This document shows positions 1-55,296 of a stretch of DNA of 55,296 bases, in pieces. The stretch spans positions 1 through 55,296 of the forward strand of contig JAHQWL010000022.1 of the NCBI GenBank assembly GCA_029856155.1. The letters are read 5' to 3'. How positions within the stretch are numbered: position 1 is the stretch's first letter; the number at the start of each line of letters is the position of its first letter. Below the pieces are notes generated by a model, which worked only from the letters and a program-made list of their open reading frames with translations, was not told the DNA's origin and searched no databases. The stretch comes from Promethearchaeia archaeon. Its GTDB lineage: Archaea; Asgardarchaeota; Lokiarchaeia; Sigyniarchaeales; SOKP01. The translations under genes and the position numbers were made by a program.

Positions 1-2
1 CA

Positions 3-1094
3 ATTAAAGCAAATAAAGATATTAAGGTTATTCTTGTAGTTGCCTCAGATACAAGAGCTCCAGAGCCATCAACAATGTGGGAATATGGATTTGCTGATGG
101 TGCAGCTGCCTTACTCATAGCTGAAGAGGATAATCTACCGTTATCTATAGATGATTACTATTCCGTCTCTGCTAATGTTACTGGACCTTGGAAAAGAGCA
201 GGCACAGATAAATTCATAAGAACCTATGAAGTAAAAATGGATACAAAATTTTACTTTGAGAGTATCACAAAAGTAATGGCAGAAATTTTAAAGAGAAATA
301 ATTTGAAGCCAGAAGAGATCGGTGCTGCAGCATATTATTATAATAACCCTCGACTGCATGGCAGAGTTTCAAAAATAATGAAGTTCACGGGAGGAGTTGC
401 TCAAAACAGTGTGTTTTTCCAACTTGGTGATTTAGGAACCCCAATGCCATTTATACTATTAATCGGTGCTTTAAGAAGACCTAAACCTGATGCAAAAATA
501 ATCATGGCAGGGTTCGGCGATGGAGCAGATGCAATATTAATGCAAGTTCAGAATAGAGATGCTCTAAGAGATCTTGGAAAAACTCGAATGGGATTCTTAG
601 GACATCAAAAATCGATGATATCATTAAAAAATTATAACAAATTTCTTGACTTTAAAGAAATCCTTGAAAAAGATAGATATACCAGGAAAAGTTCTGCTGT
701 TTTGATATGGCGTGATAGAGCATCAGTATATAAGTGGTACGGCTTAAAATGTAAAAGTTGTGGAGCAATTCAGTATCCAGATATGCTTAGATCTTGTTAT
801 ATTTGTCGAGCTGATGATCAACTTGAACGGGTAAAGCTTGGATTAAAAGGTACGATTTTTACATATACATTAGATCATTTGGTTGGAGGTATGTATCTTA
901 ATACTCCAGTGCCTCGTTGTGTAGTTGATTTAGATGGTGGCGGAAGAGTTCTGCTAAATATGACTGAAATCGAGAATCCTGAAGAGAATGTTCAAATTGG
1001 CATGAGAGTTGAATTAACATTTAGAAAAGAACATGAAGGTGCTGAATTTAAAAATTATTATTGGAAATGTCGTCCCGAAAGGGGGAGACCATAA
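3..1094 (+). CDS. HMG-CoA synthase/FabH-like thiolase-fold protein fused to C-terminal DUF35 (Zn-ribbon + OB-fold); 5' end lies before the window
   Basis: Frame open from position 3 (ILVVASD...EYGFADGAAALLI, GFGDGADA); C-terminal CKSC..CYIC ribbon, GTIFTYT and VQIGMRVELTFR OB-fold motifs. Confidence 0.8.
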   Translation: MKANKDIKVILVVASDTRAPEPSTMWEYGFADGAAALLIAEEDNLPLSIDDYYSVSANVTGPWKRAGTDKFIRTYEVKMDTKFYFESITKVMAEILKRNNLKPEEIGAAAYYYNNPRLHGRVSKIMKFTGGVAQNSVFFQLGDLGTPMPFILLIGALRRPKPDAKIIMAGFGDGADAILMQVQNRDALRDLGKTRMGFLGHQKSMISLKNYNKFLDFKEILEKDRYTRKSSAVLIWRDRASVYKWYGLKCKSCGAIQYPDMLRSCYICRADDQLERVKLGLKGTIFTYTLDHLVGGMYLNTPVPRCVVDLDGGGRVLLNMTEIENPEENVQIGMRVELTFRKEHEGAEFKNYYWKCRPERGRP

Positions 1095-1109
1095 AGGAGG
1101 TTATTAAAA

Positions 1110-2297
1110 ATGGGAAGAAAAGGAATTAAGGATAAAGTTGCTATTATTGGCTGCGAGATGACGAAATATGGAGAATTATGGGATAAAAATCAATATGATC
1201 TTCTCTTTGAAGCCTTTCAAGGAGCAATTAAAGATGCTGGAATAAAAAAAGATGAGGTTGATGCTAGTTGGGTTGGAATATTTTATTACTTTACTGGTCT
1301 TTCCGGTGCTATGGTTGAAGATATTCTTAGGTTAGACGGAAAACCGTCAACTAGAGTTGAAAACTATTGCGCGAGTGGAATGGATGCGTTTAGAAATGCA
1401 TCATTTGCTATTGCTTCTGGAGCATATGATGTTGCACTTGCTTGTGGAGTAGAGAAACTAATGGACGAGGGAGGTAGTGGACTTCCAGGTTTTAAACAGT
1501 TTGGACACCCATTATATCCAACACCATCTGCACCAGCGATGTTTTCTATGGCAGCAACAAGAAGTTTTCATGAGTATGGCTGGACAAAAGAAGATTTAGC
1601 ACGAGTAGCAGTAAAAAATCATGATAATGGTGCAGATCATCCAAAAGCTCATTTTAGGAGTAGAATAACAATTGACCAGGTAATGAAAGCACCGATGATT
1701 GCAGACCCACTTGGTCGCTTTGATTGTTGTGCTATGAGTGATGGTTCTGCGGCTCTTATATTGACAACACCCGAATTAGCTGAAAGTTATGCTCATGCTG
1801 ATGATTATATCTTAGTTAAAGCCAATGCTATTTCATGTCAGACTAATTTTCCATGGTACGTTCCTAAGGGAGGGCCCGGTGCAGAATTTACGCACTTTCC
1901 TGCAACTGAGAAAGCTGGACAATTTGCTTACAAAGAAGCAGGAATTACAGATCCGCGAAAAGAAATTGACTGTGCTGAAGTTCATGATTGCTTTACAATC
2001 ACTGAGCTATTAAATTGCCAAGATTTACAATTCTGTGAAAGGGGAAAGGCTGCTGAAGAATTAAAAAATGGTACATTTAATTGGGATGGTGAAATTGCAG
2101 TCAATCCATCTGGAGGATTGAAAAGTTTTGGGCATCCTATCGGGAGTACGGGATGTAGGATGCTGACAGAAATAACAAAACAACTCCAAGGAAGAGCTGA
2201 AGGAAGACAAGTGCCTGATGCAAAAGTTGGGTTATGCCACAATTTGGGTGGAGCATTTACTGTCTGTTCTGTAACCGTTTTAGGTCAGAGAGATTAA
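1110..2297 (+). CDS. Thiolase (archaeal/SCP2-type acetyl-CoA acetyltransferase)
   Basis: VENYCASG, EVHDCF, NPSGGLKSFGHPIG motifs; AGGAGG SD upstream; adjacent DUF35 partner. Confidence 0.92.
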   Translation: MGRKGIKDKVAIIGCEMTKYGELWDKNQYDLLFEAFQGAIKDAGIKKDEVDASWVGIFYYFTGLSGAMVEDILRLDGKPSTRVENYCASGMDAFRNASFAIASGAYDVALACGVEKLMDEGGSGLPGFKQFGHPLYPTPSAPAMFSMAATRSFHEYGWTKEDLARVAVKNHDNGADHPKAHFRSRITIDQVMKAPMIADPLGRFDCCAMSDGSAALILTTPELAESYAHADDYILVKANAISCQTNFPWYVPKGGPGAEFTHFPATEKAGQFAYKEAGITDPRKEIDCAEVHDCFTITELLNCQDLQFCERGKAAEELKNGTFNWDGEIAVNPSGGLKSFGHPIGSTGCRMLTEITKQLQGRAEGRQVPDAKVGLCHNLGGAFTVCSVTVLGQRD

Positions 2298-2341
2298 AAT
2301 AAAAAATTTTTTTTTTTAAATTTTTTGAATTGATGAATTAT

Positions 2342-2734
2342 TTACTCAATTCCCATTCGTTTAGTAAGCTTTACTAAGATGAAGATAACGAATGCTACTA
2401 TTATAAAAGTGATTAATTCACCAATGAATAATGTAGGGTTGAGGTTTAAGGGATACGATGATGGGTCTGCAGCAGCTACCGCTGAATCTAGAAATCCAAT
2501 TAGTAAGAAGAGATTGTTGAGAAGTGGTGAGATGAATGCAGTTACTATGGATTGGACAAGTCGACCAAGATAAAGAGCCATGATGAATGCGACAGCAATC
2601 CCCATTACTTTATACTTTTTGATAAAGTCTTTAAATTCTTGAACTAAATTTTTGGGAGGTGGAGGTGTTGGTGGAGGACTGAGAAATTCTCTAATTTTTT
2701 TTAATTCTTCTAACATTTCATTTTCTTTTGACAT
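2342..2734 (-). CDS. mscL: Large-conductance mechanosensitive channel
   Basis: EFKDFIKKYKVMGIAVAFIM...LVQSIV TM1 and FIGELITFIIVAFVIF TM2. Confidence 0.85.
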   Translation of the reverse strand: MSKENEMLEELKKIREFLSPPPTPPPPKNLVQEFKDFIKKYKVMGIAVAFIMALYLGRLVQSIVTAFISPLLNNLFLLIGFLDSAVAAADPSSYPLNLNPTLFIGELITFIIVAFVIFILVKLTKRMGIE

Positions 2735-2860
2735 ATTAATTTCTCTTTTTATTGATTAATGATTTTTCATATAATTAAAAAAAGGTGATTTATAATTCTT
2801 ACAAGAATATTTAAAACTTATTTATATTTTTTATAAAAGAGATTTTTCTAGAGTTATCAA

Positions 2861-3496
2861 TTAAAAAAACAAATCCATTATGTCATATAATTCGATAAGT
2901 TTTTCTACAGTAAGGTTGGCTTCTGCTTTTAAATCGTCTAAAGACTTGTTTAAAAGGGGTCTTTGATCTTTCCAGAACATAATGTATATCAATCCAAGGT
3001 ATTTACCGTAAATTAGAACCCCTCCTTCAAAACTGCAATCTCTCTCAATTGTGATTGCTCCAAAAGTATTGTCTTCTTCATATTCAGTTAAAAAGTCAAC
3101 TAAGGATTTATAAAATTTAGAACTCATGAAAGGTCTATCAGAAACACTAGATACTTTGTGTTCAAATCCTCTTCCGCCTCTTCGAGGCACTTTTAAGTGA
3201 TAAAATCTAATGTCCTTTTTCAGTTCATCAATTCTATTTCGAGCTGCTTCAAGTAATTGTTCATTTAGGGAAATATTTTCTTCATCTTCAATATTATCAA
3301 TCTTTTGGGACCCTCTATGTTTTCCATTATTATCTATAAAAGCAATAAAAGGAGGGCATTCGCTATTATCAGAATGATTTTTTATCAAAATTGTGAAAAG
3401 ACCCTGTTTCTTTTGATAATCTACTTGCTTTCTGAAACTTACCTTACAGTAAGGACATATCATGTTTATTAATGTTGTTTCTTCAGTACCAGTCAC
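2861..3496 (-). CDS. Hypothetical protein with N-terminal CxxC/His/Cys putative metal-binding module
   Basis: 211-aa ORF; CPYC ... H..C ... FIDNNGKHRG. Confidence 0.65.
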   Translation of the reverse strand: MTGTEETTLINMICPYCKVSFRKQVDYQKKQGLFTILIKNHSDNSECPPFIAFIDNNGKHRGSQKIDNIEDEENISLNEQLLEAARNRIDELKKDIRFYHLKVPRRGGRGFEHKVSSVSDRPFMSSKFYKSLVDFLTEYEEDNTFGAITIERDCSFEGGVLIYGKYLGLIYIMFWKDQRPLLNKSLDDLKAEANLTVEKLIELYDIMDLFF

Positions 3497-3665
3497 TTCT
3501 TCTCACAACCATAATCAAGTGAGAGTTTTTAAATTTTAGTAAATAGATAATTTTTTTTCAAACCCTAATATAAAAAGAGATGAAATTCCATTAAATAATG
3601 AAAAACTATTGAATAATTAGAAAATATTCAAAAATTATTTAATTTTAAATTAATTTCTTTTAATT

Positions 3666-4520
3666 ATGAGTAATACTGGTTTTAATAAATTCCAAGGAGA
3701 TGTTAAAACTCAGAATGTGAAATATCTCGCTGATCCTCAACTTAGAAATATCGTGAACGTTGCAATAGCTCTCGGACGACCTTTATTAGTAAAAGGTGAG
3801 CCAGGAACTGGAAAAACAATGCTTGCACATGCTATAGCTGAAAGTTTAAATAAGAGATTAATAGTATGGAACATTAAAAGTACAACTGAAGCTATTGACG
3901 GATGTTATATGTATGACACAGTTCAGAGATTGAATGATAGTAGGTTTGGTTGCGAAGACCGAGATGTTGACAATATAATTGATTATATAACACTTGGACC
4001 TCTAGGGGATGCATTTGACTCTGAAGAACAAGTTGTTCTTTTATTGGATGAGATTGATAAAGCTGATATTGAATTTCCTAATGACTTATTACAAGAATTA
4101 GATGTTATGGAGTTTTACATTAAAGAGACCAAAGAATTCGTGAAAGCTAAAACTAGACCAATTGTAGTAATTACTTCAAATAATGAAAAAGAACTTCCCG
4201 ATGCATTTCTAAGAAGATGTGTATTTCACTGGATTGAATTCCCCTCTAAAACATTTATGGCAGAAATTTGCCGACTACATTACCCTAATTTAAAGCAAAA
4301 CCTCTTAGATCAATGTTTACAACATTTTTATGCATTAAGAGCTATAACAAAACTTCGAAAAATGCCCTCTACTTCTGAACTCCTAGATTGGATTGGAGTG
4401 TTATTAAAAAGTGGTATCTCTATTGAAGAATTAAAGAAAGAAATTCCATTTTTAGGCGTATTGATTAAAAAGGAAAAAGATTTTGAAATAGCTATAGATA
4501 AAATAAAATTTCCAACTTAA
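3666..4520 (+). CDS. MoxR-family AAA+ ATPase (CoxD-like)
   Basis: GEPGTGKT Walker A, LLLDEIDKAD Walker B, ITSNNEKELPDAFLRRC. Confidence 0.9.
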   Translation: MSNTGFNKFQGDVKTQNVKYLADPQLRNIVNVAIALGRPLLVKGEPGTGKTMLAHAIAESLNKRLIVWNIKSTTEAIDGCYMYDTVQRLNDSRFGCEDRDVDNIIDYITLGPLGDAFDSEEQVVLLLDEIDKADIEFPNDLLQELDVMEFYIKETKEFVKAKTRPIVVITSNNEKELPDAFLRRCVFHWIEFPSKTFMAEICRLHYPNLKQNLLDQCLQHFYALRAITKLRKMPSTSELLDWIGVLLKSGISIEELKKEIPFLGVLIKKEKDFEIAIDKIKFPT

Positions 4521-4790
4521 TATGTCAAAAACAGTTCTACTCTAAATGTCTTACTTCTAATGAAATAAATTAATCCATTTTGTTATGTGTACTTCTAATA
4601 TACTTCGAGTTTATTTTATACAACTTCCATTTAATGAATTAAATTATGATTTTAAAATTCATTAATAATATTAGAACAAGACTAGAAATTTAAACAAAAG
4701 AAGAAAATTCAGTAAAATTTAAAATTATACTTTATCATTAGTATTTTTAATTTCTAAAATTACATTTTTAGATTTAAAAAGAAGGTAATC

Positions 4791-5714
4791 ATGTACAACG
4801 GCATTAATCTAAATTTTGAATATAAATATCGTACCATTTCTGTGGACCATTTAGGAGAACTTCAAGAAGACATCGATAAATTGCGTCGTGCAGGCACACT
4901 CAGTGATAATGAAGTCTATAGGAGTTATATTGATAGTAAAAAGTTTGAAATTCCAGAAAGTCTTCCTAATGCTAAATCGATAATAATACTTGCGATATTT
5001 AGCAGGTTAGCATTAGTAAGGTTTCATATAGATGGCAAGAACCATGAAATTATGATACCTCCCAATTATTATGATGATGGAACAACATTCGAAGACTTCG
5101 AGAATTTAATAGTGAAAGAGATAATAAAGGAATCAGGATATAAAGTTGAATTTACTAACAAACTACATATGAAATTATTAGCTGTTAGAAGTGGGCTTGG
5201 AAAATACGGCAGAAATAATATTTGTTATGTCGATAAATGGGGGAGTATGATAAATCTATTTGTCTATTTTACAGATTTTCAGTTTGAAGAAGACCATTGG
5301 ACAGAGCTTAAAATGATGGATCAGTGTGAAAAATGTAGTATTTGCATAAAAAGTTGTCCTACTAACGCAATCCCCTCTCCCTCTGATGAGAATTTTGTAA
5401 TAAATGCAGGAAAATGCATTTCTGTGTATAATGAAATAAACGGTATAATTCCAAACTGGATTCCCTCTAATGCACATAACGCTTTGATGGGTTGTATGAA
5501 ATGTCAAAATATTTGTCCAAGTAATCGCGATGTAATCAAGCTAACAACACAACTTGAAGATATCACAGAAGATGAAACTAAAATGATTTTGGATGGAATT
5601 ATTAATGAAAAATTTACAGATTCTTTATCAAAAAAGCTCAAGATGTTCTCTCCTTCTGATGGAGTAGGAGCACTTCCTGTGATTAAAAGAAACTTAGGAT
5701 TTCTAATAAAATAA
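4791..5714 (+). CDS. Epoxyqueuosine reductase (QueG)/reductive-dehalogenase-like 4Fe-4S protein
   Basis: LAVRSGLGKYGRNN, CEKCSICIKSCP, CIS, GCMKCQNICP. Confidence 0.75.
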   Translation: MYNGINLNFEYKYRTISVDHLGELQEDIDKLRRAGTLSDNEVYRSYIDSKKFEIPESLPNAKSIIILAIFSRLALVRFHIDGKNHEIMIPPNYYDDGTTFEDFENLIVKEIIKESGYKVEFTNKLHMKLLAVRSGLGKYGRNNICYVDKWGSMINLFVYFTDFQFEEDHWTELKMMDQCEKCSICIKSCPTNAIPSPSDENFVINAGKCISVYNEINGIIPNWIPSNAHNALMGCMKCQNICPSNRDVIKLTTQLEDITEDETKMILDGIINEKFTDSLSKKLKMFSPSDGVGALPVIKRNLGFLIK

Positions 5715-5886
5715 GCGGTTCAAAATACCAAAAAAAGTATAATTGCAATTATATATATTATACACACCGCAGAGGAACCTATAATCATCCTTGCAATCCA
5801 CTTAGGACTCAATTCTTTCATGAAGGAAAAAGTCTATTTATTATTTAATAAAAAAAAAGAAGGGAATCATGAAAATGAAAATTTTT

Positions 5887-6279
5887 TTAGTAACCATATA
5901 TAATACTGCTCCACTTCGATTTAAGAAAAATAATTGCTATAGCAAAGAAATCTAAAATATTTATTTTTTCATGATTTCCTTCCAAAATTAATTGGTTTTT
6001 ACCATCAGATGTATATAATTCTCTCTTTTCTTCTGAAAACTCAAAAGTAGGTTCCTCTCTAAAGTAGATTTTAGAATTAAGTATAAACCCTACTTGTTCC
6101 TTTTTAGCCCATATATCATCATGCTCGTCAAGTTGCAGGAGTGTATGACCATTTTTGGATTTCACAGTATTCTCATCTAAATAACCTACTAGTCTATGCT
6201 TCTTGTCGAAATATTTCCCACCCTCAATAAGTCCCACTTTTTTCTTTTTTTTATTAATTATTTCAATCATCAGACACAC
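5887..6279 (-). CDS. Hypothetical beta-rich protein
   Basis: 130-aa ORF with repeated (V/L)VG(Y/F/L) strands; start may be ATG 6270. Confidence 0.6.
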   Translation of the reverse strand: MCLMIEIINKKKKKVGLIEGGKYFDKKHRLVGYLDENTVKSKNGHTLLQLDEHDDIWAKKEQVGFILNSKIYFREEPTFEFSEEKRELYTSDGKNQLILEGNHEKINILDFFAIAIIFLKSKWSSIIYGY

Positions 6280-6305
6280 ACTTTATTATCAACTATATAA
6301 ATATA

Positions 6306-6635
6306 TTATGGATATAAACCAATTTCTTTTAGATATACTTTAAAGCTTGAAATTAACCAGCATAAAGTATCATAATCTAGGTCTGAATCAAGAATTTTCT
6401 CAGCTCTTTTTATAACATCACTTTCAGAATATTTTTTAGCACCTTTTTCAAAAATTAATTCTAGTTCTGCAAGAGCCCAACATAATGCATCAAAAGGAAA
6501 ATAACTATTTGATAAATATTGATAAAATTGTTCAATCTTTAACTTTCGGTCTTCAGTCATTTCAATAATTTCCAATGATTTAACTTCATTTTTAGGTAAA
6601 AACTCAAGATATACTACAGATTCTGCTTTTACCAT
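6306..6635 (-). CDS. Hypothetical protein with two internal (F/Y)DxLCW helical repeats
   Basis: FDALCWALAE and YDTLCWLISS; GAGGTG SD upstream. Confidence 0.7.
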   Translation of the reverse strand: MVKAESVVYLEFLPKNEVKSLEIIEMTEDRKLKIEQFYQYLSNSYFPFDALCWALAELELIFEKGAKKYSESDVIKRAEKILDSDLDYDTLCWLISSFKVYLKEIGLYP

Positions 6636-6765
6636 TTTTTATACCACCTCTTTTATTTTTATTAAAAATAAATTTTATATAAAATTTCAATAAATTAACA
6701 ATCTTGGAAAATTGACCTACTAAAACGTTAAATTGAGCAATAAAGATTTAAATTGTACAGAAAAT

Positions 6766-6972
6766 TCATATTTTATTCTGCAACTTTCTTAACAGTTTAT
6801 CTATTTTTTTTTTAGATTGCCATTGAGCAATAGAGTATTTAAAATCTTCTTTTATACTATTTTTATTTCTGTTTTCTTTTTGTTTATCCTGCTCAATTCC
6901 TTTTTCTGTCGCTCTTAGTGAATTTGATGATTTATCTATCGCAAGTAAAATTTTATTATACAAAAATTCCAC
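6766..6972 (-). pseudogene. Universal stress protein (UspA) N-terminal fragment
   Basis: YNKILLAIDKSSNSLRA matches the USP first strand-helix; similarity is lost after about 27 aa. Confidence 0.5.
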
Positions 6973-7240
6973 CTCATATTTTATTTTTTATTGAATAAAT
7001 TTCATTATGAATCTTTTTATTAGATTGATTTTTTTCTTCTCTTCTCATATAATATTTATAAAATATAATATTTAAATGCTTTGTATAAAAATCGGAAAAA
7101 AGTGGGAATGCCTGGATGAAATTCGTTGGAAACTAGTTAATGTTGAAAAACCATAATCTTTAAATAATAAACCATTATTACATTTAATTATATTTAATGA
7201 TAACTAATGAATCCTAATTAAAAAGATTGAGAAGTTAAAA

Positions 7241-7396
7241 ATGTCAAAAAGTTGGGAAATCGGAAAAGAAGCACGTGAATTAGATGAAAAACCAATTTCA
7301 GAAAGATTGAAAATTGAAAAAAGTTCTAAAAAAAAAATAGGCGTTGCTTTTATATTTTATTCAATTATTATGGTAATATTGTACTTCTTTTTATAG
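7241..7396 (+). CDS. Small 51-aa membrane protein, in frame with the downstream TSUP gene (below ORF-track cutoff)
   Basis: ATG 7241 to TAG 7394-7396; MSKSWEIGKEARELDE...IGVAFIFYSIIMVILYFFL. Confidence 0.5.
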   Translation: MSKSWEIGKEARELDEKPISERLKIEKSSKKKIGVAFIFYSIIMVILYFFL

Positions 7397-7408
7397 AGCT
7401 GCAGAATA

Positions 7409-8200
7409 ATGGAATTAATCTTAATTATAATCTTATTAGCATTTTTATTTGAGTCTATGGATTCTATGGCAGGAATGGGCTTTGGTACCGCATTATCACC
7501 CTTATTATTCTTATTAGGTTACGCTCCTCTTCAAGTCGTTCCCGTTATATTAATTTCAGAGGCAGTAACTGGTATAATTGATACATTTTTTGATCATGAA
7601 TTCAAGAATGTCCATTATTCTTTTCGTCCCTTAAATGATGCCACTAGAATTGCTTTGATAATGGCATTTTTTGGATGTTTAGCTATATGTGCGTCGGTAC
7701 TTCTTGGTTATTATGCAATTAAATTCCCTGATATAATAATTAAGACTTATGTTGCAATACTAATCATTTTTATGGGTATATCAGGTTTTATAAGAGTGAA
7801 ATTAAGGAAAATAGAATTTTCTAATACACATCCAAAGATGTTAATAGGCTTTTCAGCATTAGCAGGATTTAATAAAGGGATTGGAGGAGGAGGATATGGA
7901 CCCATAATTACTATGGGACAAATCTTTTCAGGAGTTTATGAAAAAAGTGCTACCGCAATTGTTTCTTTTGCAGAATCATTAGTTTCAATTGTAGGGATAT
8001 TGACTTTCTTTTTGATTAGTTTTGCGGGTGTGAATATAGATCTTGTTCTACTTCCATCATTATTAACAGGAGGATTCTTCGCTGCTATTTCTGCGCCTTA
8101 TTTAGTAAGAATAATTCCAAATAAAGTCTGGAAATATTTCATTCCATTCTATGCTATTGGTATTGGATTCTTTTGTTTAGTAAAAATATTCTTACTATAA
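7409..8200 (+). CDS. TauE/SafE (TSUP) family sulfite-exporter-type transporter
   Basis: DSMAGMGFGTALSPLL and AGFNKGIGGGGYGP motifs; multiple TM segments. Confidence 0.85.
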   Translation: MELILIIILLAFLFESMDSMAGMGFGTALSPLLFLLGYAPLQVVPVILISEAVTGIIDTFFDHEFKNVHYSFRPLNDATRIALIMAFFGCLAICASVLLGYYAIKFPDIIIKTYVAILIIFMGISGFIRVKLRKIEFSNTHPKMLIGFSALAGFNKGIGGGGYGPIITMGQIFSGVYEKSATAIVSFAESLVSIVGILTFFLISFAGVNIDLVLLPSLLTGGFFAAISAPYLVRIIPNKVWKYFIPFYAIGIGFFCLVKIFLL

Positions 8201-8941
8201 GATGCGATTTATTTTAAAGTGTCAAGTTTAATTTTAACGATTGTAAAGGCTTATTTTCTTTATTAAAAATATTTAAAACTATTTATTTACCTCTATTAAT
8301 AGCTTTGAAATAACTCTGTAAAGTCATATCTTATTTATCGTCATATAAAGAAAAGAAATCATTTTTATTACTAAATTCCTTCAGTTCAGTAATATCATGA
8401 AATAAGAATTCCCCCTGCGTACAACAAAAATCTATATTTTTGCCGCTTTTATTAATTCGTTTCCAATTTTCTATATTTTTTTTAATAAGCATCACCATTT
8501 GGATAAATAATTTTTTTTTTCACAATTGAGTAAAAATGTATATTTAGTTAGGTTAAACTTTTCTATTTTGATCTCTTTTTTTTTATTTTTACTCTTAAAT
8601 CTGTAGATCGGTATTTTTATTACGAATTTAACATCCTTTGAATATAAATTATAATAAAATACTTCATTATTCTTATCAAAATCAATGTATTTATTCATAT
8701 CCATAAAACTAATATTAATTTTAGTAGGATTTTAAAAATTTGATTTTAATATATCCAAATTGATAAAATAAGATATTAAAGATTATGATTAATAAATTAA
8801 AATAAAATGTATAATCTATTTATAAAGTATAAATTAATGATTTGATCTTTTAAGAAGCAGATTTTAGATGAAATAATTATAATATTTTTTTTTCATAAAA
8901 CTATAAATCTCACATGAATTATCTTTTATTGTGTTTAAATT

Positions 8942-9433
8942 ATGTTTATCTGCACAAAATGTAAAAAAAAAAGAGAATTATCAAATTTGGAGATAGTAGA
9001 TGATTCTTATATATGTCATTCATGCTTATATTCGAATTGTGAGCCCTTTGAGATTTTTCCTATTGGATTTGTAGAGAATCAATTAGAAAGAGGTAAAGGC
9101 TTTGGACTGAAAGGCAATAGAGCAGAAATTTCAAAATTACATCTCTTTTCTGCCCAATCACCCTTTCTTTATAAATTAGAAGATGAGAAATGGATTACTG
9201 TATTATATTATTTTCATAAACCACATAATATTCGATCAGTTTTATCAAGAGGAATTGATGGTAAAAAAGTAGGAATATTTGCTTCTCGAACACCAGATCG
9301 CTTATCTCGCATTGGAATTTCTAATGTAGAGCTTATAAAAATTGAAAACACGACCTTATATGTAAAAAATCTTGATGCGATTAATGGAACTCCCGTTTTA
9401 GATATTAAATTAGGTCAAAAATCGAGATGGTAA
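8942..9433 (+). CDS. TsaA/TrmO-like SAM-binding protein with N-terminal Zn finger
   Basis: PIGFV, GIFASRTPDR..RIG, LDAINGTPVLDIK; CTKC...CHSC. Confidence 0.8.
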   Translation: MFICTKCKKKRELSNLEIVDDSYICHSCLYSNCEPFEIFPIGFVENQLERGKGFGLKGNRAEISKLHLFSAQSPFLYKLEDEKWITVLYYFHKPHNIRSVLSRGIDGKKVGIFASRTPDRLSRIGISNVELIKIENTTLYVKNLDAINGTPVLDIKLGQKSRW

Positions 9434-9471
9434 CTAGAAAAAGTAAATTAAATAACATAAGTTAAAATTCT

Positions 9472-10248
9472 TTAAATAAACTTCTTAAAAATCTCTTTAA
9501 CGCTTTTGTAAGCAGGGTTTTCATTTGACAAATTCAATAGATTTTTAGCGAATAAATTATAATTCATTATTTCTTTATCTTCCGGGATAAAGCCTAATAA
9601 TTTAATTTCAACCTTATCTAAGAAATTTAGTTTCTTAATCAATATTTCTTTATTATCTGTTGAAAATCTATTACCTAAAACCCAATAATTCTTAAATTTC
9701 AAGCTTACTTCTTTTGATATCTCTAATATTCTTTTCAACGTATGGAATGCCATTTTACTTGGATCAACAATGATCATCAAATCTGATACATCTTTTCCGG
9801 TCTTTCGAGCAAAATGTTCTAGACCCGCAGGTGTATCTACTAAAACAAGATCATAATTCTCGGAGATAATGTCAAGAGCATTTTTTAAAACATTATTTAC
9901 GCTACAATAGCAGCCCTCTCCTTCTGTTCTTCCCATCTCTATTACATCAAAAGCTTCTACATGAAGAAAACAATTAAAAATTTCTGCTTCCATTGCTTGC
10001 TTTTTATCCTTATAAGGATATAATATGTTCTTTTCAATTTTTATTCTGAGATTAGTCATTTTACCTGCAATAGTATCTTTAAAATGGATTTTTTTACCGA
10101 TAACATCTGCAATATTTGCATCTGGATCTGCATCTATAACAAGAATCCTATAATCTTTTTTATTTTCAATCAGAAATTTTAGAAAAAGAATTAAGCATGT
10201 AGTTTTTCCAACGCCACCCTTTCCTGTAAATGCTATTGATTTATTCAT
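9472..10248 (-). CDS. cooC: CooC/AcsF-type nickel-insertion ATPase
   Basis: GKGGVGKT, IDADPDAN, MGRTEGEGCYC, DTPAGLEHFAR. Confidence 0.85.
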   Translation of the reverse strand: MNKSIAFTGKGGVGKTTCLILFLKFLIENKKDYRILVIDADPDANIADVIGKKIHFKDTIAGKMTNLRIKIEKNILYPYKDKKQAMEAEIFNCFLHVEAFDVIEMGRTEGEGCYCSVNNVLKNALDIISENYDLVLVDTPAGLEHFARKTGKDVSDLMIIVDPSKMAFHTLKRILEISKEVSLKFKNYWVLGNRFSTDNKEILIKKLNFLDKVEIKLLGFIPEDKEIMNYNLFAKNLLNLSNENPAYKSVKEIFKKFI

Positions 10249-10426
10249 TTTGCTCCATGTTTCTGTTAAATTTAATTTCTGTTTCCTTAATAATTGACAA
10301 GTTAATTGGCATTATACTTATGATCAATTAATTTAAGTAATTTTTTTTGTTATTTATGGAAAAAGAATAAAGTTTAAATCTTCGACTACTTCAATTAATG
10401 GGCCAAAACCTATCAAATCTTCTAAT

Positions 10427-10999
10427 TTATAGAAGTTGATTAATAGTTTCACTCTTATTCTGATTTAAACTAATGATTTGACTACTTAGTCTTTGAATAT
10501 TTTTCAATGCTTCTTCATCTTTTAAAACATCCCCTTCATAGAAGCCGAAACCTAAAACGCCCGCAATCTTATTCACTTGAAGTCTTGATAAATACTCTTC
10601 CATTTCATTTGTTCCAGAGCCAATATCTCGCCGACCAACGATAATATAGCTACCCGTTTTACCTTTTAATTGCCCTTTCCTTAAATGCCAAGTCCTTTCC
10701 ATAAAAGCTCTCATATATGAATTAACTCCCCCCATAAAGATAGGACTCGATAAAATAATGACTTGGGCCTCCTTAAGTTTAGGGTATAGAACCTGCATGT
10801 CATCCTTAATGGAACATTCTTCATTTTCCATGCAATGATAACACTCTTCGCATGGATTTATATTCAAATCTTTTAAAAATATCTTCTCAATTTCAAAACT
10901 ATCTTTTAATAAATCCAAGAGTTCATTGGTTAAAAGTGTCGTATTCCCATTTTTTCGCGGGGACCCTATAATCCCAATTGCTTTTTTCTTTTCCATCAT
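10427..10999 (-). CDS. Iron-sulfur flavoprotein / NADPH-dependent FMN reductase family
   Basis: GSPRKNGNT, CEECYHC..EECSIKDD, SSPIF. Confidence 0.85.
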   Translation of the reverse strand: MMEKKKAIGIIGSPRKNGNTTLLTNELLDLLKDSFEIEKIFLKDLNINPCEECYHCMENEECSIKDDMQVLYPKLKEAQVIILSSPIFMGGVNSYMRAFMERTWHLRKGQLKGKTGSYIIVGRRDIGSGTNEMEEYLSRLQVNKIAGVLGFGFYEGDVLKDEEALKNIQRLSSQIISLNQNKSETINQLL

Positions 11000-11104
11000 T
11001 ATTCATAGATTTTTTTCTTTTAATTCTACTAATATTTCTATAGTTTTTCTACTAATGAGGTGTTTTTTAATTTTAAAATATTGATACAAAATTGTTTTAA
11101 ATGA

Positions 11105-11593
11105 TCATATCTTCCCATAACTTACTGGGTAATTAGTTTCCACTCTCTTTTTCTTATAATCTTCATTGTTAGATTCAATAATTTTTCTCTTTATCAGACT
11201 TGATGAATTTAGTTTAAATTTATCATAATATGTTTTTAATCTCTTTACTTTGATATTTTCGAGATTTATTTTTTTTAAGTTTTTTTTTAAAGTATTTATG
11301 TCAAACTTTTGATTTGGACCTAATAAAATGATATCAGGTTTAATTTCTGATATTGTTAATAATGTTTTCTTATCTTTTCTTCCTAATTTAGCTTCTTTTA
11401 CATTTTTCAGATTCTTTATTACTTCTAGCCTCTGTTCCTCAGGGACAATTGGCAGTTTACCTGAAAATCTTTTTCGATTTTTATCTGTAGCTACAATTAC
11501 ATAAACATCACCTAGTTTTGCTGCTTGATTAATTAAAAATGTATGACCTGGATGTAAAATATCAAAAGTTCCAGCCACAATTACTTTCCTAAT
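11105..11593 (-). CDS. ribL: Archaeal FAD synthetase (cytidylyltransferase family); proposed ATT start
   Basis: RKVIVAGTFDILHPGH, QRLEVI, KPDIILLG, SSSLIK; GGTGA 6 nt before ATT 11593. Confidence 0.8.
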   Translation of the reverse strand: MRKVIVAGTFDILHPGHTFLINQAAKLGDVYVIVATDKNRKRFSGKLPIVPEEQRLEVIKNLKNVKEAKLGRKDKKTLLTISEIKPDIILLGPNQKFDINTLKKNLKKINLENIKVKRLKTYYDKFKLNSSSLIKRKIIESNNEDYKKKRVETNYPVSYGKI

Positions 11594-11646
11594 GATTAAT
11601 CACCATCATATTGAACATAAAGTTCATAATAATTAAAAAATAAAGT

Positions 11647-11976
11647 TTATATCTGCTTAATTATTTCTTTCAAAATTGGTTCACCGAAAGTTCCAATCAT
11701 AACTCCTTTATTCACAAATATTTCCTCGTTAATCTTGATGTTTTTATTTAAAAGTTTACCATTCTTGAAAAATAATAAAGCAGGTACCGCATGGATATGC
11801 AATTTTCGAACTAAATCGCTATTTTCATCAATATCAATTTCTTTAAACATAATAGAACCATTCTCTCTAAATTTTTCTAAGATAGGTGAGAATAATTTAC
11901 AAGACTTACACCATTTAGAACATAAAACAATTATAAATATACCCTCATCAGGAGCTTGGATTCCAAACTCTTTCAA
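11647..11976 (-). CDS. Thioredoxin-like protein
   Basis: WCKSC active site, IDIDEN, IHAVPALLFFKNGK. Confidence 0.85.
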   Translation of the reverse strand: MKEFGIQAPDEGIFIIVLCSKWCKSCKLFSPILEKFRENGSIMFKEIDIDENSDLVRKLHIHAVPALLFFKNGKLLNKNIKINEEIFVNKGVMIGTFGEPILKEIIKQI

Positions 11977-12120
11977 ATAATCACTATTGATATAATTACC
12001 TCTTGAATGATATATTTTAAATTTATTTTCTTAAATTGATCCCCAATTAAAGTTCAATACTTTCATTGACTACGATAATTCAACTTTTTTGTTTTTTTTT
12101 AAATTGATTAACTACTAAGG

Positions 12121-12333
12121 TTAAGCTTTCAACTTCGCGTAGCAATCTTTACAAAAAAAAATTCTTCGCATTTTACTCGAGTCCCAAACCATATGGCCCG
12201 ACTTATGCTTCGTTTCGCAACCCCAACACATCTTATATAGTTTAGTATCAACAAAATATTCATCTTCTGCTTTAAAAATATCGTCTTTTATTATCTCTTT
12301 ATAACTTTTCAATTTTTTAACAACTCCATTCAA
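12121..12333 (-). CDS. Small CxxC...CxxC Zn-finger protein
   Basis: CWGC and CKDC; palindromic operator directly upstream. Confidence 0.55.
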   Translation of the reverse strand: MNGVVKKLKSYKEIIKDDIFKAEDEYFVDTKLYKMCWGCETKHKSGHMVWDSSKMRRIFFCKDCYAKLKA

Positions 12334-12343
12334 ATATTAATTC

Positions 12344-12418
12344 TGAATAAATATTCATTATTACAGACTATGTAATAGTTATTAATATAGTAATTTAAGA
12401 GTTATGAATAATTATTCT
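12344..12418. promoter_or_regulatory. Two TGAATAATTATTCA-type palindromes
   Basis: TGAATAAATATTCA 12344-12357; TGAATAATTATTCT 12405-12418. Confidence 0.6.
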
Positions 12419-12430
12419 TAAAACTAAAAT

Positions 12431-12874
12431 TTAATTATCCCTTTGAGATTCATATTTATTAATTGCTCGTTGTAATGTTCTTACAGCTAATTCAGTACAA
12501 TGTTTATGATCTTCTGGTAAACCTTTTAAACCCTCATCAATATCCTCTGGTTTTAATGTTTTTGCATAATCTAAAGAGTGACTTTCAATTAGAAGAGTTG
12601 TTTGGCTTGCTGTTGCGATACATGCTATACAACCATCTGATATAAAATTTGCTTTTTCAATTATTTTTCCATTTATTTTAAAAAAGAATTGAATTGTATC
12701 CCCGCATGGACCAGTATAAGATTGTGAAACTGAAATTTCTTCTTTAGGTGGTTCACCCCAATTTTTAGGATTGTGAGATAAGTTAATAATATATTCATTG
12801 TATTCAGTAATCCCATTCTCTACTTTATCTTTTTGAGAATTTTCTGATAATTTATTAGAATCCCTTTTATTCAA
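12431..12874 (-). CDS. IscU/NifU-like Fe-S scaffold protein
   Basis: NPKNWG, GPCGD, DGC, LPEDHKHC. Confidence 0.88.
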   Translation of the reverse strand: MNKRDSNKLSENSQKDKVENGITEYNEYIINLSHNPKNWGEPPKEEISVSQSYTGPCGDTIQFFFKINGKIIEKANFISDGCIACIATASQTTLLIESHSLDYAKTLKPEDIDEGLKGLPEDHKHCTELAVRTLQRAINKYESQRDN

Positions 12875-12953
12875 TTTGCACTCTTATATCTTTAAGTTTA
12901 AAATATATAAATTTTAACTTGTATCAAATAATAATAATTAAATTTAAGTTTTA

Positions 12954-12967
12954 AGAATAATTATTCA
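12954..12967. promoter_or_regulatory. TGAATAATTATTCA-type palindrome between divergent iscU-like and nifX-like genes
   Basis: AGAATAATTATTCA. Confidence 0.65.
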
Positions 12968-13017
12968 CCAATCATAATTGCTTTTTTATTTTTAAAAAAG
13001 CAATAAGAAGATTTTGT

Positions 13018-13407
13018 GTGAGATTTATGAATAGAATTATTGGAATTCCTTCTGATGGTCCTGAAACCTCTGATAACGTATCACCCCATTTTGGACATTG
13101 TAACTATTTCGTTGGAATGGAAATCTATGATGCTGGTAAGTTCAAAAAGGTTTTTGCATTGCCTAATGGTGGTCATTCTAACTGTATGGAACCTGTTATC
13201 AATATGAAACAGAGAAATGTTACTGATATGATTCTAACCGGTATTGGGATGCGTCCATTTATGGGTTTTCAACAAGTTAACATAAATTTATTTCAAGGTA
13301 TCAATGGAAGCATAGAAAAAAATATAAGAATGTTAATAGAAGGACAATTAACCTCATTAAATAATTCTAGCTGTGGAGATAATTCAGAGCATGCTCACAC
13401 TCATTAA
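13018..13407 (+). CDS. NifB/NifX (IssA-like) family cofactor-binding protein
   Basis: SPHFGHC motif, GIGMRP, His-containing tail; start may be ATG 13027. Confidence 0.85.
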   Translation: MRFMNRIIGIPSDGPETSDNVSPHFGHCNYFVGMEIYDAGKFKKVFALPNGGHSNCMEPVINMKQRNVTDMILTGIGMRPFMGFQQVNINLFQGINGSIEKNIRMLIEGQLTSLNNSSCGDNSEHAHTH

Positions 13408-13450
13408 ATTGAAAATAAAATACAATAAATTTTAAAAAAGTTGAATTAAA

Positions 13451-13951
13451 ATGCCAAGTTTTAAAGAAACATATGAAGCCATAAAGGCAGATTGGAATAC
13501 CGGTGAGAAGAATTTCAATGTTAAGTGTTCAATGCTTAATGAGGGAATGCAGTGTGAAGTTACTATGGGAGCGAAGCCACATGTCATGATTATTGATGCT
13601 CCTGGTGGATTGGATGGTACAGATGAGGGACCATCTCCATTATTAGCAATTTTAGGATCCATTGGTGCTTGCATTATAGCAGTAACAAAATTTTGGGCAA
13701 AAATAATGGATATTAAAATTAATGAACTTGAAGTTTTTTCTCGAGGACATATCAACCTAGGTGCTCTCTTTGGGATTGATGATTCAAAATTACCAGGCTA
13801 TGATAAACTTGAACCTGTCATTAGGATTAAAGCAGATGCTCCTGAAGAAAAAATCAACGAATTAATGGATAAAGTTTTGACCCATTGCCCTGTTATTACT
13901 AATTTTGGTGGAGCTTCTCCAATTAAACCTAAGGTCCAGATTAGAAAATAA
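13451..13951 (+). CDS. OsmC/Ohr family protein
   Basis: DAPGGLDGTDEGPSP...GAC and HCPV. Confidence 0.85.
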   Translation: MPSFKETYEAIKADWNTGEKNFNVKCSMLNEGMQCEVTMGAKPHVMIIDAPGGLDGTDEGPSPLLAILGSIGACIIAVTKFWAKIMDIKINELEVFSRGHINLGALFGIDDSKLPGYDKLEPVIRIKADAPEEKINELMDKVLTHCPVITNFGGASPIKPKVQIRK

Positions 13952-14017
13952 ATTCTTTTCATTTTTTTTTTTATATCTTATTTTTAATTTGAAATTAATT
14001 ACTTTACTTCATTAAAT

Positions 14018-14455
14018 TTGCCACAAATTATCATGGAAAAAGAGAAACTATTTCCTATATATATAAATCCAAATTTATGTGTATTATGTCAACGATGTAT
14101 GTACAGTTGTCCGAAAAAAGCGATATTTTTTAGAAATTCACTTCGATATGTGAATTATGATAAATGTCAAGGATGTTTAAAATGCGTGGATGTTTGTGAG
14201 CATGGAGCCATTGAGGTTATCTCAATAGAAGAAGGAAAATTGAAGGGTTTTTGCATAGATCAAGAAAAATGCACTTTATGTAAAGCCTGCTTGGAGGAGG
14301 ACTTTTGCTTTCAAAATTTATTTGAACTGAAAAAAGATGAAAATACTAATAAGGAGTGGATTGAATTTCGGAAAGAAAATCTTTCAAATTGCTTCAAATG
14401 TTTAAAATGTTTTAAAAATTGTCCAAACAATGCAATAATACCTGAAATTGATTAA
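14018..14455 (+). CDS. Polyferredoxin (about four 4Fe-4S motifs)
   Basis: CVLCQRCMYSCP, CQGCLKCVDVC, CTLCKAC..FC, CFKCLKCFKNCP. Confidence 0.85.
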   Translation: MPQIIMEKEKLFPIYINPNLCVLCQRCMYSCPKKAIFFRNSLRYVNYDKCQGCLKCVDVCEHGAIEVISIEEGKLKGFCIDQEKCTLCKACLEEDFCFQNLFELKKDENTNKEWIEFRKENLSNCFKCLKCFKNCPNNAIIPEID

Positions 14456-14662
14456 TTTTAAAAAATATTTCTTTTATTCTCGAGGATTATAGATACTTTT
14501 TAAAAATATAATTACAATAAAAATATTTATTTAAAATAATGATGTAATAGAAAAAAGAGATAAAACTCATCTAAAATTGATTTACAAAGTTAGAGGAATA
14601 GGATTTATTATACTGAATTCATAATAAGTAATTGATAGAAAACAAAAAAAGAAAAAAAAGAG

Positions 14663-14860
14663 GTGAAAATATTGAGCCGAAGAGGTGGTGGTAGAAGAGG
14701 ACAGAGTGGAGGTAGAGGAATGATGGGAGGTCCTAAATCTGCAGGTCCTAGTGGTCAATGTATATGTCCTAATTGTAATACAACAGTTCCTCATCAAGTG
14801 GGTGTTCCCTGCTATAATCGAACGTGCCCGAATTGTGGTGCTAAAATGACTAGAAAGTAA
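14663..14860 (+). CDS. Small Gly/Arg-rich Cys-cluster protein
   Basis: RGG-rich N-terminus then GPSGQCICPNC...PHQVGVPC...CPNCG; probable start TTG 14672. Confidence 0.75.
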   Translation: MKILSRRGGGRRGQSGGRGMMGGPKSAGPSGQCICPNCNTTVPHQVGVPCYNRTCPNCGAKMTRK

Positions 14861-14880
14861 AATGATAACTATCTACAGCT

Positions 14881-15618
14881 TTAATTTAACATATTATTCA
14901 ATTTTTTTAATACATACGAAGCTTTACCTTCCAAAAAGATATCAACTATAGAATTTGTATATTTTGATTTTTCAATATTAATTTCTATAAATTTCGCTCC
15001 ATTTTCTTTAGCGATAAAAGGAATAGTAGATGCAGGTATTATCTCTCCAGTTGTTCCAATTAAGATAAATAAATCTGCTAATGATGTTTCTTTAATCGAT
15101 TTATTATATATATCTTGAGGGATTGGCTCTCCGAAAAATACAAAATCTGGTTTTAATAAACCATTACATTTAGGACAATAAGGGGGAGATTCTTTAATAA
15201 ACTCAGTACTATTATAGTTATTATTACAGTCTAAACATGTTAATCTTCGTGAGGTGCCATGAAATTCTATAACATTTTTACTTCCTGCCTTTTGATGTAA
15301 ATTATCTATATTTTGAGTTATGATTGACTTGATATATCCATTCTTTTCCATTTCTGCTAGTGTATAGTGAGCATCGTTAGGGGTTGCTTTTCCAAAAAAA
15401 TCATAAAAAATTTCCTTAATTAAACACCAGGATTTTTTTGGGTGTGCCAAAAAATAATTTGTATCTAAAAAAATAGGATTATATTTACTCCATAATCCAT
15501 TTTCTCCACGAAATGGTGGAATCCCGCTTTCTACAGAAATACCTGCTCCAGTAAAAACTACTGAATATCTTGATTCTGAAATCCATTCACTTGCTAAACG
15601 ATATAAATTCTCATCCAT
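14881..15618 (-). CDS. cobB: Sir2-family NAD-dependent deacylase
   Basis: TGAGISVESGIPPFRG, ITQNIDNLHQKAG, FHG, KPDFVFFGE. Confidence 0.92.
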   Translation of the reverse strand: MDENLYRLASEWISESRYSVVFTGAGISVESGIPPFRGENGLWSKYNPIFLDTNYFLAHPKKSWCLIKEIFYDFFGKATPNDAHYTLAEMEKNGYIKSIITQNIDNLHQKAGSKNVIEFHGTSRRLTCLDCNNNYNSTEFIKESPPYCPKCNGLLKPDFVFFGEPIPQDIYNKSIKETSLADLFILIGTTGEIIPASTIPFIAKENGAKFIEINIEKSKYTNSIVDIFLEGKASYVLKKLNNMLN

Positions 15619-15669
15619 TTATTATCCCTATTTAATAAAAGTAATAACTTTGATAAAAATATAAATAAT

Positions 15670-15900
15670 ATGAAAAAACATTTCTGTTGCTGGTATGATG
15701 AAACATCTGCTATGAAACGAGCTTATGATAAAGGCTTAATTGATAAAAAATGGGTAGAAAATTATTGTTGGAATGAAGGAAAAAATTGTATTAGAAAAAA
15801 AAGATTTGAAGTGGAACGATTTGTATCACCTGATTATGTCCTTCCCGATGGAACAGAAGATCTTAAATTGAAAAAGCTATATAAGAATAGATATGAGTAA
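15670..15900 (+). CDS. Small Cys-containing protein, paralog of 17196-17405
   Basis: Shared W(Y)...G.(I/L)D.KWVENYC....CIR.....PD..LP.G pattern. Confidence 0.75.
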   Translation: MKKHFCCWYDETSAMKRAYDKGLIDKKWVENYCWNEGKNCIRKKRFEVERFVSPDYVLPDGTEDLKLKKLYKNRYE

Positions 15901-15937
15901 TATTTTTCAAATTATTTACATGGTTTTTGAAATCCAC

Positions 15938-16228
15938 TTACTTCCAATTCTCTTTTTCCAAATCTAAGAATTTTTGTCGTTCTTCTTGCGTCATTATTGT
16001 TATTTTCACCTCAAGTTTCGCACCAAGCTCCTCTAGAGCTTTTTTTATGCTCATAATGAGATTATCTTTGATAGGAATATTCGGGAACGGAAGTGCAAAA
16101 TTAACAATAACATTACTACCGTTAATCATTATATTCTTAACTATTCCTAGTTCTTTTAAAGTGCTATCGATAAAAGGATGCTTTATTTCTGCCAACTTAT
16201 TGAGAACTTCTTTTTCTGAAAAATTCAC
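15938..16228 (-). CDS. DUF59/MIP18-like Fe-S assembly protein
   Basis: EVLNKLAEIKHP...LKELGIVKNI; GGTGA SD upstream of GTG. Confidence 0.75.
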   Translation of the reverse strand: MNFSEKEVLNKLAEIKHPFIDSTLKELGIVKNIMINGSNVIVNFALPFPNIPIKDNLIMSIKKALEELGAKLEVKITIMTQEERQKFLDLEKENWK

Positions 16229-16355
16229 TTCATAATCACCTAAACTATTGATTTTTTTAATTCTACCTTTTTATTTTTCAATGTTAATTTGTATTTTATT
16301 TCATTTATTTTTAAAGTATCTATCATATAATTTAAAGCTGATAAAGACTAAGAAA

Positions 16356-16931
16356 TCATCTCATTCGTCTATTTCCTACATATCCGCCAATTGTGAAATA
16401 AGAATGCTTTTCATAATATAGAGGTTTCATAAGACCTTTTTGTTTACATAAGTTTTTCAAAAAAATATTTTGATCTAAGGATAATGCAACTACTTCTGCA
16501 GTAATAATAACTCTATTATTACAAATCTTTGAAATATCTTTTATCCAAATTGTTTTACATTCTAAATGGGAGTTACATTCTTCAATTCTGGGAGGGCTAA
16601 CTATCTCTGATTCAATTGGAGTGAGTTGTGCATAAATAAATTCATCTTCAGATGAGGGTATTGGATCAGCAGTTCTATTTACTTTTTTTAAAAGTTCTAC
16701 ACTTGGTACATTCAGAACAAACTCATTTATTTGTAAGATATTTCTATAAGTATCTCTATTTTTCGCCGAACCAACACTAATTATCAGAGGATTATAAGAA
16801 ACAGGCATAACCATCCCATATGGAGCAATATTACAAATTTTATTTTCATCTATAGTAGAAATCAAATAAACGGGCACCGGAATGAAGCATAAAGCATAAT
16901 TTTCAAAATCTATACTTATTTTACTTTTCAT
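16356..16931 (-). CDS. Flavin reductase-like (flavoredoxin/DIM6-NTAB) protein
   Basis: PVPVYLIST, NIAPY, DTYRNI...EFVLN, PPRIEEC..HLEC. Confidence 0.85.
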   Translation of the reverse strand: MKSKISIDFENYALCFIPVPVYLISTIDENKICNIAPYGMVMPVSYNPLIISVGSAKNRDTYRNILQINEFVLNVPSVELLKKVNRTADPIPSSEDEFIYAQLTPIESEIVSPPRIEECNSHLECKTIWIKDISKICNNRVIITAEVVALSLDQNIFLKNLCKQKGLMKPLYYEKHSYFTIGGYVGNRRMR

Positions 16932-17195
16932 ATTCTAGCAATATAACTTACTTTATCTAAAACTTACTGATAAAGTTATTCTTCTATTTCAAATCATTTT
17001 TTAATTCAAAGAAAATTGTAAATTCTTTCCTATATTATAAGTAAATTGTTTCATTCTATAGCTAAATCAAAAAGTCTAATAGATTAATTAAATATCCTTC
17101 AAAAAGAATGATACGTTTTTCAGTCCATAGTTAGTAAAATTATTATTCTCTATATTATATTAATAAATAAATTTGACTGAGGACAATATTCAAAA

Positions 17196-17405
17196 TTGAA
17201 AACCAAAAACAAAATATGTAAATGGTATCCAGTTTGCCCAATTAAGTATTTTGTTGATCATGGCAAACTTGACCGAAAATGGGTTGAGAACTATTGTTTA
17301 ATTGGAAATAAAGATTGTATTAGATATAAACTAGAAGAAAGTGGAGAATATCATCCTGATAATATGTTACCTAATGGTGAAATTAAGGAAGAACTTTATT
17401 ACTAA
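17196..17405 (+). CDS. Small Cys-containing protein, paralog of 15670-15900
   Basis: CKWYPVCP...KWVENYC...CIRY...HPDNMLPNG. Confidence 0.75.
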   Translation: MKTKNKICKWYPVCPIKYFVDHGKLDRKWVENYCLIGNKDCIRYKLEESGEYHPDNMLPNGEIKEELYY

Positions 17406-17490
17406 CCAATTTATTTCTAACTTTTTAATTTAAAAAGGATATAAATTTTAAATTTTCTTTTCAAAACAATTCTATATTCTACAAGAACTA

Positions 17491-17907
17491 TTAATTCTCG
17501 AAATGATGGTGTTCATGATTGTCATCAGCGTCAGTATGAATCTTTTCAACACCAAATCCTTTACCCACTCCTGGAGAGCAAAGACTTTCTCCTCCTTCTA
17601 AAGTTCCGTCTAATATCTTTTTGATAACATCATCAATTTTACCAGTTACTCCTACAATTACTTCAATTCCATATTGATTAAAAAAAGCTTCAGCTCTGCG
17701 ACCCATACCTCCCGCAATCATATATTTCGCTCCTTGTTGATTTACAAACTGAGGTATACTCCCTACAGAATGTCCTGGGTTTTGAAGTATTTCTATTTTT
17801 AACACATGATTATCTTCAATTGTAACAAAAGTAAAATCTGGCGCTCGGCCAAAGTGAGCGCAAACATTTCCTGATTCTGTACTAATAGCTATTTTCATTC
17901 TTTTCAA
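17491..17907 (-). CDS. NifB/NifX family protein with His-rich tail
   Basis: KIAIS, AHFGRAP, GGMGRRA, HEHHH tail. Confidence 0.88.
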   Translation of the reverse strand: MKRMKIAISTESGNVCAHFGRAPDFTFVTIEDNHVLKIEILQNPGHSVGSIPQFVNQQGAKYMIAGGMGRRAEAFFNQYGIEVIVGVTGKIDDVIKKILDGTLEGGESLCSPGVGKGFGVEKIHTDADDNHEHHHFEN

Positions 17908-17964
17908 CTCGTTAATGAATTTTGTTTTATATTATATTATAAGAAATTATAAAATTTAAATTTA

Positions 17965-17980
17965 ATGAATAATTATTCAT
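17965..17980. promoter_or_regulatory. Perfect palindromic operator between nifX-like and DUF134 genes
   Basis: ATGAATAATTATTCAT. Confidence 0.7.
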
Positions 17981-18180
17981 AATATATATTACGTGTATTC
18001 TTTAGTTTCACATTAAAATCGAGGTATAATAATTAAAAATAAAGATGTAAAGAATTAAGATATTTCTTAATAAATATTTTTCTAGAATTTTGAATAATTA
18101 ATAATAAAAATCTGCTTTAATAATTTTATATAATGTATCAATTGGAAATAATGTTATAATCATTTTTTTGGTGATTCGAT

Positions 18181-18600
18181 ATAGGAAGAAACAGACATCG
18201 ACGGTGGGTTAATCAAACACCTAATAATATTTATTTCCCTGGAGATTCACCTAAAACCGAAGAATCAATAATAATAAATGTCGCTGAATTTGAAGCAATG
18301 AGATTAAAACATTATTTAGGCTTGAATCAGAAAGCAGCTGCTGAAAGAATGGGCGTAAGTCAACCTACATTTTCAAGAATTCTTGAAAGTGCTCATCAAA
18401 AAAATACTTTAGCACTGCTTGAGGGGAAAGAAATTAAAGTCTATGGTGGCAAATATGATTATAAGTTAAGCTTTAAAGGATATGGATGTTTAAATTGTAA
18501 TCATGAATGGGAAGATCCTAATGCGTCAAAGGATGGAAAAGTTAATTGCATTAAATGTAATTCAAAAAATGTATATTTTTTCGTTAGAGAACTTATTTAA
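18181..18600 (+). CDS. DUF134 (UPF0251) HTH regulator with C-terminal Zn ribbon; proposed ATA start
   Basis: GRNRHRRWV...EFEAMRL...LNQKAAAERMGVSQPTFSRIL; CLNC..CIKC; frame open from ATA 18181 with GGTGA 6 nt upstream. Confidence 0.85.
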   Translation: MGRNRHRRWVNQTPNNIYFPGDSPKTEESIIINVAEFEAMRLKHYLGLNQKAAAERMGVSQPTFSRILESAHQKNTLALLEGKEIKVYGGKYDYKLSFKGYGCLNCNHEWEDPNASKDGKVNCIKCNSKNVYFFVRELI

Positions 18601-18643
18601 ATTCTTATTTTATGTGAAATAGATTAATACAAGACATTCGGTT

Positions 18644-19591
18644 TTATTGAATATTATTCCATAAAATTCCTTTTAAATTTTTATAAATATTTTTAAGAGA
18701 TAAACTTGCTTTAGAATCAGGGGCAAAATCTACAACTGTTTCAGCAAAAGACATTGCTTTCGGGATCGATAAATCAAATGGAATTTTTCCTAAGATGTCA
18801 AACCCCGTATTGTCGATGTAATCCTTGAATTTATCTTGAAAAGGGCTTTTCAAATCAGATTTATTAATTATTATCCCAAACGGAATTTTAAATTGCTGCA
18901 CGACTTCTATCGCCCGTATTAGGTCGTGTAATCCAGAAGGAGTAGGTTCGGTTACGGTAATGACATAATCCAAGCCTGAAACGGTCGCAATTACGGGGCA
19001 GCCAATTCCCGGAGGGCCATCTATTAATGTTAAATTGCTTTCCTCGAATTCTTTTAAATTCTTCACAAATTCTTTAACATCCGAGACTAACTTTCCGGAT
19101 GTTGAGCTTCCTAAAATAGTCTTACCATAAACTAGCGGTGAGCCCATCTCTGAAATGTAAGAAACGATAACTCCGCTTTTAACGTATTTTATTTCAAAAG
19201 CGTGCTCAGGACATAAAAACTTACAAGCTCCACATCCCTCACACGCTAAATAATCCACTACTGGAACTTGATTATCATCGTCCCATCCTAACGCGTGAAA
19301 CTCACAAAAATGCTCGTCAATGCATTTCTTACAATTAACACATTTTTCTTCGAGGAATGTAGCTTTTAGAGTAGTATAAATGTCTTGACTCTTTATTGTA
19401 TCTTCAGCCATCGCCGGAAGTATTAAAGAGAGATTAGGAGCGTCTACATCACAATCAAGTACGATTGTTTTTAAATCCGGATCCTTATTGGCTAAGCTTG
19501 CCAAGGATGCAGTCAGAGAAGTTTTACCTACTCCACCTTTCCCCGAAATGATTCCAACATTCTTTTTCTCCATTACTTTAGCTCCTCTCAC
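18644..19591 (-). CDS. MinD-superfamily P-loop ATPase with inserted ferredoxin domain
   Basis: SGKGGVGKT, DCDVDAPN, CEGCGAC, DGPPGIGCP, TEPT; probable start ATG 19573. Confidence 0.88.
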   Translation of the reverse strand: MRGAKVMEKKNVGIISGKGGVGKTSLTASLASLANKDPDLKTIVLDCDVDAPNLSLILPAMAEDTIKSQDIYTTLKATFLEEKCVNCKKCIDEHFCEFHALGWDDDNQVPVVDYLACEGCGACKFLCPEHAFEIKYVKSGVIVSYISEMGSPLVYGKTILGSSTSGKLVSDVKEFVKNLKEFEESNLTLIDGPPGIGCPVIATVSGLDYVITVTEPTPSGLHDLIRAIEVVQQFKIPFGIIINKSDLKSPFQDKFKDYIDNTGFDILGKIPFDLSIPKAMSFAETVVDFAPDSKASLSLKNIYKNLKGILWNNIQ

Positions 19592-20516
19592 CTTGTTCTT
19601 TAGTTTCCATCCATTCGATTAAATTCTCAAATATCCTTTTAAATGCTTTATACCCCTTTCCATTCTTGTCAGTTTCGCTATTTCCATCCATTAGAGGCAC
19701 ACCTATACAATACGAATGCACGATGTCGTCATCTAAAGGAATGTCGCCAAGAATCGTTATATTCTTTTCTTTTATCTCCTTTAGGAATTCATCTCTGAAG
19801 CCCAATAACGAAGATCTATTAACAATAACTCGATAATCTTTATCCAATAATTCAATTAAATCTATTATCCGGATCAAGTCTAACTTGCCAAACCTAGTTG
19901 GTTCTGTAACGGGAATTACTAAATCGCCCTTATTGATTAAGGCTTCTACATCACAATGCGCCCCTGGAGAGGTATCTAGAATGACTACATCGAACCTATC
20001 CGGGTCATTCTTTATAATATCGTCAAATTCTTCGAGGAGCGTTTCTACAATTGCTACTGAACGAGCCTCTGTCGGTTTTAACTCACCAATTAAAAGAGAA
20101 ATCCCGTTTACTTTTGTCGAATAAGTCCAGCCTATTATTTTTGAATCAGCTTCAATTGCCTCTTCCGGACAAATCTTATAACATAATTGGCATCCAGAAC
20201 ATAAGGCTAATATTGGAATGGGAAATGAATCCGTTATGTGTAATAAAGCATGCGGCGCACAATTTTGAGCACATAATCCACATTTAGAGCATTTACTTTC
20301 AATAATTTTAGGTTTGAAAAATGGAACATCTCTTTTATTTTCAAGTTTTCCATTTAATAATAAATATGTATTAGGATTCTCTACATCACCATCTATAAGA
20401 AGAACTTTATTTCCTTCATTTTTGAACATTATAGCAAGATTAACAGCACATAAAGTTTTACCAGTTCCTCCTTTTCCCCCTGTAACACAAATTATTTTAG
20501 ATTTCTTCCTACTCAT
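19578..20516 (-). CDS. MinD-superfamily P-loop ATPase with inserted ferredoxin domain (partner subunit)
   Basis: GGKGGTGKT, DGDVENPN, CSKCGLC, CSGCQLC, DTSPGAHC, TEPT. Confidence 0.88.
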   Translation of the reverse strand: MSRKKSKIICVTGGKGGTGKTLCAVNLAIMFKNEGNKVLLIDGDVENPNTYLLLNGKLENKRDVPFFKPKIIESKCSKCGLCAQNCAPHALLHITDSFPIPILALCSGCQLCYKICPEEAIEADSKIIGWTYSTKVNGISLLIGELKPTEARSVAIVETLLEEFDDIIKNDPDRFDVVILDTSPGAHCDVEALINKGDLVIPVTEPTRFGKLDLIRIIDLIELLDKDYRVIVNRSSLLGFRDEFLKEIKEKNITILGDIPLDDDIVHSYCIGVPLMDGNSETDKNGKGYKAFKRIFENLIEWMETKEQGERS

Positions 20517-20554
20517 AAGGGATGTATTTATTTTCTAATTAATTCATAGATTTT

Positions 20555-21019
20555 CTAAGGTTGATTCCCTCTTCCCATGCCTCGACCGCCTCCACCCATG
20601 CCTCGACCGCCTCCACCCATGCCTCGACCACCTCCACCCATGCCATAGTGTGATGCGACATTTGAGGTACTAACTGTTTGTAACTTTCCTTTTATATAGA
20701 GATTCATAACTTCTTTTATCGTCATTGCTTCATTAGGAGCTTGAACAATTTTTATATTTAAAGAATTAAGTCCATTAGAAGCATTTGGACCTAAAAACCC
20801 AACAATTACAATATTAGCACCATTATTACCAATAATTTGAGTTGCTTGCACACCAGCTCCCCCCATTGCATTTGCAGCAGGATTTGGAACTGTTTTAACG
20901 GCTTTAATCTCATCATTTTGCACTTCAACAAATGTAAAACTTGCACATCTTCCAAAACGAGGACTCATTTGATCATTTAAGCCTCCATTTCCCATTGAAG
21001 GAATTGCAATAATACTCAT
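20555..21019 (-). CDS. NifB/NifX family protein with Gly-rich repeat tail
   Basis: SPRFGRCASF, GGAGVQA, GPNA; (GMGGGGR)n tail. Confidence 0.88.
   Translation of the reverse strand: MSIIAIPSMGNGGLNDQMSPRFGRCASFTFVEVQNDEIKAVKTVPNPAANAMGGAGVQATQIIGNNGANIVIVGFLGPNASNGLNSLNIKIVQAPNEAMTIKEVMNLYIKGKLQTVSTSNVASHYGMGGGGRGMGGGGRGMGGGGRGMGRGNQP
20574..20644. repeat. 21-bp coding tandem repeat, about 3.4 copies
   Basis: CCCATGCCTCGACC(G/A)CCTCCA at 20574, 20595, 20616 and a partial copy at 20637. Confidence 0.95.
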
Positions 21020-21051
21020 TCTTTTTTACACCATTTTTTTTAACTTAATAT

Positions 21052-21075
21052 AATTATGAATATATATTCATAATT
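21052..21075. promoter_or_regulatory. 24-bp perfect palindrome upstream of the nifX/ATPase operon
   Basis: AATTATGAATATATATTCATAATT. Confidence 0.7.
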
Positions 21076-21478
21076 CTTTAAAAAGTTTTGGAGTTTTAAA
21101 AAAAAACCAAAACTGAACTTTAACAACTTTAATGGTAATCTTATGTTCCTATCAGAAAGGATAATAAAGGAGTATGACACATACTTAGCCCTTTTAAAAT
21201 CGCTCTATTTTAAAAATGATAGAAATAAAGAAAAAATAAAATTGATCTTGAAATGAGTCTAGAACTCTATCGAGATATTTCTAGTACGGATATCTTGTTT
21301 GAATCCCATATTATTCATCCCTAGAACTTCCTGTAAATTATATAAAATAGAAGAAAGGTTTGGATAAAATATATCTAATAAGGGAAAAACTTAAGAAATA
21401 ATCCATTCTATATCTTTTATAAAAAGAAAGCATTATAATAGCCTAAATACCATATCTCCAAAAAACAATTTTATCATT

Positions 21479-21631
21479 ATGTCAAAAAAGAAAGAGAAGA
21501 TCTCTGAAGATGAATTGGAGGATCTACTCGATCAAGCTTTTGAGAATCAAGATTTGATCCACCATAAGTGTCAGATAAGAGACGACCCAACAAAAAAACA
21601 GACAGAATGGAAAAAAAAATATAGCAAGTAA
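21479..21631 (+). CDS. Small 50-aa protein (below ORF-track cutoff)
   Basis: ATG 21479 to TAA 21631: MSKKKEKISEDELEDLLDQAFENQDLIHHKCQIRDDPTKKQTEWKKKYSK. Confidence 0.55.
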   Translation: MSKKKEKISEDELEDLLDQAFENQDLIHHKCQIRDDPTKKQTEWKKKYSK

Positions 21632-21770
21632 TTCTTTTTTTTACTGATAATTAATCAAGAAAGCCAGATTTTCTTTATCCAATGATATTTTCATATTCTT
21701 AATAACTTTATAACTGAGTGGATTAATTTTCTAAAAAGTGATAAATTAAAAGATTATTAAAAAAGATATT

Positions 21771-22400
21771 ATGCCGAGAATTGAACCCTTTGATAAATAT
21801 CCTTTCAGATATGATGAATGGTTCATCAGAAATAAATACGCTTACAAATCTGAATTACTAGCAATAAAAATGCAACTTCCAAAAAGTAAAAATGGTGTTG
21901 AAATTGGCGTAGGTAGTGGTAGATTTGCGTTTCCTCTTGGTATTAAACTTGGGGTGGAACCATCTAGTAAGATGAGAATGCTCTCTAAAAAGAGAATGAT
22001 AGATTTAATTGATTCTCTTGCTGAAAACCTGCCATTTAGGAGTGCTATATTTGATTTCGTGTTAATGGTTACTTCAATCTGTTTCATTGATGATATAGAT
22101 ATATCATTTAAAGAAATATTCAAAATTTTAAGACCAGAAGGTAAATTTATAATTGGGTTTATTGATCGAAATAGTGCAATTGGAGAATTGTACGAACAGC
22201 ATAAAAAATCGAGTGTTTTTTACAATATAGCAGATTTTTACTCTGTTGAAAAGGTTGTATTTTTTCTAAAAAAAGCTAAATTCAAAAATTTTAATTTTAG
22301 TCAAACGATTTTTCATCCTTTATCAGATATAAATAAAATTGAACAAGTAAAAAAGGGATATGGAAAAGGTTCGTTTGTGGTAATTAAAGCAAAAAAATAA
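21771..22400 (+). CDS. Class I SAM-dependent methyltransferase
   Basis: VEIGVGSGRFA, AENLPF, FDFVL, LRPEG. Confidence 0.9.
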   Translation: MPRIEPFDKYPFRYDEWFIRNKYAYKSELLAIKMQLPKSKNGVEIGVGSGRFAFPLGIKLGVEPSSKMRMLSKKRMIDLIDSLAENLPFRSAIFDFVLMVTSICFIDDIDISFKEIFKILRPEGKFIIGFIDRNSAIGELYEQHKKSSVFYNIADFYSVEKVVFFLKKAKFKNFNFSQTIFHPLSDINKIEQVKKGYGKGSFVVIKAKK

Positions 22401-22490
22401 AAAAAACATTAGAACCGATAATAATATTTTTAATTAAAATAAGATCTTTAATGTATGCATAATTTTTACTTAAATTTTTAATATAATCTT

Positions 22491-23252
22491 TTAATAGTCA
22501 TGAGGAACCCCTTTGATATGCAAAAGTAGGTGTTTATATCCCTTTAAATCTTCAATCCAACCATAATTTGCATCACATTTTGAATCTAAATCTTTAATAT
22601 AAGGTTTAATATCAAGTAATGGCGTTCTGTCAAATACATCTAATCCTGTTGTGAAAATCTTGTTCTTTGAAATCTGTTTTATCCGAACAATGCTAAGTCC
22701 TATAAGATTTGGGCGAACTGGAGATCTACTAGCGAATGTTCCTACTTCAATTCCTCCAGTCCAAGGTGGTGACACAATATTCTTTACTTCCCGCGATACT
22801 CGATGAATATAATAAATCACATAAATATAATGAAATTGGTCGAGTTTTTGAAGGCTTTCAGTATATTGGGGATCAACTATAATTTGAAAATCGCCCTGAT
22901 CTTTTTCAATTGGTTGAAATGGTGCATTATTTTTATATGGTGTTCGAATTACTCCAATCTGTTTTAATTCAAAAGTTTTTGGTGATTTTAACCAACTAGG
23001 AATTGATATTTTTTTAACTTTTGCATCTGAACTTTCATATTTAACTTTACATGCTCGTTTTTTTATGGATTCAAATAATTTATTCATTTTATCAAAATAT
23101 TGAATTGCATTTGTCAAATCTAGAGCTATTTCTTCAGAGATTGATCTTTTAATTTTTACAATCCATTTTTTAATATCTTTTACATGTTGATTATTATGCA
23201 TAATCCAGAAAGACAAAAGCTTAGTTAACTTCTCAATATCTAAAATATCTAT
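22491..23252 (-). CDS. TsaA/TrmO-like protein with N-terminal WxxHNxxH helical domain; proposed ATA start
   Basis: QIGVIRTPY, GTFASRSPVRPNLIGLS, LDVFDRTPLLDIKPY; N-terminal EKLTKLLSFWIMHNNQH. Confidence 0.82.
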   Translation of the reverse strand: MDILDIEKLTKLLSFWIMHNNQHVKDIKKWIVKIKRSISEEIALDLTNAIQYFDKMNKLFESIKKRACKVKYESSDAKVKKISIPSWLKSPKTFELKQIGVIRTPYKNNAPFQPIEKDQGDFQIIVDPQYTESLQKLDQFHYIYVIYYIHRVSREVKNIVSPPWTGGIEVGTFASRSPVRPNLIGLSIVRIKQISKNKIFTTGLDVFDRTPLLDIKPYIKDLDSKCDANYGWIEDLKGYKHLLLHIKGVPHDY

Positions 23253-23519
23253 TCATATCACCTATTTTTATAACAACCAACCTAACTGAACAAAGTTATG
23301 AAAAATTAATTTATGCAAATAAATATTAGATTTATATTACCTATACCAGATAAAAGTTTTGTTATTTCGAGAGAATTAAGATTCTAATAAAAAAGTTGTC
23401 ATAAGTTATCATAATTAAAATTTTTTTTCTGAATTAAAGTAATATCAAAACTCGAAGAATTTAGTTTTTAAGATATTAAAATCTATCATTGAGGGACGAT
23501 TCAAAACTTTTTTAAATTT

Positions 23520-23533
23520 TGAATAATTATTCA
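23520..23533. promoter_or_regulatory. Palindromic operator upstream of the mrp-iscU-radical SAM operon
   Basis: TGAATAATTATTCA. Confidence 0.7.
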
Positions 23534-23582
23534 TTAATAGTTTTATATAATTAAATAAAATTTAACTACAATTAAGAGGTAA

Positions 23583-24461
23583 ATGACTATTCAAGAAAAA
23601 GAAATTCCAGATATTGATTTGAAGAAGACAGTCGAGCAAGGAAAGAAAGAAAAGATGGATGAATTAGAAGAAAATATAAAAAAAAACATGGAAAAAATTA
23701 AACATAAAATAGTTGTTATATCTGGTAAAGGTGGAGTGGGCAAAACAACAGTAGCTGTAAACCTCGCTATGAGTTTAGTAAGCGTTGGACTGAGAGTTGG
23801 AATCTTAGATGTGGATATAACAGGGCCAAATGTATTAAAAATGTTGGGTATAGATCCTAACCTTAAACCAAGGGTCGATCCTGAAAAAAAAAGATTTTAT
23901 CCTGTAAATGGACCTTTAAATCTTAAGACAATGAGTATGGCATTTCTCATTGAAAGTTCAGATTCACCAGTTATTTGGAGAGGGCCAATGAAGATGAGTG
24001 CAGTAAGACAATTTTTAGGAGAAGCAATTTGGGGAGAATTGGATTATTTAATATGTGATTTACCACCAGGAACTTCTGATGAAACACTAGACATCTTACA
24101 ACTTATTCCTGATGAGAATGTTATCGTAGTTTCAACCCCTCAGGAAGTTGCTTTAATGGATGCCCGAAAAACCATTAGAATGGCTCAGATAATGGAAAGA
24201 AAAGTATTAGGTTTAATTGAAAACATGTCTGGTTTTAATTGTCCCCACTGTGGAGAATATATTGATCTTTATCCTCCGGGAGGAGTTAAAAAGGCAGCTC
24301 ATGATTTTGAAATTCAACTATTAGGGAAAATTCCTTTCGAAATAGAAGTAAGTCAGCAAGGAGATCAAGGAATGCCCTTTGTAATAAAATATCCTGAGAG
24401 TGACTCTACAAAAGCTTTTAAACAAACGGTTAAAAAGATTCGAGAAGTATTAGAAAAATAA
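23583..24461 (+). CDS. mrp: Mrp/NBP35 (ApbC) Fe-S carrier ATPase
   Basis: SGKGGVGKT, VIWRGPMK, DLPPGTSD, ENMSGFNCPHC. Confidence 0.93.
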   Translation: MTIQEKEIPDIDLKKTVEQGKKEKMDELEENIKKNMEKIKHKIVVISGKGGVGKTTVAVNLAMSLVSVGLRVGILDVDITGPNVLKMLGIDPNLKPRVDPEKKRFYPVNGPLNLKTMSMAFLIESSDSPVIWRGPMKMSAVRQFLGEAIWGELDYLICDLPPGTSDETLDILQLIPDENVIVVSTPQEVALMDARKTIRMAQIMERKVLGLIENMSGFNCPHCGEYIDLYPPGGVKKAAHDFEIQLLGKIPFEIEVSQQGDQGMPFVIKYPESDSTKAFKQTVKKIREVLEK

Positions 24462-24541
24462 AAGACAAATTTTTTTAATTTTAAACATTATTTTATCAAA
24501 AGTAATATTTTGCATAAAAAATCTAAATTAGTAATAAAAAA

Positions 24542-24982
24542 ATGCCATTAGATGATTTGGATAAATGGGTAGCGGAAATTCAGAAAGAAATTAATGAAGA
24601 GGAAATTAAAAGATATAATAAATATATTGTAGAATTATTTCAAAATCCAAGAAACTGGGGCAAACCAAAAGATAATGAAATAAGTGTATGGCATGCCTAT
24701 GAGGGATCCTGTGGCGATACAATGCAATTTTTTCTGAAGATTAAAGAAGATATTATTGTAAAAGTAAATTTTATTACCGATGGCTGCGGTGCTACTGTAG
24801 CAGCAGGGAGTCAAATTACTTTAATGTTGGAAGGCCAAACATTAGAATTTGCTGAAAATTTACAACCCATTGATATAGATAATGCTTTAGGAGGGTTACC
24901 AGAAGATCATAGACATTGTGCGGAATTAGCAGTGACTACTATCAAACATGCAATTGAGAAATATAAGATCCAAAATTCTTGA
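24542..24982 (+). CDS. IscU/NifU-like Fe-S scaffold protein
   Basis: NPRNWG, GSCGD, TDGCGA, LPEDHRHCA. Confidence 0.9.
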   Translation: MPLDDLDKWVAEIQKEINEEEIKRYNKYIVELFQNPRNWGKPKDNEISVWHAYEGSCGDTMQFFLKIKEDIIVKVNFITDGCGATVAAGSQITLMLEGQTLEFAENLQPIDIDNALGGLPEDHRHCAELAVTTIKHAIEKYKIQNS

Positions 24983-25004
24983 TATGGGTTCTCAATAAAA
25001 AAAC

Positions 25005-25952
25005 ATGAAATATGTATATGGACCTGTTCCTAGCAGGAGATTAGGGAAATCATTAGGGGTTGATCCAATTCCTTCTAAAACGTGTAATTTTCAATGTATC
25101 TACTGTCAATTAGGAAAAACAACCAACTTTACTAATATCCGGAAAAATTATTTCCCTAAAAGAGAAATTATAGCTGAAATAGAAAAAGCTATCCAACTAA
25201 AGGGAAACAATTTTGACTATATCACATTTGTAGGGAGTGGGGAACCTACATTATATAAAGATTTAAATGATTTGATCATAAGATCTAAAGAGTTATCTGA
25301 AAAACCTGTTTGTGTGATTACAAATGGAAGTTTACTTTATGATAAAGAAGTTCAGAATACTTTAATTTCTTCAGATGTAGTCCTACCTAGTTTGGACGCT
25401 TGGGATGAAAAATCATTCATAAAAATAAATCGACCTCATCCCTCCATTAGCTTTAATAATCTAATTCAAGGATTTATAGATTTTAGGAAAAAATTCGTGG
25501 GTAAATTTTGGATTGAAGTGATGCTAATGAAAGGGATTAATGACACAAAAGAAGAATTATTAAAAATTAAAGAAAAACTAGATTTGATAAAACCAGATAG
25601 AATTGATATAAATGTTCCAATAAGGCCCCCAGTAGAAAAATGGGTAAAAATTCCTGATAAGAGCATACTTTCAATTTTGAATGAAATCTTCGTTGATTAC
25701 ACTAATATTAACTTTCCGGAGGTAGGAAAATTCAGTATTTATTCATCAGATTTCGAAAAAGAAGTTTTATCAATACTAGAGAGACATCCAATGAGGCAAG
25801 ATCAAATTATTGAAACATTTTCTTCTTCTAATTTTGATGAAGATAAAATTATTTCACATTTAAAAAAACTTAAATCTCAAAAAAAGATTATAGATGCTCT
25901 CTATAATAAGCAAATCTTTTGGAAATTAAATTTGAATAAGAATAAGAATTGA
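25005..25952 (+). CDS. Radical SAM protein (COG0731-like)
   Basis: YGPVPSRRLGKSLG, CNFQCIYC, GSGEPTL, ITNGSL. Confidence 0.9.
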   Translation: MKYVYGPVPSRRLGKSLGVDPIPSKTCNFQCIYCQLGKTTNFTNIRKNYFPKREIIAEIEKAIQLKGNNFDYITFVGSGEPTLYKDLNDLIIRSKELSEKPVCVITNGSLLYDKEVQNTLISSDVVLPSLDAWDEKSFIKINRPHPSISFNNLIQGFIDFRKKFVGKFWIEVMLMKGINDTKEELLKIKEKLDLIKPDRIDINVPIRPPVEKWVKIPDKSILSILNEIFVDYTNINFPEVGKFSIYSSDFEKEVLSILERHPMRQDQIIETFSSSNFDEDKIISHLKKLKSQKKIIDALYNKQIFWKLNLNKNKN

Positions 25953-25978
25953 TTTTGTAAATAAAGAGATAATTTCTA

Positions 25979-26359
25979 TTAATATTCAAGGAGTAGCTCT
26001 TCTAAAGCATTAGATACTTCTGGAGTTAAGTGATGCTCAATTTCACAAGATAATTTTTTTATTAAATTTCTGTTTTCTATTTTTAAAACATACCTAAAAA
26101 AATTACATAAATTCTTATAGCTTTTAATTATATCTTGAGCGATTATTTTTCCTTTTTTCGTTAATCTTAAAGATTTTCTTGGACTCCAGTCTATTAAGTC
26201 TCCTGCCTTTAATTTATATAACATGTCAGTTACAGAAGGGGGTTTAACATTTAGGTATTTTGAAATCTCTGAATTGCATACCCACCCACCTTTATTTTTT
26301 TTAGATATTAAATATATTGCTTTTAAATAATTTTCATAACTTTCATGAATCTCAATCAT
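25979..26359 (-). CDS. DtxR/MntR family metal-dependent repressor
   Basis: ENYLKAIY, EISKYLNVKPPSVTDML, CEIEHHL. Confidence 0.88.
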   Translation of the reverse strand: MIEIHESYENYLKAIYLISKKNKGGWVCNSEISKYLNVKPPSVTDMLYKLKAGDLIDWSPRKSLRLTKKGKIIAQDIIKSYKNLCNFFRYVLKIENRNLIKKLSCEIEHHLTPEVSNALEELLLEY

Positions 26360-26403
26360 TTGCCCATTTACCTCTTAAAAAGTATAAAAAAAATAAAAAA
26401 AAA

Positions 26404-26784
26404 TTATTCTTCTTTTTCCAATTCAGCAATTCTTTTAGAGATATCGTCTAACGAGCTTTTAATACCATTCATTTCTGATTCTAGATAATTTTTCTCTTGT
26501 TTTAGCATTGATAATTGATTTTCTGGACTAATTTGTGGTGTAATTCCAGGTGTATATGAAGTATAAGCAGGAGCATAAACAGGAGTTCTATAACCCCCAC
26601 CCCAAGCTCTACCATACCCTAATCCTCTACCACGTCCCCAACCTCTACCACCACCCCAGCCACGACCAAGACCCATTCCAGGGCCTTTTGTATATCCTGG
26701 TGTATCATAGCCCGCACAATATCCTAAACCTCTGCCTGTCATTGGACCTAATCCTCTTGGTCCAGTTCTATCTCCCCATGGCAT
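26404..26784 (-). CDS. DUF5320 family Gly/Arg-rich protein
   Basis: MPWGDRTGPRGLGPMTGRGLGYC, RG-rich middle, coiled-coil C-terminus. Confidence 0.88.
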   Translation of the reverse strand: MPWGDRTGPRGLGPMTGRGLGYCAGYDTPGYTKGPGMGLGRGWGGGRGWGRGRGLGYGRAWGGGYRTPVYAPAYTSYTPGITPQISPENQLSMLKQEKNYLESEMNGIKSSLDDISKRIAELEKEE

Positions 26785-26860
26785 ATTGATTCTTTCACCT
26801 CTTAAAATTTTTTTATTTTTTCTTAATTAATTATAAGTAATGGTAACTTTTAAATGTTAT

Positions 26861-26934
26861 TGAATGATTATTCATTACTCTCCATTTTTGAATAGAATGC
26901 ACTTAGAAAGAATTATATTATGAATCATTATTCA
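26861..26934. promoter_or_regulatory. Two palindromic operators upstream of DUF5320-dtxR
   Basis: TGAATGATTATTCA 26861-26874; TGAATCATTATTCA 26921-26934. Confidence 0.65.
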
Positions 26935-27101
26935 GATTTATTTTGTTAAAAAATTCTTTTTATTGACTTATAATAATATGTAGAATAATTTTACGATTTC
27001 TTTAATTTTGTTGAATCAAGGATTTCACTCATTATTTTTGGGTTAACAATTTTCTTTATTCTATAAATAGCTACAAGAAACTAAAGAAAAAACCCCTTTT
27101 T

Positions 27102-27115
27102 TTAGGTATAACTAA
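27102..27115. promoter_or_regulatory. Candidate DtxR-type operator upstream of feoA
   Basis: TTAGGTATAACTAA (TTAG-N6-CTAA), about 70 bp before feoA; dtxR-like gene is in the divergent operon. Confidence 0.5.
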
Positions 27116-27182
27116 TAACTTTATAAATGAGAAAATACATAATTTAATTGAGAAAAAAAGTTTTTATCAACTAATAATTATT

Positions 27183-27473
27183 ATGGAGTCAAAATTCAAA
27201 AAATCTTTTCGAGAGCATAACAAGGGTATACATTTGATAAAACGTTTGATGGATTGTACAATCGGTGAAAAACTTAAAGTATTGAGAGTGAATGCGGGTC
27301 ATCAAGCTAAAAGAAGACTTGCTAATTTAGGAATTATTCCAGGTGTTACAATCATAAAAAGAAAAGCTGCTCCTTTTCGAGGGCCTATTGAAATAATTGT
27401 GAAAGGATCTTTATTAGTAATTGGACGAGGGTTAGCAGCTAGAATAATTGTTATACCTGAAAATTCTAAATAA
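27183..27473 (+). CDS. feoA: Ferrous iron transport protein A
   Basis: RRLANLGIIPG, APFRGPIEI, IGRGLA. Confidence 0.92.
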   Translation: MESKFKKSFREHNKGIHLIKRLMDCTIGEKLKVLRVNAGHQAKRRLANLGIIPGVTIIKRKAAPFRGPIEIIVKGSLLVIGRGLAARIIVIPENSK

Positions 27474-27508
27474 TTTTTAAAATAAACTAATTATTTTTCA
27501 TTAATATA

Positions 27509-29662
27509 TTGGCTATCTTTTTGTTGAGAGAAATGAGAATCATAAAATCAGTGAAAAAGCAAAATATAGAAACTAAGAAATTTAAAAGTATTATTAATAT
27601 TGCTTTAGCTGGTAATGCAAATGTTGGAAAATCGGTAATTTTTAATCAACTTACAGGACTTTCTCAAACTATTGGAAATTGGCCGGGAAAAACTGTAGAA
27701 AAAATGGAAGGGAATTTAAATTTTTTAGGGTATCGATTTAATATTGTAGATTTACCAGGAATCTATTCCCTGTCAACCTACTCGCTAGAAGAAATTATTA
27801 GTAGAGAGTATATAGTCTCTGAAGAAGTAGATGTTATTATTAATGTAATAGATGCTACAAATCTTGAACGCAATTTATTTTTTACATTCCAACTATTAGA
27901 ACTAAAAGTGCCGATGATACTAGCTATTAATCAGATGGATATCTTATTAAAAAGAAATCTAAAATTAAATTTTAAAAAGCTAGAAGAAATTTTCAAATTG
28001 CCCGTTATTCCTGTTGTAGCCGTTCATGGTAAGGGAGTTCACCAATTAATTGAAGAAGCAATAGAATTAGTAGTTTATCATCAGCCTACTTCACATTATA
28101 ATCATGATGGAAAAAAAATTCATGAAGAACTATCTCATGATGATAAAAAAATTCAAAATAATTTATCTACTAAAAACGCCTTCCAATTTCCAGATTTATA
28201 TTCAATATTAACGTATGGTAAAGAAGTAGAAATTAGAGTAAATGATTTAATTAAAAACATTGATTTACATTTAGAATATTTTTCAACATTTAATTATCCC
28301 TCGCGATTTTTAGCAATCAAAATTTTAGAAAACGATGAAGAAATTGAAAAAATGTTTAAAGCTAAACAAGAAACCACATATATAATTGATTTAGCAGAAA
28401 ATTATCGAAAAGAATTAGAAGAATTACATGGAGAAGATATCAGTACAATCATCTCTTCTGAAATTTATACAAATATACACAAAATTATTGAAGAAGTTGT
28501 CATTGTTAAAGCTCGTGGTGAAAAAAGAATTGTTTGGGCTGAGAAATTAGATCATATAACTACACATTCTGTTTGGGGTTATTTAATATTAATTTCAATC
28601 CTTATAGGAATATATCTTTTTACTTCCATTATTGGAGGTTTCCTTGGAGAAAAAATTGAGGAAATTTATAACTTTTTAAGCAGTATTATTTATAATATTT
28701 ACAGTGAGAACGATTTGGGAGTTAAAATATTTTGGGAAGGTGGTGTAGGAGGTATTTTTGGAGCAATAGGTGGTGTTTTGGTTTATGTCATTCCATTCTT
28801 TTTAATTATCGAGATTTTACAAGATTCTGGTTATTTACCACGGGCAGCATATCTCATGGATAGATTCATGCATTTCTTAGGTGTCCATGGGAAAACCATC
28901 ATCCCTATGATATTAGGGTTTGGATGTAATGTTCCTGCCTGTGCTGGATGTAGAATAATGGAAACTGACCGAGAAAAAAAAATCTCAATTGCATTAACAT
29001 CATTAATTCCATGTGCCGCGGTAATGACTGTAGTGTTAGGATTAGTAGGACGATACGTAGGTGTAACTTGGGTGTTGATATTGTTTGGTATAAATTTTAT
29101 TGTAATAATAATTATCGGCAAAATATTGAATAAGATTTTACCTGGTGAATGCACTGAGTTAATTATGGAAATGCATGAATATCGTGTTCCAAATTATTCT
29201 GTTATTTTAAAACAAACCTGGGTAAGGACTAAAGAATTCATCTTTAAAGCAATGCCCATTATAATTATAGCAGGAGTTATACTAGAGATTTTATTCATGT
29301 TTCGATTATTAGATCCTGTCAATTTGATTTTATCTCCAATTACTGTTTTCTGGTTAGGTTTACCTGCTATTACGGGTATCTTTTTAATATATGGGATCTT
29401 AAGAAAGGAACTGACATTAGTTCTTTTAGCTTTATTAGCAAATTCTATGGGTACAACTCTTCTAGGATTACTTACACCATTCCAGATGATTATATTCAGT
29501 TTAGTAACGATGCTGTATATTCCTTGCTTCGCAACTATAGTTTTAATTGCTAAAGAGACTAATTGGAAATATGCTTTACAGATAGCTGGTCTGGAAATAG
29601 GATTTGCTTTATTAATTGGAGGAATACTCAATTGGGGATTCTTTTTCCTTACAAATTTATAA
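27509..29662 (+). CDS. feoB: Ferrous iron transport protein B
   Basis: GNANVGKS, GNWPGKTVE, DLPGIYSL, GFGCNVPA, YIPC; exact start uncertain. Confidence 0.95.
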   Translation: MAIFLLREMRIIKSVKKQNIETKKFKSIINIALAGNANVGKSVIFNQLTGLSQTIGNWPGKTVEKMEGNLNFLGYRFNIVDLPGIYSLSTYSLEEIISREYIVSEEVDVIINVIDATNLERNLFFTFQLLELKVPMILAINQMDILLKRNLKLNFKKLEEIFKLPVIPVVAVHGKGVHQLIEEAIELVVYHQPTSHYNHDGKKIHEELSHDDKKIQNNLSTKNAFQFPDLYSILTYGKEVEIRVNDLIKNIDLHLEYFSTFNYPSRFLAIKILENDEEIEKMFKAKQETTYIIDLAENYRKELEELHGEDISTIISSEIYTNIHKIIEEVVIVKARGEKRIVWAEKLDHITTHSVWGYLILISILIGIYLFTSIIGGFLGEKIEEIYNFLSSIIYNIYSENDLGVKIFWEGGVGGIFGAIGGVLVYVIPFFLIIEILQDSGYLPRAAYLMDRFMHFLGVHGKTIIPMILGFGCNVPACAGCRIMETDREKKISIALTSLIPCAAVMTVVLGLVGRYVGVTWVLILFGINFIVIIIIGKILNKILPGECTELIMEMHEYRVPNYSVILKQTWVRTKEFIFKAMPIIIIAGVILEILFMFRLLDPVNLILSPITVFWLGLPAITGIFLIYGILRKELTLVLLALLANSMGTTLLGLLTPFQMIIFSLVTMLYIPCFATIVLIAKETNWKYALQIAGLEIGFALLIGGILNWGFFFLTNL

Positions 29663-29857
29663 ATTTTAATGTTTAAATCCTTCTAATGCCTTGTATTAAA
29701 AATTAGAAATTTGAACTCCTTTCTAGTCTTAAATAACAAAAAGAATTTAAAGATATGAGAGAGAATTTTTCTGATATCCTAAGTGATGTTGGATAGTCTA
29801 GTCGGAAAAATAAAAGTGAAAGCTTTTTTCACTTAATCTCTTAATATTGTTTTAGTA

Positions 29858-29876
29858 AGAGGCACCACGGGGAGGG
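29858..29876 (+). repeat. Degenerate copy 1 of GC-rich dispersed direct repeat
   Basis: AGAGGCACCACGGGGAGGG. Confidence 0.8.
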
Positions 29877-29966
29877 CAATAAAGGGAATAATAAGTAAAT
29901 TTTACATTATTAGTAAAATTCAAGAATATTTTATTTTTATAAAAAAGAATTTCTAGATAATTATTA

Positions 29967-29993
29967 ATATGTGTATTCACATATATTCACATA
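29967..29993. promoter_or_regulatory. Candidate autoregulatory operator of the antitoxin-PIN operon
   Basis: ATATGTG-TATT-CACATAT inverted repeat plus tandem TATTCACATA x2, about 30 bp before ATG 30021. Confidence 0.5.
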
Positions 29994-30020
29994 GTAAAAA
30001 ATATACAAACTAAAATTAAA

Positions 30021-30245
30021 ATGGCAAATCTAACTTTATCAATTCCTAATGAATTAAAAAAAATGATGGAAGGTTTCCCAGAAATTAATTGGTCTGAAGT
30101 AGCAAGAGATTCAATCAAAAAAAAGATTGCACAATTAAATTTTATGAAAACTTTTCGAATTGATAGTGAAATATCTCCAGAAGACGCTTTAAATCTTGGA
30201 AGAGAAATAAGTGAACTCTTATTAAAACACTATAAGAGTGAGTAA
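30021..30245 (+). CDS. VapB-like RHH antitoxin
   Basis: MANLTLSIPNELKKMM...INWSEVAR; directly upstream of a PIN gene. Confidence 0.8.
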   Translation: MANLTLSIPNELKKMMEGFPEINWSEVARDSIKKKIAQLNFMKTFRIDSEISPEDALNLGREISELLLKHYKSE

Positions 30246-30248
30246 AAA

Positions 30249-30668
30249 ATGAAACTAGTTGTTGATGCTAATATTCTTTTTGCTGCTTTAATAAAAGAGG
30301 GATCAACTGCAGAGCTCTTGATTAGCGATAAATTACAACTTTTTGCTCCTGAATTCTTATTCACAGAATTTGCTAAATATGAAGAACCCATTCTCAAGAA
30401 GACTCATCGTTCTCGTGAAGAATTCACCCAATTTTTTGATTTATTAAAGGAACAGATCACAATTATTCCGAAAAAGGAGATAATCCCTTTTATAGATAAA
30501 GCCGAGAAGATTTCTCCCGATCCTAAAGATACAGTGTATTTAGCTCTTGCATTCGCACTTAAATCTAATATTTGGTCAAATGATAAAAAACTGAAACAAG
30601 GTCAAGAAGAAGTTACCGTGTTCTCAACAGAAGAATTAATTGAAAAAACTAATTTTTTAAAAACTTAG
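30249..30668 (+). CDS. VapC-like PIN domain toxin
   Basis: LVVDANILFAAL, DPKDTVYLALA, IWSNDKKL. Confidence 0.9.
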   Translation: MKLVVDANILFAALIKEGSTAELLISDKLQLFAPEFLFTEFAKYEEPILKKTHRSREEFTQFFDLLKEQITIIPKKEIIPFIDKAEKISPDPKDTVYLALAFALKSNIWSNDKKLKQGQEEVTVFSTEELIEKTNFLKT

Positions 30669-30697
30669 AAGTATACCTAATTTCCTACTTTTTTAGG

Positions 30698-30725
30698 AGG
30701 GGGCACCACGGGGGAGGGAGAAAAT
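30698..30725 (+). repeat. Copy 2 of 28-bp GC-rich direct repeat
   Basis: AGGGGGCACCACGGGGGAGGGAGAAAAT, identical to 31574-31601. Confidence 0.95.
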
Positions 30726-30884
30726 GGAGGGAAAATGAAGTATTGATTTTATAGAATCAACTTTTTTCTTTAAAATTAAGGTACTTATAGCCCTGTTTCC
30801 AACGTATCCATGGACTCTATTCTAATCTTATCATTTTAAATACCTTTTATCTTATATCTGCCTATCTTTTAAAACAGAATATTT

Positions 30885-31169
30885 TTATAATCTTAATAAG
30901 CGACTACCATGGAATACAGTAATTATTTCAACAAAATTATTCATTGTTCTGTAAATTATTCGATAATTTTGGAAAATTATTTCTCTTACAGATGGAATGT
31001 TGACTTCAGGTACAATTCTACCCATATTTGGAAATTCCTTTAATTTCTGAACCGTATTATATAACTTCTTAATAAAAAGGGTAGCATAACTTTTGGAGTC
31101 TCGAGCTATATAATCATGTATTTGATTTAGGTCTTCTAAAGAACGCTCAGTCCATTCTATTCGAACCAT
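30885..31169 (-). CDS. RelE/ParE family toxin
   Basis: IEWTERSLEDLNQIHDYIA, FPNMGRIVPE, YRIIYR, VFHGSR. Confidence 0.9.
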   Translation of the reverse strand: MVRIEWTERSLEDLNQIHDYIARDSKSYATLFIKKLYNTVQKLKEFPNMGRIVPEVNIPSVREIIFQNYRIIYRTMNNFVEIITVFHGSRLLRL

Positions 31170-31342
31170 TTTTCGATAACTTCTTTTGCTTTTTCATTTG
31201 AGACTTTTCTTCCTTCATCAGCATCCTTTAAACCACGGATTATCTTTTCTCTAGCGTATAAATGATACATGATATCCTCTAATGTAATATCATCAGGGAG
31301 CTCTTTTATCATTTGCAAAACATTATCTTTTTCAGTTGCCAT
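31157..31342 (-). CDS. Antitoxin partner of the RelE/ParE toxin
   Basis: 61 aa, LPDDITLEDIMYHLY...GLKDADEGR; overlaps the toxin start. Confidence 0.8.
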   Translation of the reverse strand: MATEKDNVLQMIKELPDDITLEDIMYHLYAREKIIRGLKDADEGRKVSNEKAKEVIEKWFE

Positions 31343-31573
31343 AGTAGGTTCTTTTTATAACTATTAAGGTTCTAAGATATATAGAATCATGGACTCTTAT
31401 TATTTTTTGGTAATTTGATCTAAGATGCCTTAATAATAATTCAAATTAAATTTTCTTTTTTTTAATTCTAACTTATTTAAATATTTGTTTAAATGAATAT
31501 AGAATTATTTAGTAGATTTTCATCTGCAGTTGTAAGGATTGCTTTAATTCCTTTTCGCCAATAGTATTTCAAT

Positions 31574-31601
31574 AGGGGGCACCACGGGGGAGGGAGAAAA
31601 T
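31574..31601 (+). repeat. Copy 3 of 28-bp GC-rich direct repeat
   Basis: AGGGGGCACCACGGGGGAGGGAGAAAAT. Confidence 0.95.
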
Positions 31602-31752
31602 TTTAATAGAGAGTAGGGAAAAAAAAATATTTAGGGAGCCCCTTTAAGTTATAATTATATCTTAAATCTAACTTATTCAGTGTCTACCCTAGTCTTATTT
31701 AAAATAGAGAGTTAAATGACCTCATTTTAAATGGAATTTAAATAACACATTA

Positions 31753-32847
31753 TTACATGGCATTGTCATATTTCTCCTTATTCGCCAAATAATCAGCAAG
31801 CACGGCTTCATAGAAGGCAATACGTCGAGCCCGAAGGTCATAAATCATTTTGGAAAGCTTGTCGAAAAATTGCTCTTTTGGAAGCGAAAGGAACTCATAT
31901 TTTTCGAGTTCTTTAATGTGGTTGGTAATTACATTTTCTAAATCGCCGTGCTGTTCAAAATCGTCGCCAAAATCTCGAATGAGAACCGTTAAGATTCTCT
32001 CAAACGAGCTCTTATTAGGCTCATCTGGTAGAATAAGGCTCATCTCATCCTTAAAGACGGAAAATAATTCAAAAAAAACTCTCAGATCTTCTGGATCCGC
32101 GTGAAGATCACGCGTCCGATAACGAGGAAGTTTTTTGGTGTATCTTTCAATTTCAGGATTATCTAGCTCCAGTAAATCTTTAAGATACCAAGATTGGTTA
32201 TGAATCTCATAATACAAATCAGGCAATTTGCCTTTATTTTTATTTTCAGAATCAATTCCGAGTTCAAATAACATAGAATCAATGATAAACTCATTTGGTT
32301 CTGTTAATGAACTCTTATCCTCACTCTCATAAAATGCTCGTAATTGTTGGTTATATTGGTCTTTTTGTGCCATATATTCCTGTAGGATGCATTCATAAAA
32401 AATAATACGTTGCTGACGCATCTTTTTTATCCATTTGAAGATGCGGTCTACAGTTATTTCGAATTCCTTATAATCAAGGGAAGTAGCACTCGATTCTGGC
32501 AGAAATGGAAATATTCTTTGAGCTTTAAATTTATATTGCTTTAAATCAGTAATGCGCTGTCTGACGACATCTTCAAGGGTCTTCGCTTCTCCTCTCTTAA
32601 CATAACCATAAAAATCACTTCTTAAAACATTCGCAAACGTCTTAAAGGTTACATCCTCTGCATCTGATAAAATCCGACCTAAATAGCTCATTTCCCAAGT
32701 AAGAAAAGTGCAAATTTGAAAGAACCGATTCATACCTCTCATATATCCCCGAAATGAATATCTACCTAACTCAGTTATACCATCTGGTTGATACACGATG
32801 GCAACATGTTCGCATGGATCAATAAAGTAGTAGTTAAATTCTGACAA
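31753..32847 (-). CDS. Hypothetical helical protein with an internal domain duplication
   Basis: 364-aa ORF; two FF...EMS.L...L..DF...LE.V...I..L..Y.F...R..RI.FYE..L..Y segments. Confidence 0.75.
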   Translation of the reverse strand: MSEFNYYFIDPCEHVAIVYQPDGITELGRYSFRGYMRGMNRFFQICTFLTWEMSYLGRILSDAEDVTFKTFANVLRSDFYGYVKRGEAKTLEDVVRQRITDLKQYKFKAQRIFPFLPESSATSLDYKEFEITVDRIFKWIKKMRQQRIIFYECILQEYMAQKDQYNQQLRAFYESEDKSSLTEPNEFIIDSMLFELGIDSENKNKGKLPDLYYEIHNQSWYLKDLLELDNPEIERYTKKLPRYRTRDLHADPEDLRVFFELFSVFKDEMSLILPDEPNKSSFERILTVLIRDFGDDFEQHGDLENVITNHIKELEKYEFLSLPKEQFFDKLSKMIYDLRARRIAFYEAVLADYLANKEKYDNAM

Positions 32848-32930
32848 TTTTTGAGCCTATTTTAATTAACTTGTCTTTTATTATAAAAAATAAAGAAAAA
32901 AAACTATTTAAATATTAAGTGAGAGGGAAT

Positions 32931-33527
32931 TTATCGATCTAAATTGTCAGGCTTTACAAATCCAAGCCGGAGTAAACTTTCCTCAAAATGTCTGATGTCA
33001 TCAGGATCTTCCCACCAATATGGAACAGCCCATTCGCCCCTCATCAATTTCTCCATTATCTCCTTGAAATATCCCGCATATCTATCTGCGTGGGCACGAT
33101 TCGACTTTAACTTGTCTATATTCAGTATTCTCCTGAATATTCTATAGAATTCCTTCAATTCTAAAGGTTTAATTACATAACAATTAGCGTGAAGATTATA
33201 GGCTTTTATTAAATCTTCATTTGTGTCAGATACAGTTAAAATTACTACGGGAATTCGCTTTAATTCTTCATCTCGCTTGATTTCTTCTAATACCTCGAAT
33301 CCATTTCTCTTTGGCAAATTTAAATCTAAAAGAATTAAATTAGGGGTACTGACATTAGAATATTTCCCATTTTTCTTTAGGAAGTCTATTGCTTCAACAC
33401 CATCTCGAACTACATCTAAGCTACTAACTATTCTCCCCTTCTGAAGGACTTCTTTCGTAAGGCGAATATCTGCGGCATTATCTTCTACGAGTAATATTTT
33501 TGCTTTTACTTTTTTATATTCATTCAT
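32931..33527 (-). CDS. Response regulator receiver (Rcp-like) with an atypical C-terminal tail
   Basis: ILLVEDN, LILLDLNLPKRNG, IPVVILT, ANCYVIKP. Confidence 0.85.
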   Translation of the reverse strand: MNEYKKVKAKILLVEDNAADIRLTKEVLQKGRIVSSLDVVRDGVEAIDFLKKNGKYSNVSTPNLILLDLNLPKRNGFEVLEEIKRDEELKRIPVVILTVSDTNEDLIKAYNLHANCYVIKPLELKEFYRIFRRILNIDKLKSNRAHADRYAGYFKEIMEKLMRGEWAVPYWWEDPDDIRHFEESLLRLGFVKPDNLDR

Positions 33528-33539
33528 TATTAACTCTAA

Positions 33540-34607
33540 TTATTCTTTAATTTTTTTTGGAAAAATTGTAAAGAAGAAGGTTGATCCTTTACCTATTTCT
33601 GATTCTACCCATATTTTTCCACCATATCGTTGAACTATCTTCTTACATATAGGTAATCCTATCCCTGTACCGGGATATTCTTCTTTAGTATGTAGTCGGT
33701 AAAAAATATTAAAAAGCTTATCAAAAAAATTTGACTCAATACCTATACCATTATCTTTTACAGAGAATAACCATTCATCATTGATCTTATTTACCCCGAT
33801 ATGAATTCTAGGGGGTTCTTTTCTTCGGAATTTTATAGCATTGCTAAGTAAATTCTGAAATAATTGAGTAAATTGAGTTTTATCCACTTTCAATGTTGGC
33901 ATTCTATCATAAGTTATAACCGCACCACTCTCTTTTATTGATTCTTGCAGATTAAATAAAGCATCCTTTAAAATATTTTCAAGATTTGTCAATTTAGAAG
34001 GTTTAGCATGGGTTGTGATTCTTGAATATGATAATAGGTCTTTTATAAGCGTATTCATTATTTTTGCACCGTCTGTAATGAAATGTATAAATTCTTTACC
34101 ATCTTTGTCCATTTTTTCTTTATATTTATCTTCTAAAAGTTGAGAAAAGCTTACAATTGCTCGTAAAGGTTCTTGTAGGTCATGAGATGCTACGTAAGCA
34201 AATTGTTGTAAATCTTCATTAGAACGCCTTAAATCCTCCGTTATTTCATTAAATTCAATTTCTCTTCTTGAAATATGTTCTGATAAGAATGATACAACTA
34301 TTCCCACTACTATTAAGGAGATTGCTCTAACAAAATTATTAATAGTGTCTAGAGTAAAAAATTGATCATCTAGAATGAGATGAATAATAATCAATATTGC
34401 AGCTAAAAATGTGGGAATGACTAATCCTTTTCTTTTCCACCATAAACACGCTTAAATTGAAGGGAAATAGAAAAAATGTGCAACTAAGATTGAAGTATTA
34501 AGAATTACCTCGAAGTAATAAATTAATAAACATGAAACAATAATTAAAATTAAAATAATCAAAAATCTTATTTTCTGTTCTTTAAACTTCAAATTCATTA
34601 CAATCAT
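33540..34607 (-). pseudogene. Membrane sensor histidine kinase interrupted by an in-frame TAA at 34452-34454
   Basis: FAYVASHDLQEPLR H-box, NLLSNAIKF, DNGIG, GTGIGL; upstream TM region continues in frame through HFFYFPSI*ACLWWKRKG. Confidence 0.75.
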
Positions 34608-34970
34608 TTCCTATCTTTTATTTATATTTGCAAATTTAAGGTTTTTAAAAAGATTCATACAAAATCTTAAATTTTAAGATCCTCGGAAAAATTATTACTT
34701 AATAAGAATATTGTCCAATATAAAATAAATTTTATCGAATAAAAATATCACATTTTTTAGATAAGAATTTGAGCTTTCAGATTAAAATTTATAGAAATAA
34801 TTATAAATTGTAGTATACTCTTAAAAATTTTATAACTTATATTACCCTGCTTGATTTATAAATAAAATAATTATTTATATTAAATTGAATATTATTCAGA
34901 ATAAGGAAAAAAGAATTGAAGAAGATTTTAATTTTAATATTACTTATAAAAAAATATTGGGTGAAGAAAT

Positions 34971-35864
34971 ATAGAGAATAAAAAGCGTGACATACTACTA
35001 ATTGAAGATAATTCTGCTGATGTACGTCTTATTGAAGAATTATTAAAAACTTCTAAAGACTTTAAGTTTAATCTAGAATCACATCCTCGTCTTTCCGATA
35101 GTTTAAATAATCTAAGAACTAAACAATTTGATATTATTTTATTAGATTTAACTTTACCAGATAGCGATAGAGAATCCACCTTAGAAAGAGTTTTGAGTGT
35201 AACTGATAGGATTCCTATAATAGTCTTAACGGGGTTAGATGATAAGGAATTTGCATTGCAATCTCTTCAAAAAGGAGCTCAAGATTATTTAGTAAAAGGT
35301 GAGCTTAATGGACCAAGTCTAATACGATCAGTAATATATGCTATTGAACGACATAGATTTGAAAGTGAAAAGACAAGAGATAAAGCTCTAAAAATGCAAT
35401 TCGATGAAAAAGATAAAGAAATTCTTAATTTTTTACAGGAAAATTATAGAATCTCTTATAAAGATTTAAGTAAAAAAGTAGATCTAGCCGCTAGTACTAT
35501 ACATAATCGAGTGCAAAATATGATAAAACAGGGAATAATAAGAAAATTTGATACACTCGTAGATCCATTTAAAGTTGGATATGAATCTATAGCTATTCTT
35601 GGTCTCTCTGTTGATCCACTGAAATTGGATGATGTCGCAAAAAAGTTGGCCAGTTATGATGAGATTCAATTAGTTGCTTCTTCAACTGGAGATCATAATT
35701 TATTAGTAAAAATTATTGCTATAGATGAGAAAAATCTTTGGAGATTTGTTAATGAAGAAATTAAAACTATGAATGGAATACAATTACCTATGCATGTTTC
35801 AAGTTTTATAGATATTTTTAAAATGACTCATAAGATAAATTTTGATATGGAAAAAAAAAAATAA
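34971..35864 (+). CDS. Receiver domain fused to an Lrp/AsnC transcription regulator; proposed ATA start
   Basis: ILLIEDN...IILLDLTLPD...IIVLTG...DYLVK, then DEKDKEIL...ISYKDLSKKVDLAASTIHNRV and STGDHNL. Confidence 0.85.
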   Translation: MENKKRDILLIEDNSADVRLIEELLKTSKDFKFNLESHPRLSDSLNNLRTKQFDIILLDLTLPDSDRESTLERVLSVTDRIPIIVLTGLDDKEFALQSLQKGAQDYLVKGELNGPSLIRSVIYAIERHRFESEKTRDKALKMQFDEKDKEILNFLQENYRISYKDLSKKVDLAASTIHNRVQNMIKQGIIRKFDTLVDPFKVGYESIAILGLSVDPLKLDDVAKKLASYDEIQLVASSTGDHNLLVKIIAIDEKNLWRFVNEEIKTMNGIQLPMHVSSFIDIFKMTHKINFDMEKKK

Positions 35865-35867
35865 AAC

Positions 35868-36248
35868 CTAAGGAAAAATTCCTCTCAATTCAATTGCTTT
35901 AGCTAATCTCGAAATAGCAATAATATAAGAGGCTATTTGTAAGGTGACATTCTTTTCTTTTGATGATTTATAAACATTCTCGAATGCATTAACAAGAATA
36001 TTCTTTAATTCATGATTAATTCTTTCTAATTTCCAAAAATAACTATGATTATCTTGAATATATTCAAAATACGAGACACAAACACCTCCAGCATTAGCAA
36101 GAATATCAGGAACTACTGTTATCCCTTTTTTCTTCAAGATCTTATCGGCTTCTGGAGTAGTTGGGCCATTAGCTCCTTCTAATACAATTTTACATTTTAC
36201 ATTATTAACATTTGCTATGGTTATCTGGTTTTCCATTGCTGCAGGAAT
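35868..36248 (-). pseudogene. gdhA: C-terminal fragment of glutamate dehydrogenase (Glu/Leu/Phe/Val DH)
   Basis: IPAAMENQIT, EGANGPTT, VPDILANAGGV.VSYFE, RGIFP; in-frame stop just upstream, N-terminal catalytic domain absent. Confidence 0.8.
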
Positions 36249-36355
36249 TGGAAGGTTTGAAATTTAAAAATATTATATAAAAATTTAGAGATTAAAGATA
36301 AAAAAAATTGATTTTGATTTAGTTATTCTTATCCTTAATTCAAATTTTTGGTCTT

Positions 36356-37792
36356 TTAAAAATAATCATCTAATAATATGTTATTTTTTATATATTTGAG
36401 ATTATTTTTTATATAAATTGTTTCTAACTCCTTGAAAGCTCCTAATTTGAATTCTTTTAAGTTCTTCTCAAAAGTTTCTTTTAAATTTTGAAATTCTTCT
36501 TTAAATACATTTACGAGATTATTTGGTTTGTAAAATTCATTTATAGAAGATATCCATTTTCTTTGTTTTAAAAAATTAAGGGCAAGATTAATCTCACTAG
36601 ACTCTTTTTTCATTACGGCACTTAACATAGATAAATCCGCATTTTCTAAAGAAAGAAGTGTGAGATAAGTTTTTGCTTCCAGTTCAGGAATATTAAATAA
36701 TTTCAATGCCGAAATCAATTTTTCATTCATATCATTGACTTTTAATTTCTTTCTTAAACAAGCATTCTTAATTTGTGAAATATCTATATGATTATTAGAA
36801 ATTATATTCTTAGATTTTAAAGTATCTTTAAAAATTTTCATACCAATGTCAGAACGAATGATAACGCTATTCCATGTATTCTCTTCAGAACCAATATTTC
36901 CTACAGATATATCTGAATATTCAGCAGTATAATCTTTACAATATTGACAACTTGACCAACTATATTTTTTAATAGACTTAATGGGAATATTCTTCATACT
37001 TCCATCTTTAGTATAGGCAATGAAATGACCGTGAGATACTTCAAGTTTTTTCACTTCATTTAATTTAATTCCAAGTTCTTTTTGAATTATATCTTTCATT
37101 GAATCATAGCTATAATTTGACGTACAATAAAGTCCAATTATTAAAGAAAATTTGCCATATTTATCTGAAAGTGGAGGAAAAAATTGTAGTTTGCGTACTG
37201 CGTGAATTTGACATGGCATACCTACAAATGCAATTTTTTTTAGTTTGTATTTATTAATAGCATCTCTATAAATTGATAATGTAGGTGCTAATGCATATAC
37301 AGAACCTGTTGCTTCTAATATTTCTTTTGAGGTCCTTGCTATAATTGGTTTTGGCATCCAATTTTCATCTTTACTTGTAAGAAGAGCTCCATCAATTAAT
37401 CCTTCATCAAGAGCATGAATAAGTATTGAAGATACAATTCCACCATTTTGAGATAGCTTTAAAATATTCTCATTAGTACTTTTAGCAAGCATAACTTTTT
37501 GATAATGCCCAATTAAAGGATCTTTAGTAGTATGCTCAGGAAAAATTTCCTTCTCAAAGAATTTTTCTGGAAAATAAGTTTTTGCACAATATTTGTAACA
37601 TAACGAACATTCAGGATCATAATCTAAAAGTAATGGTTCATTTTCATTTATTCCAATGCGGGGGCAAATTGACATACAAGTTCCACATAAAACACAATTC
37701 TTATTGCTAATAACTAAGTCATATAAATCTTGGAATCCATACTCAGAAATATCACAATGAAAATAATCCTTAATTATTTCCCTAGGTATCAT
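36356..37792 (-). CDS. FrhB/FdhB-family F420-interacting Fe-S flavoprotein fused to a C-terminal TrmB-like winged helix
   Basis: CVLCGTC, SQNGGIVS, FVGMPCQ, IGLYC, CQYCKDYTAEYSDISVG; tail LKLFNIPELEAKTYLTLL...LNFLKQRKWI. Confidence 0.82.
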   Translation of the reverse strand: MIPREIIKDYFHCDISEYGFQDLYDLVISNKNCVLCGTCMSICPRIGINENEPLLLDYDPECSLCYKYCAKTYFPEKFFEKEIFPEHTTKDPLIGHYQKVMLAKSTNENILKLSQNGGIVSSILIHALDEGLIDGALLTSKDENWMPKPIIARTSKEILEATGSVYALAPTLSIYRDAINKYKLKKIAFVGMPCQIHAVRKLQFFPPLSDKYGKFSLIIGLYCTSNYSYDSMKDIIQKELGIKLNEVKKLEVSHGHFIAYTKDGSMKNIPIKSIKKYSWSSCQYCKDYTAEYSDISVGNIGSEENTWNSVIIRSDIGMKIFKDTLKSKNIISNNHIDISQIKNACLRKKLKVNDMNEKLISALKLFNIPELEAKTYLTLLSLENADLSMLSAVMKKESSEINLALNFLKQRKWISSINEFYKPNNLVNVFKEEFQNLKETFEKNLKEFKLGAFKELETIYIKNNLKYIKNNILLDDYF

Positions 37793-38102
37793 TTTTAAAT
37801 ATTCACCTTTTAGAATATTTCTATTATTATTAATTTTAATAATGATAGTATCAGGAATACCATATAATATATATTAATTTAGGCATATAAATGATCCATT
37901 TTGATATATTAGTATAGAAATAGTTTCATAATAAATATTAATTAAAAAAAAAACCCAAAGATAATATTTTATAAATAGATTATGATTTTAGAAATACTCA
38001 TTCACTAGATTATTCATGGCATTAATTTACAAAAGGCTCTTTTGAAGAATAAATAGATTTTTTAAAATATTTCTAAGATAAAATTTTAAAAATAAAAAAA
38101 AA

Positions 38103-39782
38103 TTAATGAGAAATTTTTAATTCCCTTCCAAATAGTATATTTTTAGCCTTTTCAAATGCTTCATTATAATCAAAAATTCTTTTTCCCTTAGTAATTGCAG
38201 CTTCTTTTAAAATAGAGGCCTCAACTTCTGATTTAAGCCTACCAACAGCTAATGCTCCTGTACCATTTATAGTCGGATAAATTTCTTTATTATTATCTTT
38301 AGGTTTTAATCCCTCAATTCCATAAGGTGGTACTAAATTTATGTCTATAACAATTTTGTTATTCAATTTGTTCAGGAGTTCTTTTGATAATACTTGAACT
38401 CCCACTGCTGCTAAGGACCATATAATATCGGCACTTTTTACTATTTCTAATTTCTTTTCATCATTAGGTGCAAAAACACCAATAATTTCATTTTCTCCAA
38501 CTTCCTCATTTAATTCTTTAACTAGCTGATTTATAAATTCTCCATTCGATTTTTCCCAAGTTTCTACTAAATACGTTTTACAATTTAATTTTGCCGCAAT
38601 TATGGCTGCAATTCTCCCGACTGGACCTGCTCCTAAAATAACTACTTTTTTGCCTTTTAAGTCATATAAATCATGTTCTCTAGCAAATTCCATTGTCTTC
38701 GCAACTACAGAAGAAGCGGTGGTGTGTGAACCACGAGGATCTATTATCACGGGGCATTCAAATGGGGGTACTAAAGACTCAATAACTTTTTTGGCAATTT
38801 TTTCTCCTTCTTTTACATTTGAACCACCAATAAAGAAAGTTGTAGGTGCTTTTGGTTTACGGGAAAAAATTGCATCTTGTACGAGTTTTGGTACTTGATC
38901 AGCAGTCATCTTGCTAATAGGTATAACTACATCAAAATTTGCATCATAAGCCATATTTATATCGAAAGGAGAGGCATTATCATCAGTATCAAAAAAATAA
39001 CATATTTTTTCTAATGACTCTTTCTTTTTGATTTTAATCGGTGATAATTCGAGTATACTTTTTCCAATTATATTTTTGATTGAATTAGAACCAGGATTAT
39101 TTATTATTTTTGCAGACCTTTTAATTTTAATTTCTTCAGTTTGGATGCCTAATTCTGCTGTTAAATTTCTTATTCCTTCAAAGTGTCTTGAATCACAGAT
39201 AAAGAATGCTGTTAACTTTTTTTCTATCATCTGTTTCGCAAATTGTAGAATTCCCATCATCATCCAAGCTTCTCGAACACTATATCTTATCTCATTTTCT
39301 TGAGAATCGTACTCTTGCTGTAAATATTCCTTCCATAAAACCATTCGATGAAATTCTAAATCATCTTTTAGAATTTTTTTCTCACTATTCTTTTTAGTCT
39401 CTTCAATTGATTTTATTAATTGTTTTACAAGCATTCTCTGGTCCTCTAAATTTGAGGAAAGATAATTTTCTGCGTTTTCTGAAATATCTACCATCTTATA
39501 TGGGACTTTATTTTCTCTAAATTTTGTTTCTAATGGATCTTCGTTGGATATTGTATCTTCCCATCGACTACCTTTCTCTTCGATTGCAAAATCAGGATTA
39601 TATTTACCTATAAGATTTTCAATTAAACTAAGATATTCCCTGGAAATTAGGTGCAAATTCCATACTAAGTCATGCTTTTTCTGGGCTGTGGGTTCAAACC
39701 ACCAATCTATTGGAAACTCACTTTCTATTAAGACCAATTTTAAACTTTTTTTTTTTAAAGGTTTTAATTCTAAAACTTCCAT
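38103..39782 (-). CDS. MtdA/MtdB-type NAD(P)-dependent methylene-H4MPT/H4F dehydrogenase with a ~250-aa N-terminal extra domain
   Basis: FDTD..ASPFDINMAYD, QDAIFSR, FIGG, PPF...DPRGSHTTA, GAGPVG, DINLVPPYGIEG, GALAVG.LK. Confidence 0.82.
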   Translation of the reverse strand: MEVLELKPLKKKSLKLVLIESEFPIDWWFEPTAQKKHDLVWNLHLISREYLSLIENLIGKYNPDFAIEEKGSRWEDTISNEDPLETKFRENKVPYKMVDISENAENYLSSNLEDQRMLVKQLIKSIEETKKNSEKKILKDDLEFHRMVLWKEYLQQEYDSQENEIRYSVREAWMMMGILQFAKQMIEKKLTAFFICDSRHFEGIRNLTAELGIQTEEIKIKRSAKIINNPGSNSIKNIIGKSILELSPIKIKKKESLEKICYFFDTDDNASPFDINMAYDANFDVVIPISKMTADQVPKLVQDAIFSRKPKAPTTFFIGGSNVKEGEKIAKKVIESLVPPFECPVIIDPRGSHTTASSVVAKTMEFAREHDLYDLKGKKVVILGAGPVGRIAAIIAAKLNCKTYLVETWEKSNGEFINQLVKELNEEVGENEIIGVFAPNDEKKLEIVKSADIIWSLAAVGVQVLSKELLNKLNNKIVIDINLVPPYGIEGLKPKDNNKEIYPTINGTGALAVGRLKSEVEASILKEAAITKGKRIFDYNEAFEKAKNILFGRELKISH

Positions 39783-40411
39783 TAATTATTCCCCTCTTGT
39801 TTTATAATTATATTTTGGATATTATGAAAATTATTCAATTCATAAACTATTACTTCTATATGAAGTTCTCTTAATTGTTTAGTTATTTCTGATAGAGTTC
39901 TTTCATGGAAAAAATGTATAAGAGACAAATCTTCATTTTCATGCAATCTTGCTAAATCTAGAATTTTTTTAACAATCCATTGTGGTCTTGTTTTTGTTTC
40001 TAAAATTTTATTATCATGATTGACTTCCTTTTTAAGAACATCAATCCAGGATTTTAAATTTAGCCCTTTAAAAGAGTTTTTATCATCTAAATTTCTATAT
40101 TCTGTTAATAACTCTCCAATTTGCTCTTCTTTCTTGTTTATCTCTTCAAAAAGGTATCCATATGCATACTCAGGCATATCTAATAAGTGAAATTCTAAAT
40201 CTAGAGCATTTAAAACAATTGAAAGATTAGAATTTTTAAAATCTTTAAAGTTTTCATTATTTATTTCAAGTGTAATAAAAGAAACTTCATTATTACTAAC
40301 CAATTCCTTTAATGTATCAATATCATTAAGTTTAGGGTTAATTCTAATTTTGTCTATTAAATATATAGTAATTTTTTTGTTGGTTATTGGTTTTAATTCT
40401 AACACTTCCAT
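39782..40411 (-). CDS. Hypothetical protein paralogous to the N-terminal domain of the downstream Mtd fusion
   Basis: Identical MEVLELKP start; D(M/I).E.A..YL, W...L..E and R..W....IL..A shared; TAATG overlap. Confidence 0.75.
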   Translation of the reverse strand: MEVLELKPITNKKITIYLIDKIRINPKLNDIDTLKELVSNNEVSFITLEINNENFKDFKNSNLSIVLNALDLEFHLLDMPEYAYGYLFEEINKKEEQIGELLTEYRNLDDKNSFKGLNLKSWIDVLKKEVNHDNKILETKTRPQWIVKKILDLARLHENEDLSLIHFFHERTLSEITKQLRELHIEVIVYELNNFHNIQNIIIKQEGNN

Positions 40412-40572
40412 TTTAATTCCCTTCCTTTTTTTTTTTTATTAATCTTTTTTAATATAACTATCATAACCTTACAAGATAAACCCGTTCTATCTTTCTGAGC
40501 TATGATGTTAATTCTAATTATATTATAATCTGATTAGAATTTAAATAGTTTGATAAGAAAAATTTTTATCCT

Positions 40573-40700
40573 TTTGACAAATTTAATTTTCAAAATCATT
40601 TTTTAGTGATTTTTATTTTCATTGAGAATATTGAATATTTCGACTTTCTCCAAAAATAACCTCTTTTTAAAAATTTAAATTGAAAATAAAATTTGTCAAA
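40573..40700. promoter_or_regulatory. Pair of 21-bp inverted repeats in the divergent mtd/hdr intergenic region
   Basis: TTTGACAAATTTAATTTTCAA (40573-40593) and TTGAAAATAAAATTTGTCAAA (40680-40700), 20/21 complementary. Confidence 0.55.
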
Positions 40701-41214
40701 TTTTTTGATAAATAAATAATTTCAACATTTTGACTACTTTTTGATCATAGGTAATAAGAATAGAATAGCTAATTTCAACTTATATGGTATTTTTTACTCA
40801 AAAAGGCGATTCTTTACAATAAATTTATAATTTTTCATTAGCAGATATAGACAAATCTGTCAAGTATAACATAACAAATCTGTAAAATTACCGAAATATT
40901 TTACATATTTCTATAATAATGTTAATTAATATTTATAAATCAAAAATAGAATTATCTAATTCTATCAATATTCTTTCTCTAATTGAATAATTCTCCTATC
41001 AATAAAACCGAAATATTCGTTTTTCTAGCATAAGAGTATTATATCCAATCAATGAAGTGACTGAAAAAGAAAATTCAGAGCAAGGATTTTTAAGTATGAA
41101 TTACCTTTTCTATCTTAGAAATAGATCATTTTGAAAATTTATTATAATTAAGAGGAAACGAAATTTTTAAACTCATTTAATTAATCCTGTTCAATAAAAA
41201 AAGGTGATATACGC

Positions 41215-41367
41215 ATTTTAGTAGAAAAGGGAGAGATAAAAGAATTTTGTAATAAATGTGGGGCAATGCTGGAAAATAATGACTATGTATACAGACGCAC
41301 AGCGCCTAATGTTAGAACATATGTCTGTTCTAAATGCGGGTATTTTGAATGGTATGTCGAGGAATAA
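41215..41367 (+). CDS. Small Zn-ribbon/rubredoxin-like protein leading the hdr operon (not in ORF track)
   Basis: EFCNKCGAML...YVCSKCGYFEWYVEE; GGTGA at 41203-41207; stop 6 bp before the next gene; start codon uncertain (ATT). Confidence 0.7.
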   Translation: MLVEKGEIKEFCNKCGAMLENNDYVYRRTAPNVRTYVCSKCGYFEWYVEE

Positions 41368-41373
41368 TTTTCG

Positions 41374-42624
41374 ATGTCATCTTATCTTAATCATGAAATT
41401 GAAACTGATAATTCAGACTGCCAAATTTTAGGCGAAAGCATCAAAAATGTTATTGCAACATCAAATTTTTGTTATGCTTGCAATCGATGTGTAAATGTGT
41501 GTCCACTTTCGCACTTAAACTTGTTTTTTCCACGAAAGTTAGTAGGGGATTTAATTTTTTCTTCGGTGGGAGAAGTGGTAAATAAACATAACATATGGAA
41601 TTGTCTTACTTGTGGTCAATGTACAGTTTATTGTCCAATGAGTCAAGAAAATGAGGGCATAAATATACCTAAATTAATTTTAGAATTGAGAAAGATTTCT
41701 AGAAATGATCAATTACAAAAGAATAGAATTATTCAGTGTGAAACACATAATCAAATTTTTCCACTAATCTGGAATATAATGGCAGATAATCTGATAAATC
41801 CAAATAAATTAGAATTTTTAAAGGAGAACAATTTAAAAACAACGGAATCTGGAGAGATTGCTTGCTTTATTGGATGTTTACCTTTAATGGAAGAAGTATT
41901 TTATAATTTAAATTTTAAATATACTAATATACCTATTACAATAATAGGTTTACTTAATGAAGTCGATATTGTGCCAGTGGTTTTAAATGAAAAATGCTGT
42001 GGACATGACGTTCTATGGGGTAAGGGAGATATTGAAACTTTTAAAAAATTTGCTGAATATAACACTCAGATTTATAGAAACGCCGGTGTAAAAACTGTTA
42101 TTGTTGGTTGTGCTGAAGGATATAGAACTTGGAAATTTGATTATCCAAAAATAATAGACGATTTTGATTTTAAAGTGATGCATTTTTCTGAATTTTTTCT
42201 TAAAGAAAAAATTCTCAAAAATGTAAGATTCCCTTATCTATCTGATATCAAGGTGACCTATCATGACTCTTGTCGGATGGGGCGGTTAGCGGATAAGTTA
42301 TATGATGTCCCAAGAGAATTAATTAAACAAATTCCAGGAGTAGAGTTAATTGAAATGGAAAATATTAAAGATGATGCTAACTGTTGTGGCGTTTCAGCAT
42401 TTTCAAATTGCAACGAATATACACATATTTTAAGGAGAAATCGTATTAATGAAGCTATTAATACTAATGCAGATTACTTATTAGTTCCTTGCCCTAAATG
42501 CTTAACACATTTTAATTGTTATATAAATGAGCTTTCTTTAAATAAAGAATATAATGAATTAAGAAATAAAATCGAAGTAATTGATTTAGCAAGTTTTATT
42601 GGAAAGTTGTTGATGCTTTTTTAA
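41374..42624 (+). CDS. HdrD/GlpC-like protein (2x4Fe-4S plus two CCG domains)
   Basis: CYACNRCVNVCP, CLTCGQCTVYCP, EKCCG, YHDSC, CCG, CPKC. Confidence 0.88.
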   Translation: MSSYLNHEIETDNSDCQILGESIKNVIATSNFCYACNRCVNVCPLSHLNLFFPRKLVGDLIFSSVGEVVNKHNIWNCLTCGQCTVYCPMSQENEGINIPKLILELRKISRNDQLQKNRIIQCETHNQIFPLIWNIMADNLINPNKLEFLKENNLKTTESGEIACFIGCLPLMEEVFYNLNFKYTNIPITIIGLLNEVDIVPVVLNEKCCGHDVLWGKGDIETFKKFAEYNTQIYRNAGVKTVIVGCAEGYRTWKFDYPKIIDDFDFKVMHFSEFFLKEKILKNVRFPYLSDIKVTYHDSCRMGRLADKLYDVPRELIKQIPGVELIEMENIKDDANCCGVSAFSNCNEYTHILRRNRINEAINTNADYLLVPCPKCLTHFNCYINELSLNKEYNELRNKIEVIDLASFIGKLLMLF

Positions 42625-42678
42625 ATTACTATTTAAAAAGAAGAATTTAAAGTTAAAGTTTTATTGGGGCTTTGACAA

Positions 42679-45600
42679 ATGTCAAGTTTATGGAGTAGTG
42701 TTTTGGTTATTGGAGGAGGAATCTCAGGGATACAAGCGTCCTTAGATCTAACCAAGTTAGGTTTTAAAGTATATTTAGTTGAAATTAAACCAACAATTGG
42801 GGGAACTATGGCCCAATTAGATAAGATATATCCTACTCTTGATTGTAGTTTATGCATCTTAGCTCCAAAAATGGTTGATGTATATAGAAATCCAAATATT
42901 GAATTATTTACTTATTCTTATGTTAAAAACATTAGAGGGACTCCTGGTGATTACACAATAACAATTATTAAAAAGCCAAGATATTTAAAAGAAGATCTCT
43001 GTAAAGGATGTGGGGATTGTGAAGAAATTTGTCCCGTTAGAGGAATTCCTAGTGAATTTGATACTCATTTAAAAACTCGAGGTGCTATATATATTCCTTT
43101 TCCATCTTCAGTACCCCCAATATATCTCATTGATGAATCAAAATGCATATATTTAAATTATAGAATATGTGGACTTTGCGCTAAAGCTTGTAATTCCGAA
43201 GCAATAGATTTTTTACAAAAACCAGAAGAAATTAAGGTGAAAGTAGGGGCTATTATTATTGCAACAGGATATAATCAAGAAATGCCAGAAGTTTATAATT
43301 CTTTTGCTGGTTCTTCCCCTAATGTTTTATCTAATATGCAATTTGAGCGTCTTTTATCAGCAAATGGGCCTACTGGTGGTAAAATTATAAGATTAGATGA
43401 TAAGAAACATCCTCATTCAATTGGTTTTATACAATGTGTAGGTTCTAGAAACGTTCATCATCCTGAATGTAAAAAATATTGTTCTGCCATATGTTGTATG
43501 AATTCGGCTAAAGAAGCAATAGTTGTCAAAGAACATGATCCAAGCATTGATTGTTATATTTTTAATACAGAAATCAGAGCAAAAGGTAAAAATTTTTATG
43601 AATTTATCGAAAAAAGTAAGATTGAATATGATGTCAAATATGTAAACGGTCATGTTTCATATATTAAAGAAAATTTAGATAACGGAAAATTAAAGTTATA
43701 TTTCGAAGATATTGATACAGGAAAAGTTGGAACTTTTGAAGTTGATATGGCCATATTAGCTAGTGCACTATCTCCCCCTCCTTCTTATTATAAGCTATTA
43801 AGGAAACTCAGTTTGGATTGTGATGATTTAGGTTACATTAGTGAAAGGGACATAATTTTACTTGAAAAAAAGAATATTTTCGTAACTGGCTATTCTAGAA
43901 AACCCAATGATATTCAAATGGCTGTTGCTGAAGGTTCTGCTTGTGCAGCTAAAATTAGTGAGAAATTGTCTCCTGTCAGATTTCAAAATATTATACAATT
44001 GAAATATCCTCCAGAAATACCAGTAAAACCGGAAGATGAGCCTCGTGTAGGTATTTTAGTTTGTCGGTGTGGTATTAATATCGGGGGTATCGTTAATGTT
44101 CCCGAAGTAGTAGATTATGTTTCTAAATTACCATATGTTGTCCATGTTGAAGAAAACATGTATTCTTGTAGTTCTGATTCACAAGAGCGGATTAAAGAAC
44201 TAATTATAAAATACAATCTTAATAGATTTATAGTTGCTTCTTGTACCCCGCGAACTCATGAACAACTTTTTAAAAATACTCTAAGAGAAGTAGGATTAAA
44301 TCCATTTTTATTTGAACTAGTAAACATAAGAAATCAAGATTCATGGGTCCATCAAAATGAACCTGAAAAGGCTACTAAAAAAGCATGTGATTTAATAAGA
44401 ATGCACTTAGCGAAGGTAATTAATTTAAAGCCATTAGAAACTATTAAAGAAAAAGTTGATAAATCATCTTTAATAATTGGTGGTGGAATTGCAGGAATAA
44501 CCACTGCACATAATTTGGCAAATCAAGGATTTGAAATATACCTTGTAGAGAAGAAATCCTCTCTTGGAGGTAACGCTCTTGAGTTTATTGATTTATACTA
44601 TATACCTATTACGAAAAATGAAATTTTACAGAAAATTTATGATTTGAAAAACAAATCTGGTATTCATATTTTATTAAATTCAGAAATAGATGATATTCAA
44701 GGTTATGTTGGAAATTATCAAGTAAAAGTTAAAAATGTTCATGATAGTTCAAAATATACAAAATTCAATGTAGGTACAATAATAGTATCTACGGGAACTA
44801 AACAAATAAAAACGAATAGATGGATGGATTTATCGGAAAAATATCCTAATCGTTTACTTACTCAAACAGAATTAACTGCATTAAATGATGAAGATGTCCC
44901 TGTATTTAAAGATGCTACAATAATATTGTGCGTAGATCAAAGAAGTGACGAATTTAATAGGGGAGATAATATAAAACCTTATTGCTCAAATATCTGTTGC
45001 GGTGTAGCATTAAAGAATATTGAAAAATTATTGAATATCAATCCTAAAGCACATATTCACATTTTATATAGAGAATTTCAATTCTCAGATTTAAATGCTG
45101 AAAATCTATGGCGAGGTCTTCGAAAGAAAGTAACTTATGAAAGATATCGTTCAATTGATGATATCAAAATTAGTGATGAAAATCATAACTTCCATATCTT
45201 ATATAATAATATTGGCGCACAAACAAATATAGAATATGATACTGATTTATTAATATTAGCTACTCCAAAAGTTCCTACTGATGATACAAAACAATTAGCA
45301 AAAATGTTAAAAGTATCAACAAATGTAGATGGCTTTTTCTTAGAAGCTGATGCAAAACTTAGACCAATTGATTTTGCTACAGAAGGAATTTTCCTTTGTG
45401 GAGGAGCTCATTGGCCAAAATGGATTGGTGAAAGTATAATTCAAGCTTATGCTGCTGCTGGAAGAGCAGCAATAATAATGGTTAAAGGGGAAATAGAAAC
45501 TGAATGCATTACTTCTTATGTAAATGAAGAAAAATGTATAGGATGCGGTAATTGTACTGAGATTTGCCCCTATAATGCAATTGAATTGGTTGAAATCTGT

Positions 45601-45792
45601 AAAGAGATCGGTTTGTATAATATATCTATGAAAAAGGCTCATATAATTAGTGCTGTTTGTAAGGGGTGCGGAGCTTGTGTTGTGGAATGTTCAGTGGGGG
45701 CTATTAACCAAAATCATTTTAGTAAATTTCAAATTAACAAAATGATTGATTTATTACCAAGCTTAGATATAATTGATTATGAAATTGTTTAA
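42679..45792 (+). CDS. hdrA: Large HdrA-like flavoprotein with two FAD-binding modules (Cys form)
   Basis: GGGISG, DCSLC, QCVGSR, YCSAICC, internal VCRCG/ASCTP/RNQDSWVH, second GGGIAG, YCSNICC, C-terminal ferredoxin. Confidence 0.9.
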   Translation: MSSLWSSVLVIGGGISGIQASLDLTKLGFKVYLVEIKPTIGGTMAQLDKIYPTLDCSLCILAPKMVDVYRNPNIELFTYSYVKNIRGTPGDYTITIIKKPRYLKEDLCKGCGDCEEICPVRGIPSEFDTHLKTRGAIYIPFPSSVPPIYLIDESKCIYLNYRICGLCAKACNSEAIDFLQKPEEIKVKVGAIIIATGYNQEMPEVYNSFAGSSPNVLSNMQFERLLSANGPTGGKIIRLDDKKHPHSIGFIQCVGSRNVHHPECKKYCSAICCMNSAKEAIVVKEHDPSIDCYIFNTEIRAKGKNFYEFIEKSKIEYDVKYVNGHVSYIKENLDNGKLKLYFEDIDTGKVGTFEVDMAILASALSPPPSYYKLLRKLSLDCDDLGYISERDIILLEKKNIFVTGYSRKPNDIQMAVAEGSACAAKISEKLSPVRFQNIIQLKYPPEIPVKPEDEPRVGILVCRCGINIGGIVNVPEVVDYVSKLPYVVHVEENMYSCSSDSQERIKELIIKYNLNRFIVASCTPRTHEQLFKNTLREVGLNPFLFELVNIRNQDSWVHQNEPEKATKKACDLIRMHLAKVINLKPLETIKEKVDKSSLIIGGGIAGITTAHNLANQGFEIYLVEKKSSLGGNALEFIDLYYIPITKNEILQKIYDLKNKSGIHILLNSEIDDIQGYVGNYQVKVKNVHDSSKYTKFNVGTIIVSTGTKQIKTNRWMDLSEKYPNRLLTQTELTALNDEDVPVFKDATIILCVDQRSDEFNRGDNIKPYCSNICCGVALKNIEKLLNINPKAHIHILYREFQFSDLNAENLWRGLRKKVTYERYRSIDDIKISDENHNFHILYNNIGAQTNIEYDTDLLILATPKVPTDDTKQLAKMLKVSTNVDGFFLEADAKLRPIDFATEGIFLCGGAHWPKWIGESIIQAYAAAGRAAIIMVKGEIETECITSYVNEEKCIGCGNCTEICPYNAIELVEICKEIGLYNISMKKAHIISAVCKGCGACVVECSVGAINQNHFSKFQINKMIDLLPSLDIIDYEIV

Positions 45793-46284
45793 TTGGGGGG
45801 ATTTATCCTGTTAAAAATAAAAAAAAAGCTAAAAAATGGATTTGAACCCAATATTTTAGTTTTTTGCTGTAATTGGTGTAGTTATGCTGGTGCAGACTTA
45901 GCAGGTGTTTCGAGGTTCCAATATCCCCCAAATATTAGAATTATTAGGGTCATGTGTTCTAGTAGGGTTGATCCTACATTCATTCTACGAGCTTTTAATA
46001 ATGGAATAGATGGAGTATTAATTATTGGATGCCATATGGGTGATTGTCATTATATGAAAGGATTTGAATACACTCAAGTTAGAATGGATCATTTAAAAAA
46101 ATTAATAAAATATATTGGAATTGAAGCAGATCGATTTGAACTGCACTCTATTTCTGCCAGTGAGGGAAAGCAATTTTCTGAATTAATTAAAAATTTTACA
46201 AAGACAATTAAAGAATTTGGAGAATTAAGAATCCCTAAAAAACCTGGTATATTTGAATTCGAATATAATTGTAAAAAGAATTAA
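45793..46284 (+). CDS. mvhD: MvhD/FlpD [2Fe-2S] subunit (Cys form)
   Basis: FCCNWCSYAGADLAG, RVMCSSR, GCHMGDCHY. Confidence 0.93.
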   Translation: MGGFILLKIKKKLKNGFEPNILVFCCNWCSYAGADLAGVSRFQYPPNIRIIRVMCSSRVDPTFILRAFNNGIDGVLIIGCHMGDCHYMKGFEYTQVRMDHLKKLIKYIGIEADRFELHSISASEGKQFSELIKNFTKTIKEFGELRIPKKPGIFEFEYNCKKN

Positions 46285-46299
46285 TAAAAAGGAATTATA

Positions 46300-47430
46300 A
46301 TGACCGAATTAGCTTATAAGAAACTTTTACAAAACGAAGTAAAAACATTTGAAGATCTTAAAAATGAAATAATTGATGGTAATAAATGCTGTGCATGTGC
46401 TGCTTGCATAGCATATTGCGAAAGTCAAGGTTTTGATGTTATTGAAATGAAGGGAGATAATCCTGAGTTTAAATCAGAAAAAAGTGTTGAAAATTGTACT
46501 AAATGTGGTGTCTGTTATTATATTTGTCCTCAAACTAAAGTATTATTAAAACAATTAAATGAAATTTATGGTATTGAAGATAATATTGGAAAAGTTGTTA
46601 AAATTCTTGCTGCTAAAACAACAAATACTGGATTAGAAAAAGTTGGACAAGATGGAGGGGTTGTTTCAGCAATTCTAACATATTTATTTGAAAAACATAA
46701 AATTGATGCCGCTATTGTTTCGGAATTTGACCAAAATTTTAAGCCCGTTCCAAAAATTATATTTGATAAAGAGGATTTATTTAAATCCGCAGGTACACGT
46801 TATTCTATTTCTCCTCAAATATTCCCTTTAAAAAATTTATACACCATACCGAAAAAAATTCTTATCAAGAAGGAGATATTTGATATTGATGAGCTAAGAA
46901 TAGCATTTATTGGAACTCCTTGTCAATGTAGGGCTGTTAATAAAATGAAATTTTTACATGTTAAACCAGCTCATGTCATTAAATATATTATAGGCCTTTT
47001 CTGTTTTGAGAATTTTATTTATGACAAATTATATGATATTTTAAAAAGAGAAATAAAAGTTGATCCTACTAATATCAAGAAAACTTGGATAAAAAAGAAT
47101 TTCTTTATCCAAACCAAAGATAATAAAGAATTCGAAATCGATATAAGAACTCTTAATCCCGCAGTAAGAAATAATTGCCATGAATGTGATGAATTCACGG
47201 GAAGATTTACAGATATTAGTGTTGGGGCATCCGGAGCACCAGAAGGATATTCTATGATACTAATTAGAACTGATAATGGTAAGAAGGTAATAAATAATAT
47301 GCTTTCAAAAGGGATAATTGAGCAATTTATTGTTCCATCTAACAGAACTATTGAGTGGAAGAATAAAAAATTGGAGTGGTATAATAAATTAATTTCCTTA
47401 AAGATCCGAAATCAAACTAATATGAACTAA
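46300..47430 (+). CDS. FrhB/FdhB-family F420-interacting subunit with N-terminal ferredoxin
   Basis: CCACAAC, CTKCGVC, GQDGGVVS, AGTRY, GTPCQ, GLFCFENF, CHEC...DISVG. Confidence 0.88.
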   Translation: MTELAYKKLLQNEVKTFEDLKNEIIDGNKCCACAACIAYCESQGFDVIEMKGDNPEFKSEKSVENCTKCGVCYYICPQTKVLLKQLNEIYGIEDNIGKVVKILAAKTTNTGLEKVGQDGGVVSAILTYLFEKHKIDAAIVSEFDQNFKPVPKIIFDKEDLFKSAGTRYSISPQIFPLKNLYTIPKKILIKKEIFDIDELRIAFIGTPCQCRAVNKMKFLHVKPAHVIKYIIGLFCFENFIYDKLYDILKREIKVDPTNIKKTWIKKNFFIQTKDNKEFEIDIRTLNPAVRNNCHECDEFTGRFTDISVGASGAPEGYSMILIRTDNGKKVINNMLSKGIIEQFIVPSNRTIEWKNKKLEWYNKLISLKIRNQTNMN

Positions 47431-47465
47431 AGATATAAATTCATCTTAATTATTATTTTTATTTT

Positions 47466-47536
47466 TCTGAAATCCCATGCAATGGGTAAGTTTCCTCTTA
47501 ACTAACATTTTTTTAAGAGGATCATTCTTTTTCAGA
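47466..47536 (-). promoter_or_regulatory. Candidate SECIS element in the 3' UTR of Sec-HdrA
   Basis: mRNA UCUGAAA-AAGA-AUGA-UCCUCUUAA-(AAAAAUGUUAG)-UUAAGAGGA-AACUUA-CCCAU-UGC-AUGGG-A-UUUCAGA, starting right after the stop codon. Confidence 0.6.
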
Positions 47537-49573
47537 TTATGTTGTAAAAGGAGCTAACGCTTCGATCTTTTTCCAAATAAGTTCAATGGATTCAATATAT
47601 TCTTCCTTATATTCAAGTTCAGTACTACAAATTCCTTTTATCTCTTCAGTAATTTGCTTATCTCTATAATATTTAAGATCAATTGCTCTGGCGGGGCATG
47701 ATGATACACAAACTCCACAACCTTTACATTTTAAATCGTCTACTTCAGCTATATTCCTTCCATTAACTTTTATTGCTTTATAATTGCAGAGTTTTTCACA
47801 TCTATGACATCCCATACATAGATTTTCATTTATTTCAGCTATGATTAATTCTTGAGTTATTTTATCTTTAGAAAGTAAAGTAGATGCTTTACTTGCTGCA
47901 GCTAATGCAGTTGATACGGTGTAAGGGATATTTTTAGGTCCCGCAGCACAACCACATATATAAATACCCAAATTATTTGTCTCTTGAGGTTTTAGGCATC
48001 CATGAACTTCAGTTAAAAACCCATTTATATCTTTAGCAATACCTAAAGTCTCAACAATTTGTGTTATTTTCTTAGAAGGAACCATACCAGTAGATAATAC
48101 AACTAAATCGGTATTCATTGTTATAAAATCATTTGTTAATGTCGAAGAAGCTGTAACTTTTATTTTTTTTAAGTCAGGAACTTCTCGAACATTCCCTACT
48201 TTTCCTCGAATCATTATTATCCCCGCTTCTCTCGCTTTTCTATAATATTCTTCATTCCCTTTATCCCATGTCCGCATGTCTATATAAAAGATAACAATTT
48301 CAATCTCAGGATATTCTTGTTTTAACAATTGAGCATTTTTGAGTGCAACATTACAACATACTCCTGAGCAATAGGGATTTCCGTGTAAGGATCTTGAACC
48401 TACGCATTGAATCATTGCGACTGATTTTGGGATTTTTCCATCAGAAATTCTACATACATGGCCCCCAGTTGGTCCCACTGGACTTAACATACGTTCTAAT
48501 TCTATTTGGGTAATTACATCAGGATAAATACCATATTTATATTCATTATTTTTCAAAACTGGATATTCATCCCAGCCCGTGGCGATAATTACTGCTCCAA
48601 CTTTTATATTTATATATTCTGAGGTCTGTTCTAAATCAATAGCGTCTGCAGGACAAATTCTTTGACAACTTTTGCAATCAATACAAACACTCTTATCTAT
48701 TAAAGCAATTTTAGGAACTGCTTGGGGAAAAGGTATGTAAATTGCTCCTCGTTCCCCCATACCTCTGTCAAATTCGTTAGGTACTTTTATTGGACATTTA
48801 GTTGTACATAATCCACAACCCGTACACTTACTTTCATTAATATATCGAGCTTTTTTGTGTATTTTAACATTATAATTTCCAGGGTTGCCACTAAATTTAC
48901 TTACCTCACTATAAGTAAGTAATGTTATATTTGGATGTTTTGACGTACTAACCATAATAGGTGCTAAAACTCATATAGCGCAATCGTCTGTAGGATAAAT
49001 TCGATCTAATTGTGCCATTTTTCCCCCAATAGTGGCTTCTTTTTCAACTAAATAGACGGGAATTCCTTGATTGGCTAAATCTAATGCTGCATTCATCCCT
49101 GCAATACCAGCGCCGATAATTAATACCGATTTTTCTACTGATAGTTTTTTAAAAGGTATTATTTCTAATTCTCTAGCACGATTTATTCCTGCTTGCACTA
49201 ACCTTATAGCTTTTTCAGTAGTTTTTCTCTTATTTCCCGAATAAGTAAATGAGCAATGTTCACGAAGATTAACCATTTGGAAGTAATATGGGTTTAATCC
49301 TGCTTCAACTAAGACTAATCGATACGTGGATTCATGAATTTTAGGTGTGCAAGCTGCAACAACCACCCGATTTAAGTCTAAATCTAAAATATCGTTTTTG
49401 ATAATTTTTTGTCCTGGATCGCTACAAGTAAAATCATTTACTCTAGAAACAATAACGTTTGGAAGGGCTTCAACATAATCTCTAATAAGATCACAATCGA
49501 TAGAAGCACTAATATTAACTCCTCATCTACAGATATACACTCCAATTCTTACCATGGTCTGTATCTCAGACAT
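47537..49573 (-). CDS. hdrA: Heterodisulfide reductase subunit A, selenoprotein with two in-frame UGA (codons 17 and 201), 678 aa
   Basis: One frame from ATG 49573 (GGTGA SD): GVYICR-TGA-GVNI (49523-49525) and DDCAI-TGA-VLAP (48971-48973); both align with Cys in the neighbouring HdrA (CRCGINI, DCSLCILAP). Confidence 0.9.
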
Positions 49574-50040
49574 TTAATTCACCTATTAAAATATCACCAA
49601 CTATTAATAATGACATACTAAATTCATAAAATTGAAAGAACTGAAAATTTGAAAATGAATAAAATGCATTTTATTTTGTGCTATTCAGATTAAATGATGA
49701 TTTTAAGTAAATTTAAAAAATATGATAAGAGGAATTTTAATTATTTGACAAAATTTTTAGTCTTTTTTTGACTTAATGTACGAATCTGAACTTTGCATAA
49801 TTATTTTCTTACAGAGAGTTTATCACTTTCATGATAGATATTAGGACTTTTCTAACACCTTTCTGACTATATCCGAATACATAAAATGGGAAAAAGATCA
49901 TACTTATATACTTTGACAATAATATTTATCATAGAGATCATAAAGTTAATCAAAATAGTCATAGTTATTTTTGAATTTAAAATTAGTTTTTCTATTAAAA
50001 GTATATAATATAATTTATTTGAAAAAAAGGGAATTGAATT

Positions 50041-52590
50041 ATGGATATATACTCGATATTATCTCATCCGTTTAGAAGAAAAATCTTGCTCCTTTTAGAA
50101 AAAGAGGGTTATATTCCCTATACAGATTTAATGGAAAAATTGGGTTTAGATACAACAGGACAGTTAAATTTCCATCTCAAAAAAATTGGTACATTAATCA
50201 ATAAAGATAAAAAATCATACTTTCTTACGGAAGATGGTAAACGTGTATTAAAGATCTTAAATCTTAACAAAAGAATTTTATCAGGAGAAAATATTGATGA
50301 ATATTTAGATTCTCAGGGAAGTGAAATAAGCCGAATTGGAGTAATAATTTGTAATTGCAATACAGAAATTTCAAATGTAATTAATATAATTGCACTTGAA
50401 AAATATGTACATAAGCTAAGAAAGGTTGTGTCTATAAAAATCTTCGAAAATTTATGCCAACAAAAAAACTTCGATAAAATTACCCATTGGGTAAAAGATA
50501 ATTTTTTAAACAAGATTGTAATAGCAGCATGCTCTCCAAAAACTCATCAACATCTTTTTAAACGAATTTTTGATGGTGTTATTGAACACGTTAACATAGA
50601 AATTGCAAACATTAGAGAACAATGTTGTTGGGTACATCAATTCGGAATAAATGAAATCGATCCCTCTCTTCCATTAGAAAAGGCAGAATTATTAATTGAA
50701 GCAGCAATTGAACGCGTTAGTCTTCAAAAGAAAGTAAAAGTAAAGAGAGTTGAAATTGAAAAGAGTGTTGCAATTTTAGGGGGCGGAATAGCGGGTATAA
50801 CACTTGCATTAAATTTAGCTCGAGCAGGAATTAAAGTATATGTTATTGAAAAATCACCAACTTTGGGAGGTAAAGTAGCTAGATGGGATCGAATTCATAA
50901 TATGGGCGATTGTTCTATATGTTTCATTTCAGAATTAATAGGTGAGTTGGTGAATGAAAAAAATGTAAAAATACTTACTAATACTGAAATAGAAAGTGTT
51001 TCAGGAGAAGTTGGAAATTTTACTCTTAACTTGATTAAAAAACCGCGATATGTAGATACAAAAAAATGTACTGGTTGTAAACAATGCATAGAAGTATGCA
51101 GTATTGAAAAACAAAATCAGTATGAATTTGGATTAAATAGTAGAAAAATTATTTATATCCCATTTATTCATTCTTTTCCCTATGTTCCTTTAATTGATGA
51201 ATCAGATATCAAAAATTGTCTTAACTGTAGAATCTGTGAGCGTGCTTGCGTGAATAAAGCAATAGATTTGACACAAAAACCAGAAAAAATTGAAATTAAA
51301 GTAGGTACTAAAGTTATCGCTATTGGTTCTGATCTTTTTTCAGATTTAGACGAATATGGTTATAACCCACAAAAAGATATAATTACATCATCAGAGTTTG
51401 AAAGAATGTTATCTTCTGATGGATTCACAGAAGGTAAAATAGTAAAAATTTCTGATAAAACACCTCCAAAGACAATTTCAATTATTCAAAATGCTGGATC
51501 ACCTGATCATCAAGATAAACTTCAAGATATCCTTGCGTTAAAATATTTAAATTATATTGAAGTTAAAAATCCTGAATGTAAAGTCAATATTTTCTACGAT
51601 TTAAGTAAGATAAAAAAACCCGATGACTTTTTGCTAAGATCCACGGATTCTAGAATACACTACATTAATAAAATAAAACTAATTGAAAAAAACGGTCAAA
51701 AAATAGTAAAAGGTAATTCAAAAGAATATCCAAGTGATTTAGTTATATTAAATCAAACACTGGTACCAAATAAAGATTTAAAAGCATTTCGAAAAACAAT
51801 GGATTTCACATTGGATGATTATGGTTTTATGAGTGAAGAAACATTGGCATCTGGAATATATGGGGTTGGAACTATATTTGGTCCATTAGATTATAATTCT
51901 ACCATCTCAACAGCTAATAATACTGCTATTAAAATCATTTCACTACTCTCTAATGATTATTTGATAGCGGAGTTTAGTGGTATTGAAATCGATGATAACA
52001 AGTGTGGTTTATGCGGATTATGTTCTAAAATTTGTCCTTATAATGCCATTACAATCGAATCAGAAAAAGTAAGTATAGATAAATTTAAATGCAAAGGTTG
52101 TGGTACATGCGCTAGTATATGCCCTACTAATGCGATAGATTTAAATATAGATAATTCTGAGAAGATTTTAAAATCAATTGAAATTTTTTCGAAATTTAGA
52201 AAAAAACCTAAAATTATTGCCTTTTGTTGTCGTTCGTGTGGATATGCTGCTGCTGATGATGCTGGACTTAAAAAGATCTCATATCATCCAAATATTTTTA
52301 TTTTAAGTGTCCCTTGCACAGGTCGTATAGATACCAATTTCATAATTAAATCATTTGAGTTAGGTTTTGATGGAGTAATGATTATCGGTTGTAGAAAAAA
52401 TGCATGTCGATATATTGATGGAGTAGAAAAAGTAGAAAAAAAAATAACGATCTTAAAGAATATTATCCCTACAAAATACCGTGAACGAATAATTCTTAAA
52501 CATATGAATGCTGTTGAAGGTAATAAGTTTGCTGAAGTTGCTAATAAATTTTATAAAAAATTACTAGAGGAGGTTAAATTTGAAGCGTAA
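50041..52590 (+). CDS. Winged-helix (ArsR-like) - HdrA-like - MvhD triple fusion
   Basis: LSHPFRRKILLLL...GQLNFHLKKI...YFLTEDG; ICNC, AACSP, REQCCWVH, GGGIAG, DCSIC, two ferredoxin pairs; FCCRSC, PCTGR, GCRKNACRY. Confidence 0.88.
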   Translation: MDIYSILSHPFRRKILLLLEKEGYIPYTDLMEKLGLDTTGQLNFHLKKIGTLINKDKKSYFLTEDGKRVLKILNLNKRILSGENIDEYLDSQGSEISRIGVIICNCNTEISNVINIIALEKYVHKLRKVVSIKIFENLCQQKNFDKITHWVKDNFLNKIVIAACSPKTHQHLFKRIFDGVIEHVNIEIANIREQCCWVHQFGINEIDPSLPLEKAELLIEAAIERVSLQKKVKVKRVEIEKSVAILGGGIAGITLALNLARAGIKVYVIEKSPTLGGKVARWDRIHNMGDCSICFISELIGELVNEKNVKILTNTEIESVSGEVGNFTLNLIKKPRYVDTKKCTGCKQCIEVCSIEKQNQYEFGLNSRKIIYIPFIHSFPYVPLIDESDIKNCLNCRICERACVNKAIDLTQKPEKIEIKVGTKVIAIGSDLFSDLDEYGYNPQKDIITSSEFERMLSSDGFTEGKIVKISDKTPPKTISIIQNAGSPDHQDKLQDILALKYLNYIEVKNPECKVNIFYDLSKIKKPDDFLLRSTDSRIHYINKIKLIEKNGQKIVKGNSKEYPSDLVILNQTLVPNKDLKAFRKTMDFTLDDYGFMSEETLASGIYGVGTIFGPLDYNSTISTANNTAIKIISLLSNDYLIAEFSGIEIDDNKCGLCGLCSKICPYNAITIESEKVSIDKFKCKGCGTCASICPTNAIDLNIDNSEKILKSIEIFSKFRKKPKIIAFCCRSCGYAAADDAGLKKISYHPNIFILSVPCTGRIDTNFIIKSFELGFDGVMIIGCRKNACRYIDGVEKVEKKITILKNIIPTKYRERIILKHMNAVEGNKFAEVANKFYKKLLEEVKFEA

Positions 52591-53338
52591 ATTTGTGATA
52601 ATATCTTTAACTTCTTGTAGTGGATGCATTTCTTCTCTTATATCGTTAGATATTTTTCCACAATTCCTTGAAAGGACTAAAGTAATTTATTTTCCGTTTA
52701 TTTCCGAAGAAAAAGAAATTGAAGATTGCGATATTTGTTTAGTCGAAGGATGTGTTTCTGAAGAAAATCAAATCCCAATCCTTCGAAAAATCAGAAAACA
52801 AGCAAAAAAAATATATGCATTAGGAACTTGTGCTTGTTTTGGAGGAATTTTAAGCCTATCCGATAAAAAAATGGCAGAACCAATTTCAAGTTATATTGAA
52901 ATTGATGGTATTATCCCCGGTTGTCCACCACCTATGAAACTTTTTGGTAATTGTCTAATTCGATTGGTCGAAAATAAAGAAATAGAACTCTCTGAAAAAA
53001 ATATGTGTGGTAGCTGCCCATTAAGAGGGAACATGGAAATAAATTCTAATATAAATATCTCAAAAATTACACCAAATCCAGAAGATATTAAACTTGATGA
53101 GGAAAACTCTGAATGTTTTTTAGCAAGGGGTATTTTATGTTTAGGACCCATAACACGAGATGGGTGTGAACATAAGTGCATTAAGATGGGGCTTCCTTGT
53201 GAAGGATGTATAGGATCAGTATCAAAAGATTTTACTTCTAATATTGTTAACTATTTGAGTTTGATAAATTTATCTCAAGAACTCAAAAACTACACTGGTA
53301 TTTTTTATCGATTCTCGAAACCAAAATTGGAGTGGTGA
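52580..53338 (+). CDS. mvhG: Group 3 [NiFe]-hydrogenase small subunit (MvhG-like)
   Basis: SCSGC, VEG, GTCACFGG, IPGCPP, distal CGSCP...CFL...CLGPIT..GC...C...PCEGC. Confidence 0.85.
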   Translation: MKRKFVIISLTSCSGCISSLISLDIFPQFLERTKVIYFPFISEEKEIEDCDICLVEGCVSEENQIPILRKIRKQAKKIYALGTCACFGGILSLSDKKMAEPISSYIEIDGIIPGCPPPMKLFGNCLIRLVENKEIELSEKNMCGSCPLRGNMEINSNINISKITPNPEDIKLDEENSECFLARGILCLGPITRDGCEHKCIKMGLPCEGCIGSVSKDFTSNIVNYLSLINLSQELKNYTGIFYRFSKPKLEW

Positions 53339-54648
53339 TAAAACTGTTAAAAGTAATTGATGTTTGTAAACGTGTTGAAGGGCATGGTGAAGTAAAAATT
53401 TTAATCCAAAATGATGAAATTTCGTTAGTAAATTTTGAATTTAATATTTATAGAGGTTTTGAAAATTTCTTAATAGGAAAGAAATTATTAGATATACCAA
53501 AAATAGTTCCTAGGATATGTGGATTATGTTATGCTTCTCAGGCAATCGCTAGTTGTAAAGCAATTGAGGATATATATAATATCAAGGTTTCAGAACAAGC
53601 AAAACTTTTAAGGCGGATTTTAATGACTGGAGAATTAATCAAATCCCATTCTATGAATTTCTTTTTCCAAGCTTTACCAGATCTATTAAATATTTTTAAT
53701 ATTACTCAAAAAACTACAACTGCTTATGATTTAATTAATTATGACCCTCAATTAACTTCAAATATATATGAACTAATTAAAATTGGCAATGAAATTAATA
53801 ATTTGTTTGGGGGTAGATCAGTTCATTTAATTTCAATCATTCCTGGAGGAATTATTTATTCTCCTTCTAAAAAAATTATTTCAATAGCTAAAAAAAGATT
53901 TCAAAATGCTTTAATCAGTTTAGAATGGATTATAGAAAAATTTATTGAGTTATTTTCTCATCAATTACCACCTAAAGAATTTGATCCTCCAAATCTTATC
54001 TATCTTGGTCTCTCGAATTTAATGAATTATAATCGATATTCAGGTAGTTTATCATTCAAAGAAGCTAATAAAAATATGATAGAATTTGAAAAGTATAATT
54101 ATTCTTCTTATTTTGGAAAGGAGCCTGAGTTACGTGGAATTGATTTTTACTTTGATAATATAAAAAATGTCATAGTAGGGCCTTTATCCAGATACAATAT
54201 CAACGAGAATTATGGTACAGATGAAATTCAAACTTATCTTGAATATTTTGATAAACCATGGAAAAATAGTATTCTATTTGCTAATTTTATTAGATTATTG
54301 GAAATGTATATGGAAAGTATCCAGAGTATACAAATTTTAGATGATCATAATTTAAATATTAAACAAGAACTCCCTTCTATGAATTCCGTAAAAAGGGTTG
54401 ATGGAATCGGGGTTATTGAAGCCCCCAGAGGGACACTTTTACATCATTATTACGTTAATAATCATAATTCTCTTGATCGAATAAAATTATTTGTTGCTAC
54501 TGAGTTTAATATTCCAATAATAAATGAAATGATTACGAATTATGCAAAAGAATTATTTGAAAGAAAGGGAGATATTAATTTAGTGAAAAATAATGTTCAG
54601 AGGATAATTAGAGCATTCGATCCATGTATTTCATGTGCAACTCATTAA
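53332..54648 (+). CDS. mvhA: Group 3 [NiFe]-hydrogenase large subunit (MvhA-like) with no C-terminal extension
   Basis: RVEGHG, RGFE, RICGLC, EAPRGTLLHHY, RAFDPCISCATH-TAA. Confidence 0.88.
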   Translation: MVIKLLKVIDVCKRVEGHGEVKILIQNDEISLVNFEFNIYRGFENFLIGKKLLDIPKIVPRICGLCYASQAIASCKAIEDIYNIKVSEQAKLLRRILMTGELIKSHSMNFFFQALPDLLNIFNITQKTTTAYDLINYDPQLTSNIYELIKIGNEINNLFGGRSVHLISIIPGGIIYSPSKKIISIAKKRFQNALISLEWIIEKFIELFSHQLPPKEFDPPNLIYLGLSNLMNYNRYSGSLSFKEANKNMIEFEKYNYSSYFGKEPELRGIDFYFDNIKNVIVGPLSRYNINENYGTDEIQTYLEYFDKPWKNSILFANFIRLLEMYMESIQSIQILDDHNLNIKQELPSMNSVKRVDGIGVIEAPRGTLLHHYYVNNHNSLDRIKLFVATEFNIPIINEMITNYAKELFERKGDINLVKNNVQRIIRAFDPCISCATH

Positions 54649-54844
54649 GTCAGTACAATTTTTTTTTAATACTTACTACTATTAATGAATATTTTATAAC
54701 TCAATTGAAATCTATATTAACATTTCTAATATAAAATGCATCCTTTAATTTTGAAATATAAAAGCGATATTTAATAAATTTGGTCATCCCATAATCATTG
54801 TTCTAAATTATTAAAAATTAATAGAAAAAATAAGGTGATGAATT

Positions 54845-55210
54845 ATATCTGAAAATGAAAAGACTATTTTATATGTACAAACCTCACATGACCCAGAACG
54901 GCAATATTCTCCATTAATATTAGCTCAAACAGCAAAAGCTATGGATATTAAAGCTATTGTATACTATTTGGGCAGTGCATTAAGAATTTTAAAACCGGGA
55001 GAAGCTGAAAAAATTAAGTTAGGTGGTTTTCCAAGTGTAAAGGAAATGATTGATAAAACACTAAAAATGGGGATCGAAATCCTAGTGTGTGAAGCGTCTA
55101 AACGAATGCTAGGTTGGGAAAAAGTGGATCTAATACCGGGAGTTAAAATTGTTGGAGCTGCGACTTTAAATGATTTAGTATTAGAAGTAGATGCGACGCA
55201 ATGGTTTTAA
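54845..55210 (+). CDS. DsrE/DsrF-like family protein; proposed ATA start
   Basis: TILYVQTSHDPERQYSPLILAQTAKAMD...ILVCEAS...IVGAATL; frame open from ATA 54845, GGTGA 6 nt upstream. Confidence 0.78.
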   Translation: MSENEKTILYVQTSHDPERQYSPLILAQTAKAMDIKAIVYYLGSALRILKPGEAEKIKLGGFPSVKEMIDKTLKMGIEILVCEASKRMLGWEKVDLIPGVKIVGAATLNDLVLEVDATQWF

Positions 55211-55296
55211 AATTATTGGCATTTTTAGAATTGTAAGATAAAAAATTAAAAATTAAATATGAAATAATTTTTATTATAACAAGATTGTATAAATAC

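Follow-up and report, generated by a model that had tools for sequence, protein, structure and literature searches.

An FrhB-family iron-sulfur flavoprotein with a C-terminal TrmB-type winged helix from a Promethearchaeia archaeon

Known F420-reductase modules and redox-linked DNA-binding proteins

In archaea, many redox enzymes are coupled to the F420 pool through FrhB-type modules (PMC9012536, PMC11493965). In the CODH zeta subunit of Ca. Ethanoperedens thermophilum (8riu chain B), as in FwdI (8rja chain E), an N-terminal ferredoxin domain is followed by an FAD/[4Fe-4S] FrhB-type domain. The ferredoxin domain of 8riu_B, with its two [4Fe-4S] clusters, is the part by which the module is fixed to its partner, and the C-terminal appendage that starts at about residue 350 of the zeta subunit provides, with residues 350-370, a homodimer interface (Lemaire et al. 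2024, PMC11493965). The zeta and FwdI genes sit with the genes of their partner enzymes.

Among DNA-binding proteins, Pyrococcus furiosus TrmB (3qph) and TrmBL2 (5bpd/5box) combine a winged helix-turn-helix (wHTH) with a long helix, and it is through this helix that their dimers pair. TrmBL2 is a chromatin protein with sequence-independent DNA binding, and Methanosarcina MreA (NF053756, about 110 residues) consists of a TrmB-type DNA-binding domain (DBD) only. The joining of a redox cofactor domain and a DNA-binding domain in one polypeptide is known from PutA, a flavoenzyme, and from Rex.

Here we describe a ferredoxin-FrhB-TrmB fusion protein, P0001, encoded in a stretch of DNA of 55,296 nucleotides that was analysed as a whole (the window). 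No description of such a fusion was found in the literature searched, and the public annotation of the tailed proteins reads only "F420 hydrogenase beta subunit C-terminal domain". The fusion has a ferredoxin and an F420-reductase module in one subunit, as do the plug-in modules CODH zeta, FwdI and ANME FrhB6/7. It differs from zeta and FwdI in its second ferredoxin motif, where Asp replaces the first Cys, and, instead of the 20-residue appendage of zeta, carries a TrmB-type wHTH plus long helix of 130 residues. Moreover, whereas the plug-in modules cluster with their partners, the fusion gene has no constant partner gene, the most frequent neighbour family being present at no more than 16 of 45 loci. 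With FrhB of the F420-reducing [NiFe] hydrogenase (6qii_B, 9r51_B, 4ci0_C) it shares the core (33-36% identity, TMt 0.83-0.87), but it has in addition the N-terminal ferredoxin domain and the C-terminal tail, and frhA and frhG are not adjacent. The tail has the fold of TrmB and TrmBL2, with detectable homology, and resembles MreA in size and layout; in contrast to TrmB regulators, its wHTH is C-terminal rather than N-terminal, lacks the TrmB_C domain and has lost the recognition signature, the segment being acidic. PutA and Rex, for their part, have folds and cofactors (FAD or NADH) unrelated to the F420/FAD/Fe-S system, and their DNA-binding residues are conserved, unlike those of the fusion tail. 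The features of the locus, with the evidence used to place them, are as follows.

36356..37792, minus strand: whole gene, fusion protein P0001 of 478 residues (open reading frame list and translation)
37538..37735, minus strand: N-terminal ferredoxin-like domain, residues ~20-85 (weak Pfam Fer4 match, invariant columns, tail-less relatives)
37271..37495, minus strand: FrhB_FdhB_N, residues 100-174, including the invariant QNGG and GSxY (Pfam, motif invariance)
36803..37240, minus strand: FrhB_FdhB_C, residues 185-330, with invariant C194, C223, C282, C285, PCQ and RK (Pfam, own-genome match at the same coordinates, invariance, Foldseek matches to 8riu_B, FrhB, FwdI and Fsr)
36707..36787, minus strand: basic connecting helices, residues 336-362 (invariant columns, charge profile, pLDDT)
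36515..36706, minus strand: TrmB-type winged helix-turn-helix, residues 363-426 (Pfam PF01978, PDB profile match, AlphaFold, Foldseek)
36563..36604, minus strand: recognition-helix equivalent, residues 397-410 (column comparison, charge test, pairwise identity)
36383..36517, minus strand: predicted long C-terminal helix, residues 426-470 (AlphaFold, hydrophobicity profile, invariant columns)
37884..37897, minus strand: BRE/TATA-like block GGATCATTTATATG, ~95 nt 5' of the ATG (kept in five orthologous upstream regions)
37803..37807, minus strand: ribosome-binding site GGTGA, 10 nt before the ATG, within the conserved leader

The FrhB-family enzyme core

The N terminus of P0001 aligns with those of 117 homologs. 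Both FrhB domains exceeded the Pfam gathering scores, FrhB_FdhB_N with 83 bits (E 1.7e-23, cut-off 22) and FrhB_FdhB_C with 143 bits (E 7.8e-42, cut-off 23.3), which bears out the original prediction of an FrhB-family domain in this gene. The "complete ferredoxin" that it also proposed holds in part: a ferredoxin-like domain is present, with a weak Fer4 match at residues 27-44 and seven invariant Cys (C33, C36, C39, C43, C62, C65 and C69), but the eighth Cys, the first of the second motif, is replaced by the near-invariant D59. In all 33 of the 33 tailed proteins compared, residues C194, C223, C282, C285, G117, G118, G163, S164, Y166, R200 and K201 were invariant; Q195 was found in 32, and N116 and P193 in 29 each. 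From what is known of the family, we take the four Cys of the FrhB domain to be [4Fe-4S] ligands. The core motifs and Cys of the tailed proteins agree with those of tail-less relatives, and the body is better conserved than the tail (top-residue frequency 0.72-0.75 versus 0.56-0.59). Judged from the alignments, the Fe-S and core motifs of the enzyme module are intact.

The full-length AlphaFold model (pLDDT 88.6, pTM 0.86) has no low-confidence linker, and its top Foldseek match was 8riu_B (E 4.5e-31, 33% identity, TMt 0.83 over 341 columns), with FrhB, FwdI and Fsr next (9r51_B, 6qii_B, 8rja_E, 7np8). Domains, motifs and fold together make P0001 a member of the FrhB/FdhB/FpoF family (PF04422 and PF04432). 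Within this family the NCBIfam model PRK09325 was passed (276 bits, cut-off 269). The identity of a true FrhB hydrogenase beta subunit or of FpoF was rejected because P0001 scored below the equivalog TIGR03289 (252.5 versus 331.5 bits) and below NF040616 (179.6 versus 475); PRK09326 was also missed (181 versus 444).

As for the supply of the cofactor, the host genome encodes F420 biosynthesis proteins, namely CofH (456.8 bits, cut-off 374.1) with a CofG-like neighbour, two CofE (257 and 210 bits) and CofD (154 bits).

The TrmB-type tail

Residues 363-417 match TrmB PF01978 with 23.4 bits in the whole protein and with 25.9 bits, against a cut-off of 25.6, when the tail is searched alone. This borderline score is made solid by the fact that PF01978 matches 46 of 46 homologous tails (best E 1.2e-10), that the tail profile matches the solved TrmB structure 3qph (E 5.9e-5, residues 5-105) as well as TrmBL2 and AF2008, that the AlphaFold model of the tail (pLDDT 85.7) has the topology of four helices, a beta-hairpin wing and a long helix, and that its top Foldseek matches are TrmBL2 chains (TMq 0.63-0.65). 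The tail is therefore a genuine TrmB-type winged helix, as had been proposed from its likeness to the N-terminal HTH of TrmB, and the alternative that it is no wHTH fails on these sequence and structure matches. No TrmB_C effector domain was detected in P0001 with Pfam, and the MreA model NF053756 gave 19 bits against a cut-off of 100. Across the family the scaffold residues L408, R411 and W413 are kept and the winged-helix fold is free of indels.

The fusion tail begins at about residue 345-350, where CODH zeta has its dimerisation extension, and tail-less relatives align up to residue ~349-353. In the helices that connect body and tail, K348 is invariant and K349 is present in at least 90% of the sequences, the mean net charge of tail profile positions 1-18 is +3.7, and pLDDT in the full-length model stays at or above 87.

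The N-terminal half of the recognition helix (residues 397-403, E-S-S-E-I-N-L) is without the TrmB signature P-R-S/T-K/R-V-Y. In a column-by-column comparison with 96 canonical TrmB DBDs, picked by their similarity to the tail profile, the canonical domains had P (55%), R (48%), S/T, R/K (59%), V/I and Y (89%) at the signature positions, whereas the tails had E at the first position in 54%, Y in just 19%, and an entropy of 2.5-3.1 bits. The net charge of this half-helix was -0.91 in the tails versus +0.62 in the canonical DBDs (p 2.9e-12), and that of helix 2 was -0.83 versus +0.36 (p 5.6e-7), the wHTH core of the tails as a whole being still slightly net positive (+1.07). The same half-helix is the segment of lowest identity, at 54% in close orthologs, which share 78% overall, and at 26% when all 117 sequences are compared. 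In P0140, which branches first among the tailed proteins, the helix is closer to the canonical form (G-I-E-R-K-N-V), and the TrmB score is 43.9 bits. To go by these columns, the residues by which TrmB reads DNA have decayed in the tails, so that the tail is more likely to serve dimerisation or docking than a redox-sensing gene switch.

After the wing, AlphaFold predicts a C-terminal helix of 38-45 residues, in which the tail alignment shows 100%-hydrophobic positions at 3-4-4 spacing and the tail-specific invariants E433, N463 and N464. We infer docking and dimerisation of the tail solely from pTM, pLDDT and this sequence periodicity.

Gene context, distribution and possible roles

The block GGATCATTTATATG, which has a single match in the window, is likely to be the gene's own promoter, since an alignment of five orthologous upstream regions showed that block and leader are conserved. 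The same alignment revealed no palindromic operator of the TrmB type. An AT-rich imperfect inverted repeat at 37826-37843 is too weak to count as an operator in DNA of 26% GC. In 13 of 45 loci an FrhB paralog without the tail is found no more than 600 bp away, often in divergent orientation, and the copies in ethanotrophs sit amid unrelated housekeeping genes. In the window, the paralog at 46300..47430 (376 residues) gave Fer4 and FrhB domains and, as anticipated, no TrmB tail; the other FrhB paralogs of ~500 residues in the host genome likewise lack it and have N-terminal extensions or an unrelated tail instead. An open reading frame of 849 residues at 50041..52590, within a [NiFe]-hydrogenase operon, combines a DUF7347 wHTH (40.5 bits, cut-off 27.6) with an HdrA core and FlpD/MvhD. 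The idea of a recurring strategy of grafting DNA-binding domains onto redox enzymes thus stands as a matter of architecture, but the location of this second example in a hydrogenase operon speaks for enzyme assembly no less than for regulation.

The fusion is conserved, as the original prediction required, but patchy. At least 117 full-length homologs were found, and the fusion is present in 50 of 400 genomes of the host phylum and in 23 of the 53 species of the host genus, being absent from the other 30, complete genomes included. Some ethane-oxidising Methanosarcinales also carry it; it occurs in 4 of 284 genomes of the order to which the Methanoperedens genome belongs, and in none of the 68 genomes of the GTDB order of genome G401, which bears locus L058. 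The tailed proteins form one subclade of FrhB.

A sister protein within the tailed clade, L043, has a polyferredoxin at the position of the tail, and P0130, of 133 residues and encoded on a contig of 664 nt, is a possible stand-alone tail.

Several explanations of the fusion have to be weighed. In the window the gene adjoins the truncated remains of gdh, where a rearrangement has its breakpoint, and a mis-assembly, a mis-called join of two genes or a decaying pseudogene could be suspected; such an artefact is nevertheless extremely improbable, because an uninterrupted frame of ~475-490 residues, with no indels at the junction, recurs in more than 100 independent assemblies, which rules out mis-assembly or a fused gene call, and because purifying selection acts over the whole length. 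The original prediction was that of a one-component regulator reading the F420/F420H2 state. As a redox-sensing regulator or trigger enzyme of the PutA or Rex kind, which we hold to be possible though doubtful, the FrhB body might report the F420/F420H2 or Fe-S state and, through the rigid connection, cause the wHTH dimer to bind or release DNA, a scheme to which we give only tentative credence. It is a minority view on our part that, as in PutA, a TrmB-derived dimer binds DNA under the control of the flavin/Fe-S state of an active FrhB module, and, equally speculatively, the divergent recognition helix might then reflect lineage-specific operators, with the neighbouring FrhB and Hdr redox genes of Asgard archaea and ethanotrophs as targets. 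A regulatory role would fit the genuine wHTH and the putative dimerisation helix in the tail, the retention of the fusion over a long divergence in two phyla, the monocistronic gene with its conserved leader and likely promoter, the proximity of tail-less paralogs (reminiscent of regulator-target pairs), the conservation of R411 and of the basic stretch before the helices, the more canonical helix and TrmB score of P0140, and the capacity of the host to make F420. What tells against it is that the DNA-reading signature is gone and both the recognition half-helix and helix 2 are net acidic, that this half-helix evolves fastest, orthologs with conserved upstream DNA included, that no palindromic operator was recognised upstream, and that a complete three-cluster electron path, not obviously needed by a sensor, is invariant. 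Furthermore, the gene is missing from 30 of the 53 species in the genus, which excludes a core role in redox regulation. Of the proposed regulator the wHTH and the conserved fusion are upheld; the sequence does not back its function, the DNA-reading signature being lost, no operator having been recognised upstream and no flexible linker showing in the model, with the enzyme parts fully conserved.

A further suggestion, that a degenerate wHTH and a basic linker tether the enzyme non-specifically to nucleic acid or chromatin, or bind RNA, much as TrmBL2 binds DNA regardless of sequence, appears improbable. In its favour, the tail finds its top fold match in TrmBL2, the invariant and near-invariant Lys belong to a strongly basic linker, and a variable recognition helix would suit binding without sequence reading; but the net acidic HTH helices speak against so much as backbone contacts, no physiological reason is known for a DNA-bound F420 oxidoreductase, and the basic stretch may simply be part of the helix that ends the FrhB fold, given that tail-less relatives align up to residue ~349-353. 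We favour, with a confidence that is about evenly balanced, an active F420 oxidoreductase module whose TrmB-derived tail has been exapted for dimerisation or docking. A structural tail is suggested by its start at the place of the zeta homodimer interface, the acidic and variable N-terminal half of the recognition helix, the hydrophobic stripe, the lack of a low-confidence linker, the polyferredoxin of L043 and the wHTH fusion in the hydrogenase operon. Against it, the winged-helix fold and L408, R411 and W413 have been kept beyond the needs of a bare dimerisation helix, the wHTH core and the stretch before it remain positively charged (+1.07 and +3.7), a conserved leader and a likely promoter of its own precede the gene, and the gene forms no consistent operon with a partner enzyme, as known plug-in modules do.

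According to this preferred explanation of a structural tail, P0001 would be an F420(H2)-dependent iron-sulfur flavoprotein that is competent in catalysis and belongs to the plug-in F420-reductase type. Hydride would be exchanged between F420H2 (or F420) and FAD in the FrhB core, and electrons would then pass via the FrhB [4Fe-4S] cluster and two clusters of the ferredoxin-like domain to or from a partner, for which the neighbouring tail-less FrhB paralog or HdrA-type complexes are candidates. The long C-terminal helix would be supported by the winged helix, itself packed against the body of the enzyme, and two copies may pair through the hydrophobic stripe of the long helix, as in the dimers of TrmB and TrmBL2. 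The tail would thus replace the short C-terminal dimerisation extension of CODH zeta and probably no longer act as a sequence-reading DNA-binding domain.

It is recognised that the FrhB paralogs of Asgard, ANME and alkane-oxidising archaea harbour a store of unknown reactions (PMC9012536, PMC11493965), and the enrichment culture that contains the ethanotroph ortholog has already yielded native enzyme complexes (PMC11493965), so that the native fusion protein may be within reach. One recombinant protein suffices to test either outcome. If the tail is structural, the fusion would show clearly how a DNA-binding domain can be exapted to help assemble a redox enzyme, and the tail could be used as bait for the partner complex; if the tail still binds DNA, the protein would be the first direct F420-responsive transcription factor.

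Domain architecture of the fusion protein and its tail

The original prediction had placed a TrmB-like winged helix at the C-terminal end of an FrhB-like flavoprotein. The ORF and its Pfam domains are as follows.

36356..37792 (-): fusion ORF, 478 aa, exact coordinates confirmed
Residues 27-44: Fer4, weak matches
Residues 100-174: FrhB_FdhB_N, E 1.7e-23
Residues 185-330: FrhB_FdhB_C, E 7.8e-42
Residues 363-417: TrmB (PF01978), borderline, 23.4 bits with the whole protein and 25.9 bits with the tail alone at a cut-off of 25.6

When the tails (residues 345-478 or the equivalent positions) from 45 genomic loci were aligned with that of the window (alignment A2), PF01978 was matched by 46 of the 46 tails (best E 1.2e-10), and the A2 profile found the solved TrmB 3qph (E 5.9e-5, chain residues 5-105) as well as TrmBL2 and AF2008, all of these matches spanning the winged helix-turn-helix (wHTH) and the subsequent helix. 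The AlphaFold model of the tail alone (pLDDT 85.7 overall, >90 over residues 20-110) consisted of four helices, a beta-hairpin wing and a 38-residue helix, and Foldseek retrieved TrmBL2 chains as its best matches (TMq 0.63-0.65), followed by MarR-type regulators. Taken together, these results indicated that the tail is a TrmB-like winged helix, as had been predicted. In NCBIfam, MreA, a small TrmB-like regulator, also matched the tail weakly.

The tail has invariant positions of its own (K348, E433, N463 and N464), and its long helix carries 100% hydrophobic positions at 3-4-4 spacing, by which one face of this helix is predicted to be buried. No low-confidence linker was present in the full-length model (pLDDT 88.6, pTM 0.86), with pLDDT values of at least 87 over residues 341-360, and this pTM would exceed what a freely hinged 130-residue domain should give.

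The body was assigned in NCBIfam to the FrhB subfamily PRK09325 (276 bits, cut-off 269) and scored under the equivalog cut-offs of both true FrhB and FpoF. In structure, the full-length model best matched the zeta subunit of the Ethanoperedens CO dehydrogenase (8riu_B; 33% identity, TMt 0.83, 341 columns), followed by FrhB (Frh hydrogenases), FwdI (F420-reducing formylmethanofuran dehydrogenase) and Fsr. Residues 1-83 of zeta form a ferredoxin domain (two [4Fe-4S] clusters) by which the subunit is attached to its partner, residues 84-349 an F420-reductase domain with FAD and one [4Fe-4S] cluster, and residues 350-370 a C-terminal extension that serves as homodimer interface (PMC11493965); the tail of the fusion protein starts where this extension starts. 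Across the tailed clade the FrhB-cluster cysteines are invariant (4/4) and the FrhB core motifs invariant or almost so. The ferredoxin domain has seven invariant cysteines and a near-invariant aspartate, D59 (37616-37618, -), at the first-Cys place of the second motif (D-P-E-C-x2-C-x3-C), a pattern found also in tail-less relatives from ANME-1 and Methanosarcinales, other relatives having eight cysteines; D59 may give rise to an Asp-ligated or [3Fe-4S] cluster. Because the host carries genes for CofH (above cut-off, with a CofG-like neighbour), two CofE and CofD, F420 is plausibly available to it.

Distribution and ancestry of the fusion

The protein search yielded at least 120 full-length homologs (472-493 aa, 49-87% identity) under the names of Loki-/Promethearchaeota, Thor-, Heimdall-/Hod- and Hermodarchaeota, most of them with a precomputed PF01978 match. 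The predicted architecture is real and conserved. No indels were observed at the junction or inside the tail in the alignments of homologs. In genome contigs, the match extended to residue ~475 at Asgard loci and ended at residue ~330-353 in relatives from ANME-1, Methanosarcinales, Bathyarchaeia, Hadarchaeia and Desulfobacterota. The tail was present in 50 of 400 genomes of the phylum (43/134 in the window's own family, 5/5 in a second and 1/31 in a third), in an open frame nearly always of ~475-490 aa, and in 23 of the 53 species of the window's genus, being missing from several complete genomes. The fusion is conserved but patchy. The host genome encodes ~13 FrhB paralogs, with the tail on only the fusion protein; one paralog of 495 aa (L096:988-2472 (-), contig C77 of host genome G000) bears an unrelated C-terminal tail of ~150 aa.

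An exhaustive search of 1.8 billion representatives with the tail profile returned at E <1e-10 only the tail's own family, as fragments and 454-481-aa fusions, and canonical TrmB proteins of ~250 aa came next (40-56 bits). No description of the FrhB-TrmB fusion was found in the literature searched. The protein P0130 (133 aa, on a 664-nt ENA contig) starts with Met, has a distinct N-terminus and reaches 143 bits against the tail profile; it is a possible stand-alone tail homolog, although its gene may have been split or truncated.

In the ethane oxidisers Ca. Argoarchaeum ethanivorans and Ca. Ethanoperedens thermophilum, a divergent form of the fusion (cluster P0138, 471 aa) has the Fd-FrhB-TrmB arrangement of the window protein (TrmB 30.9 bits); within their order, 4 of 284 genomes contain it. 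In a tree computed from the enzyme bodies, tails excluded, one subclade took in all tailed proteins (SH-aLRT 92), its Asgard core having a support of 99. A single origin followed by lateral spread is likely because of this one tailed subclade, yet not proven, since the join of the ethanotroph proteins with a tail-less Methanoperedens protein was flagged as a long-branch risk. Within the Asgard core, the protein of locus L043 (10001-11638, +) has a ~200-aa polyferredoxin with several Fer4 motifs past residue ~345 and no TrmB, which looks like a swapped C-terminal module.

Comparison of the tail with canonical TrmB DNA-binding domains

The 46 tails were compared with the N-terminal domains of 96 canonical TrmB proteins, all aligned to the tail profile. 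In the canonical proteins, the N-half of the recognition helix reads P (55%), R (48%), S/T, R/K (59%), V/I and Y (89%), whereas in the tails the first position is E in 54% (acidic in 70%), Y falls to 19% and entropy is 2.5-3.1 bits. The mean net charge was -0.91 in tails versus +0.62 in canonical proteins for this half-helix (p 2.9e-12), -0.83 versus +0.36 for helix 2 (p 5.6e-7), and +1.07 versus +2.53 for the whole wHTH core. The scaffold positions L408, R411 and W413 are invariant or almost so in the tails. No segment of the protein is less conserved than the recognition-helix N-half: its top-residue frequency is 0.40 (0.72-0.75 in the body), and its identity is 26% over all 117 sequences and, in 14 close orthologs, 54%, compared with 72-75% in the remaining tail and 78% overall. 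The recognition helix of P0140, the earliest-branching tailed protein, is more canonical, and this single sequence would fit a DNA-reading surface that decayed after the fusion.

Genomic setting and reading of the fusion

The leader of the fusion gene is conserved and includes a GGTGA ribosome-binding site (RBS). Two elements, together with a second wHTH-redox fusion, were located in the window.

37884-37897: promoter-like block GGATCATTTATATG, conserved, ~95 nt upstream of the ATG
37826-37843 (-): imperfect inverted repeat ATTATTAA-AA-TTAATAAT within the conserved leader, downstream of the TATA-like block and upstream of the RBS
50041..52590 (+): DUF7347-HdrA-MvhD protein, 849 aa, with DUF7347 (wHTH-type, 40.5 bits) at the N-terminus, HdrA as the core and MvhD (FlpD) at the C-terminus

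No TrmB-type operator was recognised upstream of the fusion gene. The inverted repeat, partly kept in orthologs, was the sole operator candidate seen, and a weak one in DNA so AT-rich.

Unbiased neighbour clustering over 45 loci revealed no constant partner gene. A tail-less FrhB paralog lay nearby in 16 of the 45 (within 600 bp in 13 of these), HdrA-family genes in 14 and a pair encoding an Mtd-like and a 209-aa protein in 11; the ethanotroph fusion genes adjoin unrelated housekeeping genes. In the window this pair lies upstream on the same strand, separated by 310 nt; at 38103-40411 (-), the 559-aa Mtd-like protein (Mpt_N plus NAD(P)-binding domain) is overlapped by the 209-aa protein upstream, and both begin MEVLELKP, with an apparent common N-terminal domain. 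The fusion gene is abutted at its 3' end by a glutamate dehydrogenase remnant (35868-36236, -), which retains only the C-terminal 122 codons of a Glu/Leu/Phe/Val dehydrogenase (ELFV_dehydrog profile positions 120-241). The locus is rearranged, because relatives with otherwise syntenic neighbours carry an opposite-oriented, 49-55% identical paralog at the position of the fusion gene, and the latter lies at a rearrangement breakpoint in the host genome, since relatives have a full-length version of the dehydrogenase truncated here (449 aa in L002, 442 aa in L013). Further along, a partial REC match is fused to a full Lrp/AsnC regulator beside a histidine kinase and response regulator pair (35193-35864 (+) / 32931-34394 (-)), a block that accompanies the fusion gene in L002, L013, L022 and L035.

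The fusion had been taken for a one-component regulator that reads the F420/F420H2 state, within a recurring strategy of grafting DNA-binding domains onto redox enzymes. The recurrence is real, as the DUF7347-HdrA-MvhD protein is a second such fusion, retained in several relatives (73-83% identity; L001, L003, L010, L011, L024, L027 and L030); its setting, however, is that of an enzyme complex, since the genes that come after it encode the small (Oxidored_q6) and large (NiFeSe_Hases) subunits of a [NiFe]-hydrogenase (50041-54648, +). Alternatively, the FrhB-TrmB protein may be a redox-sensing regulator or trigger enzyme, a reading still in contention to which we give a minor share of credence: it is favoured by the retention of the entire wHTH fold, not the helix alone, by the monocistronic fusion gene and by the absence of a constant partner operon. 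The reading that we favour, with about even confidence, is that of an active F420 oxidoreductase module in which the tail, derived from TrmB, would now serve for dimerisation or docking.

Follow-up and report, generated by a model that had tools for sequence, protein, structure and literature searches.

The question raised by this locus is whether a hydrogenase-associated HdrA-MvhD subunit that begins with a winged helix (wHTH) binds DNA and regulates transcription. The initial annotation proposed that it does, as a one-component hydrogenase regulator switched by electrons from H2. We analyzed the whole stretch of DNA, referred to here as the window, which comprises 55,296 nt from a Promethearchaeia archaeon (assembly GCA_029856155.1, contig JAHQWL010000022.1, positions 1-55,296, forward strand; GTDB lineage Archaea; Asgardarchaeota; Lokiarchaeia; Sigyniarchaeales; SOKP01). 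The operon and its divergent neighbor contain the following features.

50041-52590, + strand: wHTH-HdrA-MvhD fusion gene, 849 aa, ATG start
50041..50265, + strand: wHTH domain (DUF7347 / ArsR-like), residues 1-75
50266..50331, + strand: connecting segment, residues 76-97
50332..52212, + strand: HdrA-like body
52213..52590, + strand: C-terminal MvhD domain, residues 725-849, fused in frame
52580-53338, + strand: mvhG-like [NiFe] hydrogenase small subunit, 252 aa, TTG start, 11-nt overlap
53332-54648, + strand: mvhA-like [NiFe] hydrogenase large subunit, 438 aa, GTG start, 7-nt overlap
47537..49573, - strand: divergent HdrA paralogue, candidate selenoprotein

The fusion ORF is a continuous frame with no internal stop, and the fusion gene, mvhG and mvhA follow one another with overlapping stop and start codons, as had been annotated. 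The order fusion, mvhG, mvhA was found at all loci that have downstream DNA (22/22). Also as annotated, hdrB and hdrC are absent 3' of the operon, where the next ORF (54941-55210) is DsrE-like (Pfam). The position of the fusion start codon and of its GGAGG/GGGA-type ribosome-binding site is kept in 32 loci, and the wHTH is therefore translated within the fusion protein. The mvhG product matches Oxidored_q6 (Pfam, E 3.5e-20) and VhuG (NCBIfam, E 3.7e-37). The mvhA product matches NiFeSe_Hases (Pfam) and VhuA/ShyA (NCBIfam) with E ~1e-51, and carries RICGLC and DPCISCATH motifs; it stops at the His, without the usual C-terminal extension. Alignments to its best solved relatives, 7t2r_D and 5odc_F, reach residues 450/475 and 448/473, respectively.

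The body of the fusion protein is HdrA-like, with an N-terminal Cys domain, an FAD Rossmann domain (GGGIAG), an inserted ferredoxin domain and a C-terminal 2x[4Fe-4S] ferredoxin domain. Pfam detected the FAD/NAD Rossmann fold at residues ~242-284 and ferredoxin motifs; NCBIfam HdrA2 aligns over its full length to residues 98-841 at 586 bits, which is below the 1100-bit equivalog cut-off, and phmmer matched the body to 8rvu_a with E 6.7e-111. The annotation of an HdrA-type FAD/Fe-S body thus stands, except that one cluster motif is missing. The four-Cys motif CVGSRD...YCSxxCC is present in solved HdrA, whereas in the fusion body IIQNAGSPDHQ...DKLQDIL stands opposite HCVGSRDEQ...YCSRVCC of 8rvu_a. 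This motif is lost throughout the Loki-type clade and retained in distant fused forms, which keep the full HdrA cluster set. The MvhD domain matches FlpD (PF02662) at residues 725-841 (E 1.3e-33, profile positions 1-119 of 123, Pfam) as well as 5odc_D and 8rvu_F (E ~1e-23), and its C730, C733, C759, C784 and C789 are invariant. The operon encodes the sole Mvh-type hydrogenase of the window's genome; a single further [NiFe] large subunit in that genome is a distant one. Given this, and the complete clusters of the distant fused forms, the protein is probably not a dedicated sensor.

Conservation of the wHTH-HdrA-MvhD + mvhG + mvhA architecture extends across Asgard families and is not confined to one assembly. 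We found the fusion in 166 protein clusters of ~840-855 aa from independent assemblies, all with PF24038 and PF02662, and its range covers at least seven Asgard families; relatives are encoded at 130 loci on genome contigs, and the loci kept include metagenome-assembled genomes that are single chromosome records. In five genomes of family f1 that lack the fusion, the orthologous mvhA is also missing, so the genes behave as a unit, which we count in favor of autoregulation. The initial annotation knew of no description of this architecture, and our literature search found no published description of the fusion. Because the window's genome is in 104 contigs (4.1 Mb) with an estimated contamination of 5.7%, we considered whether errors in sequencing, assembly or start calling had misjoined a separate small regulator gene to hdrA. 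We found no support for this and give it practically no credence; it is refuted by the unbroken frame, the number of clusters and loci, the single-chromosome records, and the conserved start codon and ribosome-binding site.

The N-terminus is an ArsR-like winged helix, as annotated. Residues 2-71 match DUF7347 (PF24038, E 3.2e-10, 40.5 bits, cut-off 27.6, Pfam), and there is a weak match to HTH_24. The AF2 model of the domain has a pLDDT of 90.4 and the topology H-H-H-H-E-E-H. Its top Foldseek matches are YodB, CadC, BigR, NolR and 1y0u, the last also found by a profile search over PDB sequences (E 4.5e-6). Among solved structures, its closest folds belong to DNA-binding ArsR/HxlR/MarR regulators (TM 0.6-0.7), including NolR in complex with DNA. 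No other domain of the fusion protein is as conserved as the wHTH (74% mean pairwise identity). Its recognition helix is TTGQLNFHLKK and its wing KDKKSYFL. The residues invariant in fused proteins (R12, G40, N43, H45, L46, Y60, L62 and G66, and in fused forms also T39, K55 and K58) are those kept in free-standing DUF7347 proteins, so the DNA-reading face is intact.

The wHTH was also modeled as a dimer, with an alpha1/alpha5 interface like that of ArsR dimers. The model scored 0.45 compared to 0.01 for the best control, with runs sharing at least 92% of their contacts and a partner pLDDT of at least 85, although this pass may stem from the resemblance to solved dimers. The mark used for this score was reached by 20/30 proteins solved as same-chain pairs and by 1/23 solved as single chains. 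Residues 68-89 fall within the modeled interface. The connecting segment (motif NKRILSGE.I; R78, L80, G82 and E83 invariant or nearly so) extends the dimerization helix before turning into a low-confidence linker, and residues 75-95 have a pLDDT below 50 in the full-length model. That model (pLDDT 68, pTM 0.47) is too poor to tell whether both wHTHs of an HdrA dimer could reach one operator, a point that we count against autoregulation.

Upstream of the operon we identified an 18-bp palindrome, TGAYAA-N6-TTRTCA, that the initial annotation did not describe. It gives independent in silico support to the earlier idea that the protein binds DNA.

49914..49931: O1, proximal operator candidate TGACAATAATATTTATCA, 18 bp, 110 nt upstream of the ATG
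49904..49910, + strand: TATA-like box TTATATA, 3 nt upstream of O1 (TTTATATA in relatives)
49746..49763: O2, distal weaker site TGACAAAATTTTTAGTCT, 168 nt from O1 and 173 nt upstream of the divergent Sec-hdrA start

O1 is the sole match to the palindrome in the 55-kb window (0.05 expected) and the top PWM match in the 4.1-Mb genome (24.7 bits); O2, at 14.1 bits, is among the genome's 14 best matches. The 168-169 nt spacing of the pair recurs at six other loci. In the 600 nt that precede the fusion gene, 36/52 loci contained 51 sites with the 16-bp core, compared to 0.29 in 200 dinucleotide shuffles, and the full 18-mer occurred 30 times upstream of the 52 loci, compared to 0.04 in shuffles. 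Loci fetched after the motif had been defined (families f21, f14, f3/f4 and f9) also carry the operator candidate, and the f9 site GACAACATTTATTGTC sits in GC-rich DNA. In a second set, the exact 18-mer was upstream in 34/69 loci and never in coding regions. Each genome checked has only 2-8 exact copies, and in two of them the sole intergenic copy is upstream of the fusion gene. The position of O1 beside the TATA-like box, which we take as the probable promoter, is kept in related genomes: in f1 the box lies 3-4 nt upstream of the palindrome, genus-level relatives conserve GATCAyATTTATATAyTT-TGACAA, and other genera have TTTATAAA/TTTAAATA. We saw no clear covariation between recognition helix and operator, which speaks against autoregulation.

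Two further sites lie upstream of a second, divergent operon.

40575..40592: operator-like site TGACAAATTTAATTTTCA, 164 nt upstream of divergent p209
40681..40698: operator-like site TGAAAATAAAATTTGTCA, in the same intergenic region
39782-40411, - strand: p209, Asgard-specific, without an assigned family
38103-39782, - strand: p559, Mpt_N + 2-Hacid_dh_C (Pfam), Mtd-like

These sites are the third-best (20.3 bits, outside the training set) and fifth-best (17.8 bits) PWM matches in the genome, and a pair with 106-109 nt spacing also occurs in three other genomes. In most other genera the p209/Mtd-like operon is the direct divergent neighbor of the fusion gene (18 loci, one of which shows p209 only), and p209 orthologues were not found in 8/10 genomes without the fusion. 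The p209/p559 operon is the likely second target. The initial annotation had named the hdrD-hdrA-mvhD-frhB operon as a target. Compared across genomes, the two sites belong to the p209/Mtd-like operon instead. As a target, the hdrD operon is not conserved; hdrD orthologues have no sites in the 18/21 loci that lack G000-type linkage to the fusion gene. The other proposed target, the divergent HdrA paralogue (36% identity to the fusion body, two in-frame TGA codons), starts at 49573, not 49574, and shares the intergenic region of the fusion gene only in the window's genus (eight loci).

A conserved wHTH and a conserved palindrome on the promoter of the hydrogenase's own operon mean that, if the one binds the other, the enzyme may control its own genes. 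We see an even chance that the HdrA-MvhD subunit of this Asgard Mvh-type [NiFe] hydrogenase is a trigger enzyme in the manner of PutA and RbkR, repressing its own promoter through a wHTH dimer. We infer that the fused wHTH, and not another factor, binds the operator. It would dimerize via helices alpha1 and alpha5, aided by the dimeric HdrA core, and bind TGAYAA-N6-TTRTCA downstream of the TATA box and ahead of the expected transcription start and, in f1, also on the divergent p209/Mtd-like operon. Binding at O1 would block recruitment of RNA polymerase and so make the protein a repressor. The wHTH itself contains neither Cys nor a metal site, so any signal has to originate in the enzyme body. 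This might be the reduction state of the FAD/Fe-S chain, fed by H2 via MvhA, MvhG and MvhD or by ferredoxin, or alternatively the assembly of HdrA-MvhD with MvhAG; either could shift the pair of wHTHs into or out of DNA-binding geometry. Switching by H2 or redox state is purely speculative.

The wHTH could instead serve a structural or protein-docking role in the hydrogenase-HdrA complex, where it might hold the dimer together or recruit a partner such as an FrhB-like subunit, p209/p559 or ferredoxin, with another factor, most plausibly a free DUF7347/ArsR paralogue, reading the palindrome. This main rival is possible, if rather doubtful. The genome encodes four free-standing DUF7347 paralogues above the Pfam cut-off that share the TGxLN(Y/F)HLK recognition helix, with TGxLNYHLK helices like the family at large; the BamF wHTH contacts BamI in a solved HdrA-type complex; and the 68% mean pairwise identity of the connecting segment suggests packing against protein. 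Family f18 retains the fusion with degenerate sites or half-sites only, and one genome (G099) has p209 and two sites with no detectable fusion. Apart from the conservation of the connecting segment, all of these points also count against autoregulation. The G099 contig may be mis-binned, since its p209 is 76% identical to that of the window compared to ~42% within its own genus. However, the residues kept in the fused wHTH, including K55 and K58, are the family-wide recognition-helix and wing set, with no new surface. The operator is specific to the fusion operon and the regulon is one or two operons, the usual mark of a locally encoded regulator, and a neighborhood comparison found no other DNA-binding gene conserved near the fusion, and p209 has no DNA-binding signature. 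Operator and fusion also co-occur from f1 to f9 and f14, even though residues 1-135 are only 34-44% identical over that range.

If the wHTH does bind the operator, the signal could be subunit dosage or assembly and not H2 or redox state: free or not yet assembled HdrA-MvhD would keep its operon repressed until titrated into complexes with MvhAG, a plain negative autoregulation that balances stoichiometry. This fits the overlap of the operator candidate with the operon's own core promoter, and also a wHTH that lacks Cys and its own ligand site. The fusion gene is first in the operon, with mvhG and mvhA apparently translationally coupled to it, and the fusion occurs with and without the four-Cys cluster, so a regulatory role would not depend on one particular redox centre. 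We nevertheless consider dosage control unlikely; it leaves the sites shared by the divergent p209/Mtd-like operon unexplained and has the precedent of PutA against it. The data do not separate it from redox switching.

PutA, in which a redox flavoenzyme carries a DNA-binding domain, is the well-known redox-switched precedent for the trigger enzyme that we propose. An archaeal case is RbkR, which joins a riboflavin kinase to a wHTH and controls the pathway to which it belongs (PMC5397151). In contrast, the wHTH of BamF, an MvhD-like adaptor in another HdrA-type complex, contacts protein (BamI) and not DNA (bioRxiv 10.64898/2026.04.10.717634).

Three open reading frames (ORFs) make up the candidate hydrogenase operon, and each was found exactly where the initial annotation had placed it:

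50041-52590, plus strand: fusion ORF (wHTH-HdrA-MvhD), 849 aa, start codon ATG
52580-53338, plus strand: mvhG-like ORF, 252 aa, start codon TTG, 11-nt overlap with the fusion ORF
53332-54648, plus strand: mvhA-like ORF, 438 aa, start codon GTG, 7-nt overlap with the mvhG-like ORF

The products of the second and third ORFs were named VhuG-like and VhuA/ShyA-like by NCBIfam. The operon had been described as lacking hdrB and hdrC, and we agree: nothing resembling either gene lies downstream, where the next ORF is DsrE-like, and neither was found among the operon genes of the window or of two compared loci (L001 and L002). There are hdr-like genes elsewhere in the window's genome. The position of the start codon and ribosome-binding site of the fusion gene is constant across 32 loci, and mvhG and mvhA follow at +2.5 kb and +3.3 kb in all 22 loci with downstream DNA. 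Five genomes of one family (f1) that have no fusion also lack the orthologous mvhA; in one of them, G228, mvhA is reduced to a 76-aa remnant containing a stop codon (contig C30, 64610-64837). Given this constant order and the joint absence in the fusion-less f1 genomes, wHTH-hdrA-mvhD, mvhG and mvhA behave as a single unit. The window's genome encodes at least 15 HdrA paralogues, only one of which, the fusion, carries a wHTH, and just one other [NiFe] large subunit, which is distant. We therefore regard the operon as encoding the organism's Mvh-type hydrogenase and not an extra sensor copy.

The fusion is widespread. Using residues 1-130 as a query, we recovered 166 protein clusters. Among the best 120 of these, nearly all are ~830-855 aa long, all contain the winged-helix family DUF7347 (PF24038), and all except three truncated ones (474-679 aa) contain PF02662; the MAGs from which these 120 came are labelled Promethearchaeota/Lokiarchaeota, Hel-, Thor-, Hermod-, Hod- and Odinarchaeota. 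In a survey of 301 genomes of the phylum, including the window's own, a contiguous wHTH and HdrA N-terminus was present in 50 of the 68 genomes of the window's family, so the architecture extends well beyond a single assembly. Six further families had a contiguous wHTH and HdrA N-terminal match, down to 34-44% identity. A scan of genome contigs gave 130 loci, among them single-chromosome-record MAGs and Helarchaeota type MAGs. An assembly error is excluded as the source of the fusion. The initial annotation knew of no description of this architecture, and full-text literature searches returned neither the wHTH-HdrA fusion nor DUF7347. Searches on Asgard group 3c hydrogenases and on HdrA with helix-turn-helix or winged-helix domains likewise gave no account of the fusion, and it is not mentioned in surveys of archaeal fusions or of the diversity of HdrA.

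The N-terminal domain is a winged helix of the DNA-binding type, as had been proposed. Residues 2-71 match PF24038 with an E-value of 3.2e-10 and 40.5 bits (Pfam cut-off 27.6), and the domain scored 45.5 bits in a six-frame scan of the whole genome. DUF7347 is one of the ArsR/HTH_20-like winged-helix families; we know of no tested function for it. When modelled alone with AF2 (40 homologues), residues 1-95 gave a confident structure (pLDDT 90.4) with helices at 3-8, 10-22, 27-34 and 39-52, a hairpin of strands 53-56 and 59-62, and a long helix at 64-80. The closest solved folds found by Foldseek were YodB (5hs9, TM 0.70), CadC, BigR, NolR bound to DNA and an A. fulgidus ArsR-like protein (1Y0U), with TM scores of 0.6-0.7. 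All of the matches were DNA-binding ArsR, HxlR or MarR regulators, with a probability of 1.0 and E-values of 2e-3 to 3e-2, modest values that are usual for a 90-residue domain. Among PDB sequences, 1Y0U was the sole match of the wHTH profile (E 4.5e-6). Cys is absent from the domain, and H9 and H45 are its only His residues. Without Cys it has no thiol switch of its own, and the alpha3N and alpha5 metal sites of the ArsR/SmtB type likewise appear to be absent.

Modelling two copies of the wHTH gave an alpha1/alpha5 homodimer of the ArsR type with a score of 0.45, compared with 0.01 for the best control, a pass that may reflect likeness to ArsR dimers already solved and not independent evidence. 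Of the proteins used to gauge this score, 20 of 30 solved as same-chain pairs passed the mark, as did 1 of 23 solved as single chains. Dimer runs had at least 92% of contacts in common, and the partner pLDDT was at least 85. The wHTH is the most conserved part of the protein, with a mean pairwise identity of 74% compared with 58-72% for the remaining domains. Its invariant residues are those of the recognition helix and wing that are also conserved in free-standing DUF7347 proteins. The full-length AF2 model (pLDDT 68, pTM 0.47) was too poor to position the wHTH against the body.

We aligned the DNA upstream of the fusion gene in genus-level relatives and found one block that was kept where the remaining intergenic DNA had diverged. 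The block reads GATCAyATTTATATAyTT-TGACAATAATATTTATCA-TAGAGATCAT, and at its core positions 49914-49931 form the inverted repeat TGAYAA-N6-TTRTCA, 18 bp long. This pattern has a single match in the 55-kb window, compared with 0.05 expected. The palindrome recurs before the fusion gene in other genera and families, in promoters that cannot be aligned. The 16-bp core was present at 51 sites, no more than 600 nt upstream, in 36 of 52 loci, compared with 0.29 sites (maximum 2) in 200 dinucleotide shuffles used as the control; the full 18-mer was present at 30 sites, compared with 0.04 in the shuffles. A second set of 69 loci, which partly overlaps the first, had the exact 18-mer in the upstream region of 34 loci and in no coding region.

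As a hold-out set we used twenty loci obtained only once the motif definition had been fixed. Sites in these loci were at -96 in family f21, at -44 to -62 in f14, and at -63 to -243 in f3 and f4. Family f9 has a perfect GACAACATTTATTGTC at -142, conspicuous in GC-rich DNA. The only hold-out family with merely degenerate sites and half-sites was f18. Changes in the recognition helix showed no clear covariation with the operator: f18 carries T39S/Q41K or N43T and has the degenerate sites, but f9 and f14, with Q41L, keep the palindrome. In f1, a TATA box (TTTATATA or TTTAAATA) is located 3-4 nt upstream of the proximal site. The palindrome would thus occupy the gap between the TATA box and the predicted start site, the classical position of an archaeal repressor.

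At loci with an frhB-like gene ahead of the fusion gene, the sites were upstream of frhB, where the operon promoter is expected. Such a gene is present in some genomes of the window's genus (loci L006, L008, L010-L013, L015 and L019), on the strand of the fusion gene and separating it from the operator pair. Its product, encoded in the upstream 1.3 kb of the fusion gene, is ~30-34% identical to the product of 46300-47430 in the window. This placement suggests an frhB-hdrA-mvhD-mvhG-mvhA operon, with a possible F420-type or other flavin partner.

The operator candidate is rare in these genomes. The exact pattern occurred in only 2-8 copies per genome checked, and two genomes (G028 and G096) have no intergenic copy other than that preceding the fusion gene. 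In the window's genome, five exact 18-mers were found compared with 5.2 expected from composition, indicating that the motif is not a global element. We built a position weight matrix (PWM) on the upstream sites and scanned the 4.1-Mb genome with it; 14 hits scored above 14 bits, and five of these are inside the window. The site at 49914 ranked at the top; those at 40575 and 40681, both outside the training set, ranked third and fifth. A weaker site at 49746 is 168 nt from the one at 49914, and equal pair spacing was found in six related loci. The hit at 5248 is intragenic and looks like chance. We also considered a wider regulon and rejected it. The other intergenic hits adjoin unrelated genes, for a proteasome subunit, a beta-lactamase-like/GT87 protein, an Fe-ADH and a deacetylase, and these look like chance as well.

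The initial annotation had named the hdrD operon, through the region 40412-41210, as a target, and this assignment did not hold. In 18 of 21 loci, hdrD orthologues have no site within 1.5 kb; sites were found only in three loci of the G000 type, where they adjoin p209 (in two, shown to be on the contig of the fusion). The direct divergent neighbor of the fusion gene is the operon of p209 and p559 in the majority of other genera and also in f21 and f4. In the window, p209 (39782-40411, minus strand) is an Asgard-specific protein without a Pfam family, and p559 (38103-39782, minus strand) is an Mtd-like Mpt_N protein. Because hdrD orthologues elsewhere are siteless and p209/p559 adjoins the fusion elsewhere, we reassigned the pair of sites at 40575 and 40681 to the divergent p209/p559 operon. 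It is likely that a single intergenic region was formerly common to both operons, that the hdr cluster at 41374-49573 was inserted in the window's genus, and that each side kept sites. With apparently one or two operons, the regulon fits a dedicated local regulator, and no DNA-binding domain other than the fused wHTH is conserved at the locus.

The nearest named atlas cluster of p209 is TraB/GumN (0.84, a lead only). We considered p209 as a hidden regulator or binder and rejected it: it has no Pfam family, and the operator persists in f9, f14, L001 and L050, where p209 is not adjacent. The p209/p559 operon co-occurs with the fusion/hydrogenase operon. Orthologues of p209 were not found in eight of ten fusion-less genomes of the family, so the search for sites without the factor had little power. 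Several other features of this part of the window were noted. A short inverted repeat, GACAAATCTGTC, at 40840-40865 in the 40412-41373 intergenic region has similar half-sites and a shorter spacer. Just downstream of p209/p559, and ~12 kb from the fusion, a 478-aa FrhB/FdhB-like flavoprotein (36356-37792, minus strand) is a second redox enzyme with a DNA-binding-type domain; its last ~150 residues match TrmB (PF01978) with an E-value of 1e-5 and 25.7 bits, compared with a cut-off of 25.6. This gene is not conserved beside p559 in L002, where the p209/p559 operon is at 5271-7664 and p559 itself is split into two genes of 245 and 332 aa.

The NCBIfam HdrA2 model matches residues 98-841 of the fusion from end to end with 586 bits, below the equivalog cut-off of 1100 bits, and the body aligns from end to end with solved HdrA (8RVU and 5ODC; E 1e-105 to 1e-111). 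Pfam places the FAD Rossmann motif near residue 245, with GGGIAG at 247-252, and ferredoxin motifs were matched too. The body has the N-terminal Cys domain of HdrA and both its inserted and its C-terminal 2x[4Fe-4S] ferredoxin domains. Invariant Cys residues of the HdrA body are C104, C106, C139 and C164; C343/346/349/353; C393/396/399/403; C655/658/661/665; and C684/687/690/694. The MvhD Cys ligands, reported as intact, are indeed invariant (C730, C733, C759, C784 and C789), and PF02662 (FlpD) matches residues 725-841 over profile positions 1-119 of 123 (E 1.3e-33). MvhG matches Oxidored_q6 in Pfam. MvhA matches NiFeSe_Hases and keeps both Cys pairs, in RICGLC (61-66) and DPCISC (430-435); its best solved relatives are 7t2r_D and 5odc_F. 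It reads RICGLCYASQ, with Q in place of the H of 7t2r_D, and it stops at His438 (DPCISCATH), ~25 aa before the ends of 5odc_F and 7t2r_D. Judged from this sequence, MvhA may mature without the usual endopeptidase step.

One motif of canonical HdrA is missing:

51400-51960, plus strand: region of the lost four-Cys motif (residues ~480-520 of the fusion)

Here IIQNAGSPDHQ...DKLQDIL stands opposite HCVGSRDEQ...YCSRVCC of solved HdrA. None of the 33 Loki-type sequences has this motif, CVGSRD...YCSxxCC, which belongs to the latter half of the thioredoxin-reductase-like domain. It is retained in distant fused forms (P0155, P0180 and P0206), which indicates that the wHTH was fused before the cluster was lost and that the fusion does not depend on a crippled enzyme. 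In the work on 5ODC, this motif is said to bind the [4Fe-4S] cluster that neighbors the bifurcating FAD and leads on to HdrC. An operon without hdrBC is in keeping with the loss of the motif, which suggests that the enzyme of the Loki-type clade is not the canonical bifurcating MvhADG-HdrABC. The divergent HdrA paralogue (47537-49573, minus strand) has two in-frame TGA codons, and other HdrA paralogues on contigs C98, C11, C21 and C3 have 2-4, consistent with several Sec-containing HdrA proteins in this genome.

In silico, one polypeptide combines an enzyme with a DNA-binding domain, and its own promoter holds an operator candidate. We put at about even the chance that the fusion is a trigger enzyme, the HdrA-MvhD subunit placing a wHTH dimer on its own core promoter and repressing the operon. 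A dimeric HdrA-MvhD would seat two wHTH domains on the palindrome over the core promoter. The bound wHTH would then repress its own operon and, in f1, also the divergent Mtd-like operon. That the redox state of the flavin and Fe-S clusters, fed by H2 or ferredoxin, releases the wHTH is a tentative proposal that may well be wrong. The redox state of the HdrA flavin and Fe-S clusters would be governed by electrons from H2 (by way of MvhA, MvhG and MvhD) or from ferredoxin, and it would in turn move the pair of N-terminal winged helices onto or away from the palindrome of the hydrogenase promoter, and likewise the promoter of the Mtd-like operon. The whole [NiFe] hydrogenase-HdrA complex could conceivably, though doubtfully, be a one-component H2/ferredoxin redox sensor and a repressor of the hydrogenase promoter and of the Mtd-like promoter of the Wood-Ljungdahl branch. 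If so, the H2-handling enzyme of Asgard archaea would have direct control over the levels of both itself and C1 metabolism. Such self-control may date to early Asgard archaea.

The wHTH might instead be structural, with a free DUF7347 paralogue reading the operator. The wHTH of BamF contacts BamI, and the window's genome has four DUF7347 paralogues above the Pfam cut-off. Family f18 has the fusion with degenerate sites only. Genome G099 has p209 with two operator-like sites 108 nt apart (contig C120; L095, 1213-1338), and neither the fusion nor the orthologous mvhA was found in this genome; the contig may be mis-binned, because its p209 is 76% identical to that of the window compared with ~42% within its own genus. 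Weighed with the restriction of the candidate regulon to the fusion locus and its former neighbor, we consider a structural role somewhat unlikely, while according it a real chance. There is a smaller chance, which we regard as slight, that the wHTH binds DNA and that the signal is the dosage or assembly of subunits instead of redox state.

The Mvh-type hydrogenase is regarded as the H2-evolving or H2-consuming enzyme central to Asgard syntrophy and to hydrogen-based models of eukaryogenesis, and we know of nothing on its regulation in Asgard archaea. If the fused wHTH reads the operator, this would be the first direct link from a hydrogenase/HdrA redox chain to transcription, the first cis-regulatory element and regulon to be defined in Asgard archaea, and a simple, portable H2/redox-responsive switch. 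A 95-aa domain and an 18-bp site make the hypothesis directly testable. According to Imachi et al. (2020), the sole hydrogenase of the cultured strain MK-D1 is MvhADG-HdrABC, and they treat the enzyme simply as such (PMC7015854). Whatever the regulation, the clade-wide loss of the HdrA cluster and the operon without hdrBC call into question the routine annotation as canonical bifurcating MvhADG-HdrABC.

The HdrA-MvhD fusion itself is known as HdrA2 or type Ia (PMC12054007). The module order HdrA, MvhD, MvhG, MvhA is common to the operon and to MvhADG-HdrABC of methanogens (group 3c; 5ODC and 8RVU), with matches to HdrA (E 1e-105 to 1e-111), MvhD (1e-23) and MvhA (9e-51). Unlike that complex, the fusion adds an N-terminal wHTH, the operon is without hdrB/C, and the scores are under the NCBIfam equivalog cut-offs; the four-Cys cluster motif, the hdrBC partnership and the C-terminal extension of MvhA are all absent.

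Known routes tying hydrogenase expression to redox state or H2 are SurR and the regulatory hydrogenases. SurR of Pyrococcus furiosus is a free-standing ArsR-like wHTH redox switch with a CxxC that controls hydrogenase operons, whereas the fused wHTH has no Cys. The regulatory hydrogenases of group 2b (HoxBC-HoxJ-HoxA and HupUV) sense H2 with a [NiFe] enzyme and signal through a histidine kinase; their large subunit is likewise without a C-terminal extension. In contrast to these sensors, the best family and structure matches here are to group 3 (VhuA, ShyA and MvhA), and there is no kinase, response-regulator or HoxA-type gene among the genes flanking the operon at L001 and L002. The fused wHTH has in common with free-standing DUF7347/ArsR proteins the fold, the modelled alpha1/alpha5 dimer mode and the recognition-helix signature TGxLN(Y/F)HLK, and differs from them and from SmtB in being carried on a 750-aa redox enzyme.

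Enzyme-regulator fusions are already known as a kind; the operator candidate on the fusion operon is new here. In bacterial PutA, a ribbon-helix-helix domain is joined to a proline dehydrogenase flavin, and the reduction state of the flavin chooses between DNA-bound repressor and active enzyme. Like trigger enzymes of the PutA/BirA type, the fusion has a redox or ligand enzyme and a DNA-binding domain in one chain, with an operator, here a candidate, on its own promoter. Unlike PutA, it has an ArsR-like wHTH on a multi-cluster HdrA wired to a hydrogenase, and its DNA binding and switching are proposals. RbkR (PMC5397151) is an archaeal bifunctional riboflavin kinase and regulator with an N-terminal wHTH, found via comparative genomics, and has palindromic operators upstream of the genes of its own pathway. 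RbkR is a CTP-dependent kinase with FMN/CTP effector logic and, in contrast to the fusion, no Fe-S/redox chain or multi-subunit hydrogenase partner. By analogy, the fusion would work most like PutA and also resembles RbkR, and it is a member of neither family.
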